The notes under the pieces are model-generated. The model did not search any database. It saw nothing but the letters and a program-made list of their open reading frames with translations, and had not been told where the DNA came from. A DNA stretch of 64,000 nucleotides from Candidatus Pelethousia sp. (lineage in GTDB: Bacteria; Bacillota; Clostridia; Christensenellales; CAG-138), in NCBI GenBank assembly GCA_034933245.1, contig JAYFNX010000011.1:948-64947 (forward strand). The letters are read 5' to 3'. Below, one piece after another: positions 1-64,000 of the stretch. The stretch's first letter is position 1, and each line of letters begins with the position of its first letter. Position numbers and translations under genes: made by a program.

Positions 1-54
1 CAAGCCGCGCTTATAATATTGCTTCATAAATACCTCCAGGCGTTTCAACCTTCC

Positions 55-82
55 TTGTTATTCTAGCATGTTTCCATATAAT
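55..82 (+). promoter_or_regulatory. Candidate sigma-A promoter for thrC (-35 TTGTTA, 16-nt spacer, -10 TATAAT)
   Basis: TTGTTA at 55-60 and TATAAT at 77-82. A TGTACAAT extended -10 alternative lies at 82-89. Either leaves a leader of about 150 nt before the ATG at 244. Confidence 0.4.
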
Positions 83-243
83 GTACAATGTAAAACAATA
101 TGGCGCAGGGGTAATCATTTCTTACAGTTTCCCTGAAATTTTTCCGCAAGATATCTGTACAAATTCATGCGGATATAGTATGATGGTACCATCAGAAACA
201 AAAAGTTTTTGTCCACTGCTAATTATTTGTAAGAGGTTTTAAC

Positions 244-1476
244 ATGCAACATATTCTTGGTTATAAGTGTACCCTTTGCGGTGCGGAATTTCCGTATACG
301 GAACGTATGACATGCCCTCGCTGTGGCGAAAAGGGCATTCTGGATATCATCTTTGACTATACATACATTAAAAAGCACTTGCTTTCCAGAGAAAGCCTGG
401 CGGAATGCCGCGACAACAGCATGTGGCGCTATAAAGCGCTGATGCCGCTAAAAGATCGCGACTTTTCGCCGTTTTTGCGCGTGGGCTGGACGCCGCTGTA
501 TCCTTCCCGCAGCCTGGTGAAGGAACTGGGACTGAAGGCTTTATATATTAAAGATGACGGCTTGAACCCCACGGCTTCCCTTAAGGACAGAGCTAGCGGC
601 GTGGCCGTAGCCAAGGCCGTGGAGCTCGGCTATGACACCATCGCCTGCTCATCCACGGGCAATGCAGCATCCTCCTGCGCAGGCAACGCGGCCCGCATGG
701 GTGTGAAAACGGTGATCTTTGTTCCCAGCCGCGCACCGGAAGGCAAAGTAGCGCAACTGATGATTTTCGGCGCAAAGGTGGTTTCGGTGCAGGGAGACTA
801 TAAAGCCACGTTTGATTTGAGCAAGGCCGCAATTGATAAATACGGCTGGTATAACCGCAACGCGGGCATTAACCCTATCCTCACCGAGGGTAAAAAAACC
901 GTGGCGCTGGAAATCGCCGAGCAACTGGCATGGGAACCCACGGACTGGGTCGCGTGCTCCGTGGGCGATGGATGCACCATTGGCGGCGTATATAACGGCT
1001 TCCACGACCTGTATGAGATGGGCTTTATTGAGCGAATCCCCAAAATTTTGGGCGTGCAGTCCACCGGATGCTGTCCCTTTGTGGATGCGGCCCGGGAAGG
1101 ACGGGATTTGGTGCCGGCAGAGGAGAACACCCTGGCGGATTCCATTGCCGTAGGTGTGCCGCGCAACCCCAAGAAGGCCCTGCGGGCGGTATCTGCTTCG
1201 GACGGCGCTTGGATCGCCGTGAGCGATGCGCAGATTTTGGATACTATGCGGCTGTTAGGCCGTACGGAGGGCGTATTTGGAGAGCCCGCAGGCGTAACGG
1301 CTACAGCGGGTGTGCGCCAGGCCGTAGCGGAGGGGATCATCAAACCGGGCGAAACCGTTACCACCATCAGCACAGGCAGCGGGCTTAAGGATGTTAAGAA
1401 CGCGCTGCGCGCCGCAGGTAAGCCTACCGCTTGCGAGCCGTCCTTGGAAGCCCTGGAGAAAAGCGGGATTCTATAA
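244..1476 (+). CDS. thrC: Threonine synthase-family PLP enzyme with N-terminal Cys4 zinc ribbon
   Basis: 410-aa ORF. It has CTLCG...CPRCG at the N-terminus, the PLP-lysine motif SLKDRAS, and SSTGNAA and SVGDG motifs of fold-type II threonine synthases. AAGAGG lies 7 nt upstream of the ATG. Confidence 0.8.
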   Translation: MQHILGYKCTLCGAEFPYTERMTCPRCGEKGILDIIFDYTYIKKHLLSRESLAECRDNSMWRYKALMPLKDRDFSPFLRVGWTPLYPSRSLVKELGLKALYIKDDGLNPTASLKDRASGVAVAKAVELGYDTIACSSTGNAASSCAGNAARMGVKTVIFVPSRAPEGKVAQLMIFGAKVVSVQGDYKATFDLSKAAIDKYGWYNRNAGINPILTEGKKTVALEIAEQLAWEPTDWVACSVGDGCTIGGVYNGFHDLYEMGFIERIPKILGVQSTGCCPFVDAAREGRDLVPAEENTLADSIAVGVPRNPKKALRAVSASDGAWIAVSDAQILDTMRLLGRTEGVFGEPAGVTATAGVRQAVAEGIIKPGETVTTISTGSGLKDVKNALRAAGKPTACEPSLEALEKSGIL

Positions 1477-1654
1477 TATATTTGCTAAGTATATGCTATC
1501 TGCCAGCCTTGAAAAAGGCAGGACGTTGTGATACGATAGGCTTTGTTCCGCTGACGGGTATATTCGAGTCCCCTTCGGCCCTCGGCGGAAAATATGGTTG
1601 CTACGCCCGAAGGGTGTAAAAATACAGCAACAAAAATCTAAGGAGGATTACCAA

Positions 1655-2971
1655 ATGAAGAAGTATCTTGCAATCGCGTTGGCGCTTGTAATGGTTCTGA
1701 CCATGGTAGCCTGCTCCAGCACGCCCGCCGCAGAGCCTGCTGCTGAGCCTGCCGCTCCCGCCGAGGCCACAGAGCCCGCTGCCGAGGCCACCGAGCCCGC
1801 CGCCGAAGCTGCCCCCGCTGGTTCCGTTGCCCGCGAGGCCCGGGAGCCCATTGCCGTGGCTGATCTGAAGATTGGCGTTATCCTTGTGCATGACGAGAAT
1901 TCCGGCTACGATATGGCGCATATCGAAGGCGTCAAAGGCGCTATGGCCAACTTGGGCATCAAGGAAGACCAGGCGATCTTCAAGTACAACATCCCCGAGG
2001 ATGAGACCTGCTACGATACCGCCGTGGATCTTGCCGAGCAGGGCTGCCAGATCATTCTGTCCGACAGCTATGGTCACCAGTCCCACATGATGGCTGCCGC
2101 CGCCGAGTATCCCAATGTCATTTTTGTGGCTTGCACCGGCGATACCGCTGCCATGGAGCCCGTAGCAAACGTGGCGAATATCTTCCCCTATACCTTCCAG
2201 AGCCGCTATGTATCCGGCGTTGTGGCTGGTATGAAGCTTAAGGAGCTTATGGATGCCGGCACCGTGACCGATCCTTACATCGGCTACGTGGGCGCTTATC
2301 CCTATGCGGAAGTGGTTTCCGGCTATACCGCGTTCTTCCTCGGCATCCAAAGCATCGTGCCCGAGGCTCATATGGACGTGCAGTATACCAACTCTTGGTA
2401 TGATCCGGTTGCCGAAGGCGAAGCCGCCAATGCTCTGATGAGCAAGGGCTGCGTCATCATTGGCCAGCATGCTGACTCCACCGGCGCTCCCGCGGCTGTG
2501 CAGGCTGCCCAGGATAGCGGAAAAGTCGTTTATAGCGTTGGCTATAATATCGACATGCTTTCCGTGGCCCCCAAGGCTGCTTTGACCTCCGCGCAGAACA
2601 ACTGGGTTGCCCTCTACACCCCCACCCTCAACAACATGATTACCGGCGAAGCCATGCCTGCCGATCTCGCGCTGGGCTATGCTGACGATGCGGTCATGAT
2701 TTCCGCGCTGGGCGAGAGCTGCGCTGAAGGCACTGCCGAGAAGGTAGCCGAAGTAATCGCTGCCCTCAAGGATGGCTCCCTGGAAGTGTTCAACACCGCT
2801 AACTTCACCGTGGGCGGCCAGGCTGTTACGACCTATCTGGCTCTGGATACCGATGGCGACTGGGTTGGTGACACCGGCGAAGCGATTGCCGATGGCATCT
2901 TCCACGAGTCCACCCTCCGCAGCGCGCCTTACTTTGGCCTGCGCATCGATGGCATCACCGAGCTCAACTAA
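1655..2971 (+). CDS. BMP-family (PnrA/Med-like) ABC transporter substrate-binding lipoprotein
   Basis: ATG at 1655 is preceded by AGGAGG (1641-1646). The signal peptide ends in the lipobox MVAC, followed by an Ala/Glu/Pro-rich linker and a BMP-type binding domain. The cognate ATPase and two permeases follow. Confidence 0.85.
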   Translation: MKKYLAIALALVMVLTMVACSSTPAAEPAAEPAAPAEATEPAAEATEPAAEAAPAGSVAREAREPIAVADLKIGVILVHDENSGYDMAHIEGVKGAMANLGIKEDQAIFKYNIPEDETCYDTAVDLAEQGCQIILSDSYGHQSHMMAAAAEYPNVIFVACTGDTAAMEPVANVANIFPYTFQSRYVSGVVAGMKLKELMDAGTVTDPYIGYVGAYPYAEVVSGYTAFFLGIQSIVPEAHMDVQYTNSWYDPVAEGEAANALMSKGCVIIGQHADSTGAPAAVQAAQDSGKVVYSVGYNIDMLSVAPKAALTSAQNNWVALYTPTLNNMITGEAMPADLALGYADDAVMISALGESCAEGTAEKVAEVIAALKDGSLEVFNTANFTVGGQAVTTYLALDTDGDWVGDTGEAIADGIFHESTLRSAPYFGLRIDGITELN

Positions 2972-2985
2972 CATCTAGTCCGAGA

Positions 2986-3020
2986 GAGAGAAGCAGCCTG
3001 TCTGCTTCTCTCTTCCTATC
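2986..3020 (+). terminator. Hairpin after the SBP gene (partial terminator or mRNA stabiliser)
   Basis: gagagaagcag / cctgt / ctgcttctctc followed by ttcct. Confidence 0.5.
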
Positions 3021-3152
3021 ACAATCCACGGCCTTCCGGCCGGCTCCCCTTTCTCACGGCCGGGAGCTTGATATGTTCCTGTAATTCTATTCGGCATCAT
3101 ATTAAAACACAGCTGCGGCCTTCTGGCTGCATGCATAGAAAGGACAATTGTT

Positions 3153-4688
3153 TTGGAAACCCGAAAAGCAATCCAAATGTGTGGGATTACCAAAACCTTC
3201 GGCGAGGTAGTGGCCAACGACTGTGTCTGCCTGGATATTTATTCAGGCGAAATCTTGGCGCTCCTTGGTGAGAACGGCAGCGGTAAAACGACCCTCATGA
3301 ATATGCTGTCCGGTATCTATTTGCCGGAATGCGGCCAAATTTGGGTCAACGGCAACATGCGGACGATCTGCTCGCCCAAAGATGCGTTTGACCTTGGTAT
3401 CGGTATGATTCATCAACACTTTAAATTGGTGGATGTGCTCACCGCCGTTGAAAACATCGTGCTGGGACTCAATGAGAACAAGTTGATTGACCTCAAAAAT
3501 GTGCGTACCCAGGTAAAAGCAATATGTGACCGGTATGGCTTCATTGTGGAGCCTGATAAGAAGGTCTATGATATGTCCGTTTCGGAAAAGCAAACCTTGG
3601 AAATCGTTAAGGTTTTGTACCGGGGCGCCGACATTCTGATTTTGGACGAACCCACGGCCGTGCTTACGCCGCAGGAAACGGCAAAGCTCTTCGCCGTGAT
3701 GCGAAATATGAAGGCCGATGGCAAATCCATCGTGATTATCACCCATAAGCTCCACGAGGTTATGGAGATTTCAGACAGGGTAGCAGTTTTGCGCCGGGGC
3801 AAATACATCGGCGATATCGCTACAAAGGATACGGACCCGCAGCAGCTTACAGACATGATGGTAGGCCGGGCGGTCTCCCTAAACATCGACAGGCCGGAAC
3901 CCCAATCCCCCGCGGAGCGCCTGGTGGTGGAGAATCTTACCGTTCTGGATTCGGATGGGATCAAACGGTTGGACGAAGTTTCCTTTACCGCCTATAGCGG
4001 AGAAATTTTGGGCATAGCCGGTATTACCGGAAGCGGCCAGCGAGAACTGCTGGAGGCCATTGCCGGGCTGCAGCGTATCGAGCCGGGCAGCTCCATTCGT
4101 TTCATCCCGCCGGCAGGGCAGGAAGTGGATTTGGTGGGAAAATCCCCATTGGATATCTATAAGCTGGGCGTGGGCTTGGCCTTTGTGCCCGAGGACCGTT
4201 TCGGCATGGGCTTGGTAGGCTCCATGGATTTGGCGGATAATGTGATGCTTCGAAGCTATAAGAATGGAAAGTCCGCTTTTACAGATAGAAAAAGCCCCAG
4301 GGCTTTGGCTCAGAAGATCGTAGATGATCTGGAGGTGGTAACGCCTAGCCTCAACATTCCTTTGCGCCGTCTTTCCGGCGGAAACGTGCAAAAGGTATTG
4401 GTGGGCCGGGAGATCGCTGGGAAACCCTCCCTGCTGATGACGGCCTATGCGGTGCGCGGGCTGGACATTAACACGTCATACACCATCTACCATCTTTTGA
4501 ATGAGCAAAAGGAGCACGGGGCTTCGGTGATGTTTGTTGGCGAAGATCTGGACGTGCTGCTGGAGCTCTGCGACCGGATATTGGTGCTGTGCGCCGGAAA
4601 AGTGAGCGGCATTGTGGAGGGTCGTAAGGCCAAAAAGGAAGAGGTCGGCCTGCTGATGACACACCTTGGAGAGGAGGCAAAGGCATGA
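3153..4688 (+). CDS. ABC transporter ATP-binding protein with two ABC domains (BMP/nucleoside-sugar type)
   Basis: Walker A GENGSGKT and a second P-loop GITGSGQ, plus signature LSGGNVQK. TTG start at 3153 with AAAGGA 8 nt upstream. An alternative ATG lies at 3177. Confidence 0.88.
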   Translation: METRKAIQMCGITKTFGEVVANDCVCLDIYSGEILALLGENGSGKTTLMNMLSGIYLPECGQIWVNGNMRTICSPKDAFDLGIGMIHQHFKLVDVLTAVENIVLGLNENKLIDLKNVRTQVKAICDRYGFIVEPDKKVYDMSVSEKQTLEIVKVLYRGADILILDEPTAVLTPQETAKLFAVMRNMKADGKSIVIITHKLHEVMEISDRVAVLRRGKYIGDIATKDTDPQQLTDMMVGRAVSLNIDRPEPQSPAERLVVENLTVLDSDGIKRLDEVSFTAYSGEILGIAGITGSGQRELLEAIAGLQRIEPGSSIRFIPPAGQEVDLVGKSPLDIYKLGVGLAFVPEDRFGMGLVGSMDLADNVMLRSYKNGKSAFTDRKSPRALAQKIVDDLEVVTPSLNIPLRRLSGGNVQKVLVGREIAGKPSLLMTAYAVRGLDINTSYTIYHLLNEQKEHGASVMFVGEDLDVLLELCDRILVLCAGKVSGIVEGRKAKKEEVGLLMTHLGEEAKA

Positions 4689-5794
4689 AAATAGAACAGA
4701 AAGAGCCCTTTGTGCGCGTTTCCAAGCGGGGCGTCGTTCTGCCGCTATGGAAATCTTGGGGCATTCGGATTTTGTCATTGGTGGCCGCGCTGATGATCTG
4801 CGCCGTTATCATCTATGCGATTGTGAAGATGAACCCCCTGAAGGTTTACGGCGCCATGCTTGAGGGTGCCTTTGGCACCAACAAGCGCATGTGGGTGACC
4901 ATCCGCGATATGATGATGCTCCTGTGCATCTCCATTGGCCTTGCGCCTGCGTTCAAGATGCGCTTTTGGAATATTGGTGCGGAAGGACAGATCCTCATGG
5001 GCGGTATCGTTTCCGCAGCCTGCATGGTCTATTTAAGCAAAACCATGCCTACCCTTCCCATGATGCTTCTCATGCTCGGGCTCAGCATTCTGGCGGGGGG
5101 CATCTGGGGATTTATCCCCGGCCTGTTCAAAGCCAAATGGAACACAAATGAGACCCTGTTTACGCTCATGATGAACTACATTGCCATCCAAATCACCGCC
5201 TATTTTGTGGCGTTGTGGGAAAATCCCATTGGCTCCAACACCGTTGGCGTGATCAACGCGAAAACCAAGATCGGGTGGTTCCCGGAGATTTTTGGCCAGG
5301 CATATGCTTTAAACGTAATTCTTGTGCTCGCTTTGGCGGTGGGCATGTATGTATACCTGCGCTATAGCAAACATGGCTATGAGGTGGCCGTGGTGGGCGA
5401 GAGCGAAAATACGGCCCGCTATGCAGCCATCAACGTCCCCAAGGTCATTATGCGCACCATGTTCGTCTCCGGCGCGCTGTGCGGCATTGCCGGCTTCCTG
5501 GCCGTATCGGGCGCGAGCCATACCATATCCACCAGCACGGCGGGAGGCCGCGGATTTACGGCCATTATCGTAGCATGGCTGGCCAAGTTCAATTCCTTTG
5601 TGATGATCCTCATTTCCGCCCTGTTGGTATTTCTGGACAAGGGCGCCATTGAGATCGCCTCGCGATACAATTTGAACAACCACGTTTCCAATATGCTGAC
5701 GGGCATCATCCTGTTCTTCATTCTGGGAAGCGAGTTCTTCATCAACTATCAGGTAAAATTGAGAAGCGCCAAGCACAAGGAGGTACAGGCATGA
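4685..5794 (+). CDS. ABC transporter permease
   Basis: 369-aa polytopic membrane ORF. ATGA overlap with the ATPase stop indicates translational coupling. Confidence 0.85.
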   Translation: MKIEQKEPFVRVSKRGVVLPLWKSWGIRILSLVAALMICAVIIYAIVKMNPLKVYGAMLEGAFGTNKRMWVTIRDMMMLLCISIGLAPAFKMRFWNIGAEGQILMGGIVSAACMVYLSKTMPTLPMMLLMLGLSILAGGIWGFIPGLFKAKWNTNETLFTLMMNYIAIQITAYFVALWENPIGSNTVGVINAKTKIGWFPEIFGQAYALNVILVLALAVGMYVYLRYSKHGYEVAVVGESENTARYAAINVPKVIMRTMFVSGALCGIAGFLAVSGASHTISTSTAGGRGFTAIIVAWLAKFNSFVMILISALLVFLDKGAIEIASRYNLNNHVSNMLTGIILFFILGSEFFINYQVKLRSAKHKEVQA

Positions 5795-6774
5795 CCCAGC
5801 TTATATCCCTTTTTCAAGCCGGCATCATGTTCGGCACCGTGATTCTCTTCGGAGCTACAGGCGAGATCCTAGCCGAAAAATCCGGCAACCTCAACCTTGG
5901 TGTTCCCGGCATTATGTACTTGGGCGGCATCATGGGTTTGATGGGCGTATTCTTCTATGAAATGAACAACCCCGAACCCAATAAGATGATTTGCATCCTG
6001 ATTGCCCTCGCCTGTGCCTTTTTGGCCTCTGTTATGGGCGGGCTTATCTATAGCGTGCTTACCATCAGCCTGCGGGCCAACCAGAATGTGACGGGCTTAA
6101 CCCTTACCATTTTTGCCAGCGGGTTCTCGAATTTCTTCGGCGGCTCCCTAAACAAACTGGCAGGCGGTGTAGGCCAAATTTCGGTTTCGGTCGCAAGTGC
6201 CGCTTTCCGTGCTAGCCTCCCCTTTGCGCAGGATCTTCCTCCGGCCTTAAGCATGCTCTTTGGCTATGGCTTTATGGTTTACTTGGCGGTGGTAATGGCA
6301 TTCGTTCTCAATTGGTTTATCAACCGCACCAGCGTGGGATTGAACCTGCGGGCTGTGGGCGAAAACCCGGCTACGGCGGATGCGGCTGGCATTAATGTGA
6401 CCAAATATAAATATCTAGCCACCTGCATCGGGGCGGGTATTTCCGGCCTGGGCGGTCTCTATTACGTGATGGACTATACTAAGGGCACTTGGGATAGCGA
6501 TGGCGGCATTGAGCGGTTGGGCTGGCTGGCCGTAGCGCTGGTTATTTTTTCCAGCTGGAAGCCTAAACGCGGCATTTGGGGCGCATACCTGTTCGGCATG
6601 CTCTCTTGGCTCTATTTCTACCTGCCCGGCCTTACACGGCGGTCCATGGAGTTGTTTAAGATGCTGCCCTATCTGGTTACCGTCATAGTCCTGGTGGTGG
6701 TCTCCCTACGCCGCAGCCGGGAGAATCAACCGCCTGCCGGACTAGGCTTGCCGTACTTCCGCGAAGAAAGATAA
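5791..6774 (+). CDS. ABC transporter permease
   Basis: 327-aa polytopic membrane ORF with a 4-nt overlap with the preceding permease. Confidence 0.85.
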   Translation: MTQLISLFQAGIMFGTVILFGATGEILAEKSGNLNLGVPGIMYLGGIMGLMGVFFYEMNNPEPNKMICILIALACAFLASVMGGLIYSVLTISLRANQNVTGLTLTIFASGFSNFFGGSLNKLAGGVGQISVSVASAAFRASLPFAQDLPPALSMLFGYGFMVYLAVVMAFVLNWFINRTSVGLNLRAVGENPATADAAGINVTKYKYLATCIGAGISGLGGLYYVMDYTKGTWDSDGGIERLGWLAVALVIFSSWKPKRGIWGAYLFGMLSWLYFYLPGLTRRSMELFKMLPYLVTVIVLVVVSLRRSRENQPPAGLGLPYFREER

Positions 6775-6838
6775 CGGACCGGAGGTTGTGCGACTCCACA
6801 AATAACCATCTCTCTTTTCGCAACCATCTGTAAACATG

Positions 6839-6878
6839 AACCGGCCCGTATATGGTAGCATATGCGGGCCGGTTTTTT
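6839..6878 (+). terminator. Rho-independent terminator of the BMP ABC operon
   Basis: aaccggcccg ... cgggccggtt followed by tttttt. Confidence 0.8.
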
Positions 6879-6903
6879 ACAACTTTTGCGCCATATATCA
6901 GGC

Positions 6904-6938
6904 TATAAAAAGGGAGCGCCTTATCAAAGCGCTCCTTC
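6904..6938 (-). terminator. Rho-independent terminator of serC-serA
   Basis: On the minus strand, AAGGAGCGC-loop-GCGCTCCCT followed by TTTTTAT. Confidence 0.7.
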
Positions 6939-6961
6939 TTAATTGGTAAGAGACGGGGATG

Positions 6962-7870
6962 TTATTTGCCAAACCCTTGGATGATATCCACAATTTCCGC
7001 ACCAATGCGTTTCTGAGCCTCCACGGTGGCAGCGCCAATGTGGGGGGTGCAGGAAACGGCGGGATGGGAATAAAGCGCCTTATTGGTGGCGGGTTCGTCC
7101 GCATATACATCCAGGCCGGCGGCACGGATCTTACCGCTGTTCAGCGCATCCAGCACAGCCGCTTCGTCCACGTTGTTGCCGCGGCTGGTGTTGATGAATA
7201 CCACGCCATCCTTCATTTTTGCGATGTTGTCCGCGTTGATAAGGGGTTTGCCATCAATGGCCGGAGTATGGAGAGAGATAAAATCCGCCTTGGCGAGGAG
7301 CTCGTCCATCTCCACATAGTGCATGGTGTCGCACTCCAAACCGTCAAAATGGAAGATATCGTAGGCGAGAACTTGCATACCGAGACCCTGGGCCATCTTA
7401 CCCAACGCCTGACCAATGCGACCATAACCGATTACGCCCAGTGTTTTGCCGCCAATTTCAATGCCCTTGCCGTAAGCCTTCTTCTCCCATTTATCCTCCC
7501 GCATGGTATGGCCGGCAATAGAGATATACCGGGCGCAGGAGAACATGTGGGCCATAGCCAGTTCGGCTACAGACTCGCTGCTGGCCTTGGGGGTATTCTT
7601 TACGGTGATGCCGTTCTTTTCGGCATACTGCACGTCGATATTATCCACACCTACGCCACCGCGAATGATAAGCTTCAGCTTGCCACCCTTGGCTTCATCA
7701 ATGTGCTTGGCGCGCACCTTGGTGGCGGAACGCACCACGCATACGTCGAATTCACGAAGGGCAGCGCCCAGCGCATCGGGCTCGAAGAACTTTTCTACAA
7801 CATCATGACCATTGGCTTTAAGTTGGGCTAGGGCGCTTTTATCCATACCGTCGGTTACGAGAATACGCAT
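6962..7870 (-). CDS. serA: D-3-phosphoglycerate dehydrogenase (short form, D-2-hydroxyacid dehydrogenase family)
   Basis: 302 aa with NAD motif GVIGYGRIGQ and the catalytic R/E/H pattern of the family. It lies directly downstream of serC. Confidence 0.8.
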   Translation of the reverse strand: MRILVTDGMDKSALAQLKANGHDVVEKFFEPDALGAALREFDVCVVRSATKVRAKHIDEAKGGKLKLIIRGGVGVDNIDVQYAEKNGITVKNTPKASSESVAELAMAHMFSCARYISIAGHTMREDKWEKKAYGKGIEIGGKTLGVIGYGRIGQALGKMAQGLGMQVLAYDIFHFDGLECDTMHYVEMDELLAKADFISLHTPAIDGKPLINADNIAKMKDGVVFINTSRGNNVDEAAVLDALNSGKIRAAGLDVYADEPATNKALYSHPAVSCTPHIGAATVEAQKRIGAEIVDIIQGFGK

Positions 7871-7884
7871 TCGTTTGAACCTCC

Positions 7885-8973
7885 TTATTTATGCTCTGCT
7901 TCGAATTTTTTCAGGAATGCTACCAGGGCTTCTACGCCGTCCTTGGGCATGGCGTTGTAAACGGAGGCACGCAGGCCGCCGACGCTCTTATGGCCCTTCA
8001 GGTTGTCATAACCGGCAGCCTTGGTAGCGGCTACGACTTCGGCATCCAGTTCCTTGCTCTCGGTCACAAAGGGGATGTTCATCAAGGAACGGTATTCCTT
8101 ATCCACCGTGCCGCTGAACATCTTGGAGCTATCCAGAAAATCGTACATGACCTTTGCCTTTTCTTGGTTGCGCTTAGCCATGGCTTCAAGGCCGCCAATG
8201 CTCTTGAGGTATTTGAATACCTTGCCGCACACGTAGATGCACCAGCAATTGGGGGTGTTGTACATGGAGCCATTGTTGGCATGGGTGTCATACCGCATAT
8301 AGATGGGCATATGCCCGTCCAGATCGGTGCGGATCAGATCCTCGCGGATGATGGCGATAACCATGCCGGCGGGGCCAATATTCTTTTGTACGCCGCCGTA
8401 GATAAGGCCGTAATCGCTTACATTGCAGGGCTTAGAAAGGAACATGGAGGATTGGTCGGACACAAGAACTTTGCCCTTGGTGTTTGGCAGGTTGCGGTAG
8501 GTTGTGCCGTGGATGGTCTCATTCTCGCACATGTAGACATAGTCCGCATCCGGGCTGATAGGCAGATCGGAGAGATCGGGAATATAGCTGTAGTTCCGAT
8601 CCTCGCTGGTGGCAACCAGGTTGATCTTACCGAATTTCTTGGCTTCTGTGTAAGCTTTTTTGCTCCAAGCGCCTGTTACGATATAGTCCGCCACGCCGTT
8701 TTTCATCAGGTTCATGGGGATCATGGCAAATTGCAGGGTTGCGCCGCCCTGAATAAAAAGCACCTTGTAATTATTGGGAATGCCCATCAGCTCGCGCAGA
8801 TCCGCCTCAGCCTCATCGATGATGGTTTGGAAAACCTTGGAGCGGTGGCTCATTTCCATAACACTCATACCGGAGCCATGATAATTAAGCACTTCGGCGG
8901 CGATTTCTTCGAGGACCGGTTCAGGTAGCATGCTGGGGCCAGCGGAGAAGTTGTAGATACGATCATACTTCAT
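7885..8973 (-). CDS. serC: Phosphoserine aminotransferase
   Basis: 362 aa with the N-terminal YNFSAGPSMLP motif and class-V aminotransferase core. AAGGAG RBS is upstream. Confidence 0.9.
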   Translation of the reverse strand: MKYDRIYNFSAGPSMLPEPVLEEIAAEVLNYHGSGMSVMEMSHRSKVFQTIIDEAEADLRELMGIPNNYKVLFIQGGATLQFAMIPMNLMKNGVADYIVTGAWSKKAYTEAKKFGKINLVATSEDRNYSYIPDLSDLPISPDADYVYMCENETIHGTTYRNLPNTKGKVLVSDQSSMFLSKPCNVSDYGLIYGGVQKNIGPAGMVIAIIREDLIRTDLDGHMPIYMRYDTHANNGSMYNTPNCWCIYVCGKVFKYLKSIGGLEAMAKRNQEKAKVMYDFLDSSKMFSGTVDKEYRSLMNIPFVTESKELDAEVVAATKAAGYDNLKGHKSVGGLRASVYNAMPKDGVEALVAFLKKFEAEHK

Positions 8974-9018
8974 AGTTCGTCACTCCTTATTTTTGTTATT
9001 AGAAGGCTGATATTTGCA

Positions 9019-9042
9019 ACACAAAGGCGGCCTTGGCCGCCG
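9019..9042 (-). terminator. Terminator-like hairpin inside the serC 5' leader (possible attenuator)
   Basis: On the minus strand, GGCGGCCAAGGCCGCC followed by TTTGTGTT. It lies about 45 nt upstream of the serC ATG and downstream of the predicted promoter. Confidence 0.4.
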
Positions 9043-9124
9043 AGAAGGGGGGAATGGGTAACTTTCTATGGAAACTCTATATCGACTCCTTTGTTATCGA
9101 ATAAAAGGCAGGCTTCACGCCTTG

Positions 9125-9153
9125 ATTATATAACAGCCGCCATCGCAAAGCAA
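9125..9153 (-). promoter_or_regulatory. Sigma-A promoter for serC-serA (-35 TTGCTT, 17 nt, -10 TATAAT)
   Basis: Read on the minus strand: TTGCTT tgcgatggcggctgtta TATAAT. Confidence 0.55.
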
Positions 9154-9215
9154 CCGGAAAAAAACAAAACTTTATTAGCAAATCAAAAAATTTTTCAGGC
9201 TGCATAGAAAAAGTG

Positions 9216-9245
9216 GATAAAGAAGAAAAGGGCTAAAATTAGCCC
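9216..9245 (-). terminator. Rho-independent terminator of the zinc-ribbon gene
   Basis: On the minus strand, GGGCTAATTTTAGCCC followed by TTTTCTTCTTT. Confidence 0.7.
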
Positions 9246-9246
9246 G

Positions 9247-9654
9247 TTAATGAAGCTGCGTACCGCAATCGCCACAGAACTTGCAGCCTGCGGCGACCAA
9301 CCCGCCGCAGACAGGACAGGTTTTCATAGCCGCTTCAGGCGGAGTGGGCGCGGGCTTGTAGGCCCTCTGCCTGCCCGTGTCCTTCGCACGCTTAATGGCA
9401 TCGATCTCCTCCCGCATGGACTGCATGTTTTCCTGCCGTTCGCGGATGGCCATGCAGATTACCGTGGTGCGCTCATCCATGGCGACGCCGGTTTGAAATT
9501 TTTCCCAAGTATAATCCCCTAAATCAAACTTGTGCTGTTCAATAGCATCCTCCTCGGCATGAATCCTGGAGTTAAGCTTGCCAATTTCCAGAAGATCGTT
9601 TGTCTTTTCTCCCACATTTTTGGCGAAACCGCCTAATTTATTCAGGAAATCCAT
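9247..9654 (-). CDS. Zinc-ribbon domain protein (coiled-coil N-terminus, C-terminal CxxC...CxxC)
   Basis: 135 aa with C-terminal CPVCG...CKFCGDCG. AGAGGTGA RBS is upstream. Confidence 0.7.
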   Translation of the reverse strand: MDFLNKLGGFAKNVGEKTNDLLEIGKLNSRIHAEEDAIEQHKFDLGDYTWEKFQTGVAMDERTTVICMAIRERQENMQSMREEIDAIKRAKDTGRQRAYKPAPTPPEAAMKTCPVCGGLVAAGCKFCGDCGTQLH

Positions 9655-9696
9655 TTCTATTCACCTCTGCAAAAAATACCTAAAAACACATTTTGT

Positions 9697-9725
9697 ATTA
9701 TGCCACAACAGAGCCTGTTTTGCAA
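9697..9725 (-). promoter_or_regulatory. Candidate promoter of the zinc-ribbon gene (-35 TTGCAA, 17 nt, -10 CATAAT)
   Basis: Read on the minus strand: TTGCAA aacaggctctgttgtgg CATAAT. Confidence 0.4.
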
Positions 9726-9930
9726 CCTACCAGATACTTATAGCTCCATTACGCCTAATTAAGAATATGAAAAAGCGGAAAAAAAGGAGACAAACGATTC
9801 TTTGCATAAAAATATCAACAAAAAAAGGCGAACCGACAGGGGCATAGTCCCTAAAGCCAAGCAAAACATCCGGGGATCGCCACATAAGCGAAGAAATGTC
9901 GGTTAATCACCTGCAAATAGGGCATAGGCA

Positions 9931-9970
9931 AACAAGAAAAAGCCCGGCGCATCTTTCAAATGCACCGGGC
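9931..9970 (-). terminator. Rho-independent terminator of nfnAB
   Basis: On the minus strand, GCCCGGTGCAT-loop-ATGCGCCGGGC followed by TTTTTCTTGTTT. Confidence 0.8.
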
Positions 9971-9996
9971 CGTAGGGGGCGAGAACGTATTCGCTA

Positions 9997-11382
9997 TTAT
10001 TTATTTTGAATATATTCGTCGATGCTGTGCGCCGCTTCCTTTCCTGCGCCCATGGCCAGGATGACGGTGGCGGAGCCGGTAACGGCATCGCCGCCAGCAT
10101 AGATGCCATCACGGGTGGTTTTGCCGGCTTCGTCCGTGACGATGCCGCCCTTGCGGGTGGTCTCCAGCCCTGCTGTGGTGGATTTAATAAGAGGATTGGG
10201 GGAAGTACCGATGCTCATGACAACAGTATCCACGGGGATCTCAAATTCGCTGCCGTCCACGGGTATGGGGCGGCGGCGGCCGCTTTCATCGGGCTCACCC
10301 AGCTCCATCTGCAGGCAACGGATAGAACCCACGCCTTTGTTCTCGCCCGCAAGGATGGCAACGGGGTTGGTAAGGGTTTTAAAGATGATCCCTTCTTCCT
10401 TGGCGTGTTCCACCTCTTCGGCACGGGCGGGAAGCTCGGCATCGCTACGGCGATAGACGATATAAACTTCTTCCGCACCCAAACGCTTGGCGCAGCGGGC
10501 GGCATCCATGGCTACGTTGCCGCCACCGACGACAGCAACCTTATGCACCTTGCGGATCGGGGTGGGAGAGCCGGGCTGGTAAGCCTTCATAAGGTTAATA
10601 CGCGTAAGGAACTCATTGGCGGAATAGACGCCGTCCAAATTTTCACCGGGGATATGCATGAAACTGGGCAAGCCTGCGCCGCTGCCGATGAACGCAGCCT
10701 CATAGCCTTCGCTAAAGAGCTCATCCACGGATTCGGTTCTGCCGATGACCACATCGGTTTCAATGGTAACGCCCAGCTTTTTGAGGGTAGCAATTTCAGC
10801 CTGCACGATGCGCTTGGGCAGACGGAATTCGGGAATACCATACATCAGAACGCCGCCGGGGGTATGCAGGGCTTCAAAAACCGTAACGGTATAGCCGCGG
10901 CGGGCCAGCTCACCCGCACAGGTAAGGCCAGCGGGGCCGCTTCCAATGACAGCTACCTTATGGCCGTTCTTTTTAGGCACTTCCACGGCGCCATTCGTAT
11001 GCTCCATGTGCCAATCGGCCACGAAACGCTCCAGGCGGCCGATGCCGACAGGATCGTGCTTAATTCCACGCACGCAAAACTTTTCACATTGGGACTCCTG
11101 GGGGCATACCCGGCCGCAAACTGCCGGAAGGGAGCTGGCCTTGGCGATAACCTGGTAAGCCGCTTCGAAATCCCCTTCGGAAACCTTTTCAATGAAGGCG
11201 GGAATGTCAATTTTTACGGGGCAGCCTTGCACGCAGGGCTTATTCTTGCAATTTAGGCAACGGGCCGCTTCATCCAACGCGGCGGCTTCTGCATAACCTA
11301 AAGCTACCTCGTTAAAGTTCTTGTTGCGAACATCCGCCTCCTGAGCGGGCATGGGGTTTTTATCAGCACGCATGTTGGGCAT
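9997..11382 (-). CDS. nfnB: NADPH-dependent glutamate-synthase-small-subunit-like Fe-S flavoprotein (NfnB type)
   Basis: 461 aa with N-terminal Cys clusters (CLNCKNKPC...GCPV, CGRVCP) and FAD/NAD dinucleotide motifs GSGPAGL and VVGGGNVAMD. It is paired with the 280-aa NfnA-like gene. Confidence 0.75.
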   Translation of the reverse strand: MPNMRADKNPMPAQEADVRNKNFNEVALGYAEAAALDEAARCLNCKNKPCVQGCPVKIDIPAFIEKVSEGDFEAAYQVIAKASSLPAVCGRVCPQESQCEKFCVRGIKHDPVGIGRLERFVADWHMEHTNGAVEVPKKNGHKVAVIGSGPAGLTCAGELARRGYTVTVFEALHTPGGVLMYGIPEFRLPKRIVQAEIATLKKLGVTIETDVVIGRTESVDELFSEGYEAAFIGSGAGLPSFMHIPGENLDGVYSANEFLTRINLMKAYQPGSPTPIRKVHKVAVVGGGNVAMDAARCAKRLGAEEVYIVYRRSDAELPARAEEVEHAKEEGIIFKTLTNPVAILAGENKGVGSIRCLQMELGEPDESGRRRPIPVDGSEFEIPVDTVVMSIGTSPNPLIKSTTAGLETTRKGGIVTDEAGKTTRDGIYAGGDAVTGSATVILAMGAGKEAAHSIDEYIQNK

Positions 11383-11383
11383 A

Positions 11384-12226
11384 TTACTTTACCTCCTTGG
11401 CGAACAGGTTGCAAGCTTCCTCGCGGGCATGGGCCTCAAAATCACGGTAGGCGGCGCCACGCTGCATCGCCTCGTCAAAATCAACCAAATGACCGTCAAA
11501 ATCAGGGCCATCCACGCAGGCAAACTTGGTTTCGCCGCCCACGGTGAGCCGGCAGCAGCCGCACATGCCCGTGCCATCTATCATGATGGGATTCATGCTT
11601 ACCATGGTTTTAATACCAAACTCCTTGGTAAGCTTACATACAAATTTCATCATGATCAAGGGACCGATGGCGATCACTTCATCATACTTTTCTCCGCTTT
11701 CAATAAGCTGGCGCAGGGCGTCCGTCACCAGGCCCTTTGTTCCCCAAGTTCCGTCGTCACTCATCTTTTTAACCAAGGCGCTAACGGCGTCGAACTCTTT
11801 TTCCAGAATGACAAGATCCTGGCAGCGGAAACCTATAATGGAATGAACATCGCAGCCTTGCTCATGCAATTTTTTCGCTACGGGGTAGGCGATGGCGCAA
11901 CCAACGCCGCCTCCCACCACGGCCACTTTCTTGAGGCCTTCGGTATGGGTGGGCGTGCCAAGGGGCCCGACAAAATCGGGCAGATACTCGCCTGCTTTTT
12001 TATGGGCCAGTTTGATGGTCGTACCGCCTACCAACTGATATATGATGGTAATGGTGCCTTGGTCCCTATCAAAGTCAGCTACGGTAAGGGGAATGCGTTC
12101 ACCCTCATCTTCCACCCGCAGAATAATGAATTGGCCGGGCTGGGCCTTTGCGGCCACTCGCGGCGCACGCACAACCATACGGGATACCGTGGGGTTTAGC
12201 GGTTCATTTAGTACAATCTCAAACAC
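11384..12226 (-). CDS. nfnA: Ferredoxin-NADP reductase-like FAD/[2Fe-2S] subunit (NfnA / sulfide dehydrogenase SudB type)
   Basis: 280 aa with an FNR-like fold and C-terminal Cys cluster GMCGCCR...C. It lies 1 nt upstream of nfnB. GTG start with GGAGGA upstream. Confidence 0.75.
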   Translation of the reverse strand: MFEIVLNEPLNPTVSRMVVRAPRVAAKAQPGQFIILRVEDEGERIPLTVADFDRDQGTITIIYQLVGGTTIKLAHKKAGEYLPDFVGPLGTPTHTEGLKKVAVVGGGVGCAIAYPVAKKLHEQGCDVHSIIGFRCQDLVILEKEFDAVSALVKKMSDDGTWGTKGLVTDALRQLIESGEKYDEVIAIGPLIMMKFVCKLTKEFGIKTMVSMNPIMIDGTGMCGCCRLTVGGETKFACVDGPDFDGHLVDFDEAMQRGAAYRDFEAHAREEACNLFAKEVK

Positions 12227-12527
12227 AGCTCCAAATCCTCCATAAAATGTTGTTCTCCGGGCAAAGCGCAGTTCACCCGTACAGGAACAAAAGGCTAGCC
12301 TTATTTTGCCGCCTGTATCCTGAAACCATCCTTATTGTAATCGTTCCCCGATATAATGTAAAGGGGCCCTGCAATATGCTTTTCCAATAGGTGCTGGGCG
12401 ATTCCGGCCCGGCCGGAGTTGAAGCAATAGAAGGGACATGCGCAAACCAAAATGAATAAAAATTCCTATATACAATTAAAATATGCAAAAAATCCCGGGA
12501 AAAACGAATAATATTTTAAATTAGGGG

Positions 12528-12557
12528 TTGATTTATGCATATAGTATGTATTATAAT
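12528..12557 (+). promoter_or_regulatory. Candidate sigma-A promoter of the amino-acid ABC operon (-35 TTGATT, 18 nt, -10 TATAAT)
   Basis: TTGATT at 12528-12533 and TATAAT at 12552-12557. Confidence 0.5.
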
Positions 12558-12623
12558 AAATTTCATCAACCGGAGAACCGGGAGATAGTTAGCCTTAGAA
12601 ATATTTATTTGGAGGATAATATC

Positions 12624-13493
12624 ATGAAGAATCTGAAACTGATCCTAGCGATTCTGATGGCAGCCATGCTGCTTTGCGTAGGTTGCGCCAGCGCACCCGC
12701 AAACGCGCCTGCTGAGCCCGTTGCCGAAGAGCCCGCAGCTGAGGAAAGCGGAGAGCCCGCCGCTGAGCCCGCTGCAGAAGGCAGCACCCCTACCGTGGAT
12801 AAGATTAAGGCTGCCGGCAAGATGGTAATGCTTACCAACGCAGGATTCGCGCCCTATGAGTTCCTGGGCGATGACAACAGCGTCATCGGCGTGGATGTGG
12901 AAATTGCAAAGGCTATCGCCGCCGAAATGGGCGTGGAGCTGGAGGTTGTGGATATGGATTTTGACGGCATTATTATTGCTGTCCAGTCCGGCAAGGGCGA
13001 TCTCGGTATCGCCGGCATGACCAACACCGAAGAGCGTAGCCAAACGGTGGATTTTTCCGTGAACTATGTGGATTCCCTGCAGATGATCATCGTGCCTGAG
13101 GGCAGCGCCATCACCGGCCCCGCCGATTTGAGTGGAAAGACCGTGGGCGTGCAGATGGGTACTACCGGCGACCTGTTTGTTACCGACAGTGCAACGGGTG
13201 TGAATGTACAGCGCTATAAAACTGGCCCCGATGCCGGCGCTGAGCTGGCCGCAGGCAAACTGGATGCCGTCGTGATCGATGCGGGCCCCGCCGCCCAAAT
13301 CGCCAAAGCCAATCCCGGTCTGGTTGTGCTGGAGACCCCGGCTACCGACGAGCCCGAGCAGTATGCCATTGCCATCGCCAAAGGCAATGAGGACCTGAAG
13401 ACCTTGGTGGACAGCGTGCTGGAGAAGCTCATTGCGGATGGTCAGATCCAGGCTTGGATCGACGAATATAACGTGATTGCAGCGGGAGAGTAA
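12624..13493 (+). CDS. Polar amino-acid ABC transporter substrate-binding lipoprotein
   Basis: ATG at 12624 with GGAGG at 12611. Lipobox CVGC, an Ala/Glu/Pro linker, then a type-3 SBP domain (DFDGIIIAVQSGKGDLGIAGMT). Confidence 0.85.
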   Translation: MKNLKLILAILMAAMLLCVGCASAPANAPAEPVAEEPAAEESGEPAAEPAAEGSTPTVDKIKAAGKMVMLTNAGFAPYEFLGDDNSVIGVDVEIAKAIAAEMGVELEVVDMDFDGIIIAVQSGKGDLGIAGMTNTEERSQTVDFSVNYVDSLQMIIVPEGSAITGPADLSGKTVGVQMGTTGDLFVTDSATGVNVQRYKTGPDAGAELAAGKLDAVVIDAGPAAQIAKANPGLVVLETPATDEPEQYAIAIAKGNEDLKTLVDSVLEKLIADGQIQAWIDEYNVIAAGE

Positions 13494-13530
13494 ACCCGTG
13501 CGTAAAGGACGCTTGACAATTTGATGCTAC

Positions 13531-13561
13531 GAAACAGAGGAAACGTCCTTTCCTCTGTTTC
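13531..13561 (+). terminator. Hairpin after the SBP gene (partial terminator)
   Basis: gaaacagaggaaa / cgtcc / tttcctctgtttc followed by ttct. Confidence 0.6.
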
Positions 13562-13600
13562 TTCTATAACGACACATCCAAGCGAACCATAGGGGGACAC

Positions 13601-14323
13601 ATGTGGGATAATTTTGCACAACAGCTCTATGATAATATCATCCGCAACGAGAGATGGATTATGTACCTGGACGGCCTCAAGAATACGCTGCTCCTGACTT
13701 TGGGCGCTGCCGCCATCGGGATCGTGCTGGGAAGCCTTGTGGCCATCTGCAAGGTATATCTCAAGAACGAAAAGAAGCCGCGCAATCTCTTCGCCCAATG
13801 GCTGGATCGACTGCTGGGTTTCCTTTGCGATTTGTATCTCACCATTATCCGTGGTACGCCTATGATGGTGCAGGTGCTTATCTTCTGCTGGATTATCTTT
13901 GCCAAGTTCCCCATTTCCATGAATTTCTACGCCGCCATGATCGCCTTCGGCATTAATTCTGGTGCGTATGTTGCGGAAATCGTGCGGGCAGGCATCAATG
14001 CCGTCAACATCGGGCAGACGGAAGCCGGCCGGAGCTTGGGCCTCACAGGAGGCATGACCATGCGGTTTATCGTGCTCCCGCAGGCCATTAAAAATATTCT
14101 GCCCGCGCTGGCCAACGAAGCCATTATGCTGGTGAAGGAAACGGCTATCGTGGGCTATGCGGCCCAGCAAGACATCACCTATGTGGCAACCATGATCCGG
14201 TCCCGCACCTATAGCCCGGTACCCCTGCTGTTTATCGCGCTGGTATATCTCATCATCGTGATGCTGATGACCTATGGCACCCGGAAATTGGAGAGGAGGC
14301 TGGCAAGAAGTGATAGAAGTTAA
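13601..14323 (+). CDS. Amino-acid ABC transporter permease (His/Glu/Gln/Arg/opine family)
   Basis: 240 aa, polytopic, with EAA-like loop [12 protein letters not shown]. Confidence 0.85.
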
Positions 14324-15032
14324 GAATTTACACAAATATTTCGGTCAAATCGAGGCGGTAAAGGGTGTGGATCTCTCTATCGCCAAAGGGGAGAAGATCG
14401 TTATCATAGGGCCGAGCGGCTGCGGAAAGAGCACCTTCCTTCGCTGCTTGAACCTTCTGGAAGAACCCACCGGCGGGGAGATCTGGTTCGAGGGCGCGCT
14501 GCTCAACGACCCCAAATGCGATGTGAACAAGCTCCGCCAAAAAATGGGCATGGTATTTCAGCAGTTTAATCTGTTCCCCCATATGACGATTCGAGAAAAC
14601 ATTACCCTGGCGCCCATCAAGCTAAATTTGATGACGCCGGAAAAGGCCAAGGAAAACGCCGAGGCGCTTCTTGGCCGCATCGGCCTGCTGGACAAGGCGG
14701 ATGTCTATCCAGCCCAGCTTTCCGGCGGCCAACAGCAGCGCATCGCTATCATACGAGCGCTGGCCATGAATCCGGATGTCATGCTTTTTGATGAACCAAC
14801 CAGCGCCCTCGATCCCGAAATGGTAGGGGAGGTGCTGGATGTTATGAAGGAGCTGGCCCATGAAGGGATGACCATGGTGGTGGTTACCCATGAGATGGGC
14901 TTTGCCAGGGAAGTAGCCAGCCGGGTCCTGTTCATGGATGGCGGCCAAATGGTTGAACAGGGAACACCGCAGGAAGTCTTCGACCATCCTAAGAGCGAGC
15001 GGCTTCAAAGTTTCCTGGCAAAGGTGCTTTAA
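14310..15032 (+). CDS. Amino-acid ABC transporter ATP-binding protein
   Basis: GTG at 14310 with GAGAGGAGG at 14291-14299. Walker [10 protein letters not shown], signature LSGGQQQR, Walker [12 protein letters not shown]. Confidence 0.9.
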
Positions 15033-15113
15033 GTAGAAAAAAGCGGAGGCCAACCTTGGAAAGCCATCCGCATACAAACCTTACCGCCCGAATTGAGCGG
15101 TTCCTTCCTAAAT

Positions 15114-15151
15114 GGTTTGGCCCGGCACGCTTTTTGCGCACCGGGCCAAAC
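15114..15151. terminator. Bidirectional hairpin between convergent ABC ATPase and dut
   Basis: gtttggcccgg ... ccgggccaaac, T-rich on the plus side. Confidence 0.6.
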
Positions 15152-15655
15152 TTATTTCTCGCTGCTGCCAAGTTTTCCTCCGCCGCGCTCCGAGGCCATT
15201 GCGCAAAGGGCGTCGTAGGAAACCTCCCGCACTTCCGTTTTGGGCACGGGCAGAAGCACCATCTGGGCAATGGCTTTTTCCGCAGGATATAAAAGGCAGG
15301 CACCCGCGTCCACCTCGTCCGCCAAGCGTTTCCTGGCAGCAGGCTTGGCGATATACAGGGGTAGGTTGTTATGGTTGGTAACGGGAATAAACCACTCTCC
15401 CCGGTATCCGCTATCAATCACCCCACAGCGCTGGCCAATGCCTTGGGTTCCGGATGAACCACGCTCATGAATTTGAAAATAATAATCCGGCGAGCAGGCG
15501 CTTGCAATGCCGGTAGGCAGGGCGCGTGTTTCATGCGGGTCCAAGCGGAGCGCATCGTCCTCCAGGCGGATGTAGATATCATACCCCGCATCTTCCGCCC
15601 GTTTAGAAGGAAGAACGGCATCCGGCCGAAGTTTGGAAAAATAAAGGGTTTCCAT
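15152..15655 (-). CDS. dut: dUTPase module; may also be translated on its own from an internal start
   Basis: All five dUTPase motifs are present (AGYDIY, ERGSSG, GVIDSGYRGE, IAQMVL, RGGGKLGSS). The ATG at 15655 is preceded by AAGGAGG with a 5-nt spacer, but no stop codon separates it from the upstream XdhC frame. Confidence 0.6.
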   Translation of the reverse strand: METLYFSKLRPDAVLPSKRAEDAGYDIYIRLEDDALRLDPHETRALPTGIASACSPDYYFQIHERGSSGTQGIGQRCGVIDSGYRGEWFIPVTNHNNLPLYIAKPAARKRLADEVDAGACLLYPAEKAIAQMVLLPVPKTEVREVSYDALCAMASERGGGKLGSSEK

Positions 15656-16690
15656 AGGGCCTCCTTGTTTAAGATGGGTTTCAAATAGGACTTGCCCGGC
15701 CCGGTGTGCAATGAGCTCGGCAGCAATGCTGATGGCAATTTCCGCAGGGGTTTCCGCCAGGATAGGCAGGCCGATTGGGTTGTGAATGCGGCCAATGTCC
15801 CCTTCGGAGAAGCCGGCAGCCAAAAGCGCTGCACGAGTAGCGGCCATTCTGGAACGGCTACCGATGAGCCCGATGTACTGGGCGGGTGAGCGAAGGGATT
15901 GAGCAAGAACCGCGTGGTCCGCCGCATGCCCCCGCGTCATGATGACGATAGAATCCTGGGGCCGTAGGCGCAGCGTTTGTTCAAAAGAGGAAAAATCCCC
16001 CAAAAGAACCTTGGTTGCGCAGGGAAAGAGACGCTTTTGGGCAAACGCGGGCCTGTCCTCAAAAACAACGGGACGGAACTCCAAATGCGCCAATACGCGA
16101 ACGAGCTCTCGCGCAATATGCCCGCCGCCGAAAATATATACGTACCCCGAGCGAACCAGCGGGTTAAGAAAGAAGAAGGAATCGCTTTGTGTTTCCCAAA
16201 GCAACGGTGCCCTGCATGCAAGGGATTCCAATACAACCGGCAAGGGGTCGCCAAAGCGCAGTTGACCGTCCATTCCATATAGCCCCGCACGCCAGGAATC
16301 TCCAGGGCCAGCCTGTAAAGCCAGCCAAACATCCGCATCGTCCACAAGCGCAGAGGCTATCGCTTCAAAGAAAGGCGCTCGACTGGGCGCGCAATGCTGA
16401 AAGAAAATCCATACGCACCCCATATCCGGGGAAGAACCGCCCGCTGGGGGAGAGACGGAGAAGGAGCCGATAAAGGAGCGCCGCACCGCAAGGGCTTCCC
16501 TAGCTTTCTCCCCTGCCAAATGCTCCATAACGCCCCCGCCGATGGTGCCCACCGCTTCCCCGTTTTGCAGCAGAGCCATCATCGCCCCCGGGCCTCTTGG
16601 AACGGAGCCCTGGCTTTTTACCACGGTGCACAAAAGGGCCTCCCGGTCGGCCACAAGCTCTGCGGCCAGGGTTTGAAACAGCTTTTGCAT
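15152..16690 (-). CDS. XdhC/YqeB-like molybdenum-hydroxylase maturation protein fused in frame to dUTPase
   Basis: The N-terminal half has XdhC/CoxI motifs (VVKSQGSVPRGPGAMM, GTIGGG) and the XdhC Rossmann domain (YIFGGGHIAREL). The C-terminal 167 aa is the dUTPase. ATG at 16690 with GGGGAGG 5 nt upstream. The GTG at 16696 is too close to the SD. Confidence 0.8.
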   Translation of the reverse strand: MQKLFQTLAAELVADREALLCTVVKSQGSVPRGPGAMMALLQNGEAVGTIGGGVMEHLAGEKAREALAVRRSFIGSFSVSPPAGGSSPDMGCVWIFFQHCAPSRAPFFEAIASALVDDADVWLALQAGPGDSWRAGLYGMDGQLRFGDPLPVVLESLACRAPLLWETQSDSFFFLNPLVRSGYVYIFGGGHIARELVRVLAHLEFRPVVFEDRPAFAQKRLFPCATKVLLGDFSSFEQTLRLRPQDSIVIMTRGHAADHAVLAQSLRSPAQYIGLIGSRSRMAATRAALLAAGFSEGDIGRIHNPIGLPILAETPAEIAISIAAELIAHRAGQVLFETHLKQGGPMETLYFSKLRPDAVLPSKRAEDAGYDIYIRLEDDALRLDPHETRALPTGIASACSPDYYFQIHERGSSGTQGIGQRCGVIDSGYRGEWFIPVTNHNNLPLYIAKPAARKRLADEVDAGACLLYPAEKAIAQMVLLPVPKTEVREVSYDALCAMASERGGGKLGSSEK

Positions 16691-16946
16691 GCACACCTCC
16701 CCAAACGATTGCTTCTCCTATCATAGCACGAGGAAAAGAATTCGGGAAGGGACGCCGTAACCAGGGGTCCGCAACCAAAAGAATGGCTTATTGGAAGGGG
16801 TGCTATGAATATAAAAATACCGGCGCGAAAAACAGGGGCACAACTTTCCTTCCCGCTGCGATTACATGGCCCATTCCGCTTCGCAAACGGAACTGGAAAA
16901 AAGCAAACATGGTTTTAGGCGCTCCGCACCTGCGACCACCCTTTGC

Positions 16947-17681
16947 CTAAAAGAAGGGATAGACCGCTGCGTTAAACCAGCGATAGCCCAAGTCATATTC
17001 AGGCAGTATGTTTAAATCCATCAATAGGCCCGCCAGGCCCCAAAGCAGACCCAGAACGGCCATTAGGAGAAGAAATATAAACAACACGCCAAAAAAACGT
17101 TTGAAGGGGGAAGTTCGCCGGATAAGCGGCTCGTCATCCCAAACCGAATCCTCCTCGTCGCTGAAAAGGAGGGGTATGGAAGGGGACGAGGCAGGCGCCG
17201 CCTCCAGAGGGGGAGGGCTATCCTCTGTTTGTAAATCATCATCCGCCTCAAAATTCGGTTCGGAGGGGATGGCAAGGTCTTCACACGCCAAAACACAGGC
17301 CGTTGGCGAATCCTCCTCCACACAAGGGCCCGTGGGAACCTCTTTGGGAACTGGGGGCTGAAGGGGGCCCGCAGAACGCAAGACAGGCTGGGGCGACAAG
17401 GGAGGCAGCGGCTGTGCCGGCTTGGCCAAAGCCGCTTGGGAGGCCTGGGACCGGGCCAGGCTAATAAGCCAGTCCTCCATATCGGAGGGGGTATAACCCG
17501 CGGCAATGGATTGGAGGGCTTGGGTGAGAATTCGTTTTGAAAAGGCCGTGGCCTCCTCCGGACTTCCCAGGTAGGCAAGGCCTATATCCTGGACCGTATG
17601 GGCATATTGGACGATCCATGCCCGAATAGCATCGGCATCGCCTTTGCGCAAAGCAGCAAGGCGATCTTCTGATTGCTCCAT
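16947..17681 (-). CDS. Hypothetical membrane-anchored protein with sigma-70 region-2-like N-terminus
   Basis: ATG at 17681 with AAAGGGGGG upstream. The N-terminal 80 aa resembles ECF sigma region 2 (LRKGDADAIRAWIVQYAHTV...). A Pro/acidic low-complexity linker and one C-terminal TM helix follow. Confidence 0.55.
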   Translation of the reverse strand: MEQSEDRLAALRKGDADAIRAWIVQYAHTVQDIGLAYLGSPEEATAFSKRILTQALQSIAAGYTPSDMEDWLISLARSQASQAALAKPAQPLPPLSPQPVLRSAGPLQPPVPKEVPTGPCVEEDSPTACVLACEDLAIPSEPNFEADDDLQTEDSPPPLEAAPASSPSIPLLFSDEEDSVWDDEPLIRRTSPFKRFFGVLFIFLLLMAVLGLLWGLAGLLMDLNILPEYDLGYRWFNAAVYPFF

Positions 17682-17782
17682 GGCCGCGCCCCCCCTTTCG
17701 ACAAAATTCTGCACAAACAATTATATAGCTTTTCTGCCATTGCCGCAACGGAAAAGCCCGGATAAAGGGCAAGACAAACGCG

Positions 17783-17818
17783 TAAAATAGCACAGCGCTG
17801 GGGCGAACCCAAGCGCTG
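17783..17818 (-). terminator. Rho-independent terminator of selD
   Basis: On the minus strand, CAGCGCTTGGG-TTCG-CCCCAGCGCTG followed by TGCTATTTTA. Confidence 0.6.
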
Positions 17819-17857
17819 CCGATATTTTATGCAGTTTAAAGTAGACGCCCGGAAGGC

Positions 17858-18904
17858 TTATTTCACCCAGATAGTCGCCTCGCCTTGGGGAACGGCATGG
17901 CCGATAATCCGGCTCCAATCATTCTGCTCACCTAAAGCGGAAAGGAGACGGTCCGCATCCGATTCCGCAACGCTAATGAGCAGCCCGCCGGCAGTCTGCG
18001 GATCAAACATGAGATCCTGCAGGGCTAGCGGAACGGTTCCTTCAAAGCGAACTTTCTCTTCCATATGGCTGCGGTTACGGTACGCGCCTGCGGGGATAAT
18101 GCCCTCTTGCGCGAAATTCAGGGCATTTGGCATAAGCGGCAGATTTTCCGCCTGCAGGCATATGCTGACGCCGCTGGCCTGCGCCAATTCCTTTGCATGG
18201 CCTAAGAGGCCGAAGCCCGTGATATCCGTGCAGCCATGAACAGACAGCCCCGCCATGGCCTGCTGGGCGCCTGCGCTCAAGGTTGTCATAACCCGGATCA
18301 AAAACGCTTGTTCCGTTTCATCCAGCAAATCCGCTTTCGCTGCGGTAGTCAGGATGCCGCTTCCCAAAGGTTTGGTTAACACCAGCACATCGCCCGGGCG
18401 GGCCCCACTGTTGGCAAGAATCCGATCCGGATGGACAAACCCTGTCACAGAAAGGCCGTATTTCGGTTCCTTATCCTCGATGGTATGGCCGCCGCATAAG
18501 CAAGCGCCCGCCTCCGCCACCTTGCTGGCCCCACCTTCCAAAATGGCGCGAACATCCCGAGGCGGAAGCTTGTCCGAAGGGAAACAGAACAAATTTAACG
18601 CCAGCTTTGGGATGCCTCCCATGGCGTAAATATCGCTTAAAGCATTGGAAGCCGCTACCTGGCCAAAGGAATAAGGATCATCCACCATAGGCGGAAACAA
18701 ATCCACTGTTTGGATGAGAGCGAGATCATCGCTCACTCGATATACGGCTGCATCGTCGCTGGTTTCCATCCCCACCAGCAGGTTGGGATCGGAAATCCGG
18801 GGCAGCCCGGTTAGCATATTCTCTAGGACGCCCGGCCCTATTTTGGCAGCTCAGCCGCCACAAGAGGTCATTTTGGAGAGGTAAATCTTTTCTCCGCTAG
18901 ACAT
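17858..18904 (-). CDS. selD: Selenide, water dikinase (selenophosphate synthetase), Sec-containing form
   Basis: The ORF track begins at 18817. Upstream in frame it reads MSSGEKIYLSKMTSCGG-UGA-AAKIGPGVLEN, which is the SelD N-terminal loop with UGA at the catalytic Cys/Sec position. AAGGAGGG lies 7 nt before the ATG at 18904. Confidence 0.9.
18851..18853 (-). other. In-frame UGA selenocysteine codon of selD
   Basis: TGA is read on the minus strand, three codons before the conserved Lys (U-A-A-K versus C-G-C-K in E. coli SelD). Confidence 0.85.
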
Positions 18905-18938
18905 GAAGGTTCCCTCCTTTCACCAGTTCCTTAATTTG

Positions 18939-18967
18939 ATTGTACCATGGATGGCCCACCGGCACAA
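18939..18967 (-). promoter_or_regulatory. Candidate selD promoter (-35 TTGTGC, 17 nt, extended -10 TGGTACAAT)
   Basis: Read on the minus strand, between the upstream terminator and the selD RBS. Confidence 0.5.
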
Positions 18968-18972
18968 CGCGC

Positions 18973-19009
18973 ATAAACAACAAATCGGGCGGACAAGATG
19001 TCCGCCCGA
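18973..19009 (-). terminator. Rho-independent terminator of the yedE-tusA-DUF3343 operon
   Basis: On the minus strand, TCGGGCGGACA-TCT-TGTCCGCCCGA followed by TTTGTTGTTTAT. Confidence 0.75.
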
Positions 19010-19020
19010 AAGCAAGACGC

Positions 19021-19263
19021 TTATGGATCTTGGTGCCGCCATACCTGCGCATAGCGCGCATCTTCGCAGCGGTAAACCGCTTCCGTATCCTCCACTAAGA
19101 GAGGCGTGAAATCCGCATCCAGGGCGAAGCGTACACAGCTTCCGCAAGAAGCGCTTACGGAACGGGGCGTGGGCATCATCTTGCCGGGGATGCTCAGCTT
19201 TTTTAGCTTCCTGGCAAAAGATAGCGCCGCAAAGTGGGTATAGAAGGTGGCAATATAGTCCAT
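19021..19263 (-). CDS. DUF3343-like small protein (putative Se/S carrier)
   Basis: 80 aa with a CGSC motif. Size and position next to the TusA-like and YedE genes fit the DUF3343 family. Confidence 0.65.
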   Translation of the reverse strand: MDYIATFYTHFAALSFARKLKKLSIPGKMMPTPRSVSASCGSCVRFALDADFTPLLVEDTEAVYRCEDARYAQVWRHQDP

Positions 19264-19268
19264 GGCGC

Positions 19269-19478
19269 TTATTTGGAGATGGTGAGGGTATGGGTGTCGT
19301 CAGCGCCCTGAGCGCTATGCACCTGATAACCGGCGTTTTGCGCGAAACGCGTCACATTGCCGAGCGCAACGGCATTGTCCACCAGCACCTCAATCCCTTC
19401 AGGAGAGACCTTGAGCGCCTGTTTTGTTAGAAGTACGGGTTCGGGGCAGGCCCGGCCACGGGCATCAACCTGTTTCAT
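19269..19478 (-). CDS. TusA/SirA-family sulfur(selenium)transferase, YedF-like
   Basis: 69 aa with N-terminal DARGRACPEP (CPxP active-site motif). Confidence 0.8.
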   Translation of the reverse strand: MKQVDARGRACPEPVLLTKQALKVSPEGIEVLVDNAVALGNVTRFAQNAGYQVHSAQGADDTHTLTISK

Positions 19479-19492
19479 AGGAAAATTCCTCC

Positions 19493-20557
19493 TTAGTCCT
19501 TTTGCTTTTGCAGGTTCATCACGGCGATAAGGGCCACAAGAACCAGGCAGATCATCACGGCGATCTGGCCGTTCAAGGTGGGGCCGTCGCCGGAGGAGGC
19601 CAGCTTGAAGTTGTGGCAGAAGGCGGCGCCTACGGTCATACCCAGCACGGCTACGCCGCTATCCGCATTGCCGCTGCCGGCCAAGATGAGCTGGCGCAGG
19701 GGGCAACCACCCAGCAATACGCTGGCAAAGCCCACCAGGACCATGCCCAGGGCATTCCAAAGGCCGTCCGTATGCGCTACGGGCTGGTCCGCAAAGGAGA
19801 AGTTTACGCCGGCGCCGGTAAGCAGATTGCCGAGCAATACCGCAACGATGATCGCGATGAAACCATAGAGCAGGTGGCCGTCTTTAAACATGATGGCATC
19901 CCGCAGGCCGCCCACCATGCACAGGCGGGACTTTTGAGCCAGCGCGCCCACGACGAGGCCGGCGATCAACGCAATGGCGATGGGAGCACGCATGGAACCC
20001 GGGCCCTTCTCACTGAAGAAGAGGAGGCCTGCGCCGAAAACGAGAAGGATAAACAGGCCCAGCGAGATGGCGCTGGGAATATAACCCTCCAGCTTAGGCA
20101 TATCGTAGGTGCGCTTGAGTGTGAACCCTTTATTTAAGAAGAAGATACCCATGAGAATGCCGATAACAAACCCGACGAGGCCTACGACCGCATTCAGATC
20201 CCCGCCGCCGATACGGATAATCATGCGCAGGGGGCAACCCAGGAACATCAGTGCGCCGACCATTACGGCAAAGCCCAGAACAAACCGGATAAGGGGTGCG
20301 CTGCCGCCCTTGGGAGCAAATTCTTTGCCCACAAGGCTCATGATCAGAGCGCCCAATACCAGGCCGATAATTTCGGGCCGGACATATTGAACCACTTCAG
20401 CGCGGTGCATGCCTACGCCGCCCGCGATATCACGCAGGAAGCATGCGATACAAAATCCCATGTTTTTGGGGTTGCCAAAGGCCACCAGCGCAACGGCGAT
20501 GATGCCCACGATTAGCCCGGTCACGATGACAAGGCCGTGCTTTTTGAAAAAGCCCAT
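19493..20557 (-). CDS. yedE: YedE-family membrane protein (putative selenium/sulfur-compound transporter)
   Basis: 354 aa, polytopic, with paired conserved Cys motifs (FCIACF, LGCPLR, RLCMVGG, GGCPLRQ) typical of YedE/YeeE. Confidence 0.8.
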   Translation of the reverse strand: MGFFKKHGLVIVTGLIVGIIAVALVAFGNPKNMGFCIACFLRDIAGGVGMHRAEVVQYVRPEIIGLVLGALIMSLVGKEFAPKGGSAPLIRFVLGFAVMVGALMFLGCPLRMIIRIGGGDLNAVVGLVGFVIGILMGIFFLNKGFTLKRTYDMPKLEGYIPSAISLGLFILLVFGAGLLFFSEKGPGSMRAPIAIALIAGLVVGALAQKSRLCMVGGLRDAIMFKDGHLLYGFIAIIVAVLLGNLLTGAGVNFSFADQPVAHTDGLWNALGMVLVGFASVLLGGCPLRQLILAGSGNADSGVAVLGMTVGAAFCHNFKLASSGDGPTLNGQIAVMICLVLVALIAVMNLQKQKD

Positions 20558-20673
20558 TAGAAGAATACCTCCTATATATGGATGATTGTGTGTGGTTCCT
20601 TACCAGGTTCATGATATAAAGGCGGGGAGGCAAACTCAAATAGAAATATCAAAAGAAAGGGAGATAACTATCG

Positions 20674-20691
20674 ATTTAATCTATATTAAAT
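20674..20691. promoter_or_regulatory. Inverted repeat ATTTAAT-ctat-ATTAAAT in the divergent yedE/desulfurase intergenic region
   Basis: 7-bp arms with a 4-bp spacer, seen directly in the sequence. Confidence 0.3.
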
Positions 20692-20861
20692 GACATGCAG
20701 ATAGAAAATTGGCTAAAAATTAACCAAAATGCTGCTTTATAAGCAAGACAAATGGGGAAGAACCATTTATAAAATCTATATATAAAGAAAAACCGTACAG
20801 ACAAACCAGGGGTGTTGCGGTATACTTTAAAAGAACAAAGGAACAATCGGGAGGCAAGCGG

Positions 20862-22013
20862 ATGATTTACTTTGACAATGGAAGTACCTCCTTCCCCAAA
20901 GCACCGGGCGTGGGAGAAGCGATGGCGGCGCTTATAGCCACGGGAGCATTTAATATCAACCGGGGGGGATATGAGGGCGCTTACCGCGTGGCGGATATGG
21001 TGCTGGATACGCGGGAGCAAATCTGCCGGCTTCTGGATTGGGAAGACCCCAAAAATGTAGCCTTTACCGGCAACGTGACCCAGTCCTTAAACCTGATTTT
21101 GAAAGGATATCTGAAGGCTGGCGACCATGTGATCGTAAGCTCTCTGGAGCATAATGCCGTTATGCGGCCTTTAAATCAATTGGGCAAGTTGGGGGTTACC
21201 TTTGATGCCGCCCAGGCCGATGCGGATGGCCGTTTGGCCATAGAACGAATAGAAGCGCTTATCCGGCCGCAAACCAAGCTGGTTGTGATGACCCATGCCT
21301 CCAACGTATGCGGCACGGTACTGCCTATCGCGGATGCGGCGGCCCTTTGCCGGGCCCGTGGCCTACGCTTTGTGGTGGATGCGGCCCAAACGGCGGGGGT
21401 TCTGCCGCTTTCCATGAAGGAGCTGGGAGCGGACGCAATCGCATTCACAGGCCATAAGGGAATATTGGGGCCCCAGGGGATCGGCGGGATGGTTCTTACG
21501 GATGAATTCGCAGCCCAGATTGAGCCGTTGCTGAGCGGAGGGACGGGCAGCGTATCGGACACAGAGCAAATGCCCGCTTTTTTACCGGACCGATTTGAGA
21601 GCGGCACCATGAATTTGCCCGGCATTGCGGGGCTGCATGCGGCACTGGAATATATTCTGGAAACGGGGACTGACAGAATTAACCAGGTGGAAATGGAGCT
21701 TTGCAGCCGGTTTTTAGCTGGCGTGCGGGCTTTGCCTGGCGTCCGGATGGTTGGCGTAGACGGCATCCAAGGCAGGGTGGCTACCGTGTCCTTAGATTTT
21801 AGTTCCATGGGGCTGGATAACGCCGTCGTCTCCTATCGGCTGGATGATGAGCATGGCATTATGACGCGTTGCGGCATGCATTGCGCGCCGAGGGCCCATA
21901 AGACTTTGGGTACCTTCCCACAGGGTACCGTCCGCTTCGCCTTCGGCCATAAAAACACGCCCGACGAAGTAGATAGTTGCCTGGAAGCATTGAAAGATAT
22001 TTGCAAGAATTGA
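20862..22013 (+). CDS. Class-V aminotransferase: cysteine desulfurase / selenocysteine lyase family
   Basis: 383 aa. N-terminal IYFDNGSTSFPK, PLP-lysine FTGHKGILGP, active-site RCGMHCAP. GGGAGG RBS upstream. Confidence 0.85.
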   Translation: MIYFDNGSTSFPKAPGVGEAMAALIATGAFNINRGGYEGAYRVADMVLDTREQICRLLDWEDPKNVAFTGNVTQSLNLILKGYLKAGDHVIVSSLEHNAVMRPLNQLGKLGVTFDAAQADADGRLAIERIEALIRPQTKLVVMTHASNVCGTVLPIADAAALCRARGLRFVVDAAQTAGVLPLSMKELGADAIAFTGHKGILGPQGIGGMVLTDEFAAQIEPLLSGGTGSVSDTEQMPAFLPDRFESGTMNLPGIAGLHAALEYILETGTDRINQVEMELCSRFLAGVRALPGVRMVGVDGIQGRVATVSLDFSSMGLDNAVVSYRLDDEHGIMTRCGMHCAPRAHKTLGTFPQGTVRFAFGHKNTPDEVDSCLEALKDICKN

Positions 22014-22032
22014 AGGATCTATTCAAGCAAGC

Positions 22033-22066
22033 AGCGGGCGCTCCAAATGGAACGCCCGCTTTTTTG
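22033..22066 (+). terminator. Rho-independent terminator of the desulfurase gene
   Basis: agcgggcg...cgcccgct followed by tttttt. Confidence 0.8.
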
Positions 22067-22245
22067 TCCATGAAACCATGGCCGCCGGCGTTTCGGTATG
22101 GCCCTGCGGTAGCAACGATGACGGCAAAACAAAGATAGGGAACCGGGAAAAGAGAGGCCCAGGCTTAGAACGGGCAATCGCAAGGGAAAATGGCAAATTT
22201 TAATTTATAGAAGATGCCCCCGCAGGAAGAGCGCATTTTAATATG

Positions 22246-22287
22246 TAAAAAAGACCCACAGGCCTTTGATTAAGGGGCCCGCGGGTC
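22246..22287 (-). terminator. Rho-independent terminator of the M20-PLP operon
   Basis: On the minus strand, GACCCGCGGGCC-loop-GGCCTGTGGGTC followed by TTTTTTAC. Confidence 0.75.
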
Positions 22288-22308
22288 TATATCCGAGGGA
22301 GGGTGGTA

Positions 22309-23778
22309 TTACATATTTTTTAGAACGCCGGTGCGAGCATTGAACTCGTTGATAAGCGCATCGAGATCCGCGGCTTGGGCATGGATATCCGTCCAGTAGT
22401 GCGCATCATACCACTGCTGATTAATCTCTTCAAAGGTCTTCCCCTGCTGCTCAACCCACGTGTAATACTTCAGGTTATGGATCCGCTTACGTTCCTCGTA
22501 GGAGAGCTCCTTCATGCTATCCGTACGAATGCCATGGAGGTGTTCGGAAAAATCGCGTGCAGCCGTGAGCATATCATAGGGCCCCTGCTGTGCATTGAGC
22601 TCATCAACACGGCTGGTATACATGACGTAGGAATCGGTAGCAACCGTAGCCACAACATCCTTTTCGGTAAGCTCGTAGTATTTGGCAAATTTAATACAGC
22701 ACAGAAGATTGGCAATGCCGGAAATGCCCAGCAGTTCCAGATGGTCGATGGTTTCTTGCTCCACGCCAACCACGTCCTTAAGATATTTGTGACCTTCCGG
22801 TGTATTGAACAGGCGGAGGAGGTTTTGGCTGTCATCATCATCAATATCAATAACCATATCCGTATTCTTTACATTATGTACCCAAGGCACATGCTTATCT
22901 CCAATGCCTTCGATGCGATGCCCGCCAAAGCCGTTTTCCAACAGCGTGGGGCACTGCAAGGCTTCTCCTACCGCCAGCTTGGAATAAGGGTATTGTTCCT
23001 TCAGATAATCGCCGGCGCTCATGGTGCCCGCTGAGCCGGAGGTAAAGCAGGCGCCCGCAAAGCGTTTCTCTCCGCTTAAGGATTCATATGCATCCTGTAT
23101 GGCCTTGCCTGTTACCTGATAGTGCCAAAGCACATTACCCATTTCATCAAATTGATTAAAGATGACAACATCTTTACGGGTTGCCCGCAGCTCGTGGGTT
23201 TTATCGAAAATTTCCTTTACATTGCTCTCACAGCCAGGCGTGGCAATCACTTCGCCGGCGATGGATTTTAGCCAATCGAAGCGCTCCTTGCTCATTTCCG
23301 CGGGCAGGATCGCAACGCTTTCACACCCTAACAGCTTTGAGTTGTAGGCGCCGCCCCGGCAATAATTCCCGGTAGAAGGCCAAACCGCCTTGTTATAGGT
23401 TGGATCAAACTGGCCGGTCACCAGCCGGGGAGCAAGGCAGCCGAACGAAGCGCCCACCTTGTGGCATCCGGTGGGAAACCACTTGCCGCAAAGCATAATG
23501 ATACGGGCCTTGACACCGGTCAGGCTTGAAGGCAGCTCAATGTAGTTCACGTTGCCAAAGGTGCCGCCCTGCATCTTTGGTTCGTTGCGCCAAGTTATGC
23601 GGAAAAGATTCAAGGGGTTGATATCCCAAAGGCCCACCTTTTTAAGGGCTTCTTTAATCTTATCGGGGATAAGATCGGGGTTTCGCATCTGCGCAAAAGT
23701 TGGGATGACGATATGGTTTTCTTTTGCCCGCTCGACCGCACGCGAGAGCTTGTCTTCATGGATGGTTAAGTCGATCAT
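22309..23778 (-). CDS. Large fold-type II PLP-dependent enzyme (cysteine-synthase-like core; lyase/thiolase type)
   Basis: 489 aa with PLP-lysine context FPTGCHKVGASF and a cysteine-synthase-like block WPSTGNYCRGGAYNSKLLGCESVAILPAEMSKER. It has a long C-terminal extension. AGGAAGGA RBS upstream. Confidence 0.75.
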   Translation of the reverse strand: MIDLTIHEDKLSRAVERAKENHIVIPTFAQMRNPDLIPDKIKEALKKVGLWDINPLNLFRITWRNEPKMQGGTFGNVNYIELPSSLTGVKARIIMLCGKWFPTGCHKVGASFGCLAPRLVTGQFDPTYNKAVWPSTGNYCRGGAYNSKLLGCESVAILPAEMSKERFDWLKSIAGEVIATPGCESNVKEIFDKTHELRATRKDVVIFNQFDEMGNVLWHYQVTGKAIQDAYESLSGEKRFAGACFTSGSAGTMSAGDYLKEQYPYSKLAVGEALQCPTLLENGFGGHRIEGIGDKHVPWVHNVKNTDMVIDIDDDDSQNLLRLFNTPEGHKYLKDVVGVEQETIDHLELLGISGIANLLCCIKFAKYYELTEKDVVATVATDSYVMYTSRVDELNAQQGPYDMLTAARDFSEHLHGIRTDSMKELSYEERKRIHNLKYYTWVEQQGKTFEEINQQWYDAHYWTDIHAQAADLDALINEFNARTGVLKNM

Positions 23779-23817
23779 GTTCTGGTTCCTTCCTAATTAT
23801 AGTGTATTGTGATGCTT

Positions 23818-25086
23818 TTATTCCGCGATGCCGCACCAGCTTACGATGGTGCGGGCAAGTATTCTTATGGCATGGAGATAATCGGCAAGGTTTACCCACT
23901 CGTTGTTGGCATGCATCTGCTCCGTCATGCCCGGCCCAAAGATGACGGTAGGGGTGTTGCCATATTTAACAAGGTGGCGGATATCGGCCGCACCCTCCCG
24001 GCCCGAGATTACCGGCACTTTGCCCATAACGGCGGCAAAGCTGCCGCATAGTTCGGTTACGATAGGGCTCTCCACATCAATGGCCGCCGGCTCGGCAAAA
24101 TATCCGTTAAAAATGACCGCAGGCGGGTGATCCTTAAACCAGGGTTCCTGTTCGCTGACGCGTTGGGTAATGAAGCGCACAAATTCCGACTTTACCGCAT
24201 CGGAATCCTCCCCGGGAACGGTGGCCATGGACCCCTTGAGGGTACAGCTGTCCGGGAAGGCGCTGGCATAGGTTCCGCTGCTGAACTGGCCGATCATGCA
24301 AGGGATGGAAGCCAGAATATCAGGATAAAGCGGATGTCGAATTTTGGAAACGCGCTCTTTCTCAAATTCGGATACGGCTTTGGTGACAAGATAGCCAAGG
24401 TCTATGGCGTTTACCCCCTCGTAACGCCGCTGAATGCCGGCCGCTTTGCCTTTTATATTGATGGTAAACCAAATGCGGCCAATGGAACCGGGCTGTACCC
24501 GCATGCTGGAAGTTTCGCAGCAAATGCCGGCATCCGCACGATAGCCTTTTGTTACGCAGGCTAGGGTGCCGTTCCCTGAAAGCTCCTCGTCCATAACATA
24601 CTCGAGGATCACATCTCCCTTGAGCTTGATCCCCGCATCTCGCACCAGCTTCACGGCCATGGTCATGGCGGCAACGCCGGATTTCATATCCGCGGCGCCC
24701 CGGCCGTACATTTTCCCATCCGCAATATCCGCCGACCAGCAGCCATGTTCCCAATTGTCCGAAGATCCCTCTGGAATGACATCCACATGCCCATTGAACA
24801 GCAGGGAGCGCCCGCCGCCTTCTCCCTTAAGGACAGCCACCACATTCGGCCTGCCTTCATAAGAATCCACATCGACTTCTACAAAAGCGGGGTGCTTGCG
24901 AAGCGCATCCAATGCAGGGACAAAGCTGTCCACAGCAAGCCCCAGGCGGGTCAAATGCGCGCCTATGAACTCTTGAATAGGCCCCTCGTTGCCTGTGACG
25001 CTGGGGATACGCAAAATGTCCTGTAGAAAATGAATCGATTCTTTTTCTCTGGAGACTATAAAATCATCCAAATTTCCAATATTCAT
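23818..25086 (-). CDS. M20-family metallohydrolase (ArgE/DapE/YgeY-like)
   Basis: ATG at 25086 with AAGGAG 8 nt upstream. Motifs LLFNGHVDVIP and GRGAADMKSG are the M20 metal and catalytic motifs. Confidence 0.8.
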   Translation of the reverse strand: MNIGNLDDFIVSREKESIHFLQDILRIPSVTGNEGPIQEFIGAHLTRLGLAVDSFVPALDALRKHPAFVEVDVDSYEGRPNVVAVLKGEGGGRSLLFNGHVDVIPEGSSDNWEHGCWSADIADGKMYGRGAADMKSGVAAMTMAVKLVRDAGIKLKGDVILEYVMDEELSGNGTLACVTKGYRADAGICCETSSMRVQPGSIGRIWFTINIKGKAAGIQRRYEGVNAIDLGYLVTKAVSEFEKERVSKIRHPLYPDILASIPCMIGQFSSGTYASAFPDSCTLKGSMATVPGEDSDAVKSEFVRFITQRVSEQEPWFKDHPPAVIFNGYFAEPAAIDVESPIVTELCGSFAAVMGKVPVISGREGAADIRHLVKYGNTPTVIFGPGMTEQMHANNEWVNLADYLHAIRILARTIVSWCGIAE

Positions 25087-25194
25087 TCGAAGCGCTCCTT
25101 GTTTAAAGAAATCAGTGGAGATGACCTGCCTTGTATTTGTAAGTTTATCACACCACATAGAGCGATTCAACTGCCGAAAATGCCAGAAAACGGC

Positions 25195-25216
25195 CAAATA
25201 TTACCCGCAATATTTG
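25195..25216. promoter_or_regulatory. Inverted repeat CAAATATT-acccgc-AATATTTG in the divergent M20/PucR intergenic region
   Basis: 8-bp perfect arms. A third AAATATT copy lies about 40 bp downstream. Confidence 0.35.
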
Positions 25217-25425
25217 TATAAAACAAACAATAAGAAAGCGTGATACTCGGCGAGAAATATTGTAATGCAGGATCGAAAATAGTATCATATATTTACGAAA
25301 AATACCGATAATGTACATAAACCACACGAACAAACGATAATACGCGGCAGATCTAACAAATACCAAAACGCCGAATTTACGTGCATGCCATCGTCTTCAA
25401 AATACAAATTCAAGGGGATACCATT

Positions 25426-27108
25426 ATGGGAATATCGTTACTAGAGGCCATGCGTATACCTCCCTTCTCGGAAGCAAAACTGATAGCGGGTGCAGCCGGG
25501 ATTGGCCGCACGGTGGAATCCGCCAACATTCAAGAAGTGCCGGATGTAGACCGGTGGCTGCATGGGGGAGAAATCGTTTTTACGGCAGGGTATGCCTTTC
25601 AAACGACGGAGAACGCGGTGAAGCTACTGGAGCGGATAAACCACAAGGGCGCCACGGCAATGGCGATAAAACCCAGCCCATACCTTCCCTGCATTCCCAA
25701 GGAGATGATTGCATGCGCAGATAGGCTGGGATTTCCCCTTTTTGAAATATCGGAAGACATGCCCTATATGGATTGCATTCTACCGATATTGGAGCGCATC
25801 ACCCAAAGGCAGCTTACGGTTATGAAGCGGGTAGAAAGCGTGCATGAATCCCTGATGCAGTCGATCTTGCGGGATGAGGGCATGGACGGCATTTGCCGGA
25901 CGTTGAGTGGCGTTACGCAAAGCCCTGTTGCCATTCTTTCGCCCCAGGGGTCCATTATGGCCCGTTGGCATGAAGCCGCCCAGGAAGGCGCTTGTGCGCA
26001 AGACGAGGAGGAAGATGTGCGGCTCCAGGCCTTCCTGCGCAGCAGCAATGTACGCCATATGCGCCGGAACCAGTGCAATGCCGTAAACCTTGGGGATAAA
26101 ACAAGGCGCATATGCGTGCCGATCTTTGCACAGGACGCCCATATAGCTTACCTATTGCTGGATAAATCCATGGATGAAATGCTGGATCTCGATCTGATTG
26201 CATTTGAAAATGCCAGCTCTTTTATCGCCATCGAGATTTTGAAGGAAGAGGCGCTCATACAAAAGGAACAGAGAATTCGGGAGCAGTTCCTGGAGGACCT
26301 GTTTATGAAGCGCTATAACGACAACCGGGTTATGTACCAGCGGGGGTTGTATGTTGGCTTTGATATGAGCCGTCCCCATTGCGTTTTGGTGGTGGCGCCG
26401 GATGCTTTTGAAAGTTATATTTATGGCGAGCTGAAAAGCGCGAATGAAACGGAAGTGCAGAACATCAAGACCCGCATCCATAATTGCGTGCGGGACGGAC
26501 TTGCGGCCTATCCTGGTTCGCTTCTTACCATGACGGACGGGGTAAAAGTCGTAGCCATGGCGGAAATTCGAAATCCCGCGGATTTAAAGACCTTAAAGGT
26601 GGTTTTGCAGGAGTTGACGAAGAAGCTGACGAAGGAGTTTCCGCGCTTATTGTTTTCAGCCGGCGTAGGGCGCGTGAAACGCCGCCTTGAGGAAGTGGGG
26701 GTAAGCCGGGACGAGGCGATGCTTGCGCTGCGGGCAAGCCGCAAGACCAAGTTGCATACTGAGGACGAACGGATTATGTTCTTTGAGGATTTGGGGTGCC
26801 TGTGCTTTCTGTGTGAATTGGATGGTTCCACCGCTATGCGCAATTATTACGAGGAGCATATGCGCGCGCTGATAGAGTATGATGCGGAAAACAAGTGCGA
26901 TCTAATCGCAACGCTGGAAGCATACCTCGCGAGCAATCAAAACCTTCGGTTAACAGCAGAACGCCTTTTTGTGCATAAGAATTCCGTTATTTATAGGCTC
27001 CATAAAATCGAGGGGCTTATCGGGCAACGCCTCTCAGATGCAAAGACGGGATTTGATATGCAGCTTTGCTTATATTTACGCAGCATTTTTTCCGAACCGC
27101 AAAGGTGA
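25426..27108 (+). CDS. PucR-family transcriptional regulator
   Basis: ATG at 25426 with AAGGGGA upstream. It has a PucR-type N-terminal domain and a C-terminal HTH (LRLTAERLFVHKNSVIYRLHKIE). Confidence 0.85.
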   Translation: MGISLLEAMRIPPFSEAKLIAGAAGIGRTVESANIQEVPDVDRWLHGGEIVFTAGYAFQTTENAVKLLERINHKGATAMAIKPSPYLPCIPKEMIACADRLGFPLFEISEDMPYMDCILPILERITQRQLTVMKRVESVHESLMQSILRDEGMDGICRTLSGVTQSPVAILSPQGSIMARWHEAAQEGACAQDEEEDVRLQAFLRSSNVRHMRRNQCNAVNLGDKTRRICVPIFAQDAHIAYLLLDKSMDEMLDLDLIAFENASSFIAIEILKEEALIQKEQRIREQFLEDLFMKRYNDNRVMYQRGLYVGFDMSRPHCVLVVAPDAFESYIYGELKSANETEVQNIKTRIHNCVRDGLAAYPGSLLTMTDGVKVVAMAEIRNPADLKTLKVVLQELTKKLTKEFPRLLFSAGVGRVKRRLEEVGVSRDEAMLALRASRKTKLHTEDERIMFFEDLGCLCFLCELDGSTAMRNYYEEHMRALIEYDAENKCDLIATLEAYLASNQNLRLTAERLFVHKNSVIYRLHKIEGLIGQRLSDAKTGFDMQLCLYLRSIFSEPQR

Positions 27109-27387
27109 TACGCTCTAAAAACAGAATCGGTTTGCGCCATTTTAAGCCGTCGGGAGGGTTTCAATATGGAACGATAGCGCTTTTTTTCTTTTTGGGGAAC
27201 TTGATGGATTTTCCTATGAAAATACGCCCAACAGGTTAGCCCATTGGCAATCCAGCGCGCTGCTTACCTTGATTATACCGGGAGGATCAGAACGCATGGC
27301 CACAGCCTAAACTTTGGTCGCCTTATGAAGGGAAAATGAAAATGTACTGCGCCTAATATATGGACCACAATCACAAACATTTTTTAA

Positions 27388-27400
27388 AAACGTTGGTATG
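27388..27400 (+). promoter_or_regulatory. PucR-box-like motif AAACGTTGGTATG
   Basis: It resembles the B. subtilis PucR box WWWCNTTGGTTAA as I recall it (10 of 13 positions). It lies about 150 bp upstream of the DPD-like gene. Confidence 0.25.
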
Positions 27401-27548
27401 GTGTCACAATGACATGAAATCCGCGGATGTGATACGATAGCACCGTAAAAATGATTTAGAAAACAACCATATAAGCGTCTGTACAGAATCGAAAAAGCTT
27501 ATCAAAAAAACCCATCATAAGCACTTAGCATAGGAAAGGTGGAGCACA

Positions 27549-28700
27549 ATGGCAAATTTGGAAGTCTCTTATTGCGGCGTAAAGTTTCGCAATCCTTTGG
27601 TTCTTGCATCCGCAACCCCAGGCTGGGACGGAGAAGGTATGCGCCTGGCAGGAGAAGCGGGAATTGGCGGCGTTATCCCCAAGACGATTGGACCGGAACA
27701 GGACTGGGCTGCGCATCCGCGCAATGGCCGCATCTATTTGCACCGCTATAACGGCAAACCGATTGGACAAGTCAATCTTGAGCTGTTCACAACAATGAGC
27801 CGTGATGCATGGGTAAGGGAACAACTTGCTATCGCCAAAGAAGGCGGCGCTACGATGCAAGTTAGCATATTGGCTATGCCGGAGCCTGAAGAAACCGCCA
27901 AGCTGGTGGAGGAAATTCAGGCGACAGGGCTGGTGGATCTCTTTGAACTTAACGTTTCCTGTCCAATGCCCGCTTCCACGGTAGGCATGCACATTGGGAA
28001 AAGCCCCGAGCGCACCTTTAACCAAGTGAAAATTGCGAAGGCGGCATCCAAAATACCGTTTACGGTAAAAATGACGCCCAATGTAACGGATCTTATCGAT
28101 GTGAGCATTGCCGCAAAAGAAGCCGGCGCGGATGGCATTACCATCAGCAATTCCATCCGCTCTTTTGCAGGGGTGGATATTGAAAGCGGCAAGCCCTATC
28201 TGTGCGGATACGGCGGCTATACGGGCCCCGCAATTCATCCCATCATTATGCGCCATGTATCTGAAGTGGCACGCCATGTGGATATCCCTATCTCGGCTGT
28301 GGGGGGCGTAAACAGCTATAAAGAGGTAATCGAATTCATCATGCTGGGTGCAACGACCGTTCAGATCTGCACCGCCGTTATGTGGAACGGTTATGAACGC
28401 ATCACCCAGATTGTTAACGATTTGAACAAGTGGATGGATGCCAAAGGATACAAATCCTTTGAAGAGATTCGCGGGATTGCGCTTAAGGATATCACCACGG
28501 TGGAGAAGCTGGCGGAGTTGCCGGCCAAGTTCGCGGATGTGGATCGGGAGGCTTGCACCAATTGCGGCCTATGCCAACGCCTGTGTATGTATCGCGCCAT
28601 TCGCGAAAAGGACGGCAAGCGGTTTGTGGAAACCGGCAAGTGCGATGGTTGCGGCGTATGCGCCCAGTGGTGTCCTACCAAAGCAATTACGCTCAAATAA
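27549..28700 (+). CDS. Dihydroorotate/dihydropyrimidine dehydrogenase-like FMN enzyme with C-terminal 2x[4Fe-4S] domain (PreA-like)
   Basis: 383 aa with the class-1 DHOD/DPD barrel (active-site NVSCP, GGVNS) and CTNCGLCQRLC...CDGCGVCAQWCP. GAAAGGTGGAG RBS upstream. Confidence 0.85.
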   Translation: MANLEVSYCGVKFRNPLVLASATPGWDGEGMRLAGEAGIGGVIPKTIGPEQDWAAHPRNGRIYLHRYNGKPIGQVNLELFTTMSRDAWVREQLAIAKEGGATMQVSILAMPEPEETAKLVEEIQATGLVDLFELNVSCPMPASTVGMHIGKSPERTFNQVKIAKAASKIPFTVKMTPNVTDLIDVSIAAKEAGADGITISNSIRSFAGVDIESGKPYLCGYGGYTGPAIHPIIMRHVSEVARHVDIPISAVGGVNSYKEVIEFIMLGATTVQICTAVMWNGYERITQIVNDLNKWMDAKGYKSFEEIRGIALKDITTVEKLAELPAKFADVDREACTNCGLCQRLCMYRAIREKDGKRFVETGKCDGCGVCAQWCPTKAITLK

Positions 28701-28786
28701 TGGAATGGGACGAATTTCATTCCGCCCGGCTTCACGGGGGGAACTGCAATTAAATTACAATAAAACGGGAGGAAAAAGGAGGAAGT

Positions 28787-29878
28787 ATGAAAAAGTATAT
28801 CGCATTATTGCTGACATTCCTAGTTACCGTTAGCATGGTAGCAGGATGCGCAGCCCCGTCCCAACCGGCAGCGCAAGCCCCTGCGGCCCAGGAACCCGCC
28901 GCAACGGAGGCCCAAGCTGCGGAGCCCGCCGCTGCAAGTGAACCCGCTTATGTGTTAAAGATCGGCCACGACCACACTACCACCTCTCCGATTCAAGCTT
29001 CAGCCGAAGAGTTCAAGCGCCTTGTGGAGGAAAATAGCAATGGCCAGATCAGCGTGGAAATTTATCCCGCCCAGCAGCTCGGCAGTTCCCGCGAGATGAT
29101 CGAAAGCCTGCAGATCGGCACGCTGGAAGCGGTGCTGCTCCCCACGGCCAAATTCGGCGGATTCGACCAGCGCCTCAACCTTGCCGATATGCCCTTTATC
29201 GCTGACTCGGAGAAGGACTTCTTAACGATCTTCAACGGCGAGATTGGCCAGGAAGCCATGAGCGGCTTGCCTTCCATCGGCATTACGGGCATTGCGTACT
29301 ACCCCGAAGGATTCAAAGCCATAACCAACAACGTGCACCCCATTGTGACGCCCGCGGATCTGAAGGGCCTCAAGATCAGAACCATGGAAGCGCCTATCAT
29401 AATGTCCATGTTCTCGGCATGGGGCGCAAACCCGGTTCCCGTGGATTTCACCGAAGTTTATAATTCCCTCCAGCAGAACGTTGTGGACGGCCAGGAGAAC
29501 CCGTTCCTGTCCATTCATGATATGAAGTTTTATGAAGTCCAAAAATACATGACCATTTCCAACCATGCGTATTTGTCCTATTTCCTGGCGGCGAGTACCT
29601 CGTGGTTTGATGCGCTCCCCGCCGATCTTCAGGAAGTTGTTAGACAGGCCGGGATAGATGCATCTGCATTTTGCCTTGTTAAGATGAACGAGGCCAATGA
29701 CGGCTATCTCAAGACCATCAAGGACTACGGCGTGGAAGTTTATGAGCTCAGCCAGGAAGAGCGGCAGACATTTAAGGATGCATGTTCCTCTGTCTATGAC
29801 GACTATCGCGATGTTATTGGCGGCGATCTGCTGGACCGTGCGGTTGCACAGGCTGCGGAACTGTCTGCGGCCCAATAA
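28787..29878 (+). CDS. TRAP transporter substrate-binding lipoprotein (DctP family)
   Basis: Lipobox VAGC, an Ala/Gln/Glu/Pro linker, then a DctP-type domain. GGAGGAAG RBS upstream. Confidence 0.85.
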   Translation: MKKYIALLLTFLVTVSMVAGCAAPSQPAAQAPAAQEPAATEAQAAEPAAASEPAYVLKIGHDHTTTSPIQASAEEFKRLVEENSNGQISVEIYPAQQLGSSREMIESLQIGTLEAVLLPTAKFGGFDQRLNLADMPFIADSEKDFLTIFNGEIGQEAMSGLPSIGITGIAYYPEGFKAITNNVHPIVTPADLKGLKIRTMEAPIIMSMFSAWGANPVPVDFTEVYNSLQQNVVDGQENPFLSIHDMKFYEVQKYMTISNHAYLSYFLAASTSWFDALPADLQEVVRQAGIDASAFCLVKMNEANDGYLKTIKDYGVEVYELSQEERQTFKDACSSVYDDYRDVIGGDLLDRAVAQAAELSAAQ

Positions 29879-29913
29879 TAACACCTCGGCTCACGTTTTA
29901 ATGGAAAGGAAAA

Positions 29914-29941
29914 TCGTCTGCCGCGTTTTCGCGGCAGACGA
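29914..29941 (+). terminator. Stable hairpin after the TRAP SBP gene (no clear U-tract)
   Basis: tcgtctgccgcg / tttt / cgcggcagacga. Confidence 0.45.
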
Positions 29942-29967
29942 AAACCGAGTTAGGAGGTGCTTCTTGT

Positions 29968-30495
29968 ATGCTTGAACGGATGGATACCTACCTTTCGCGC
30001 TTTGAAAACGCGATAAACGGCGGCTTGATGCTTGCAGGCGTCGTCGTGTTATTTATAAACGTCATGATGCGTTACCTTTTTCATGCCGCATCTACTTGGG
30101 TGGAAGAAGCCTTGCGCTATGCGATTATCTGGGTGACTTTTTTTGGAGGCAGCCAGTGCGCAAAGAACGGCACACACGTTGGCATTGATCTTCTTACCCA
30201 ATCTCTTCCGGAAACCGGGAAACGGATACTTTCCGCAACGGGCCAGTTTATAGCAGGCGTATTAAACGCATTCTGTACCTATGCGGGGATACAGATGACA
30301 AAGCTCGTGCTGGACACGGCGCAGAAAAGTCCTGCAATTCTCATGCCGATGTGGATTGTGTATATAGCTATCCCCCTCGGATGTGGTCTGATGACGATCA
30401 GGTTCTTTGTTGCAGGCCTAAACATACTCAGGCATAATGGCCCGGGCTCCCTGATTGCCGACGAAGAAGGCCATGTCGATATGTCACGGCTGTAG
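29968..30495 (+). CDS. TRAP transporter small permease (DctQ family)
   Basis: 175 aa with four predicted TM helices, positioned between the DctP and DctM genes. Confidence 0.8.
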   Translation: MLERMDTYLSRFENAINGGLMLAGVVVLFINVMMRYLFHAASTWVEEALRYAIIWVTFFGGSQCAKNGTHVGIDLLTQSLPETGKRILSATGQFIAGVLNAFCTYAGIQMTKLVLDTAQKSPAILMPMWIVYIAIPLGCGLMTIRFFVAGLNILRHNGPGSLIADEEGHVDMSRL

Positions 30496-30504
30496 GAGGC
30501 CCAC

Positions 30505-31788
30505 ATGATAGCAGCATTATTTATTTCCTTATTTGTTCTTTTGATTCTTGGCGCGCCGGTATTCGTAGCGCTGAGCCTGTCCTCGCTGATTGCCATCGTA
30601 GGATTTTCCAACTATCCGCTGATGATCGTGGTGCAGCGCATGGTGGGCGGCGTGGATAAGTTCTCCCTCATGGCGATCCCTTTCTTTATTTTAGGCGCGA
30701 ATGTTATGAAGACAGGCGGGATCGCAAAACGAATTTTAAACTGGGCCCAGACCATGGTGGGCGGCAACACGGGCGGCATGGCCATGACCACCGAGGTCGC
30801 CTGTATGTTCTTTGGGGCCGTGTCGGGTTCTTCTCCTGCAACGGTGATCGCCATCGGCGGCCTTATGTATCCCAAGATGATAGAAAAAAAATACCCAAGA
30901 GGATTTACCACAGGTTTAATTACCTCCAGCGGCTCCGTGGCGTTGCTTATCCCGCCCAGCATTTCCGCTATCGTATACGGATCCGTCACCGGCGCGTCTG
31001 TTGGCGCCCTGTTTATGGCCGGTCTTGGCGCGGGCATTCTTTACGGCATCTGCTTTATAGCCTATTGCTTCTGGTATGCGAAAAAACACAAAATTCCCAA
31101 GGATCCCAAATGCGACGCGAAAGCAAAGTGGAAAGCCACCCTGGACGCCGCATGGGCGCTGGGCATTCCCATTATCATCATGGGCGGAATTTATGCCGGC
31201 GTTTTCACGCCTACCGAAGCATCGGGCGTGGCAACCGTTTATGCGATTGTGGTTAGCCTTTTTGTTTATAGAGATATGAAGCTTAAGGAGCTTTGGGAGT
31301 GCTGTATAGCTTCTGCAGGTTCGACGGCGCAAGTTATGATCCTTCTGGCCGTCGCATCTATCTTCAGCTGGGTCCTCACGGTGGGGCAGATACCCCAACA
31401 GCTTTCCCAGATGATCGTAAACGCGAATCTTTCGGCCGTGGGATTCCTCCTGGTGACAAACCTGCTGCTCATTGTGGAGGGGATGTTTATTGATGGCTCT
31501 TCCGCCATCATCATCACCGCGCCGCTGCTTTACAGCGCAGCCGTGGCACTGGGAATTAATCCGATTCACCTGGGCGTTATCATGGTTGCCAACGCCGCAA
31601 TCGGTATGTTCACACCGCCCTTTGGCCTCAATTTGTTCGTGGCGCAACCTGTTACGGGCAATAACATGAAAACCATTATGAAAGGCGTCATGCCCTTTGT
31701 GCTGATAAGCCTCATCGCCCTGGCGCTGATTACCTATCTGCCGGAGGTAAGCCTATTCCTGCCGAGGCTGGTTTACGGAACCGTTTAA
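30505..31788 (+). CDS. TRAP transporter large permease (DctM family)
   Basis: 427 aa, polytopic, with a typical DctM N-terminus. Confidence 0.9.
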   Translation: MIAALFISLFVLLILGAPVFVALSLSSLIAIVGFSNYPLMIVVQRMVGGVDKFSLMAIPFFILGANVMKTGGIAKRILNWAQTMVGGNTGGMAMTTEVACMFFGAVSGSSPATVIAIGGLMYPKMIEKKYPRGFTTGLITSSGSVALLIPPSISAIVYGSVTGASVGALFMAGLGAGILYGICFIAYCFWYAKKHKIPKDPKCDAKAKWKATLDAAWALGIPIIIMGGIYAGVFTPTEASGVATVYAIVVSLFVYRDMKLKELWECCIASAGSTAQVMILLAVASIFSWVLTVGQIPQQLSQMIVNANLSAVGFLLVTNLLLIVEGMFIDGSSAIIITAPLLYSAAVALGINPIHLGVIMVANAAIGMFTPPFGLNLFVAQPVTGNNMKTIMKGVMPFVLISLIALALITYLPEVSLFLPRLVYGTV

Positions 31789-31798
31789 GGCAAGCAGC

Positions 31799-31823
31799 GG
31801 GCCGTAGCAATACGGCCCTTTTG
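31799..31823 (+). terminator. Terminator/attenuator hairpin between the TRAP genes and the Mo-hydroxylase genes
   Basis: gggccgta / gcaa / tacggccc followed by ttttg. Confidence 0.6.
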
Positions 31824-31869
31824 CCAGAAAATGAATTGATTTATATAAATTGCAGAGGAGCGTGTCAAA

Positions 31870-32724
31870 TTGCGAGTCAATACCTATTATAAACCCGCTA
31901 CCTTGCGGGAAGCATTGGTTTGTATGCGGTCCGGTGGTATCGTAAAAGCGCTTGCCGGCGGAACGGATTTGATTATCGAAATGAACGGAGGAAAGATTGC
32001 GCTGGATGCGCTGGTGGATCTTTCCGCTATATCCGAACTTAAGAACATAGAAGCCAGAGAAGACGGGCTGCATGTGGGCAGCATGGCCACCTTTTCGCAA
32101 ATCGCCAGCAGCGCGCTTGTGCAAAAAATATGCCCTATGCTCGCCGAAGCGGCTGCGATGGTGGGCTCGACCCAGGTGCGGAACAGTGGCACCATTGGAG
32201 GAAATCTGGCAAATGCGGCGACGGCGGCGGATACGGTTCCTGCGTTAATGGCTGCCGACGCCGTTGCGGTCATCAAGAACGCGGAAGGGATGCGCGTTCT
32301 GCCGGTAACCAATATTCCGACCGGGCTGAATACCACATGCCTCGCGGCGGACGAGCTGATTTTTGAGTTAATCATACCCCGGCATACGGGCTGCTTCATG
32401 GCTTTTGAAAAGATTGGACGGCGCAAAGCGCTTGCCATTTCCCGCATTAATATGGGCCTGTTGCTTGAAATGACCGGCAGCACCATTGCGCGCGCTGCGG
32501 TGGCTTACGGAGCGGTGGGAAAAACAGCATACCGCGTAACGGAGCTGGAGACGTTCCTGGAAGGGAAGCAACTCGACGAGGCCTTGATCAAACAGGCGGG
32601 AGATCTGGCGGAAAAAATCGTTACGGAAAAGCTTGCCGGAAGAAAGACCACGCCATATAAACGAAAGATTGCGGCGGCGGTGCTACGGCGTGCGCTTACC
32701 AGGGCGAATGGAGGTGCTGTGTAA
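31870..32724 (+). CDS. Molybdenum hydroxylase FAD-binding subunit (CoxM/XdhB/NdhF type)
   Basis: 284 aa, TTG start with GAGGAG 9 nt upstream. FAD-binding motif LAGGTDLI and TIGGNLAN. Confidence 0.85.
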   Translation: MRVNTYYKPATLREALVCMRSGGIVKALAGGTDLIIEMNGGKIALDALVDLSAISELKNIEAREDGLHVGSMATFSQIASSALVQKICPMLAEAAAMVGSTQVRNSGTIGGNLANAATAADTVPALMAADAVAVIKNAEGMRVLPVTNIPTGLNTTCLAADELIFELIIPRHTGCFMAFEKIGRRKALAISRINMGLLLEMTGSTIARAAVAYGAVGKTAYRVTELETFLEGKQLDEALIKQAGDLAEKIVTEKLAGRKTTPYKRKIAAAVLRRALTRANGGAV

Positions 32725-33189
32725 ATGGTACGCAAGATGACATTCGAAATAAACGGGCAGAACTATACTGTGGAAGTTGACCCTTCCATGCGCCTGTTGG
32801 ATCTCATCCGGGATGTGATTGGCCTTACGGGAACAAAAGAGGGCTGCGCCGAAGGGGAATGCGGCGCCTGCACCGTGATTCTGGACGGGGAAGCCGTTAC
32901 GAGTTGCCTTGTGCTGGCAGGCCAAGCCGAAGGCCATTCGATCATCACCATCGAGGGCGTTTCTCAAAACGGCGAGCTTACCAGGCTCCAGCAGGCTTTT
33001 GTGGATTGCGGCGCGATCCAGTGCGGCTTTTGCACGCCGGGCATGATTCTCTCGGCAAAGGCGCTGCTGGATAAAAACCCTCATCCCACGGACGATGAAA
33101 TCCGCACGGCAATTTCGGGCAACCTGTGCCGCTGCACAGGGTACGTAAAAATTGTGGACGCCGTTAAAAAGGCGGCCCAGGAGGAGTGA
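32725..33189 (+). CDS. Molybdenum hydroxylase 2x[2Fe-2S] subunit (CoxS/NdhS type)
   Basis: 154 aa. CAEGECGAC and QCGFCTPG...CRCTGY cluster motifs. Confidence 0.9.
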   Translation: MVRKMTFEINGQNYTVEVDPSMRLLDLIRDVIGLTGTKEGCAEGECGACTVILDGEAVTSCLVLAGQAEGHSIITIEGVSQNGELTRLQQAFVDCGAIQCGFCTPGMILSAKALLDKNPHPTDDEIRTAISGNLCRCTGYVKIVDAVKKAAQEE

Positions 33190-33192
33190 GCC

Positions 33193-34488
33193 ATGATACC
33201 GACCTCTGAATTCAAAGTAGTAGGAAAGCGGGAAGTCAGGAAGGATTCGCTGCCAAAAGCAACCGGGGCGGCCCGTTATGCGGCGGATATTAAAATGCCC
33301 GGCATGCTGTGCGGGAAGGCGCTTCGGAGCGAATATCCGCATGCGAAGATCCTATCTATCGATACCGATGCGGCCAAGGCGATGCCCGGCGTGCATGCGG
33401 TGCTTACAGCCAAAGATATCCCTGGTATCAATAAGTTTGGCCTGGCAATCGCGGACCAGGAGGTATTGGCCAGCAAAAAGGTGCGCATGATGGGCGACGC
33501 CGTGGCGCTCGTTGCCGCGGAAACGCTGGAGCAGTGCGAGGCCGCACTTCGCCAAATAAAGGTGGCGTATCAGGAATTGCCGGGGGTATTTTCCATTGAG
33601 GACGGCATCAAGGAAGGCGCACCCCTTGTGCATGAAGATGTGCCGGGCAACCTTCTTCAGCATACCATGGTGCGCAAGGGCGATGTTAGCACCGCGTGGG
33701 CGGACTGTGCCTATATTGTGGAAAACGACTATACCACCCAGCGCGTGGAACACGCCTATATCGAACCGGAGGTAGCGGTGGCATACATCGATACCATGGG
33801 CGTTATGAACGTGCTCAATTCAACGCAATATACGTTCCGGGACAGAAGGCAAATTGCCCCGGTCATCGATATGCCGCATAACATGGTGCGGGTGCAACAG
33901 CAGACGACAGGCGGCGGATTCGGCGGAAAAGATGACATCACCTGTGAAATTCAGGCGGCTTTGTTGGCGCTGAAGACAGGGAGACCCGTGAAGGTGGTAT
34001 GGACCCGCAGCGAATCCATGGCCTGCTCCACGAAGCGGCACCCCATGAAAATCCACGTTAAGACCGGATGCGATAAAAACGGAAAATTGCTGGCCATGGA
34101 AGGAACCGTCTATAGCGATAAGGGTGCGTATTGCTCCATCGGCCACTTTATTACCAAAAAAGCCGGGCTGCACCTTGCGGGCCCCTATTATATTCCAAAC
34201 ATTTGTGTGGATACGTATAGCATCTATACCAATAACACAATCTCCGGACCGTATCGTGGGTTCGGAATTCTACAGTCTGCCTTTGCGCACGAATCCCAGA
34301 TGGATCAGCTTGCCGACCTTGTCGGTATGGATCCGCTGGAATTCAGACTTCTCAATTGCCTGAAACATGGGTTATCCACCGCGACAGGACAGGTGTTCAC
34401 CCAGGGCGTGGGGTTTGAGGATACGCTACTGGCCATGAAAGAATATATGGGTGAGACAGACCTGTATGGCGAGGAGGGAGATCAATGA
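33193..34488 (+). CDS. Molybdopterin-binding subunit, N-terminal chain (NdhL-like)
   Basis: 431 aa with an a/b-hammerhead domain plus the first Mo-pterin domain (GGGFGGK motif). It ends at a TGA overlapping the next start (ATGA). Confidence 0.85.
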   Translation: MIPTSEFKVVGKREVRKDSLPKATGAARYAADIKMPGMLCGKALRSEYPHAKILSIDTDAAKAMPGVHAVLTAKDIPGINKFGLAIADQEVLASKKVRMMGDAVALVAAETLEQCEAALRQIKVAYQELPGVFSIEDGIKEGAPLVHEDVPGNLLQHTMVRKGDVSTAWADCAYIVENDYTTQRVEHAYIEPEVAVAYIDTMGVMNVLNSTQYTFRDRRQIAPVIDMPHNMVRVQQQTTGGGFGGKDDITCEIQAALLALKTGRPVKVVWTRSESMACSTKRHPMKIHVKTGCDKNGKLLAMEGTVYSDKGAYCSIGHFITKKAGLHLAGPYYIPNICVDTYSIYTNNTISGPYRGFGILQSAFAHESQMDQLADLVGMDPLEFRLLNCLKHGLSTATGQVFTQGVGFEDTLLAMKEYMGETDLYGEEGDQ

Positions 34489-35498
34489 AAAAACGCGGAC
34501 GCGGAATAGGATGCAATCTTTATGGTGTGGGCTATGGCTTCAGCCGGCCGGACCATTCCGCCGCTACGGTGGAGGTCGCGGACGACGGCACTGCCACCGT
34601 ACTTTCCGGGGCATGCGATATTGGGCAGGGTTCGGATACGGCGCTTTGCCAGATCGCTGCGGAGGAACTGGGTATTCCCTATACGAATGTGCGCATTGTT
34701 AGCGCGGACACGGCCTTTACGCCGGATGCGCTTGCCAGCACCGCAAGCCGCGAAACCTTTGTTTCGGGCCGCGCCGTGCAGCTTGCCGCCAAGGATGCCA
34801 AAACGTATCTTCTCAAATATGCAGCGGAGCTTCTCAACTGTTCCCAGGAGGAGCTGGATGTAAGAGCCAACGCAGTGGTTTCGTCCAGGAATCCGGAAAT
34901 TACCATGCCGTTCCCCGAGCTTTGCGCGCTGGCGCATAATAACGGGAGACGGTTCATTGGGTTTGCTTGGTATGATAACACCACGAAGGATGTGGACCAT
35001 GATACCAACCAGGGGGATGCCTATGCCACTTACATTTATGCGACCCAGGTGGCGGATGTGGAAGTGGATACCGAGACAGGCGATGTAACGGTTTTAAGGG
35101 TAGGCGCAGCCCACGATGTTGGCCGCGCAATCAACCCCATGATGGTGGAGCAACAGGTGGAGGGAGCCGTTCTACAGGGCATGGGGTATGGAATTATGGA
35201 GGAAGTTATCCTGGATAAAGGGCACACGCTGACGCCCAACTTCTCCAAATTCCTCATACCAACCGCAAAGGATGCGCCGAGGATAAAAACCTACATTGTG
35301 GAGTCCGATGTGGGACGCGGGCCTTTTGGGGCAAAGGGCGTAGGGGAAGGGGCCATCATACCGACCGCCGCGGCGGTGGTAAATGCCGTAAACAATGCCA
35401 TAGGCGTGCGCATTCGGGAGTTGCCGATCACACCGGAAAAGATATTGGCTGCCCTTGAAGAAAAAGAAAAAGCGACGCAGCAAGAAGGTAAAAAGTAA
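34485..35498 (+). CDS. Molybdopterin-binding subunit, C-terminal chain (NdhM-like)
   Basis: 337 aa containing the second half of the aldehyde oxidase/xanthine dehydrogenase Mo domain (DIGQGSDT, GVGEGA). It is in a different frame from the L chain. Confidence 0.85.
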   Translation: MKKRGRGIGCNLYGVGYGFSRPDHSAATVEVADDGTATVLSGACDIGQGSDTALCQIAAEELGIPYTNVRIVSADTAFTPDALASTASRETFVSGRAVQLAAKDAKTYLLKYAAELLNCSQEELDVRANAVVSSRNPEITMPFPELCALAHNNGRRFIGFAWYDNTTKDVDHDTNQGDAYATYIYATQVADVEVDTETGDVTVLRVGAAHDVGRAINPMMVEQQVEGAVLQGMGYGIMEEVILDKGHTLTPNFSKFLIPTAKDAPRIKTYIVESDVGRGPFGAKGVGEGAIIPTAAAVVNAVNNAIGVRIRELPITPEKILAALEEKEKATQQEGKK

Positions 35499-35523
35499 CA
35501 TAGAATTCCCATGATTTCAGGCA

Positions 35524-35563
35524 AAACGCCCACGGCACATACTTGTGCCGTGGGCGTTTGATT
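35524..35563 (+). terminator. Strong rho-independent terminator of the hydroxylase operon
   Basis: aaacgcccacggcaca / tact / tgtgccgtgggcgttt (16-bp stem). Confidence 0.85.
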
Positions 35564-35744
35564 AGGTGGTGGCACCGTGTGAAACCCAAATGCGCATGAA
35601 AACAAAAATAATGAAACACAAATATGGCGTGCGTGATAGATTTGCAACCACCGGCGTTGTCCGCATGCAAAATCGGGCTGTATGGGTGTAAAAAAAAAAG
35701 ATTTGTGCAGACTAAAGACCAGAAATCAACGCTGGAGAGATTGT

Positions 35745-35897
35745 ATGTGTAAGCATGGGCGGTATGTCTTTATGTTGCTGATGGCAGGTACGTTGCTAAT
35801 ATTGTCCCTTTTGCTCTATTTAGGCTGGGCAAAACAGGAGGACAAGCCATCCAATGGAACGAAATTTGTCGAGACGGAGGAAGAAGGGAATGTGTAA
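35745..35897 (+). CDS. Hypothetical small membrane protein (50 aa)
   Basis: ATG at 35745 with GGAGAG 5 nt upstream. It has one TM helix (VFMLLMAGTLLILSLLLYLGW) and an acidic tail. Confidence 0.3.
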   Translation: MCKHGRYVFMLLMAGTLLILSLLLYLGWAKQEDKPSNGTKFVETEEEGNV

Positions 35898-36135
35898 AAT
35901 CTATTGTGATATTCCGCCCGCTGGGCCAAACGCTCCTTTGCATACGGAACGGGAGGTGCGCTATAAATCCTATTCGCCCAAGCCACATCTGAAAAAAGAG
36001 AACGATTCGGAAGAGATGCGGATGCAGGGGCAAACTTCCGTAACGCCGTCATAATTCCGAAATTTCGGCGCAGACTATGCCCGAGTAACAAGGATGGAAA
36101 ATTCATAAAATTCAACCACGATGCAAAGGAGTGAA

Positions 36136-36594
36136 ATGCATATGCCCAAGCCCCAGACGGCGCAGCAAAAGCAATATCAACAGCGGGTAAACGAGAAGAT
36201 GCCTCGAAGCAATACCTTTTCCCAATGCGTTCGCGCTTTCATATCCGGCGGGATCATCTGCTGCATCGGCCAGGCGGTGCGGAATTACGGCCTGGGGCCC
36301 CTGGGACTTTCCGAGGACAACGCGGCTGCTTTTACGGCCATGGTTATGGTATTCTTAGGCGCTACGCTCACAGGCATTGGAATTTACGATAAAATAGGCG
36401 CATGGTCCGGTGCGGGCAGCATCGTACCCATCACAGGCTTTGCAAACTCCATCGTCTCCCCGGCAATGGAGTTTAAAAGGGAAGGGTTTGTTATGGGCGT
36501 GGGGGCAAAGCTTTTTTCCATTGCCGGCCCTGTTCTGGTGTATGGTATTAGCGCCTCCGTTCTCGTTGGGCTGATCACCTGCCTAATCAAATAG
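36136..36594 (+). CDS. spoVAC: Stage V sporulation protein AC
   Basis: Conserved SpoVAC core (FISGGIICCIGQ..., PITGFANS). AAAGGAG RBS before the ATG at 36136. Confidence 0.85.
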   Translation: MHMPKPQTAQQKQYQQRVNEKMPRSNTFSQCVRAFISGGIICCIGQAVRNYGLGPLGLSEDNAAAFTAMVMVFLGATLTGIGIYDKIGAWSGAGSIVPITGFANSIVSPAMEFKREGFVMGVGAKLFSIAGPVLVYGISASVLVGLITCLIK

Positions 36595-36611
36595 GAAAGG
36601 GGAGTAGAACA

Positions 36612-37643
36612 ATGAAAAGCAAAGGCGCCGGGCGGCAAACGGTCGTGTTTGTTGCGCCGCCGAGAATCATTTCCTCTGCGGCAATCGTAGGGGATTTGGA
36701 GGGAAAAGGCCCCGTTGGCAGCTATTTTGATGAAGTGCTTACGGATGATACATGGGGAGAGGATAGCTGGGAAAAGGCGGAGCGTAAAATGTTTGAGCAG
36801 ACGGTTCGCCGGGCGTTGGAAAAAGTTTCCTTACAAGCAGGGGATTTGGACTGCCTGCTGGGCGGGGACCTTTTGAACCAGATTATCTCAGCCAATTTTG
36901 CCGCCCGGGAACTGCGCACGCCTTTCCTGGGCCTTTATGGAGCCTGCTCCACCATGGCGGAGGGCCTGCTTTTGGGCAGCATGCTCATCGACGGCGGGTA
37001 TGCGGGCAAGATCGCTTGTGCGGCAACGAGCCACTTTTCCACGGCCGAGCGTCAATACCGCCTCCCTTTGGAAATGGGGGGACAAACGGCACCAACGGCC
37101 CAGCGTACAGTAACGGGGGCGGGTTCCAGCATTTTGACGGACAGCGGCTATACGGGCAAGATGTTATACCGCAATGTGTTTGTGACCGCCGGCACCATTG
37201 GCCGCGTTGTGGATCTTGGCATTACGGATGCAAGCAACATGGGCGCGGCCATGGCCCCTGCGGCAGCAGATACGCTCTCCACACATTTAAGCGATACGGG
37301 CCGCAGCATTCGGGATTACGACCTGGTTGTTACCGGGGATTTAGGAAGCTTTGGCAGCGAGATGTTCCTGGAGCTTTGCCGTGATAACGGCATTGATGCG
37401 GAGCGGCGGCATTTGGACTGTGGCAATTTGATCTTTTCCGGTAGCCAGAAGGTGGATTGCGGAGGGAGCGGCTGTGGTTGCTCGGCGAGCGTGCTAAATG
37501 CCTATCTTCTCCAGCGCATAGAACAAGGGGACTTACGCCGCATCTTGTTCATGGCTACCGGCGCCCTTATGAGCACCACCAGCGGCATGCAAAGCGAAAG
37601 CATTCCGGGCATTGCCCATGGCGTGGTATTAGAGCGCAAATAA
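36612..37643 (+). CDS. spoVAD: Stage V sporulation protein AD
   Basis: 343 aa with a thiolase-like SpoVAD pattern (LGLYGACST). It sits between spoVAC and spoVAE. Confidence 0.9.
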   Translation: MKSKGAGRQTVVFVAPPRIISSAAIVGDLEGKGPVGSYFDEVLTDDTWGEDSWEKAERKMFEQTVRRALEKVSLQAGDLDCLLGGDLLNQIISANFAARELRTPFLGLYGACSTMAEGLLLGSMLIDGGYAGKIACAATSHFSTAERQYRLPLEMGGQTAPTAQRTVTGAGSSILTDSGYTGKMLYRNVFVTAGTIGRVVDLGITDASNMGAAMAPAAADTLSTHLSDTGRSIRDYDLVVTGDLGSFGSEMFLELCRDNGIDAERRHLDCGNLIFSGSQKVDCGGSGCGCSASVLNAYLLQRIEQGDLRRILFMATGALMSTTSGMQSESIPGIAHGVVLERK

Positions 37644-37658
37644 AAGGAGAGAAACGAT

Positions 37659-38015
37659 ATGGATTATGTTTGGGCGTTCCTCATAGGCGGCGGCATTTGC
37701 GTAATCGGCCAGCTGTTTATTAGCCTTACCCGCCTTACACCGGCCCGCATCCTGGTCATTTTTGTAACGGCCGGCGTTTTTCTTACGGCCTTTGGCTTAT
37801 ATGAACCCTTGGTGGAGCTGGGCGGCGCAGGGGCCACCGTGCCGTTAATGGGGTTTGGCTATGCCCTGGGAATGGGAGCCATAGAAGGGGCCATGGAAAA
37901 CGGCGTTATCGGCGCATTCACCGGCGGCATTACGGCCACTGCAGGCGGCGTGGCGGCGGCCATCGTATTTGGCTACCTGAATGCTTTAATTTTTACGCCG
38001 AAAACAAAAAAATAA
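37659..38015 (+). CDS. spoVAE: Stage V sporulation protein AE (SpoVAEb type)
   Basis: 118 aa, membrane protein, homologous in pattern to SpoVAC (PLMGFG). Confidence 0.85.
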   Translation: MDYVWAFLIGGGICVIGQLFISLTRLTPARILVIFVTAGVFLTAFGLYEPLVELGGAGATVPLMGFGYALGMGAIEGAMENGVIGAFTGGITATAGGVAAAIVFGYLNALIFTPKTKK

Positions 38016-38045
38016 AGCGGCATCCATTTCCCGGATAGGCCGATG

Positions 38046-38093
38046 TAAAAAACAGCAAGCACAACGGCAACAATCCGTTGCGCTTGCTGTTTA
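38046..38093 (+). terminator. Rho-independent terminator of the spoVA operon
   Basis: acagcaagcacaacgg / caacaat / ccgttgcgcttgctgt flanked by A- and T-runs. Confidence 0.8.
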
Positions 38094-38119
38094 GGAAGAC
38101 GAAGGAACCTTAATGAAAA

Positions 38120-38296
38120 TTAGTCAATTAAGTATGTATTGACTTTTGATGTCAAAGTATCTAATTTTTCTGAAATATAATTTGCGCTATTAATAAAATC
38201 CGAGTACATTTGCTTGTCTTGTTTTATAGTATAAAACTGCGTACAAACAATAACAGCCAGCAAAATATAAATTAGAGCAAGATGCCGATTGTTCAT
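38120..38296 (-). CDS. Hypothetical 58-aa single-TM protein in an AT-rich islet (below the ORF-track cutoff)
   Basis: Read by hand: MNNRHLALIYILLAVIVCTQFYTIKQDKQMYSDFINSANYISEKLDTLTSKVNTYLID. GAAAGG lies upstream. Confidence 0.35.
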   Translation of the reverse strand: MNNRHLALIYILLAVIVCTQFYTIKQDKQMYSDFINSANYISEKLDTLTSKVNTYLID

Positions 38297-38419
38297 GATT
38301 ACGAGTACCTTTCAAATTGTTGAATTGTGCAAACCATAGAATATATCGGAATTATTTACCACTTTTAGTTTACCATATTGAATAAGAAATATAAATGGCG
38401 TGATCGCTTTTCGCCAAAC

Positions 38420-38440
38420 AGAAAAAAGCCGTAAGGCTTA
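38420..38440 (-). terminator. Terminator hairpin downstream of VanW-1
   Basis: On the minus strand, AAGCC-TTAC-GGCTT followed by TTTTTCTG. Confidence 0.5.
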
Positions 38441-38495
38441 AAAACCCCACGGCAAATCTTAAAACTCGAAACCCTCCCCGGTTACAGGGCGGCTG

Positions 38496-40142
38496 TTATT
38501 GCACTTGTGCATCGGACACGGGCGGGTTGAGCAAAGCGGGATTAGCCAAAGCGGTGCTGCCGTCCGCATTTTGAATGATCTCATAGGCCGGGTCCAGCGC
38601 CGTTCCGGGCAGGAAACCGGGCCATACATAATAGGTTAAAGCATGGGCGTTGTACTTGCTGGTAGCAATTTCCTTGGTTTCAACCACGGTGCCGTCCTTT
38701 TTATAGGTGGCATACGTCTTATAGATATAACCGTCCTTGGCGGATTTATATTTCATCCAGTAAGGTTGGGTTATCCAAGATTGCACTTCGTATACGGTCT
38801 CCGGAGCGGGGAGGGTTTCCGCGAGCTCCGAGGAAAGCTCGATGGTATCAAAGGTATCCGGGAAGGGCTCGCCGTAGATTTCGCACACCACGGTATAGTC
38901 GGCAGTATCCACCCAAGTAAAGACATAGACCGGGCTTTGGGTATTGTTCTTCCACTTAAAATCAATGGTTCCCGTGTTGATGGTGGCGTCCAGCCCACCG
39001 TCTATATAACCGCTGCGGCTGGAGTGGTTGCGCCGGTAGGTAATTTCCATATCTCCCTTGAGGACGGCGTTATAGACCGTGGTGGAGATCTGGCAGACGC
39101 CGCCGCCGGGCTGGTCCTCCGTGCCGGAGCCGCCGCCAATCACCGCAGGGGCCATTTTCCAACCATATTTTTCATACCGGTCGCCCAGAATGGTATTGGC
39201 GGAGAATTCTTCCCCAGGTTGAAGCACCGTGCCGTAAACTAAGCCAGTTGCTTTTTTTAGATTGAAGACGCGGTTTGCGTTGCTGCGGGTACTTTTATAA
39301 GAGGTAAAGGCGCTGCCCCGTAAAACCAGGGTTTCTTTCAGGGTGTCCACCGTTACATCGGCGGGAATGTTTGCCATAACCACATCCAAATCGCCGAAAT
39401 CCTTGCTGGCGGTGCGTTGGTTGACCACCTCCAGCAGGGCGGGAATGTCGATGCCGTATCCATCCACCGAGGGAACGAAATCGAAGAACAGATCCCGCTT
39501 ATCGGTGATGCTTCCATCCTCCGGCAAAGAAATATTCAAGGCGGCCTGGGCCTTGGTATCTTCTTTTATAGGAAGGGACTTGACGCTGACGCTGGCCGGC
39601 ACCGCCGCAGTGGTGAGAGAATCCGCAAAGGTGTGGATATACGCTTCCACGCGGGTGGGCTCCACCGTATAGTCCAACTCATAAGCGCGGCCTTTGGTTT
39701 TAATGTCATCCAGTTCCGCCTTTAAGGAATTGAGGTCGCCGCTGCGAGCCAGGGACAGGGCCTGCTCAATAACCTCTTCGGTATTGAAAGAGATATCGAA
39801 GTAACTACTGTCCGCCAAATAGCTCTTGCCATCGCACTGAAAATTGAAGAAAACGCCGTCTTGAATCTCCTGCTCCACAGCGGCTAAGGCTGTGCGCGCA
39901 TCGGCCGGGGACATGCCCGAAACATCCATGCCGCCGATGGTAACGCCCTCGTGAAAGACACCGGATTCAATGATATTCTGGCGAAGCTTCTCTTTGTATT
40001 CCCCACTTAAATACAGGAAAGCGAACACGCCGCCCACTAGCACAAGAATGCTGAGCAATACGATGATCACCGTCTTAAAAGGCGAGCCGCTTTGGGGATT
40101 CTTCTTCTTTCTCTTCTTTGCCGTACGTACTTCCGTTTCCAT
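38496..40142 (-). CDS. VanW-family protein, membrane anchored (paralog 1)
   Basis: ATG at 40142 with AAGGA 7 nt upstream. It has a basic N-terminus and a TM helix. VanW core GGGVCQISTTVYNAVL...RRNHS. Confidence 0.85.
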   Translation of the reverse strand: METEVRTAKKRKKKNPQSGSPFKTVIIVLLSILVLVGGVFAFLYLSGEYKEKLRQNIIESGVFHEGVTIGGMDVSGMSPADARTALAAVEQEIQDGVFFNFQCDGKSYLADSSYFDISFNTEEVIEQALSLARSGDLNSLKAELDDIKTKGRAYELDYTVEPTRVEAYIHTFADSLTTAAVPASVSVKSLPIKEDTKAQAALNISLPEDGSITDKRDLFFDFVPSVDGYGIDIPALLEVVNQRTASKDFGDLDVVMANIPADVTVDTLKETLVLRGSAFTSYKSTRSNANRVFNLKKATGLVYGTVLQPGEEFSANTILGDRYEKYGWKMAPAVIGGGSGTEDQPGGGVCQISTTVYNAVLKGDMEITYRRNHSSRSGYIDGGLDATINTGTIDFKWKNNTQSPVYVFTWVDTADYTVVCEIYGEPFPDTFDTIELSSELAETLPAPETVYEVQSWITQPYWMKYKSAKDGYIYKTYATYKKDGTVVETKEIATSKYNAHALTYYVWPGFLPGTALDPAYEIIQNADGSTALANPALLNPPVSDAQVQ

Positions 40143-40399
40143 TCTCCCATCCTTCTCTGAAAAATCCAAGGGCTTTCAGATTTTATCAAGGAGCTATGCA
40201 GGTACCCGTTTTGCATATAAAATCAAAACCGGGAAAAATTAATAACACAGCTCTACACTCCCTGATTATACGTGATACGCTTGTGCACTGTAAAGGATAA
40301 GATTATGAAGATTTCTGAAACATTCTACCAGCTTATGCCCGTTTACGAAAGAGCCAGCATGTGGTACAATTGATCAGATATAGTACAAGGAGGCCTCAA

Positions 40400-41017
40400 A
40401 TGGAAAGAAAAACCGACACTCGGAGCCTGGTGCTCTATGCGCTTTTTATTGCCCTCATTTTCCTGCTGGGGCTAACCCCGGTGGGCTACATTATGCTTCC
40501 CATTGCAGCCATTACCACCGTCCATATTCCGGTAATCATAGGCGGGTATGTTTTTGGCCCCAAGGGGGGGGCGCTGCTGGGCTTTTTCTTCGGGCTTACC
40601 AGCCTTATCCGTTGCTTCACAACCCCGGATGCCACGGCGGCCATCGTGCTGGGCACGGGCACAGGGTTTAGCTTCTATAACCTGCTGCTCATTCTGGCCA
40701 TCATCTTCCTCCCGAGGATTCTTACCGGCTTGTTCAGCGCTATGATTTATAAGGGCCTTGAGAAGACCGGCAAGGATGTGCTGGCAATGAGCGTTTCCGC
40801 TTTTGCAGGCAGCCTTACCAACACGGTCTTTTTCCTGGGCGGGCTGTATGTGCTGGCTTTTGATCAGACCGCCGCCGCTTTTGGGGTGCCGGGCGAGGCT
40901 TTGCTGAAAGCGATTCTGGGGGTGGTGGCCCTCAATGGTGTGTTAGAGGCTGTTGCGGCGGTCATCCTATGCTGCGCGGTGGGAAAGGCGCTCAAATTTA
41001 TGCTGGCGCGCCGATGA
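40400..41017 (+). CDS. ECF transporter S component (possibly pantothenate-specific, PanT-like)
   Basis: ATG at 40400 with AAGGAGG at 40387. It has six TM helices and lies next to coaX. Confidence 0.75.
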   Translation: MERKTDTRSLVLYALFIALIFLLGLTPVGYIMLPIAAITTVHIPVIIGGYVFGPKGGALLGFFFGLTSLIRCFTTPDATAAIVLGTGTGFSFYNLLLILAIIFLPRILTGLFSAMIYKGLEKTGKDVLAMSVSAFAGSLTNTVFFLGGLYVLAFDQTAAAFGVPGEALLKAILGVVALNGVLEAVAAVILCCAVGKALKFMLARR

Positions 41018-41094
41018 GAGCCCGGCGGAACGAACAAACTCTTGTGCAATTGTATATTTAATATATTATAGGTAGAAAAGGGGAATACTGCCAC

Positions 41095-41862
41095 ATGCTT
41101 TTGGTCATGGATGTAGGCAATACCAACATAAAGACGGGCCTTTTTCAGGACGGAAAGCTATACTCCTCCTGGCGACTTACCACGAATACCAAGCGCACAG
41201 CCGACGAATACGGCGTGCGCATGGAATGCTTTTTTCGGCACATGGGGATCCCGACGGCCAGTGTAGACGGCCTGATTATGAGCAGCGTGGTGCCGGCTGT
41301 TAACTATACCCTGGAGCATATGTGCGAGCTTTATTTCCATGGCCAGCGGCCTTTGGTAGTAAACAGCAATATGAAGCTGAACCTTCGCATCCTGTATGAT
41401 TATCCGGATAAGCTGGGAGCGGATCGTATTTGCAACGCTGTGGCGGCTTACCATACCTATGGCGGGCCGTTGGTTGTGGTGGATTTCGGCACGGCGACCA
41501 GTTTCTCCGTGGTGAACCAAGATGGGGATTTTGTAGGCGGCCTTATTTGCCCCGGCCTCATGGTATCCGCCGATGCTTTGGTGGAGAATACGGCCCAACT
41601 CCGCAAGGTGGAATTTATTAAGCCCGCTCGGGTGATTGCCACCAATACGGAGGACAGCATCCGCTCGGGTCTTATCCGGGGGTATGTGGGCCAGGTGGAT
41701 TATATTATCCGGCAAATCGAGGGGGAACTGGGCTATGAAATTCGTACCATTGCCACGGGTGGTATGAGCAATATGATCGCCAGCGACACGGACCGTATCG
41801 ATACCATCAACCCTATCCTTACCTTAGAGGGCTTGGCGCGCATCTATGAAATGAACAGTTAA
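41095..41862 (+). CDS. coaX: Type III pantothenate kinase
   Basis: N-terminal LLVMDVGNTNIK and VVDFGTAT / GG motifs of the CoaX/ASKHA fold. Confidence 0.9.
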   Translation: MLLVMDVGNTNIKTGLFQDGKLYSSWRLTTNTKRTADEYGVRMECFFRHMGIPTASVDGLIMSSVVPAVNYTLEHMCELYFHGQRPLVVNSNMKLNLRILYDYPDKLGADRICNAVAAYHTYGGPLVVVDFGTATSFSVVNQDGDFVGGLICPGLMVSADALVENTAQLRKVEFIKPARVIATNTEDSIRSGLIRGYVGQVDYIIRQIEGELGYEIRTIATGGMSNMIASDTDRIDTINPILTLEGLARIYEMNS

Positions 41863-41912
41863 AAGCTGCACGAAAAGCCACCTTTGGGGCGGCATTGCTA
41901 AGAACCGGAAAA

Positions 41913-42113
41913 TTAGGGCGCAGATGGCGGAGACGCGCTTGCATCCGCCTCCAGCATGTCAATGGCGACGCGAACCGCTTCTACAACAAAGGCAGTAAAG
42001 GTACAATCTTTCCCTTGAATGTGGCGTTCGACCGCCTCGATCACATCATTGGGAAAACGGATGCTTTTGCTGGTGGTTTGGGGCACGGTAGGAATCTTAA
42101 ATTTTGTGGACAT
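41913..42113 (-). CDS. Ribbon-helix-helix (Arc/CopG-like) DNA-binding protein
   Basis: Start at MSTKFKIP (42113). Beta-strand KSIRFP followed by two helices (NDVIEAVERHI, FTAFVVEAVRVAIDML). Confidence 0.5.
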   Translation of the reverse strand: MSTKFKIPTVPQTTSKSIRFPNDVIEAVERHIQGKDCTFTAFVVEAVRVAIDMLEADASASPPSAP

Positions 42114-42170
42114 TTCACACCTCGCAATACAAATGTATGACGAAATCCTACTGGATAATATATAAAATGT

Positions 42171-42190
42171 ATGCAATACAAATGTATTGC
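42171..42190. promoter_or_regulatory. Palindromic operator candidate TGCAATACA-aa-TGTATTGCA
   Basis: 9-bp perfect arms. A half-site copy GCAATACAAATGTAT lies at 42123-42137 and CAATCACA direct repeats at about 42214-42235. All are in the RHH-gene upstream region. Confidence 0.45.
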
Positions 42191-42311
42191 AACATTCTTA
42201 CTCTATACATTATACAATCACATTATGCAATCACACTATATTTGCCTATGAGATAATAAAACCGGATTCATGTGTTATGGGGTTATAGCCCCTATGGCAG
42301 AAAGGCGGAAT

Positions 42312-43406
42312 ATGAATACCTCTCGGCTAACGGAGCGATTTCTTCGGTATGTGCGTTGCAGCAGCGAATCCAGGAATGAACAAGCCTTTTGTTTGCTGAT
42401 AGAAGATGAATTCGCTCGTTTGGGTATACCCTTCCGGCGCGATGAGGTTGGGGATAAGATCGGCTCCAACGGCTGGAATTTGATCGCAAAAGTTCCCGGG
42501 GAAGGCGACCCGGTGCTGTTCAGCTGCCATTTGGACACCGTAAAACCCGGAGCGGGAATTAATCCCATTTTGGAGAACGGCATCATTCGCTCCGCAGGGG
42601 ATACGATCCTGGGAGCGGACGATAAAAGCGGCATTGCCGCCGTTTTGGAGGCGCTGGAGAGCATTTTGGAAGAAGGCGCACCCCATCGTCCCGTGGAAAT
42701 TCTTTTTTCGGTGTGCGAAGAAATAGGCCTATTGGGGGCCAGGCATGCGGACTACAGCCGCTTCGAAAGCAAAGAAGGATTGGTACTGGATACCAGCGAG
42801 ATCGGTCTGCTTAAAAACCGCGCACCCGCCATTGTGCATCTTCACGTTCGGGTTCATGGCAAAGCGGCCCACGCGGCAGTGGAGCCCGAGAAGGGCGTAC
42901 ATGCCATCAAGGCGGCTGCCGAAGCTATAACCAATATCCCATGCGGCTATCCGGACGATATGACCGTGATGAATGTGGCCAATTTTGTTTCCCAAGGCGC
43001 TACGAACGTGGTGCCTGATTTGGCCGCGTTTGATATGGAAATCCGCTCTTTTACAGAGACGCATTTACAAAAATATATTCGAGAAACAGAAGAGGCCCTT
43101 CAAAGCGCCTGCCGAACCTATGGCGCCTCTTACGAATTGACAATGGAGCGCCAGTGCGATCCTCTTTTTGTGCCGGAAGACGGCCCGCTAATCCAGAAGA
43201 TCCGGGATCTATATGCCCGGATGGGTATTGAAGTAAAGACCAAGAGCACCTTTGGCGGGTGCGATGCCACGTGGATTTGCGCCCATGGCATCCAAGCGGC
43301 AAACACCGGAACGGGCATGCGCAATGCGCATGGCGTGCGCGAATCCATTGCGCTAGCCGATCTGGAGACGATCACCCGGATGGTGTACGGTGTGATACGA
43401 GGCTAA
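42312..43406 (+). CDS. M20/M25/M40 metallopeptidase (PepT/tripeptidase-like)
   Basis: Motifs SCHLDTV, GADDKSG, EEIGLLG. Start at MNTSRL (42312). Confidence 0.8.
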   Translation: MNTSRLTERFLRYVRCSSESRNEQAFCLLIEDEFARLGIPFRRDEVGDKIGSNGWNLIAKVPGEGDPVLFSCHLDTVKPGAGINPILENGIIRSAGDTILGADDKSGIAAVLEALESILEEGAPHRPVEILFSVCEEIGLLGARHADYSRFESKEGLVLDTSEIGLLKNRAPAIVHLHVRVHGKAAHAAVEPEKGVHAIKAAAEAITNIPCGYPDDMTVMNVANFVSQGATNVVPDLAAFDMEIRSFTETHLQKYIRETEEALQSACRTYGASYELTMERQCDPLFVPEDGPLIQKIRDLYARMGIEVKTKSTFGGCDATWICAHGIQAANTGTGMRNAHGVRESIALADLETITRMVYGVIRG

Positions 43407-43484
43407 CCTTTTCAGAACACACATGTTTATTTGCTTTCCCCGCGCTGGCGCGCGAGGATATAAAAAAACAGGAGGAACCAATCA

Positions 43485-44717
43485 ATGACCAAAAAACTGC
43501 TTTGCTTGGCGCTTGCCCTGGTTATGGCGCTGACGCTGTTCGGCTGCCGCACCCAGACTGCGCCCGCTGCTGCCGAGCCTGCCGCTGAGCCCGCTGCTGA
43601 GGCCGCGGAACCCGCCGCCGAAGCTGCCGAACCCGCCGCTGAAGCTGCTGTTGAGCCCTATAAGATCGGCATCATCACCGGCACCGTGTCCCAGGGCGAG
43701 GAAGAATTCCAAGCCGCCCAGAAGATGGCTGCTCAGTATGACAACATCGTGACAGCTACCTACCCCGATAACTTCTCCACCGAGACGGAAACCACCATTG
43801 CTAACGTAGTGGCTCTGGCTTCCGATCCCGAGGTGAAGGCCATCGTGTTTGTGCAGGCTGTTCCCGGTGCCGCCGCCGCCATCGATAAGGTGCGTGAGAC
43901 CCGGCCCGAGATGCTCTTCATCTGCGGCGTGTGCGCGGAAGATCCCGCTGTTATCGGCTCCAAGGCTGACATCTGCTTCCTGGCCGATGAGCTGACCATG
44001 GGCACTTCTATCCCCACGCTGGCTTCCCAGATGGGCGCCAAGACCCTCATTCATTATTCCTTTGCCCGTCACCTCTCCTATGCGACCATCGCGGCCCGTC
44101 GTGAGAAGATGATTGAGGTTTGCAAGACCTTGGGCATCGAGTTTGTTGACGTAACCGCTCCCGATCCCACTGGTGATGCCGGCGTTTCCGGCGCCCAGCA
44201 GTTCATCCTGGAGGATGTGCCGCGGCAGGTTGCCGAATATGGCAAGGATACCGCCTTCTTCTCCACCAACTGCGCGATGCAGGAGCCCCTTATCGTTTCC
44301 ATCCTGGAGCAGGGCGCCATCTATCCGCAACAGTGCTGCCCCAGCCCCTATCACGGCTATCCCGCAGCTTTGAGCATCGATGTGACCGGCCACGAGGGCG
44401 ATGTACAGTACATGCTGGATTCCATCAAGGCCAAGCTGGATGAAAAGGGCATGGCTGGCCGTATGTCCACCTGGACCACCCCCGTCAACATGGCGATGGT
44501 GGAAGGCGGCGTGCTGTATGCCATCGAGTATTGTGAAGGCCGCACCAACGGCAGCTTTGATCCTGAAGTGCTGAACACCGTTTTCAAGCAGGTTGCCGGC
44601 GAAAACTGCAAGCTGACCCCCTATGCGGATGCCAATGGCACCATCGAGAACTTCTTCATGGTCTTCGGCGAATACTACAACTTCGCTACCGAGACTCCTT
44701 ACGAGTTGAATTTTTAA
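43485..44717 (+). CDS. DUF3798-type periplasmic-binding-fold lipoprotein (ABC SBP, unknown ligand)
   Basis: Lipobox LFGC, an (AEPA)n linker, then a type-I PBP-like domain. AGGAGGAA RBS upstream. Confidence 0.75.
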   Translation: MTKKLLCLALALVMALTLFGCRTQTAPAAAEPAAEPAAEAAEPAAEAAEPAAEAAVEPYKIGIITGTVSQGEEEFQAAQKMAAQYDNIVTATYPDNFSTETETTIANVVALASDPEVKAIVFVQAVPGAAAAIDKVRETRPEMLFICGVCAEDPAVIGSKADICFLADELTMGTSIPTLASQMGAKTLIHYSFARHLSYATIAARREKMIEVCKTLGIEFVDVTAPDPTGDAGVSGAQQFILEDVPRQVAEYGKDTAFFSTNCAMQEPLIVSILEQGAIYPQQCCPSPYHGYPAALSIDVTGHEGDVQYMLDSIKAKLDEKGMAGRMSTWTTPVNMAMVEGGVLYAIEYCEGRTNGSFDPEVLNTVFKQVAGENCKLTPYADANGTIENFFMVFGEYYNFATETPYELNF

Positions 44718-44750
44718 TCTAATCACCGACGGCTAAATAGCCAAATCAGA

Positions 44751-44787
44751 GTCGCCGGCTTGCTCGGCAAGCCGGCGACGTTTTTTT
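44751..44787 (+). terminator. Strong hairpin/terminator after the DUF3798 SBP gene
   Basis: gtcgccggcttgc / tcg / gcaagccggcgac followed by gttttttt. Confidence 0.8.
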
Positions 44788-44890
44788 CAGCGCAGCTATC
44801 ATCGAATTGATACAAATCAGCTATCAGGCCTAGGCCAAATTCGGTTGGGCCTGTGGCCTTATAGCCTTGTATATGATAGGAGGAACAGAC

Positions 44891-46492
44891 TTGGAAAATC
44901 CATATGTCCTGAAAATGGACAACATTTCCAAAGAATATTATGGAAACCGGGTCCTTAAAAACGTGAGCATTTGCGTGAAGCCGGGCGAAATCCATGCCCT
45001 TATGGGGGAAAATGGCGCTGGCAAATCCACCCTGATGAACATTCTGTTCGGTATGCCTGTTATCCACAGCACGGGTGGCTTTGAGGGCACGGTGGAGATA
45101 GACGGCAAGCCGGCCGTTATCGATGCGCCCCACAACGCCATGAACTTTGGCATCGGCATGGTTCATCAGGAATTTATGCTTATTCCGGGCTTTACCATAA
45201 CGGAGAACATCAAGGTGGGCAGGGAGATTTGCCATCCTTCCGCCTTGAGCCGCGTTTTCGGCAAAAGCCTTGAAACGCTGGATACAAAACAGATGGCGGC
45301 GGATGCCCGCAAGGCGCTGGACGATATCGGCATGGACATTGGGGAGTACGTAAAAGTGGCGGGACTGCCCATTGGCTATATGCAGTTTGTGGAAATAGCC
45401 CGCGAAATCGACAAGACGGGCATTCGCCTGCTGGTGTTCGACGAGCCCACCGCCGTACTTACGGAGAGCGAAGCGGACAGGCTGCTGGAGATTATGCGGC
45501 AGATTGCCGCCAAGGGCATTGCCATCATATTTATTACGCATCGGCTGGATGAAGTTATGGCCGTGGCGGACAGCCTCACCGTTTTACGGGATGGCGAGTT
45601 TGTGGCGCGCCGGCAGGTGCAGGACACCAACGTGGTGGAGATTGCCGAGTTGATGATCGGCCGGAAGGTGGAGAAGCTGGTGGACGATTGCGAAGATTGC
45701 CGGCAGCTTTCCGACCAAGATGTGGCGCTTTCCCTCCGCGATTTCCATGTGAATATGCAGGGCGAAATGGTAAAGGGAATCGACCTGGATATCCGCCAGG
45801 GCGAAATTTTTGGGATTGGCGGCCTGGCAGGCCAAGGTAAAATCGGCATTCCAAACGGTATTATGGGCCTGTATGAATCCACGGGCACGGTTAGCGCATT
45901 TGGCCAGGAACTGGATCTTTCCAAATTGGGAGAGGCGCTTTCCCACGGCATCGCATTCGTTTCGGAGGATAGACGCGGCGTCGGCCTGTTGCTGGGGGAA
46001 TCCATCGAGCAGAATATCGCCTTTTCCGCCATACAAGTCAAAGATGACTTCATGCATATTCTGGGCCCCATCAAGCTGTTTAACCAGGCCAAAGCAAAGC
46101 AGCACGCGCTGGATATGATCAAGCTTTTGGATATCCGCTGCACGGGCCCCAACCAAACCGCCGGGAGCCTCTCCGGTGGCAATCAGCAAAAAGTTTGCCT
46201 GGCCCGGGCGCTCACCATCAAGCCTAAGATCCTCATTGTGTCCGAGCCTACCCGCGGCATCGACATCGGCGCAAAAAAGCTGGTGCTCGAGTATCTGGTT
46301 AAGATTAACCGGGAGATGGGCATTACCATCATCATGGTCAGTTCGGAGTTGGTGGAGTTGCGCTCCCTGTGCGACCGGATTGCCATCGTGTCCAGCGGCA
46401 AATTAGTACGCATCATGCGGCCTGAGGATTCAGACGCCGAATTCGGCTTGGCCATGGCCGGCTCCAGAAAGGCAGGTGCCCAGCATGCGTGA
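44891..46492 (+). CDS. ABC transporter ATP-binding protein with two ABC domains
   Basis: TTG at 44891 with AGGAGGA 6 nt upstream. Walker A GENGAGKST, signature LSGGNQQK. Confidence 0.88.
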   Translation: MENPYVLKMDNISKEYYGNRVLKNVSICVKPGEIHALMGENGAGKSTLMNILFGMPVIHSTGGFEGTVEIDGKPAVIDAPHNAMNFGIGMVHQEFMLIPGFTITENIKVGREICHPSALSRVFGKSLETLDTKQMAADARKALDDIGMDIGEYVKVAGLPIGYMQFVEIAREIDKTGIRLLVFDEPTAVLTESEADRLLEIMRQIAAKGIAIIFITHRLDEVMAVADSLTVLRDGEFVARRQVQDTNVVEIAELMIGRKVEKLVDDCEDCRQLSDQDVALSLRDFHVNMQGEMVKGIDLDIRQGEIFGIGGLAGQGKIGIPNGIMGLYESTGTVSAFGQELDLSKLGEALSHGIAFVSEDRRGVGLLLGESIEQNIAFSAIQVKDDFMHILGPIKLFNQAKAKQHALDMIKLLDIRCTGPNQTAGSLSGGNQQKVCLARALTIKPKILIVSEPTRGIDIGAKKLVLEYLVKINREMGITIIMVSSELVELRSLCDRIAIVSSGKLVRIMRPEDSDAEFGLAMAGSRKAGAQHA

Positions 46493-47600
46493 GAAATTGA
46501 AAAACATCTATGGAACCATCGGGCTGCCCCGGGTTATCATCATCTGCTTCTTCCTGCTCCTGCTTCTTTCGGCAGGCCCGCTAAACCTTTCTATTCCAAG
46601 CCTTTTGGGCGATGCTGTCCGGCGATGGGCCATGTATGGCATCTTGGTACTGGCCATGGTGCCTGCCGTGCAGAGCGGCATCGGTCTTAACTTCGGCATT
46701 AGCCTGGGCATTGTAGGCGGATTGTTGGGCGCCACCATGGCGATTGAGTTCAACATTGCGAACCCATGGCTATCATTGGCCACAGCCGTTTTGATCGGCA
46801 CGGGCCTTGCTACCGTTTTCGGCCTGGGATACGGCATGTTGCTCAACAAGGTGAAAGGGTCTGAGATGACGGTTTCTACCTATGTGGGTTTCTCCGTTAT
46901 CGCCTTCATGAATATCATGTGGCTATCCCTGCCTTTCAAAAACGGCGAGTTGATCTGGCCCCTGGGCGGCGAGGGCATGCGTAATACCATTAACCTAAAA
47001 ACCACCTTCGGCGAAGTGCTGAGCAATACGGCCCTCTCCATTAATATTAGCGGCCGAGGCATCGCTTTTGGCAAAGCGGCCGAAGAGCTTAACGCTGTGT
47101 CCGTTGGCTTCTATTTTCCCACCGGAGCGGTGTTGTTCTTCCTGTTCTTCTGCCTGCTTATGTGGCTGTTTATGCGCAGCAAGGTGGGCATGGCGCTGAG
47201 CGCGGCCGGCGCAAACCCCAAGTTTGCCCAGGCAACCGGCATAAACGTAAACAAGATGCGCATTGTGGGTACGGCGATTTCTACAGCGCTGGGCGCAGTG
47301 GGTATCATCCTCTATGCACAGAGTTACGGGTTCCTGCAGCTTTATAATGCGCCCCTCATGATGGGCTTCCATTGTGTGGCGGCGATACTGATCGGTGGTG
47401 CTTCGGTGAGCCGGGCGCGAATATCCCACGTGCTCATTGGAACGTTCCTTTTCCAAGGGATTCTAGCTGTGGCCCTGCCGGTGGCGAACAAGTTACTGCC
47501 CGAGAGCAACCTTTCGGACGTAATCCGCATTATCATCTCCAACGGCATCATACTCTATGCCCTTTCCAAGACCAAGCAAGGAGGCAAAGGCGATGACTGA
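46485..47600 (+). CDS. ABC transporter permease
   Basis: Polytopic membrane protein. Its ATG overlaps the ATPase stop (ATGCGTGA). Confidence 0.85.
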   Translation: MREKLKNIYGTIGLPRVIIICFFLLLLLSAGPLNLSIPSLLGDAVRRWAMYGILVLAMVPAVQSGIGLNFGISLGIVGGLLGATMAIEFNIANPWLSLATAVLIGTGLATVFGLGYGMLLNKVKGSEMTVSTYVGFSVIAFMNIMWLSLPFKNGELIWPLGGEGMRNTINLKTTFGEVLSNTALSINISGRGIAFGKAAEELNAVSVGFYFPTGAVLFFLFFCLLMWLFMRSKVGMALSAAGANPKFAQATGINVNKMRIVGTAISTALGAVGIILYAQSYGFLQLYNAPLMMGFHCVAAILIGGASVSRARISHVLIGTFLFQGILAVALPVANKLLPESNLSDVIRIIISNGIILYALSKTKQGGKGDD

Positions 47601-49080
47601 TCTGAAAAAAACGTATAGGGATTGGATCGGTGAGAACAAGGTCGTCGTATTGTTCGTGCTGCTGTGTGTGGGCGCGATCTATGCTTCCCGTAATCCTCTC
47701 ACCTTCGTGGCTGCAGAGCTATTTACCCGCATTGGCCGAAACGGCTTCACCGTACTTGCGCTGCTCATTCCGGTTCTGGCTGGCATGGGACTGAACTTCG
47801 GCATTGTAATCGGCGCCATCGCGGCGCAGATTGCCGTGTTCTGGGTGGTCTATTGGGGCTTCACGGGCATTGAGGGTTTTCTGCTCTGCGTGCTCATAGG
47901 CACGCCGCTGGCCCTGCTTTTCGGCCTGCTGGTTGGCAAGCTCTTTAACCGGATGAAGGGAGCGGAAATGATCGCCGGCATGGTGCTGGGATATTTTGCA
48001 GACGGTCTTTACCAGCTCTTCTTCCTGTATGTCATTGGTGGCGTAATCCCCATGGGAGACTCTCAGCTCATCATTACGGGCGGCGTGGGCGTGAAAAATA
48101 CGGTGGACCTGGCGCCCAACATCAAGTATGCCCTTGATACCGTATCCATGCTCACCGCACTGGAGATAGCTTTCTATGTGGTCGTTGCAATCACGCTCAT
48201 CAAGCTTGTCTACCGTTTGCTGAAAAAGGATAATGCTTTGGGCGGCAGCATGAAGAAGGAGCTGATCACCCTCGCGGTCGCGGTGGTGGTATATGGGCTC
48301 ACCTATATTCCGGCTGTGGAAGCCTTCCTCTCAACAGACAGGCTGGGCCTTCTGGATGCGGTAACGGGCGTTGCCCTGCTTTCCACCGCGTGGAACCTCT
48401 ATAAACTTGTACGCATAAAGGTTGGCAAGAAGGAGGTTGGCGGCTGGCAAATGCCCTTGATTCGGCTGGGCCTTACGGTGGTGCTTTATGCATTGACCTA
48501 TATTCCGGCCATTGAAACCATTTTGCTGGCTGTAAACATTCCGGTAACGACTTATCTGTGCATCGTAGGCCTGTGCGTGTTCAACAATATTCTGCTCAAA
48601 ACACGGCTGGGGCAGAACATGCGCACCGTAGGCCAGAGCCGCACGGTGGCAAACGCGGCAGGCATCAATGTGGATGGGACCCGCGTGATCGCCATGGTGC
48701 TCTCTACGATGCTCGCCTGCTGGGGCCAGCTGATTTACTTGCAAAACATCGGTACTTTCTCTACCTATGGCGCGCATACGCAGGTTGGCCAGTTTGCCAT
48801 TGCGGCGCTTCTGGTAGGCGGCGCAAGCGTACAAAAGGCCACAAACAAACAGGCGATTCTGGGCGTAATCCTTTTCCACACCCTGTTTATCGTGGCACCC
48901 CAAGCGGGCAAGCAGCTCTTCAATAACGCGCAGCTTGGCGAGTATTTCCGCGTGTTTGTTGCTTACGGCGTAATCGCCATGGCGCTTGCGATGCATGCCT
49001 GGAAAAAAGTGATAAAGCCCAAAGCGGATACTGCCGCGCCTGCCGCGGCTGTACGGCCGCCGAATCCCCTTCTCAAATAA
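47593..49080 (+). CDS. ABC transporter permease with an internally repeated TM-hairpin insertion
   Basis: ATG at 47593 with AAGGAGG upstream, overlapping the previous stop. At 495 aa it is about 130 aa longer than its partner. Confidence 0.85.
   Translation: MTDLKKTYRDWIGENKVVVLFVLLCVGAIYASRNPLTFVAAELFTRIGRNGFTVLALLIPVLAGMGLNFGIVIGAIAAQIAVFWVVYWGFTGIEGFLLCVLIGTPLALLFGLLVGKLFNRMKGAEMIAGMVLGYFADGLYQLFFLYVIGGVIPMGDSQLIITGGVGVKNTVDLAPNIKYALDTVSMLTALEIAFYVVVAITLIKLVYRLLKKDNALGGSMKKELITLAVAVVVYGLTYIPAVEAFLSTDRLGLLDAVTGVALLSTAWNLYKLVRIKVGKKEVGGWQMPLIRLGLTVVLYALTYIPAIETILLAVNIPVTTYLCIVGLCVFNNILLKTRLGQNMRTVGQSRTVANAAGINVDGTRVIAMVLSTMLACWGQLIYLQNIGTFSTYGAHTQVGQFAIAALLVGGASVQKATNKQAILGVILFHTLFIVAPQAGKQLFNNAQLGEYFRVFVAYGVIAMALAMHAWKKVIKPKADTAAPAAAVRPPNPLLK
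48262..48525 (+). repeat. Tandem 65-codon intragenic repeat within the permease
   Basis: LITLAVAVVVYGLTYIPAVEAFL versus LIRLGLTVVLYALTYIPAIETIL (14 of 23 identical), offset by 195 nt. The shared DNA word is acctatattccggc. Confidence 0.7.
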
Positions 49081-49140
49081 TAACGGGGAAGATTTCCCGG
49101 GAAACAAAAGGGAAGCCTTTCTGCATCCCTAAACCTAGCA

Positions 49141-49166
49141 AAAAAGTGGCATCCGCCACTTTTTTG
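49141..49166. terminator. Bidirectional terminator after the ABC operon
   Basis: aaaaaagtggc / atcc / gccactttttt. Confidence 0.7.
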
Positions 49167-49211
49167 CATACGGCAATTTGCCGGGCAACGATTAAAAGAC
49201 AACCGGCCTCG

Positions 49212-49236
49212 TAAAAAGGGGCGCTTAAAGCGCCCC
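49212..49236 (-). terminator. Hairpin with a U-tract on the minus strand
   Basis: On the minus strand, GGGGCGCTTTAAGCGCCCC followed by TTTTTAC. Confidence 0.55.
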
Positions 49237-49646
49237 GAACATAACCGAAGCAGGTAGATACTATGCGCGAAGATACAGAATGATGCTGGCGAAGCTTACA
49301 AGCAACTGCAGGGCAAAAATCCCATAACACAGGTTTCGCCGCAGAGAATCTTCCCTGCGTTTGTAAATCTCCGCGCCGATGAGAGGCACGATGGGTATGG
49401 CGCCTGCGTAAAGCATGAAGGCGATATCCAAGGTTGGCACATCCTTTCTGCTATCCATGGCCGCGGGCTGCGGCTTAGTTACAACCATAGGGTACCATGA
49501 TTTATGCATACCAAGCGATAGGAGTCTCTTGGAAGGTTGGGAAAGCTTTAGGAAAAAGGCTGCAATGCCAAGCAAAGATAGTTGTGTTTTGGAGCGAATA
49601 TGATACACTATAAAATGAGTAAGAAGGCGAAAGGAGCAAAACAGAA

Positions 49647-49931
49647 ATGATTAAGCACATCGTATGCCATAAATATGCGGATAGGGCCCAGGCGGCCGTT
49701 ATTGCCCCCATGTTACGGGGGCTGGTGGGGCAGGTACCCGGCCTTGTGAGCATGGAAGCGGGTGCGGATTTTCTGGGAAGCGCCCGCAGCTATGACTTGG
49801 CTTTGATCGCAACGCTGGAAAGCCGGGCGGCGCTGGAAGTCTATGCAAACCACCCCGCCCATGTTAAGGTGAAAGAATATATCCATCAGCACCTACAAAA
49901 CGGTATTTCGGTGGATTTTGAGGTAGAATAA
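49647..49931 (+). CDS. Dabb-family (stress-responsive alpha/beta barrel) protein
   Basis: 94 aa, MIKHIV...HPAHVKV pattern. AAAGGAG RBS upstream. Confidence 0.7.
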   Translation: MIKHIVCHKYADRAQAAVIAPMLRGLVGQVPGLVSMEAGADFLGSARSYDLALIATLESRAALEVYANHPAHVKVKEYIHQHLQNGISVDFEVE

Positions 49932-49937
49932 GCCCGC

Positions 49938-51950
49938 ATGAACGAATTTAAGGTCGTTTCCCCCTTTGAGCCTCAGGGGGATCAGCCCCAGGCCATCGAA
50001 GCCCTTTCCAAAGGCGTGGAGAGGGGGGATAAGCTGCAGGTGCTCTTAGGCGTTACCGGCAGCGGCAAAACGTTTACCATGGCCAAAGTCATTGAACGGG
50101 TGCAGCGGCCCACGCTGGTTATCGCCCACAACAAGACCCTGGCCGCCCAGCTTTGCGGTGAACTTAAGGAATTCTTTCCGGACAGCGCCGTGGAGTATTT
50201 TGTCAGTTATTACGACTATTACCAGCCGGAGGCATATATCGCCGCCTCCGATACATACATCGAAAAGGTCGCCACCGTTAACGATGAGATAGACAAGCTC
50301 CGCCACAGCGCCACCTGTGCCCTCAACGAACGGCGGGATGTGATCATCGTAGCTTCTGTGAGCTGCATTTATGCTCTGGGCGATCCAGAGGAGTATCTGA
50401 AGCTTTCCATCTCCTTGCGCCCCGGTACGGCTATTGACCGGGACGAGGTGATGCGCCGCTTGGTAGAAATTCAATACCAGCGCAATGAATACGATTTTGC
50501 CCGAGGGACCTTCCGGGCAAAAGGGGATGTGCTGGATATTTTTCCGGCCAATTGGTCGGACAAGGCGCTGCGGGTGGAATTTTTTGGGGACGAGGTAGAG
50601 CGCATCAGCGAGGTGAACGTTCTCACGGGAGAAATCTTGCTAGATCGGGCCCATGTGGCGATATTCCCGGCCAGCCATTATGCTACGGGCAGGGAAAAAT
50701 TAACGGCGGCGCTGGAAGAGATCGAGGGGGATATGCGTCGGCGGGTAGAGGAATTTAAAGCCCAGGATAAGCTGATTGAGGCCCAGCGGTTGGAGCAGCG
50801 CACCCTGTATGATATGGAAATGATGCGGGAAATCGGCTATTGCCAGGGAATTGAAAACTACTCCCGCTATTTCGACGGCCGCAAGCCGGGGCAGCCTCCC
50901 TTTACCCTGCTGGATTACTTCCCTAAGGATTTTCTACTGATGATCGACGAGAGCCATGTAACCATTCCCCAGATACGGGCCATGTACCACGGAGATCTGT
51001 CCCGAAAAACCGAGCTGGTGGAATATGGGTTCCGAATTCCCAGCGCGTTCGATAACAGGCCTTTGAAGTTTGAGGAATTTACCCAGCGGATCAACCAGCT
51101 CATTTGCGTATCTGCAACGCCTGCGGATTACGAGCTGGGCCTTGCTTCACAAGTGGCCGAGCAAATTATTCGACCCACGGGCCTGGTAGACCCGCCCGTA
51201 GAGGTGCGGCCTGTGGAGGGACAGGTGGACGACCTGCTCTCTGAAATTCACAAACAAACGGCCCGGGGGTTCCGTACGTTGGTGACCACCCTTACCAAGC
51301 GTATGGCCGAAAGCCTCACGGAATATTTGGACGGTATGGGCATACGCGTCCGCTATATGCACAGCGACATTGAGACCATCGAACGGATGGAGATCATCCG
51401 GGATCTGCGCTTAGGCGAGTTTGATGTGTTGGTGGGAATCAACCTGCTCCGGGAAGGGCTGGACCTGCCGGAGGTAGGCCTTGTCGCCATCTTGGATGCG
51501 GACAAAGAGGGCTTCCTGCGCTCCGCAACCTCGTTGATTCAGACCATCGGCAGGGCGGCCCGCAATGCCGAGGGCCGGGTTATCATGTATGCGGATGCGA
51601 TGACGCCAAGCATGCGCACGGCTCTTGACGAGACGGAACGCCGCCGGGAAAAGCAAACGGCCTTTAATACCGCCCATGGCATTATTCCGCAGAGCATTGT
51701 GAAGGCCGTACACGGCATTTTGGAAATCAGCAGCCGGCCCAAGGCGGAAAACCTGCCCGAAGCCGACAAAGCTGCCAAGGTGGAGCTTTTGCAGCAGCAG
51801 ATGCGCCAGGCGGCGGCGGAACTGGATTTTGAGACTGCGGCTAAGCTGCGGGATCAGCTTTTTGCCCTAACTGAGCAGGCACAGCATAAGAAAATTGCGC
51901 CCGGCATGCCCGGCAGCAAAAAACCGGCCAGAGGGCGCACCCGTAAATGA
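49938..51950 (+). CDS. uvrB: Excinuclease ABC subunit B
   Basis: N-terminal [11 protein letters not shown], Walker A GVTGSGKT, helicase motifs, and a C-terminal UVR domain. Confidence 0.97.
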
Positions 51951-51981
51951 CAGGGAACATAAATAAGGCAATAGGAGCTAT

Positions 51982-54804
51982 ATGAAAGAACAACTGCGCA
52001 TACAGGGCGCCAGAGAACATAACCTAAAGAATATCGACCTTACGCTGCCTCGCAATAAATTTATCGTGTTTACGGGGCTTTCGGGCAGTGGGAAATCTTC
52101 CTTGGCCTTTGATACCATCTATGCCGAGGGTCAGCGACGGTATGTGGAATCCCTCTCCTCTTATGCCCGCCAATTTTTGGGCCAGATGGAAAAGCCCGAT
52201 GTGGACTACATCGAGGGGCTTTCTCCGGCAATTAGTATCGATCAGAAGAGCACCTCCAACAATCCCCGCTCCACCGTGGGCACGGTTACGGAGATTCATG
52301 ATTACCTGCGCCTGCTCTATGCTCGCGTGGGAAAACCGCACTGCCCCAAATGCGGCAAGCCCATTGCTCGCCAAACAATCGACCAGGTGGTGGACCAAGT
52401 GATGGCCATGGGGGAAGGGCGCATGCAGATCATTGCCCCCGCCGTGCGCGCCCGGAAAGGGGAGCACGGGAAGCTCCTGGAACAGATCCGCAAGGACGGC
52501 TATGTGCGCGTTCGCGTGGACGGCGAGGTTTACGATATCAACGATGTACCCAAGCTGGAGAAGAACATTAAGCACACCATCGATGTGGTGGTGGATCGGC
52601 TATCCATCAAGCCCGGGGTGGAAGGGCGGCTTAGCGAATCCCTGGAAACAGCCTTCGCCTTTGGCGGGGGGCTGGCAAAAGTGGATGTGGTGGGAAAGGA
52701 AGAACTTCTCTTCTCCCAAAATTACGCCTGCCCGGACTGCGGCGTGAGCATTGAAGAGCTCGCCCCCCGGATGTTTTCATTTAACAATCCTTTTGGCGCC
52801 TGCCCGCGCTGCGGCGGTTTGGGCATGCTTATGGAAATGGACGAGACTTTGGTTGTGCCAAACCCCGGGCTGAGCCTGCGCCAGGGTGCTATCAGCGTGA
52901 CCGGTTGGCAAAGCAGTGCCCCGAACAGCATCGCGGGCATGTACTTTAGCGCGATGGCGGAGCGATACGGCTTTTCTTTGGATACGCCCTTTCGGGAGCT
53001 TCCCGAAAAAGCCCGCACGGCCATTCTTCATGGTACAGGCAATGATAAGCTGCATATCGCTTATCAAAAAGAATTCGGTGCGGGAACTTTTGACGCTGCC
53101 TTCGAAGGCATTATTCCAAACCTGGAACGGCGCTACAGGGAAACCCAATCCGAAGCCATGAAGCAGGAGATGGAGGGCTATATGGCCAGCGTGCTCTGCC
53201 CCGCCTGCCAAGGGAAACGCCTAAAACCCGAAAGTCTTGCCGTAACGGTGGGAGGGCTCTCCATCGCGGAGCTGAGCGATAGGACGGTTCTTAAGGCCCG
53301 GGAATTTATCGATGGGCTGGAACTAAGTGAGACAGAGCAGCTCATCGCCGCGCAAATTTTCAAGGAATTAAAGGCGCGCCTGGGGTTTTTGGTGGATGTG
53401 GGGTTGGACTATCTGACTCTTTCCAGGGGGGCCGCCACCCTTTCGGGAGGCGAGGCCCAGCGCATCCGCCTGGCAACCCAGATCGGCTCAGGCCTTGTGG
53501 GCGTTTTATATATTCTGGACGAGCCAAGCATCGGCCTCCATCAGCGGGATAACGCCCGTCTGCTTAACAGCCTAAAAGGCATGCGGGATCTGGGAAATAC
53601 CCTGATCGTGGTGGAGCATGATGAAGAGACCATGCTCAGTGCGGATTATATTGTGGATATCGGCCCTGGAGCCGGGGAGCACGGCGGAAAGATTGTGGCG
53701 CAGGGAACGCCCGCAGAAATTATGGCCAGCGAAAATTCCATTACCGGCCAGTTCCTATCCGGCCGCAGGAGCATCCCCGTTCCTGCGGAGCGGCGGCTTA
53801 GCGAACGTTTTTTGCGGGTAAAAGGGGCCAGAGCAAACAACCTGAAAAGCGTGGATGTGGATATTCCCCTGGGCGTGTTCACTTGCATAACCGGCGTATC
53901 CGGCAGCGGCAAAAGCAGCCTTGTAAACGAGGTGATTAAAAAAACCCTGTTACGGGAACTGAACCGGGCCAAGGTGCGAAACACCGGCACATATGAAGCG
54001 ATGGAGGGCTTGGAGGCGCTGGATAAGATTATCGATATCAACCAGTCGCCTATCGGCCGCACGCCCCGAAGCAATCCTGCGACATACACCGGCCTGTTCG
54101 ACCTGATCCGGGAGGTTTTTGCCATGACGCCGGATGCGAAAGTACGGGGGTATAGCAATGGCCGTTTCAGCTTTAATGTGAAGGGCGGGCGGTGTGAAGC
54201 CTGCCGGGGGGACGGCATCATCAAAATTGAAATGCATTTCCTTCCGGATATCTATGTACCTTGCGAGGTATGCAAAGGGAAACGCTACAACAGGGAAACC
54301 CTGGAAGTAAAGTATAAGGGCAAATCCATCGCGGACGTGCTGGAGATGACCGTGGAGGAGGCGCTGACATTTTTTGCGGCCTTACCCAAGGTCAAACGGA
54401 AGCTGCAGACTCTCTATGACGTTGGCCTGGGGTATGTACGGCTGGGGCAGCCTTCCACTACCCTCTCCGGCGGGGAGGCGCAGCGGGTTAAGTTGGCTAC
54501 GGAGCTTTCAAGGCGTGATACGGGCCGCACCATGTATGTGCTGGACGAGCCGACCACAGGCCTCCATGTGGCGGATGTGGAAAGGCTGCTGGGCATTTTG
54601 CAGCGCTTGGTTACGGGCGGGAGTACGGTGCTGGTAATCGAGCACAATCTGGATGTAATCAAAACGGCGGATTACATCATCGACCTGGGGCCCGAGGGTG
54701 GCGACCGGGGCGGGCGGATCGTAAAGACGGGCACACCGGAGGAGATCGCCGCCTGCAGGGAAAGCTACACAGGGCAATATCTCAAAAAACTATTGGGGGT
54801 ATAA
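51982..54804 (+). CDS. uvrA: Excinuclease ABC subunit A
   Basis: 940 aa. [14 protein letters not shown], zinc modules CPKCG / CPDCG / CEACRGDG, and two ABC signatures LSGGEAQR. Confidence 0.97.
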
Positions 54805-54806
54805 CC

Positions 54807-55553
54807 ATGGCATTCAGCATGGAACGCTGGCACAGCGCAACCCAGGCCCGCTTTTCAGCCCGGCGCTATAAAGCGGAGCCGGAAGAAGAGGAGATGGCCG
54901 CGCTTACGAAGGCAGCCGCCCGGATGGGCGGCCGGGGCGTGCGCATCGCACTGGGAGAAAGCGACAATCTTTTCAAACCCATGTTCCTTTGGTATGGAAG
55001 GATTACAGGCGCGAGCCGCTTCGCGGCTTTCATCGCCGGCCCCGATGCGAGCGACCAAAGTATTGGCTATTTTGGCGAAGCCTTTATTTTGGAGGCGACA
55101 GCTTTGGGCATCGGCACCTGCTGGGTAGGAGCGAGTTACCAAAAAGGGATGGCGAAAACCCTGATTCCCTTGCAGGAGGGGGAGCGGATTGTGGCGGTTA
55201 CGCCTTTGGGTATTTCCGCGCAAAGCTATGTGGGTAGGCCGCGCAAGAGCTTGGAGGAGCTGACGGGTCTATCCCAGGAAGCGCTACAGGCCCTGCCGGA
55301 TTGGCAGCAGAGCGCGCTTTCCTGTGCCCGGCTGGCCCCCAGTGCGGTAAACCGCCAGCCCTGGCGTTTCATTCCCAATGAAAAGGGTATTGAACTCATT
55401 CAGACCGGGAGTAATTTCGGTTATGGCGGCGTGGATCTGGGCATTGCCATGTTGCACATTGAATTGGGAGCGGCCCACTGTTCCGTGAGCGGAACCTGGC
55501 AGGAAAATACAAACGCGGCCCTATTTGTGCCCGATGTGCAAGTGGAAGCATAA
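54807..55553 (+). CDS. Nitroreductase-family protein
   Basis: 248 aa. SARRY near the N-terminus and APSAVNRQPWRF motif. Confidence 0.7.
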   Translation: MAFSMERWHSATQARFSARRYKAEPEEEEMAALTKAAARMGGRGVRIALGESDNLFKPMFLWYGRITGASRFAAFIAGPDASDQSIGYFGEAFILEATALGIGTCWVGASYQKGMAKTLIPLQEGERIVAVTPLGISAQSYVGRPRKSLEELTGLSQEALQALPDWQQSALSCARLAPSAVNRQPWRFIPNEKGIELIQTGSNFGYGGVDLGIAMLHIELGAAHCSVSGTWQENTNAALFVPDVQVEA

Positions 55554-55573
55554 GAAACTGCAAAAGTAGGCAT

Positions 55574-55601
55574 TGCGCAAAAATGGGCGGGGCGCTATAA
55601 T
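55574..55601 (+). promoter_or_regulatory. Sigma-A promoter of rex (-35 TTGCGC, 16 nt, -10 TATAAT)
   Basis: TTGCGC at 55574-55579 and TATAAT at 55596-55601. Confidence 0.55.
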
Positions 55602-55603
55602 GA

Positions 55604-55621
55604 TTGTGAAAAGTTTAATGA
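55604..55621 (+). promoter_or_regulatory. Candidate Rex operator (TTGTGAA-aagt-TTAATGA)
   Basis: The first half-site matches the Rex box TTGTGAA-N4-TTCACAA perfectly. The second half matches at 4 of 7. It lies immediately downstream of the -10. Confidence 0.35.
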
Positions 55622-55669
55622 TTTGGTAATTTACGCGTTGTCAAGGCAGCGTTACATATGGAGGTTATT

Positions 55670-56308
55670 ATGGAGGTTCGCAAGGTATCCGAAGCCGTCA
55701 TCCGCAGGCTTCCAAAGTATTACAGGCAGCTTTTGGTCCTGCAAAAGGCGGGAGTAGAGCGCATTTCCTCCAGCAAGTTAGCTCAGCAGATGCGCCTGAA
55801 CGCATCGCAGGTACGGCAGGACTTCAATTGTTTTGGAGGGGTTGGCCAGCAGGGATATGGCTATAATGTGGTCACCCTTTTGGGCGAAATTAAGAGCATC
55901 CTCGCCTTGAATCGGCCCTATAAGGCCGTGGTGGTGGGCGCCGGCAATATCGGCACGGCTCTGGCTAATTTTGAAGGATTTGAGCGGGACGAAATCAGCA
56001 TTGAGGCATTATTTGATATCAAGCCCACCCTTGTGGGGGAGACCATTAATGGCAAGCCTGTGCTGCATACCGATGAGTTGGAGAAGTACATCCGGGAGAA
56101 TGATATCACCATCGGCATCATTGCCGCGCGGCGCAGTGTGGCGCAAAACGTGGCGGACAGAATGCAGGCTGCGGGCATTCGCGGCATATGGAATTTTGCC
56201 CCCATGGATGTGGCGGAGATGGGTGTTCCCGTGGAAAACTTGCATATGACAGACAGCCTTATCTGCCTGTGCTACAAGATGAGCCACCAAACGTTGGACG
56301 AGGAATAA
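55670..56308 (+). CDS. rex: Redox-sensing transcriptional repressor Rex
   Basis: RRLPKYYRQL winged-helix motif and GAGNIGTAL Rossmann motif. ATG at 55670 is preferred because the upstream ATGGAGGT supplies the SD. Confidence 0.9.
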   Translation: MEVRKVSEAVIRRLPKYYRQLLVLQKAGVERISSSKLAQQMRLNASQVRQDFNCFGGVGQQGYGYNVVTLLGEIKSILALNRPYKAVVVGAGNIGTALANFEGFERDEISIEALFDIKPTLVGETINGKPVLHTDELEKYIRENDITIGIIAARRSVAQNVADRMQAAGIRGIWNFAPMDVAEMGVPVENLHMTDSLICLCYKMSHQTLDEE

Positions 56309-56359
56309 GCGTGGGGCCCATAAAGGGCCGGCTAAAAATAACATGGGGAGGTGTGCGCC

Positions 56360-56470
56360 ATGAAGTTTCGCTGCAAAATATGCGGGTATATTCATGAGGG
56401 GGATGAGCCCCCTGCGGTCTGCCCGGCCTGCAAGGCGCCGGCGTCTTACTTTGAGCCGGTTGAGGAATAA
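56360..56470 (+). CDS. Rubredoxin-like mini-protein (36 aa, below the ORF-track cutoff)
   Basis: Read by hand: MKFRCKICGYIHEGDEPPAVCPACKAPASYFEPVEE with CxxC...CxxC. GGGGAGGTG RBS upstream. Confidence 0.55.
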   Translation: MKFRCKICGYIHEGDEPPAVCPACKAPASYFEPVEE

Positions 56471-56489
56471 GTTGATTTGAACCATTGGG

Positions 56490-56520
56490 GCGGCGCTGCG
56501 TGGATTTTACGCTGCGCCGC
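56490..56520. terminator. Hairpin between the convergent rubredoxin-like gene and VanW-2
   Basis: gcggcgctgcgt ... acgctgcgccgc (one mismatch). No clear U-tract. Confidence 0.4.
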
Positions 56521-56529
56521 ATCTTGCCA

Positions 56530-57867
56530 TCATCCGGAAATTTTTATGAGCCCTTGGATCGAACGATATTTATCCTCCGTGACTTGCACTTTGCGCAGAA
56601 ACTCCCCATCGGCGTTATAATATTCCTTCCAAGTAACGGCGATGCAGCCCCGGCGGCTTTTGCGTACTTCCTCGGTTTCGCCCGGGGCCAAGGTGTGATC
56701 CACGGTATATTCCGTTCCCAGGTCCGCAAGGGTCGCCGTTTTCTTAGAACGCAGTTGAATGGTTACACCGTCCGGGAGAGCGCGGCCGTAAATGCGTACG
56801 GCTATGGTACGGGCTTTTGTATTGGCTTCGGCGGAAATAACGATGGGTACATCCGTGCTGTTGATAAAGCAAAAGTTCGGTCCCCCCGTGCTGATGGTGG
56901 CATCCCGGCCGGCGGCGATGTAACCGAGGGGCCAGGAATGGTGGTACCGCTCCGAAACGGTGAGATCAGCCATTAAAACGGCATTGTACAGGGTGGTAGA
57001 AACCTGGCATACCCCGCCACCATATTCCTGCACATAGGCCCCATCCCGGATTCCCGTGGCGATGCGCCAACCATTCTCCTCATTGCGAGGGCCCAGGGCG
57101 GCGTTCATATCGAATTCTTTTCCGGGTTCCAGAACGGTACCGTCAATGATTGCGGCGGCTTTTTTCATGTTGTGAACCCGGTTCTTTACTCCATAGGTAC
57201 TCCCGGCAAAGGAGGTGGAAAATTCGGCAATCAAGCGCCTGTCTTCTTTGGCCTGTTCGATTGTGTAAGTGGGCGCCAAATCCACAAAAGCGGCTTTAAT
57301 GGGCTCTGTGCCGCCGGATTGGATGCGGCTCTGCATTTCTTGGGCAAGGGTATGCACATCCGTTATACGGCCGGGAATTTCTTCTGTGAACACAAAACGG
57401 CCTTCCACACTCGCATCGTAGGTAGCGGTAGCATTGTGGGCGTTTATGTTTAAGGAAACCGTATGCCGGCTTAAGGCGGCCCGCAGAGGCTCCAACTCCA
57501 CAGAGGGAATGCAGGAAAGCTCACGGGCGCTATCTTTGAGCGAATAGGCGGGGAGAGAAAGCGCTTGCAGGATCACGGCTTCCGTGTTGAAGGAGATGGG
57601 CAAATCGCCGGCGGGGATATCCAGCGCCTCGTCTCCTGCCAAAATACGGTAGCTTTGGGCCGCAAGAGAGTCCTTATGTGCATCTTCCAACCGGGCGGCG
57701 GCTTCCAACGGCGTGAAGCCGGATACGTCCATACTGTCAATGCGGATATTTTCGCCCAGGCGGGCGCCGGCGGCTTCGGCCTCGGCAAGCGTGCCAAAGG
57801 AAGCTTTGGCGCAGGCGCACATGAGAAGGAAAAACACGGCATACAGGCAAATGAGACTTCGTTTCAT
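56530..57867 (-). CDS. VanW-family protein with signal peptide/lipobox (paralog 2)
   Basis: N-terminal MKRSLICLYAVFFLLMCAC. VanW core GGGVCQVSTTLYNAVL...RYHHSWP. Confidence 0.85.
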   Translation of the reverse strand: MKRSLICLYAVFFLLMCACAKASFGTLAEAEAAGARLGENIRIDSMDVSGFTPLEAAARLEDAHKDSLAAQSYRILAGDEALDIPAGDLPISFNTEAVILQALSLPAYSLKDSARELSCIPSVELEPLRAALSRHTVSLNINAHNATATYDASVEGRFVFTEEIPGRITDVHTLAQEMQSRIQSGGTEPIKAAFVDLAPTYTIEQAKEDRRLIAEFSTSFAGSTYGVKNRVHNMKKAAAIIDGTVLEPGKEFDMNAALGPRNEENGWRIATGIRDGAYVQEYGGGVCQVSTTLYNAVLMADLTVSERYHHSWPLGYIAAGRDATISTGGPNFCFINSTDVPIVISAEANTKARTIAVRIYGRALPDGVTIQLRSKKTATLADLGTEYTVDHTLAPGETEEVRKSRRGCIAVTWKEYYNADGEFLRKVQVTEDKYRSIQGLIKISG

Positions 57868-57990
57868 AGGGGCTTCCTTTGCAAGTGATATCTCTCAGTA
57901 TGCCACATACGCATCTTTTTGTTGCATCGGGATGGCCGATAGAATACAATATAAGCAAGCAGTGTATTTGCATAGGAGCAAAGCGCGAAA

Positions 57991-58626
57991 ATGTTTTTTG
58001 ACATGAGCGATAAACAATCGCTAACAACAAAGGTTTACAAACATATTCGGGATGGCATCTTGGACGGTAGCTACGGAATTGGCGATTACCTGGTGGAAAC
58101 TAGGCTGGCCGATGAGTTGGAAGTAAGCCGTACGCCCATCCGAGAGGCGCTCAAGCAACTGGAGCTGGAGGGCTTGGTACAGAGCTTTCCAAATAGAGGT
58201 ATGCTGGTGCAAGGCATCAGTGACGACGACCTATACGACATATATACCATCCGCCTTCTTCTGGAAGGCCAGGCGGCATGGTGGGCCGCACAAAGGATTG
58301 AGCAGGAGCAACTGGATAAACTGGCAGAAACCTTGGAACTAATGGAAATGTATACAAGGCGGAAGGATGTGGCCCAACTTGCCCGGTTGGATACGCAGTT
58401 TCATGATGTGCTTTACAGCGCAACCAACAGCCGCATGCTCAAGCATATATTGGCGTCCCTCCATCAGAATGCGCGGCGCGCCCGCCGTTCCAGCCTGACG
58501 GTACCGGAACGGCCTAACGAATCCCTGCAAGAGCATAAACAGATATTTCGCGCGCTGGAAAGCCACCATCCGGAAGAAGCGAAAGTGGCCATGGAGAAGC
58601 ATGTATCCAACGCCCATCTTAAGTAG
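57991..58626 (+). CDS. GntR-family transcriptional regulator (FadR/FCD subfamily)
   Basis: HTH ELEVSRTPIREALKQLELEGLV followed by an all-helical FCD-type domain. An alternative start lies at 58003. Confidence 0.85.
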   Translation: MFFDMSDKQSLTTKVYKHIRDGILDGSYGIGDYLVETRLADELEVSRTPIREALKQLELEGLVQSFPNRGMLVQGISDDDLYDIYTIRLLLEGQAAWWAAQRIEQEQLDKLAETLELMEMYTRRKDVAQLARLDTQFHDVLYSATNSRMLKHILASLHQNARRARRSSLTVPERPNESLQEHKQIFRALESHHPEEAKVAMEKHVSNAHLK

Positions 58627-58801
58627 GATATGGAATGAAAATAACCCCGACGAGGTCTGCGCTGGGGCTTTTTCCTAATTTTTTAAATGAATAGAACGTT
58701 ATAGCAGCCGGAAAGATAAGGTTAATTTTTCGCCTATCGTTGGTTTTTTCAAATCTAAAGATCAAATCGGGCAGTGAACGTATGGGCAAGGAGAAGCGGA
58801 T

Positions 58802-59977
58802 ATGGGTAGAATAGCCTGCTTGGGCGAGTCTTTCACAATGGAAGGCGGCGGACGGTTTATTTTGGCACGGGCACAGGAGGCGGCGGATGTGCTGTTGCAA
58901 GGGTATACGGGCCGGGTGCAGACCATTTATTTGGATCCCCCGTTTGGAACGGGGGATACTTTTTCTGCTCGTTTGGGCCAAGGAGCGGAACAGTTGCGAG
59001 TACCCGCCTATACGGATGTTCTTGATCGAGAAGCTTATTTGGAAATGATGAGAGAGGTGCTGGCTTTATCCCACCAATTGCTGGCGGACACGGGCAGCCT
59101 ATATCTGCATATCGATCATCGCATGAGCGCCTATATGCGGCTGCTGTTGGATGCGGTTTTCGGGCCGGAGAATTTCGTGAACGAAATCATCTGGTCATAC
59201 CGTTCAGGCGGGCGTTCCACCCGGTATTTTTCACGCAAGCATGATAATATCCTACTCTATCGAAAAAGCTGCCGTATGTATTTTGATATCCGATCGGTGG
59301 GATTACCCAGAGGCCCCCAGCGACGAAACCATATGAAACGCACGGTGGATGAACAAGGGCGGGTGTGCTATTCGATCCATGCCAACGGGAAAGAGTATCT
59401 TTATCATGAGGACACGCTGATCTATCCAGGCGATGTTTGGAATGATATCGAGCATCTTCACCAGCGGGACCCGGAACGGACCGGCTACAGCACGCAGAAA
59501 CCGGAGGCGCTCTTAGAACGCATCCTAAAAGCCTCCAGCCAACCTGGCGATTTAGTGATGGATCTGTTTTCGGGCAGCGGTACGACTGCGGCGGTTGCCG
59601 CCCGGCTAGGGCGCACCTGGGTAGCCGTGGACCCATCACCAGTAGCCCTGTTAGTTCTTCGGAATCGAATGCTGCACGCGCAGCGGGAGCCGAACATTTT
59701 CTCTAAAATGAGCGAGCTGCGACTGGAATACCATGCGGACTTACCCGCTTACCCCATGCCAGCATTGAAGATAGAACGAAAAGGGCGGGAAATAAGCGTT
59801 TCCCCGCAGCAAAAGGGCTTGGCGTACCTGGCCTTGGGCCAGGTTCGGGACAGAATCTTCTACCCGTTCTCTTATGACCTTCAGCCCATGGCGGATAGGC
59901 GGATTACCGCGGGGGCGGAAGCTTGGGCGGTGCAGGCGGCGGATATGTTTGGCGGAAATGGAATATGGGAGCTGTAA
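58802..59977 (+). CDS. Beta-class N4/N6 amino DNA methyltransferase with C-terminal extension; no partner endonuclease seen
   Basis: Motif [12 protein letters not shown] lies N-terminal to motif [14 protein letters not shown]. About 100 extra C-terminal residues. Confidence 0.85.
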
Positions 59978-59982
59978 AGACC

Positions 59983-60016
59983 GGAAAGGGACGGTGCACA
60001 CCGTCCCTTTCCTTTT
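59983..60016. terminator. Bidirectional terminator between the methyltransferase and aminotransferase genes
   Basis: ggaaagggacgg / tgcaca / ccgtccctttcc followed by tttt. Confidence 0.8.
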
Positions 60017-60063
60017 AACCACGATCCGCCTCCGAAGAAGCCCGAACCTTGGCCGTTTGCCGT

Positions 60064-61254
60064 TTAGCGGGCATTATACTTTTCAATAGCCAGCTTGAGC
60101 AGATCCATCGCCCGCTCTAGATCCTTGCAGTTGAGCACATAGGCGAAGCGAACTTCGTCGATTCCCTTACCGGGGGTGCCGTAGAAACCGGCGCCGGGGG
60201 CATACATAACGGTCTCATTGTTATCCTGGAACTCGGTGAGCAGCCAGGTTTGGAATTTATCGGTATCATCTACGGGGAGCTTTACCATCATATAGAAAGC
60301 GCCCTTAGGCTCCTTGCATACCACACCGGGAATTTCTTGCAGTTTGCGGTAGATGGTGTCCCGGCGATTCTTGTATTCCTGACGCACAGCATCGAAGTAG
60401 GAAGGATCCACATCGTAGAGGGCGGCGGAGGCGATTTGATCCAGCGTGGCCACGGAGAGACGGGCTTGGCAGATCTTCAATGCCTGTTGCTGGAGCTCTT
60501 TGTTCTTGGTAATAACCGTACCGATACGGGCGCCGCAAGCGCTGAAGCGCTTAGACACGGAATCAATAATGATTGCATTCTGGGTGATATCCTGGAACTG
60601 ACCGATGCTCTGGAGGGGCTCGCCGCCATAAACGAACTCGCGATACACCTCGTCGCCAATGAGGAAAAGGTCATGCGCTTTGGCGATATCGGCAATCAGG
60701 CGCATTTCCTCGGGCGTGAGCACCACGCCCGTGGGGTTGCCGGGGTTCGTGAACATGATGGCGCGGGTTTTGCTGGTGATGAGGGGCTCAATCTTTTCCC
60801 GGCTGGCATAGTGGTAGCCTTCCTCGGGGGTGGTATGGATGGGCACGATCTTACCGCCGGTGCAGTTCACAAAGGTATTATAGTTGGGATAGAAGGGCTC
60901 GGGGATAAGGATTTCATCGCCATCATCCAGGATGCAGTTGAGGACGATTTGCAACGCTTCGCTGCCGCCGGTGGTAACAAGAATATCGTTGGTTTCGTAT
61001 TGGATACCGATGCGAGCATAATATTTTTTGATCGCTTCAATCATCTTCGGAATACCGGGGCTGGGTGCGTATTCCAGAACTGGCTGCTGAAAACTGCGAA
61101 TAGCCTCGAAATAGGCCGGAGGCGTTTCAATATCGGGCTGCCCAATATTGAGGTGATAGATCTTTATGCCCTTCTTATCGTACTCCACCTGGTAGGGATA
61201 GAATTTACGGATTGGAGAAAGATGGCATTTTTCAATCTTGCTGGAAAACTTCAT
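60064..61254 (-). CDS. Class I/II PLP-dependent aminotransferase (aspartate aminotransferase-like)
   Basis: Start at MKFSSKIEK (61254). LSPIRKF and SVSKRFSACGARIG (PLP-lysine) motifs. Confidence 0.88.
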   Translation of the reverse strand: MKFSSKIEKCHLSPIRKFYPYQVEYDKKGIKIYHLNIGQPDIETPPAYFEAIRSFQQPVLEYAPSPGIPKMIEAIKKYYARIGIQYETNDILVTTGGSEALQIVLNCILDDGDEILIPEPFYPNYNTFVNCTGGKIVPIHTTPEEGYHYASREKIEPLITSKTRAIMFTNPGNPTGVVLTPEEMRLIADIAKAHDLFLIGDEVYREFVYGGEPLQSIGQFQDITQNAIIIDSVSKRFSACGARIGTVITKNKELQQQALKICQARLSVATLDQIASAALYDVDPSYFDAVRQEYKNRRDTIYRKLQEIPGVVCKEPKGAFYMMVKLPVDDTDKFQTWLLTEFQDNNETVMYAPGAGFYGTPGKGIDEVRFAYVLNCKDLERAMDLLKLAIEKYNAR

Positions 61255-61493
61255 GGCTAAAGCTGACCTCCTGATTGTGGTTTTATTTAAAATGTATTCA
61301 CGGCAAACAGGGCGTACAGGGAACACAGTAGCCTCGAAAAAAATAATTCGCTAGAAACGAATGGGCTACGGCGCCAACAATGAATGGGAAATGGTTCTTC
61401 TCTTATCTTGCTTTAATTATAACACTCTTTGTGCAACAAAGAAAGGCCCTTCCTGTAGAAAAAGCCCGGTATGGGTATAAGATTTCGTTAAGG

Positions 61494-61525
61494 CATAAAC
61501 AAAGAGGCGCGCATATGCGCGCCCC
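61494..61525 (-). terminator. Rho-independent terminator of VanW-3
   Basis: On the minus strand, GGCGCGCATATGCGCGCC followed by TCTTTGTTTAT. Confidence 0.7.
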
Positions 61526-61541
61526 ATAACGTTTGCAGGGA

Positions 61542-63143
61542 TCATTGGGCTGCGGGATTGGTGGGCGGCGGGAGGGTAGCATCACCTGTTCCACGGATGA
61601 TTTTCTGCGCAACGGCCCGATACCGGTCAGTATAGATCAAATCTTTTGAAACCAGTTCATCGCCTTGGTAGGTGTTTATGTATACATCCGCAACATAGCC
61701 CACCCTGTCTTTCGCTTCAACTTGTTCATACCCAACGGGCCAGTCGGGATTGTCCGTATACTCCGTTTCGCCGGGGGCCAATTCTTCCACGGTAATGCCT
61801 TCCGGCACGTAACGCACGCCCTCTGGAAGGGGCTGGCCGTATATATAGATGGTCATTTTGTAGTTTACCTGGTCGCAGTCCGCAAAAATATAAAGGGGCG
61901 TATCCATCTGGTTGATAAACACCAGATTTTTACCGCCGGTAGATACCGTGGCATCCAAGCCTCTGTCCGCATAGGCGCTGGGCCAGGAATGCTTGTTGCG
62001 CTCGGTAATGTTGATGGGCGCGGCAAGGGCGGTCTCTGCCGAGGCCTTCACATCGCTGCGCACGGCGCCGGCCTCCAGCAAGGAAATATACAGCGTTGTG
62101 GAAACTTGACAAATGCCGCCGCCAGGCTGCATTTCATACCGGTCGCCATTAACGATGCCGGGAGCCAGCGGCCAGCCGCCCGCTTCCGTGCGAGGCCCGA
62201 TGAACTCGTTAAAATCCAAGGTCTCCCCAGGCTGCACCACCGCGCCGTTTAACAAGGTGGTGGCCTTTTGAATGTTGCCTACTCGGTTCTTTTCCCGGCC
62301 GCTGCGGCTGGAAAAGTCGGTTTGGTAGGTGGCGCGCAGCTGGGTATTTGCTTGTATCTGATTTAGCGTGGTCTTAGGCTCGGTAAGCACCAATTCAGGA
62401 TCAAGCTGGGCTTGATAATTGCCGGCGCTAAGGCAAGCGAGGATCTCCTTGGCCAAGGTGGTCTCATCCAGTATATAACCGTTTACGCCTTCCGCATAGG
62501 TAAAAGAGGGAAGTTTGCTCTCGCTGGAAGCCCAGAAGGCATAGGGCTCGGCGGAGGGCTCTACGGGCAGCGTATCGATAGTCCGGCCGATGGTTGCAAG
62601 ACGCGCAACCAAGGCGTCTTCATCTGCTGTAAAGGTAACGGTAAACTTGCGCCCGTTTTCTTCCAAATCGCGCAGCACTTTTCTGTTTTCAGAACGGGTG
62701 CCGCTCCGGCCCACAAGCATGGCCTCGGCCAGAACGGTATCCAGGTTACTTTTTGCCTTTAAGTCTGCCGCGGTGAAAAGCCAAAGGGAGTTTTCATGCC
62801 GTATACCGATGTTGATGATGGCCGCGGATGCCTCTACATGCGGTAGAAGAGCCTCTCGTGCTTCGGCAATGGTCATACCGGCCACGTTTTTATCATCTAT
62901 GACAATCCCGTTTAAAAATGTACCTTTATTCAAATATTTCTGCAATTTTTTATCGCTTGGAAGTGCGCAAACCTGCCCCCAAGCCACAAGTGAGGCTATG
63001 AACAGAACGGCCAATAAAATAAGTGCGTGGCCAGCCAGCCTCATAAGGCGGGGTAACCGGGAACGACGGTGCCTTTTTTGCGGGGGCACCTGCTGTGGAC
63101 GATGCATTTGGCCGGTGGGACGGTGGGTTGGGGAAACGGACAT
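61542..63143 (-). CDS. VanW-family protein, membrane anchored (paralog 3)
   Basis: The preferred start is MSVSPTHRP (63143), with AAGGAGAG upstream. It has a basic N-terminus and a TM helix. VanW core GGGICQVSTTLYISLL...RNKHSWP. Confidence 0.8.
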   Translation of the reverse strand: MSVSPTHRPTGQMHRPQQVPPQKRHRRSRLPRLMRLAGHALILLAVLFIASLVAWGQVCALPSDKKLQKYLNKGTFLNGIVIDDKNVAGMTIAEAREALLPHVEASAAIINIGIRHENSLWLFTAADLKAKSNLDTVLAEAMLVGRSGTRSENRKVLRDLEENGRKFTVTFTADEDALVARLATIGRTIDTLPVEPSAEPYAFWASSESKLPSFTYAEGVNGYILDETTLAKEILACLSAGNYQAQLDPELVLTEPKTTLNQIQANTQLRATYQTDFSSRSGREKNRVGNIQKATTLLNGAVVQPGETLDFNEFIGPRTEAGGWPLAPGIVNGDRYEMQPGGGICQVSTTLYISLLEAGAVRSDVKASAETALAAPINITERNKHSWPSAYADRGLDATVSTGGKNLVFINQMDTPLYIFADCDQVNYKMTIYIYGQPLPEGVRYVPEGITVEELAPGETEYTDNPDWPVGYEQVEAKDRVGYVADVYINTYQGDELVSKDLIYTDRYRAVAQKIIRGTGDATLPPPTNPAAQ

Positions 63144-63376
63144 TAAGGGTGGCACTCTCCTTGTGGTAATATGCGCGCCTACGCGTGCCGTAACCAACAT
63201 TATATCGTAGTCCGTCTTGCGCTTCAACCTTAACATAAAGATCCCTGCTGGGAAATACAGGAAGAATTTCGGGGCTACTCTACAAAGAAGCCGGGTTGTG
63301 CATAAGGAAATAAAAAGGGAAACATAGCCGGGAATATGATATAATATGCAAAAACACGGCGAAAACGGGGTGCAAA

Positions 63377-63889
63377 ATGATTGATACGGAACGGTGCCAT
63401 CTGCGGAGATTTGAGGAAAAAGATCTAGACGCATTTATGGAATACAGAAATAATGCCCTTTGGATGCAATACCAGGGGTTTAAGGGTTTAGGCAAGGAGG
63501 CGTATTGCAGCGTGCTGCTGGCAGCGTTTAATCTGGATAAAGGCGTGCAGATCGCTATTATCCACAAAGCGGAGCAGCGGCTAATCGGCGATTTATATAT
63601 GAAGCAAGATGGGAACGAACTTTGGATTGGCTATACGATTCACCCTATGATGGCCGGCCAAGGCTATGCATATGAAGCGGTTAACGGGATGCTCGCATGG
63701 ATTCGGAAGCAAGGCTTTCGAAGGGTGCGCGCCTTGACCCTTCCCCAAAACCTTGCTTCCATTAAGCTGCTTAAAAAACTGAAATTCGGGTTCGAAGGCA
63801 CAAACGATGTGGGGGAGGAGCTTTATGCCCTGGATTTATCCCGCGCAACTGACGGGGGCGCACAGCCCGAAGCGGGAGCTTCCTTGTAG
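63377..63889 (+). CDS. GNAT-family N-acetyltransferase (RimJ/RimL-like)
   Basis: 170 aa. N-terminal TERCHLRRFEEKDLDAF and the acetyl-CoA loop MAGQGYAYEAV. Confidence 0.8.
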   Translation: MIDTERCHLRRFEEKDLDAFMEYRNNALWMQYQGFKGLGKEAYCSVLLAAFNLDKGVQIAIIHKAEQRLIGDLYMKQDGNELWIGYTIHPMMAGQGYAYEAVNGMLAWIRKQGFRRVRALTLPQNLASIKLLKKLKFGFEGTNDVGEELYALDLSRATDGGAQPEAGASL

Positions 63890-64000
63890 CCTCCTGGCCG
63901 GCCTGGACAACCTGAAATTGCCTCCAATCATAGCCCGTATACGCCTCGGCATAAGCGCCAAGCCGCGCCGCAGCCAAGAAACGGACCCTCCGGCAGGCCC

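Follow-up and report, generated by a model that had tools for sequence, protein, structure and literature searches.

Few pathways for the anaerobic degradation of N-heterocycles are known at the gene level, for example nicotinate fermentation and the purine/2,8-dioxopurine routes. The closest described system to the locus presented here is the selenium-dependent nicotinate dehydrogenase (Ndh) of Eubacterium barkeri (EC 1.17.1.5; PDB 3HRD), for which a molybdenum (Mo) subunit split into two chains, NdhL and NdhM, has already been published; the split architecture as such is therefore not new. In this enzyme Tyr13 of the M chain (Tyr13M) was modelled as a hydrogen-bonding partner of the pyridine ring nitrogen of nicotinate (PMC5746545). 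Selenium-dependent hydroxylases of the same superfamily are found in purinolytic clostridia and Enterococcus (XDH, purine hydroxylase and 2,8-dioxopurine dehydrogenase, DOPDH/XdhAC). The genes yqeB and yqeC are markers of the trait of selenium-dependent molybdenum hydroxylases (SDMH); in C. difficile they are not clustered with selD, and no active-site residues that separate selenium from sulphur enzymes were found in published work.

The window, i.e. the whole 64-kb stretch of DNA that was analysed, contains four genes in the order F-S-L-M (Table 1), for which the coordinates and chain sizes given in a first-pass annotation agree exactly with the list of open reading frames. All Pfam domains of the four chains score above the gathering scores (E-values 1e-10 to 1e-82) and together make up the full domain set of the xanthine oxidase/Mo-hydroxylase superfamily. 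The S chain has the full eight-cysteine set for two [2Fe-2S] clusters (Cys41/46/49/61 and Cys100/103/135/137). The L chain carries Gln212, Asp247, Lys323, Arg355 and Phe357 (mapped to bovine Gln767/Glu802/Arg880/Arg912/Phe914), and the M chain Tyr13, a Tyr17-Gly-Phe loop and the catalytic Glu288 (GVGE; the equivalent of bovine Glu1261). The catalytic Glu, the Gln, the Arg-Gly-Phe motif and the eight cysteines of the superfamily are thus all present. The four genes are predicted to encode a genuine heteromeric molybdenum hydroxylase of the xanthine oxidase superfamily, and the hairpin behind them likely marks the end of the operon.

Table 1. Features of the window (selenium-module calls by NCBIfam, Pfam and sequence inspection)
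Feature	Coordinates	Strand	Evidence or remark
XdhC+dUTPase ORF	15152-16696	-	selenium module (15152-22013)
SelD	17858-18904	-	TIGR00476, 363 bits; Sec codon TGA at 18851-18853
PF11823 Se/S carrier	19021-19263	-	
TusA/YedF	19269-19478	-	
YedE	19493-20557	-	506 bits
SclA/EF2568-type lyase	20862-22013	+	
PALP-489, distant CysK/CBS-like PLP enzyme, accessory neighbour	22309-23778	-	
M20 (ArgE/DapE-like) amidohydrolase, divergent from pucR	23818-25197	-	Pfam, NCBIfam
PucR-family transcriptional regulator, 575 aa	25381-27108	+	Pfam PucR + GGDEF_2 + HTH_30
PreA/dihydropyrimidine-dehydrogenase-like FMN + 2x[4Fe-4S] reductase, 383 aa	27549-28700	+	Pfam DHO_dh + Fer4
TRAP transporter DctP	28787-29878	+	Pfam
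TRAP transporter DctQ	29968-30495	+	Pfam
TRAP transporter DctM	30505-31788	+	Pfam
ndhF-like FAD subunit, 284 aa, TTG start	31870-32724	+	Pfam FAD_binding_5 + CO_deh_flav_C
ndhS-like 2x[2Fe-2S] subunit, 154 aa	32725-33189	+	Pfam Fer2 + Fer2_2
ndhL-like Mo-cofactor subunit, N-terminal part, 431 aa, hammerhead + MoCoBD_1	33193-34488	+	Pfam Ald_Xan_dh_C + MoCoBD_1
Coupling junction	34471-34488	+	SD GAGGAGGGAG (34471-34480), 4-nt spacer, ATGA overlap (34485-34488)
ndhM-like Mo-cofactor subunit, C-terminal part, 337 aa	34485-35498	+	Pfam MoCoBD_2
16-bp hairpin 3' of the ndhM stop	35524-35559	+	fold -39.3 kcal/mol vs -22.7 for shuffles, z = -5.3

The first-pass annotation had likened gene order and chain sizes to NdhF/S/L/M of E. 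barkeri and had proposed an alignment with NdhL and NdhM. Indeed, 3HRD supplies the best PDB match for each of the four chains: 3hrd_C, the FAD subunit, for F (126.7 bits), 3hrd_D for S (205 bits, 61% identity), 3hrd_A for L (383 bits, 43.7% identity) and 3hrd_B for M (300 bits, 47.4% identity). The runner-up among the solved relatives of L and M is 4-hydroxybenzoyl-CoA reductase (209 and 189 bits, respectively), and the enzyme does not fall among the CO-dehydrogenases, a placement that the annotation had considered as an alternative. Residues 1-329 of M align with residues 1-330 of NdhM (3hrd_B) and both chains begin with MKKRG; since M matches NdhM residue 1 to residue 1, the split point is identical to that in E. 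barkeri.

The L stop and the M start lie in two different frames and read ...GGA GAT CAA TGA / ATG AAA AAA..., the ATGA overlap that had been noted in the first pass. With a Shine-Dalgarno sequence (SD) inside the end of L and an ATG that overlaps the L TGA, M is translated by coupling to L, as the sequence shows. Almost all of the best 120 L homologs (56-100% identity) are L-only chains of 406-456 aa; another 16 are S-L fusions, again with no MoCoBD_2, a domain present in two of the 120, P0057 (755 aa) and P0015 (partial). A -4 overlap is found at 13 of the 21 L/M junctions of the split loci listed (the window and 12 relatives), and the junctions of the window clade vary from this overlap to 0, +12, +27 or +35 nt, or a fusion in which the stop has gone and the SD and a GTG are retained. 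M always starts with [MV]KKRGRG in this clade. The division could alternatively be a frameshift, by pseudogene formation or assembly error, in one chain of ~770 aa, as fused orthologues are known (P0057 in L004/L005; L043) and distant family members are mostly fused (64 of the 85 scored, counting the loci listed and the window). However, identical protein sequences occur in independent assemblies, nearly all of the best 120 homologs are divided at this very residue, both frames are open despite the different junction geometries of the relatives, the SD before M is strong and the crystallised NdhM starts at the same residue. The homologs, the junction diversity, the SD and the NdhM start effectively refute an origin by frameshift or error, which we regard as virtually impossible. 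The coupling favoured by the annotation thus stands, and its counter-case, fused orthologs of about 770 aa with a 1-nt indel in this genome, is contradicted by close homologs that are overwhelmingly split.

Alignment to bovine XDH and 3HRD was used to assign the positions of the substrate pocket, a comparison that had been proposed beforehand and that revealed systematic differences from the nicotinate clade. The Gln, the Arg-Gly-Phe motif, Tyr13M and the catalytic Glu (288M in the window, 289M in E. barkeri) are kept; the retained Tyr13M supports an N-heterocycle as the substrate. The equivalents of bovine Glu802/Arg880/Phe1009, in contrast, are Leu/Arg/Asn in the nicotinate clade and Asp/Lys/Tyr, with a one-residue insertion, in the window type. 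In terms of the E. barkeri enzyme, Leu243L is replaced by Asp247L, Arg319L by Lys323L and Asn17M-Thr18M by Tyr17M-Gly-Phe. The Leu and Arg were present in all 24 Ndh-type sequences and the Asp and Lys in all 14 window-type and sister sequences. The M loop reads YG[VI]GYGF[SN]RPD in the window type (YGVGYGFS in the window itself) versus YGIG-NTGLPN in the Ndh types, and the residue following the catalytic Glu is Gly instead of Pro, also when compared with E. barkeri Ndh. The pocket signature of the nicotinate clade (Leu, Arg, M loop YGIG-NTG) is hence absent from the aligned L and M chains of the window.

The gene neighbourhood differs likewise. Homologs of the nicotinate-fermentation genes (hnr, ena, hgd, mgm, mii, dmd, dml) are absent from the 64-kb window, as the annotation had observed for the vicinity of the locus. 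Among the loci listed, a sample that is biased by the search patterns, nicotinate-fermentation markers were found in 0 of 10 window-type loci, and a PreA-like gene in all ten (67-100% identity); conversely, at least two markers of the nicotinate pathway (enamidase/Hnr-type genes) accompany 18 of the 21 Ndh-type loci, none of which has the PreA-like gene. The Ndh-type signature tracks with the nicotinate-pathway genes even in Deltaproteobacteria, and loci L008 and L010 contain enamidase-like, Hnr-like, Hgd-like, B12 mutase and MutL genes together with PrpF/Mii, aconitase/Dmd and ICL/Dml genes. The PreA-like reductase of the window scores 290 bits against the NCBIfam PreA model, under the cut-off of 335, and has residues 532-848 of pig dihydropyrimidine dehydrogenase (DPD) as its best PDB match (151 bits). 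Most window-type loci listed also have genes for PucR, an M20 hydrolase and a transporter for carboxylates. The pucR gene precedes the cluster in L001, L004, L040 and L086-L089; a TRAP transporter occurs in L004, L086 and L087, a TAXI-TRAP in L088 and an ABC transporter in L003/L089. Within ~10 kb of L, the M20 gene occurs in only six of the ten window-type loci listed (62-68% identical copies in L004, L040 and L086-L088) and the PALP-489 gene in four (co-located in L004, L040 and L087), the latter type of gene being found elsewhere without Ndh-like genes. The layout of L087 equals that of the window, and the module occurs in gut and digester Clostridia, Peptococcaceae and Moorellaceae.

Could the enzyme nevertheless be a true nicotinate dehydrogenase, forming 6-hydroxynicotinate, with the PreA-like protein replacing Hnr and other hydrolases replacing enamidase? 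No other characterised enzyme comes nearly as close as E. barkeri Ndh, Tyr13M is conserved, a TRAP transporter suits a carboxylate such as nicotinate, and close siblings are publicly annotated as nicotinate dehydrogenase (large/medium molybdopterin subunit). The reduction of the C4=C5-C6=O system of 6-hydroxynicotinate would chemically resemble that of uracil by DPD; the PreA-like enzyme could thus be an analogue of 6-hydroxynicotinate reductase, which keeps nicotinate among the candidates. On the other hand, both canonical contact positions differ in every member, the M loop is longer, and the nicotinate-pathway genes follow the Ndh-type signature and not the window-type loci listed. Moreover, intermediate clades are 49-53% identical to the window enzyme, compared with 44-46% for the E. 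barkeri-like loci (the accompanying NJ tree lacks both an outgroup and support values). We consider this alternative unlikely, though it deserves to be kept in mind. On the basis of the pocket residues and the conserved neighbours we infer that the window enzyme represents a distinct Ndh-type subfamily, not orthologous to the nicotinate enzyme, which bears out strongly the earlier suggestion that the substrate may differ. Our main reading, with a probability of about 0.6, is that the enzyme has the architecture of E. barkeri Ndh, belongs to a separate and widespread clostridial subfamily with a different pocket, and carries out the first step of a PucR-regulated module.

By homology, L and M would jointly form the domain for the Mo cofactor and the substrate, with the active site at their interface: L would contribute Gln212, Asp247, Lys323 and Arg355-Gly-Phe357, and M Tyr13, the Tyr17-Gly-Phe loop and Glu288 as the catalytic base. 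A Mo-bound hydroxyl would attack the ring carbon beside a ring nitrogen, the terminal ligand (Mo=Se or Mo=S) would accept the hydride, and electrons would reach the FAD of F by way of the two [2Fe-2S] clusters in S. The enzyme probably starts another anaerobic route of N-heterocycle breakdown. In this route a carboxylated N-heterocycle would enter the cell through a transporter of the TRAP, TAXI or ABC type and become a lactam by hydroxylation. The PreA/DPD-like flavo-FeS enzyme would reduce the conjugated C=C of this lactam, and the opened ring would then be a substrate for the M20 amidohydrolase, perhaps also for the PLP enzyme. We see an even chance that the window clade constitutes a separate Mo (possibly Mo-Se) hydroxylase, specific for an N-heterocyclic carboxylate that is not nicotinate, and that it opens an undescribed pathway widespread in Clostridia. 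In this pathway hydroxylation would lead straight into a DPD/PreA-like reduction of the ring, perhaps with the electrons recycled and the ring thereby hydrated in effect, and then into M20-type hydrolysis. Picolinate, isonicotinate and pyrimidine- or pyrazine-carboxylate are candidate substrates of this kind.

The catabolic module is abutted, at a distance of 296 bp, by a module for selenium supply and maturation. It includes SelD, one of the components of the SDMH trait, whose catalytic position is encoded by an in-frame UGA. The selD-sclA arrangement is of the same kind as that of the E. faecalis locus. The adjacent genes for selenium uptake and activation make a selenium dependence of the hydroxylase plausible, but only plausible, as the adjacency is absent from every other window-clade locus examined and no match to YqeB or YqeC was found among the window ORFs tested. 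Since SelD is itself a selenoprotein, the module may serve only selenocysteine synthesis.

If the substrate is indeed not nicotinate, the current "nicotinate dehydrogenase" labels on window-clade genes are wrong, and in practice these database labels are not to be trusted. The conserved hydroxylase-reductase-hydrolase module would add a further pathway to the few known for anaerobic N-heterocycle degradation, and the enzyme may be one more selenium-dependent hydroxylase. With this clade, a second structural class within the Ndh type would also become available for studies of pocket specificity, and its mixture of split and fused forms is a natural experiment for asking what causes the Mo subunit to be divided just upstream of an active-site loop.

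Finally, the locus can be placed among the known systems. Like PreA and DPD, the window reductase consists of an FMN (DHO_dh) domain and, C-terminal to it, a 2x[4Fe-4S] domain, but it lacks the adjacent PreT/GltD-like partner of PreA and, in the window type, is always linked to a Mo hydroxylase. The XDH, purine hydroxylase and DOPDH systems likewise have an XdhC-type maturation factor, whereas their Mo subunits are fused and their substrates are purines. 4-Hydroxybenzoyl-CoA reductase (PDB 1RM6), also from an anaerobe, has a fused alpha subunit and acts on a CoA ester in the reductive direction. As this is the second-closest solved relative, and DOPDH, the nearest group to the Ndh enzymes, reduces urate before a ring reductase acts, the window enzyme might in vivo be a reductive dehydroxylase that removes an oxo group prior to ring reduction by the PreA-like enzyme; an oxo-substituted ring resembling a purine or pyrimidine would fit the polar Asp/Lys pocket. 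However, F is a plain FAD protein without the [4Fe-4S] insertion that gives the beta subunit of 4-hydroxybenzoyl-CoA reductase its additional cluster, DOPDH lacks the FAD domain that the window enzyme has, and the operon encodes no low-potential donor system, so that we deem this direction improbable. An oxidative hydroxylase remains our preferred reading, and E. barkeri Ndh its nearest counterpart: in place of the nicotinate-fermentation genes the window has the PreA-like reductase, PucR, M20 and TRAP genes, while both hosts are strictly anaerobic Firmicutes and both enzymes share the order F-S-L-M and similar chain sizes (284/154/431/337 aa in the window versus 296/160/425/330 aa in E. barkeri).

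The F-S-L-M gene cluster described in the first-pass annotation, a four-subunit molybdenum hydroxylase related to the nicotinate dehydrogenase (Ndh) of E. barkeri, is real and was interpreted correctly. Its coordinates all match the ORF list and the sequence, split homologs exist, and for all four subunits the top solved relative is the matching chain of the E. barkeri structure (PDB 3HRD). The scores are 127 bits for F (runner-up the CO dehydrogenase flavoprotein CutM, 1FFV, 106 bits), 205 for S (8UEM chain C, a [2Fe-2S] subunit in a CoxL CO dehydrogenase entry, 175), and 383 and 300 for L and M (4-hydroxybenzoyl-CoA reductase, 209 and 189). The genes are closely packed: the F stop abuts the S start, S and L are 3 nt apart, and L and M, in different frames, overlap by 4 nt in a common ATGA at 34485-34488. 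A strong Shine-Dalgarno sequence (GAGGAGGGAG, 34471-34480) is located 4 nt upstream of the M ATG, and the translational coupling of M to L is visible directly in the sequence.

Coordinates of the features discussed (positions in the window; the fused chains are listed by locus)
Feature	Position	Strand	Remarks
XdhC-family maturation factor + dUTPase	15152-16696	-	single 514-aa ORF
SelD	17858-18904	-	in-frame TGA 18851-18853, codon 18
YedE	within 19021-20557	-	TIGR04112, 506 bits
TusA/YedF-like	within 19021-20557	-	69 aa, CPxP motif
Se/S-carrier	within 19021-20557	-	PF11823, 80 aa
SclA/EF2568-type selenocysteine lyase	20862-22013	+	TIGR01977, 415 bits, above cut-off; divergent from yedE operon
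PALP-489	22309-23778	-	PLP enzyme
M20	23818-25197	-	amidohydrolase
PreA-like	27549-28700	+	DHO_dh + Fer4 reductase
F	31870-32724	+	284 aa, TTG start; FAD_binding_5 + CO_deh_flav_C (Pfam)
S	32725-33189	+	154 aa; Fer2 + Fer2_2 (Pfam)
L	33193-34488	+	431 aa; hammerhead + MoCoBD_1 (Pfam)
M	34485-35498	+	337 aa; MoCoBD_2 (Pfam)
Fused L-M chain	L004 9479-11746; L005 3336-5603		755 aa, 70% identical; found in two sequencing runs

A perfect 16-bp hairpin follows the M stop codon (35524-35559; z = -5.3 against shuffles), and a 12-bp GC-rich palindromic hairpin (29914-29941) in the 89-nt dctP-dctQ gap may stabilise the mRNA or act as an attenuator downstream of the binding-protein gene. Promoter and terminator consensus scans gave a signal no higher than background. 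An Rfam search across the entire window and a sensitive scan of 25100-27650 revealed no riboswitch that could give a clue to the ligand. Directly downstream of the operon lie spoVAC/AD/AE (36121-38015), which identify the host as a spore-forming Firmicute, and three VanW-domain proteins are encoded within 25 kb (38496-40169, 56530-57867 and 61542-63434, all on the minus strand).

The split of the Mo subunit had also been read correctly, the close homologs being split with a variable junction. Identical L and M proteins are recorded as MEA5058816.1 and MEA5058817.1 (a Candidatus Pelethousia sp. MAG) and occur in other assemblies too. Of the top 120 L homologs (56-100% identity), nearly all measure 406-456 aa; 16 are S-L fusions lacking MoCoBD_2, and two carry it (P0057, 755 aa; P0015, partial). 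Within the clade of the window (neighbour-joining tree, without outgroup or support values) the L-M junction is a 4-nt overlap in the window, L001, L040 and L089, 0 nt in L088, and a gap of 12, 27 and 35 nt in L087, L003 and L086, respectively. In L004 and L005 the chains are fused: only the stop codon has been lost, and the Shine-Dalgarno sequence, GAAGGAGG and a GTG where M formerly started are retained. The M N-terminus reads [MV]KKRGRG throughout this clade. A sequencing error as the origin of the split is incompatible with such varied junctions and was rejected. More distant family members (39-53% identity) are mostly fused, with 64 fused against 21 split cases in the 85 loci scored, the window included, and even the E. 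barkeri-like group has both forms (L008 and L009 fused, L007 and L010 split). The split is thus evolutionarily labile and always falls at one place, some 12 residues before the active-site Tyr13M loop. For E. barkeri it has already been published (PMC5746545). L043 (Peptococcaceae) is likewise fused. In Moorellaceae-type relatives (L089, Thermanaeromonas toyohensis LT838272, and 15 other homologs) S and L are fused (582-597 aa), M is separate and the FAD subunit gene comes last (SL-M-F), from which it follows that the subunit boundaries have been repeatedly reshuffled.

The substrate pocket was mapped from the printed bovine XDH alignment for L (chain index + 570) and anchored for M on the equivalence of bovine Phe1005 with Tyr13M, which is confirmed by PMC5746545; Tyr13M is also Tyr in E. 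barkeri. Bovine Gln767 (Gln212L; Gln208L in E. barkeri) and Arg912-Gly-Phe914 (Arg355-Gly-Phe357L; conserved in E. barkeri) are retained, whereas Glu802 corresponds to Asp247L in the window and Leu243L in E. barkeri, Arg880 to Lys323L and Arg319L, and Phe1009-Thr1010 to Tyr17-Gly18-Phe19M (one extra residue) and Asn17-Thr18M. The Arg of a conserved 'KRHP' motif was rejected as the Arg880 equivalent, because the bovine alignment places it at Arg839. The catalytic Glu is Glu288M, followed by Gly in the window and by Pro in E. barkeri. At the Glu802/Arg880 positions, all 24 fetched Ndh-type sequences carry Leu and Arg, whereas all 14 window-type and sister-clade sequences carry Asp and Lys; E. 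barkeri itself was absent from the scan output and is represented by L006-L010 (59-74% identical to NdhL). Across the fetched loci the difference is categorical, and at its pocket the window enzyme is predicted to be no orthologue of nicotinate dehydrogenase. Retention of Tyr13M, which has been modelled as binding the pyridine nitrogen (PMC5746545), speaks for an N-heterocycle as substrate here too, and the Asp/Lys pocket suggests a ring that is more polar than nicotinate or differently substituted.

The genomic context also separates the two types. In the window, PALP-489 and M20 (minus strand) precede PucR, PreA-like, DctP-Q-M and F-S-L-M (plus strand), a layout shared by L087. Variants are M20/PucR-TRAP-PreA-FSLM in L086, M20/PucR-PreA-FSLM-TAXI-TRAP in L088 (Ca. 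Formimonas warabiya), PucR-PreA-F-S-(LM fused)-TRAP-...-PALP-M20 in L004 and PucR-racemase-PreA-DUF6282-(SL)-M-F-ABC in L089 (Thermanaeromonas); L040, on the Christensenellaceae chromosome OY776633.1, carries PALP-489, M20, PucR, PreA and FSLM homologs. Among the loci listed by the genome scan, a set biased by its search patterns, PreA-like genes (67-100% identity) occur in 10/10 window-type and 0/21 Ndh-type loci. Two or more nicotinate-pathway markers occur in 18 of the 21 Ndh-type loci and none in the 10 window-type loci. The Ndh-type loci L008 and L010 encode an enamidase-like amidohydrolase, AA_synth, an Hgd-like dehydrogenase, a B12 mutase, MutL, an Hnr-like protein (~500 aa, N-terminal 2x[4Fe-4S] domain), PrpF (Mii), and aconitase-family (Dmd) and ICL/PEP-mutase-family (Dml) proteins. 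L001 (3810-7448) and L003 (716-8117) hold one or two extra complete fused XDH-family gene sets beside the Ndh-like operon.

The hydroxylase chemistry and the electron path, from Mo via two [2Fe-2S] clusters to FAD, are those established for the family, and the catalytic residues are all conserved in the window enzyme. From the conserved gene linkage, a carboxylated heterocycle would be imported and hydroxylated to a lactam by F-S-L-M, the PreA-like enzyme, which among known structures comes closest to the FMN/pyrimidine domain of pig dihydropyrimidine dehydrogenase, would reduce the conjugated double bond, and M20 would then hydrolyse the amide. For the TRAP binding protein DctP (28787-29878), the top PDB match (202 bits, a sugar-acid/dicarboxylate-type DctP) is uninformative on the ligand. 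An NfnAB-like pair (9997-12226, minus strand; GltD-like, 461 aa, and sulfide/dihydroorotate-dehydrogenase-like FAD/NAD-binding, 280 aa) could be an electron-transfer partner, though 15 kb from the PreA-like gene. PALP-489, of a very abundant and highly conserved family also occurring without Ndh-like genes, was treated as accessory. At 244-6774 (plus strand) a threonine-synthase-like PALP protein of 410 aa is encoded together with a Bmp/PnrA-type ABC transporter; in other Clostridia (L090, L091) such a set lies directly beside the PALP-490 gene, which suggests that PALP-490 is part of another, distinct functional unit.

Selenium dependence of the hydroxylase, as proposed at first pass, is supported, but not decisively, by a selenium module directly upstream of the catabolic genes, 296 bp from the PALP gene, which comprises the SclA/EF2568-type lyase, a yedE-to-selD operon and the XdhC-family factor. 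The compact operon runs yedE, tusA/yedF-like, PF11823 carrier, selD. SelD is probably itself a selenoprotein, since its UGA coincides exactly with the catalytic Cys/Sec residue (MSSGEKIYLSKMTSCGG-U-AAKIGPGVLENML; SCGG-U-AAKIGPGV); plain ORF calling shortens the gene to 17858-18817. The SECIS-like fold of the 67 nt downstream of the UGA is not more stable than that of shuffles (z = 0.26), so this call is based on motif position, and the window contains no tRNA genes, tRNA-Sec included. The XdhC ORF (XdhC_CoxI + XdhC_C, residues 16-328; dUTPase domain, 362-451; no intervening stop), without an exact match in a 15-billion-sequence collection, could be a true fusion or include a dut gene with an internal start at METLYF. 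The selenium link is not decisive because the adjacency was not seen at the other window-clade loci examined, no YqeB/YqeC markers were found within the window, SelD has another role in an organism that makes selenoproteins too, and published analyses found no residue signature separating Se from S enzymes. No selenium genes lie near PALP-490 in relatives, where it is widespread in other neighbourhoods.

The F-S-L-M architecture is already known and annotated by homology. NCB30916.1 and NCB30915.1 (at least 90% identical to the window L and M) are annotated as nicotinate dehydrogenase large and medium molybdopterin subunits, a label that the pocket and context differences make probably over-specific. 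What appears to be new is that the window enzyme stands in a subfamily apart, distinguished by both its pocket and its conserved partner genes. This would imply an uncharacterised anaerobic catabolic route; literature searches returned no report of a cluster joining Se-dependent hydroxylases with DPD/PreA, or PucR with DHODH, TRAP and XDH. Compared with E. barkeri Ndh the split point is identical, since M 1-329 aligns with NdhM 1-330 and both start with MKKRG, whereas identity is modest (L 43.7%, M 47.4%, S 61%), measured against E. barkeri sequences rebuilt from printed alignments to 3HRD that cover residues 4-415 of L, 1-330 of M and 7-152 of S.
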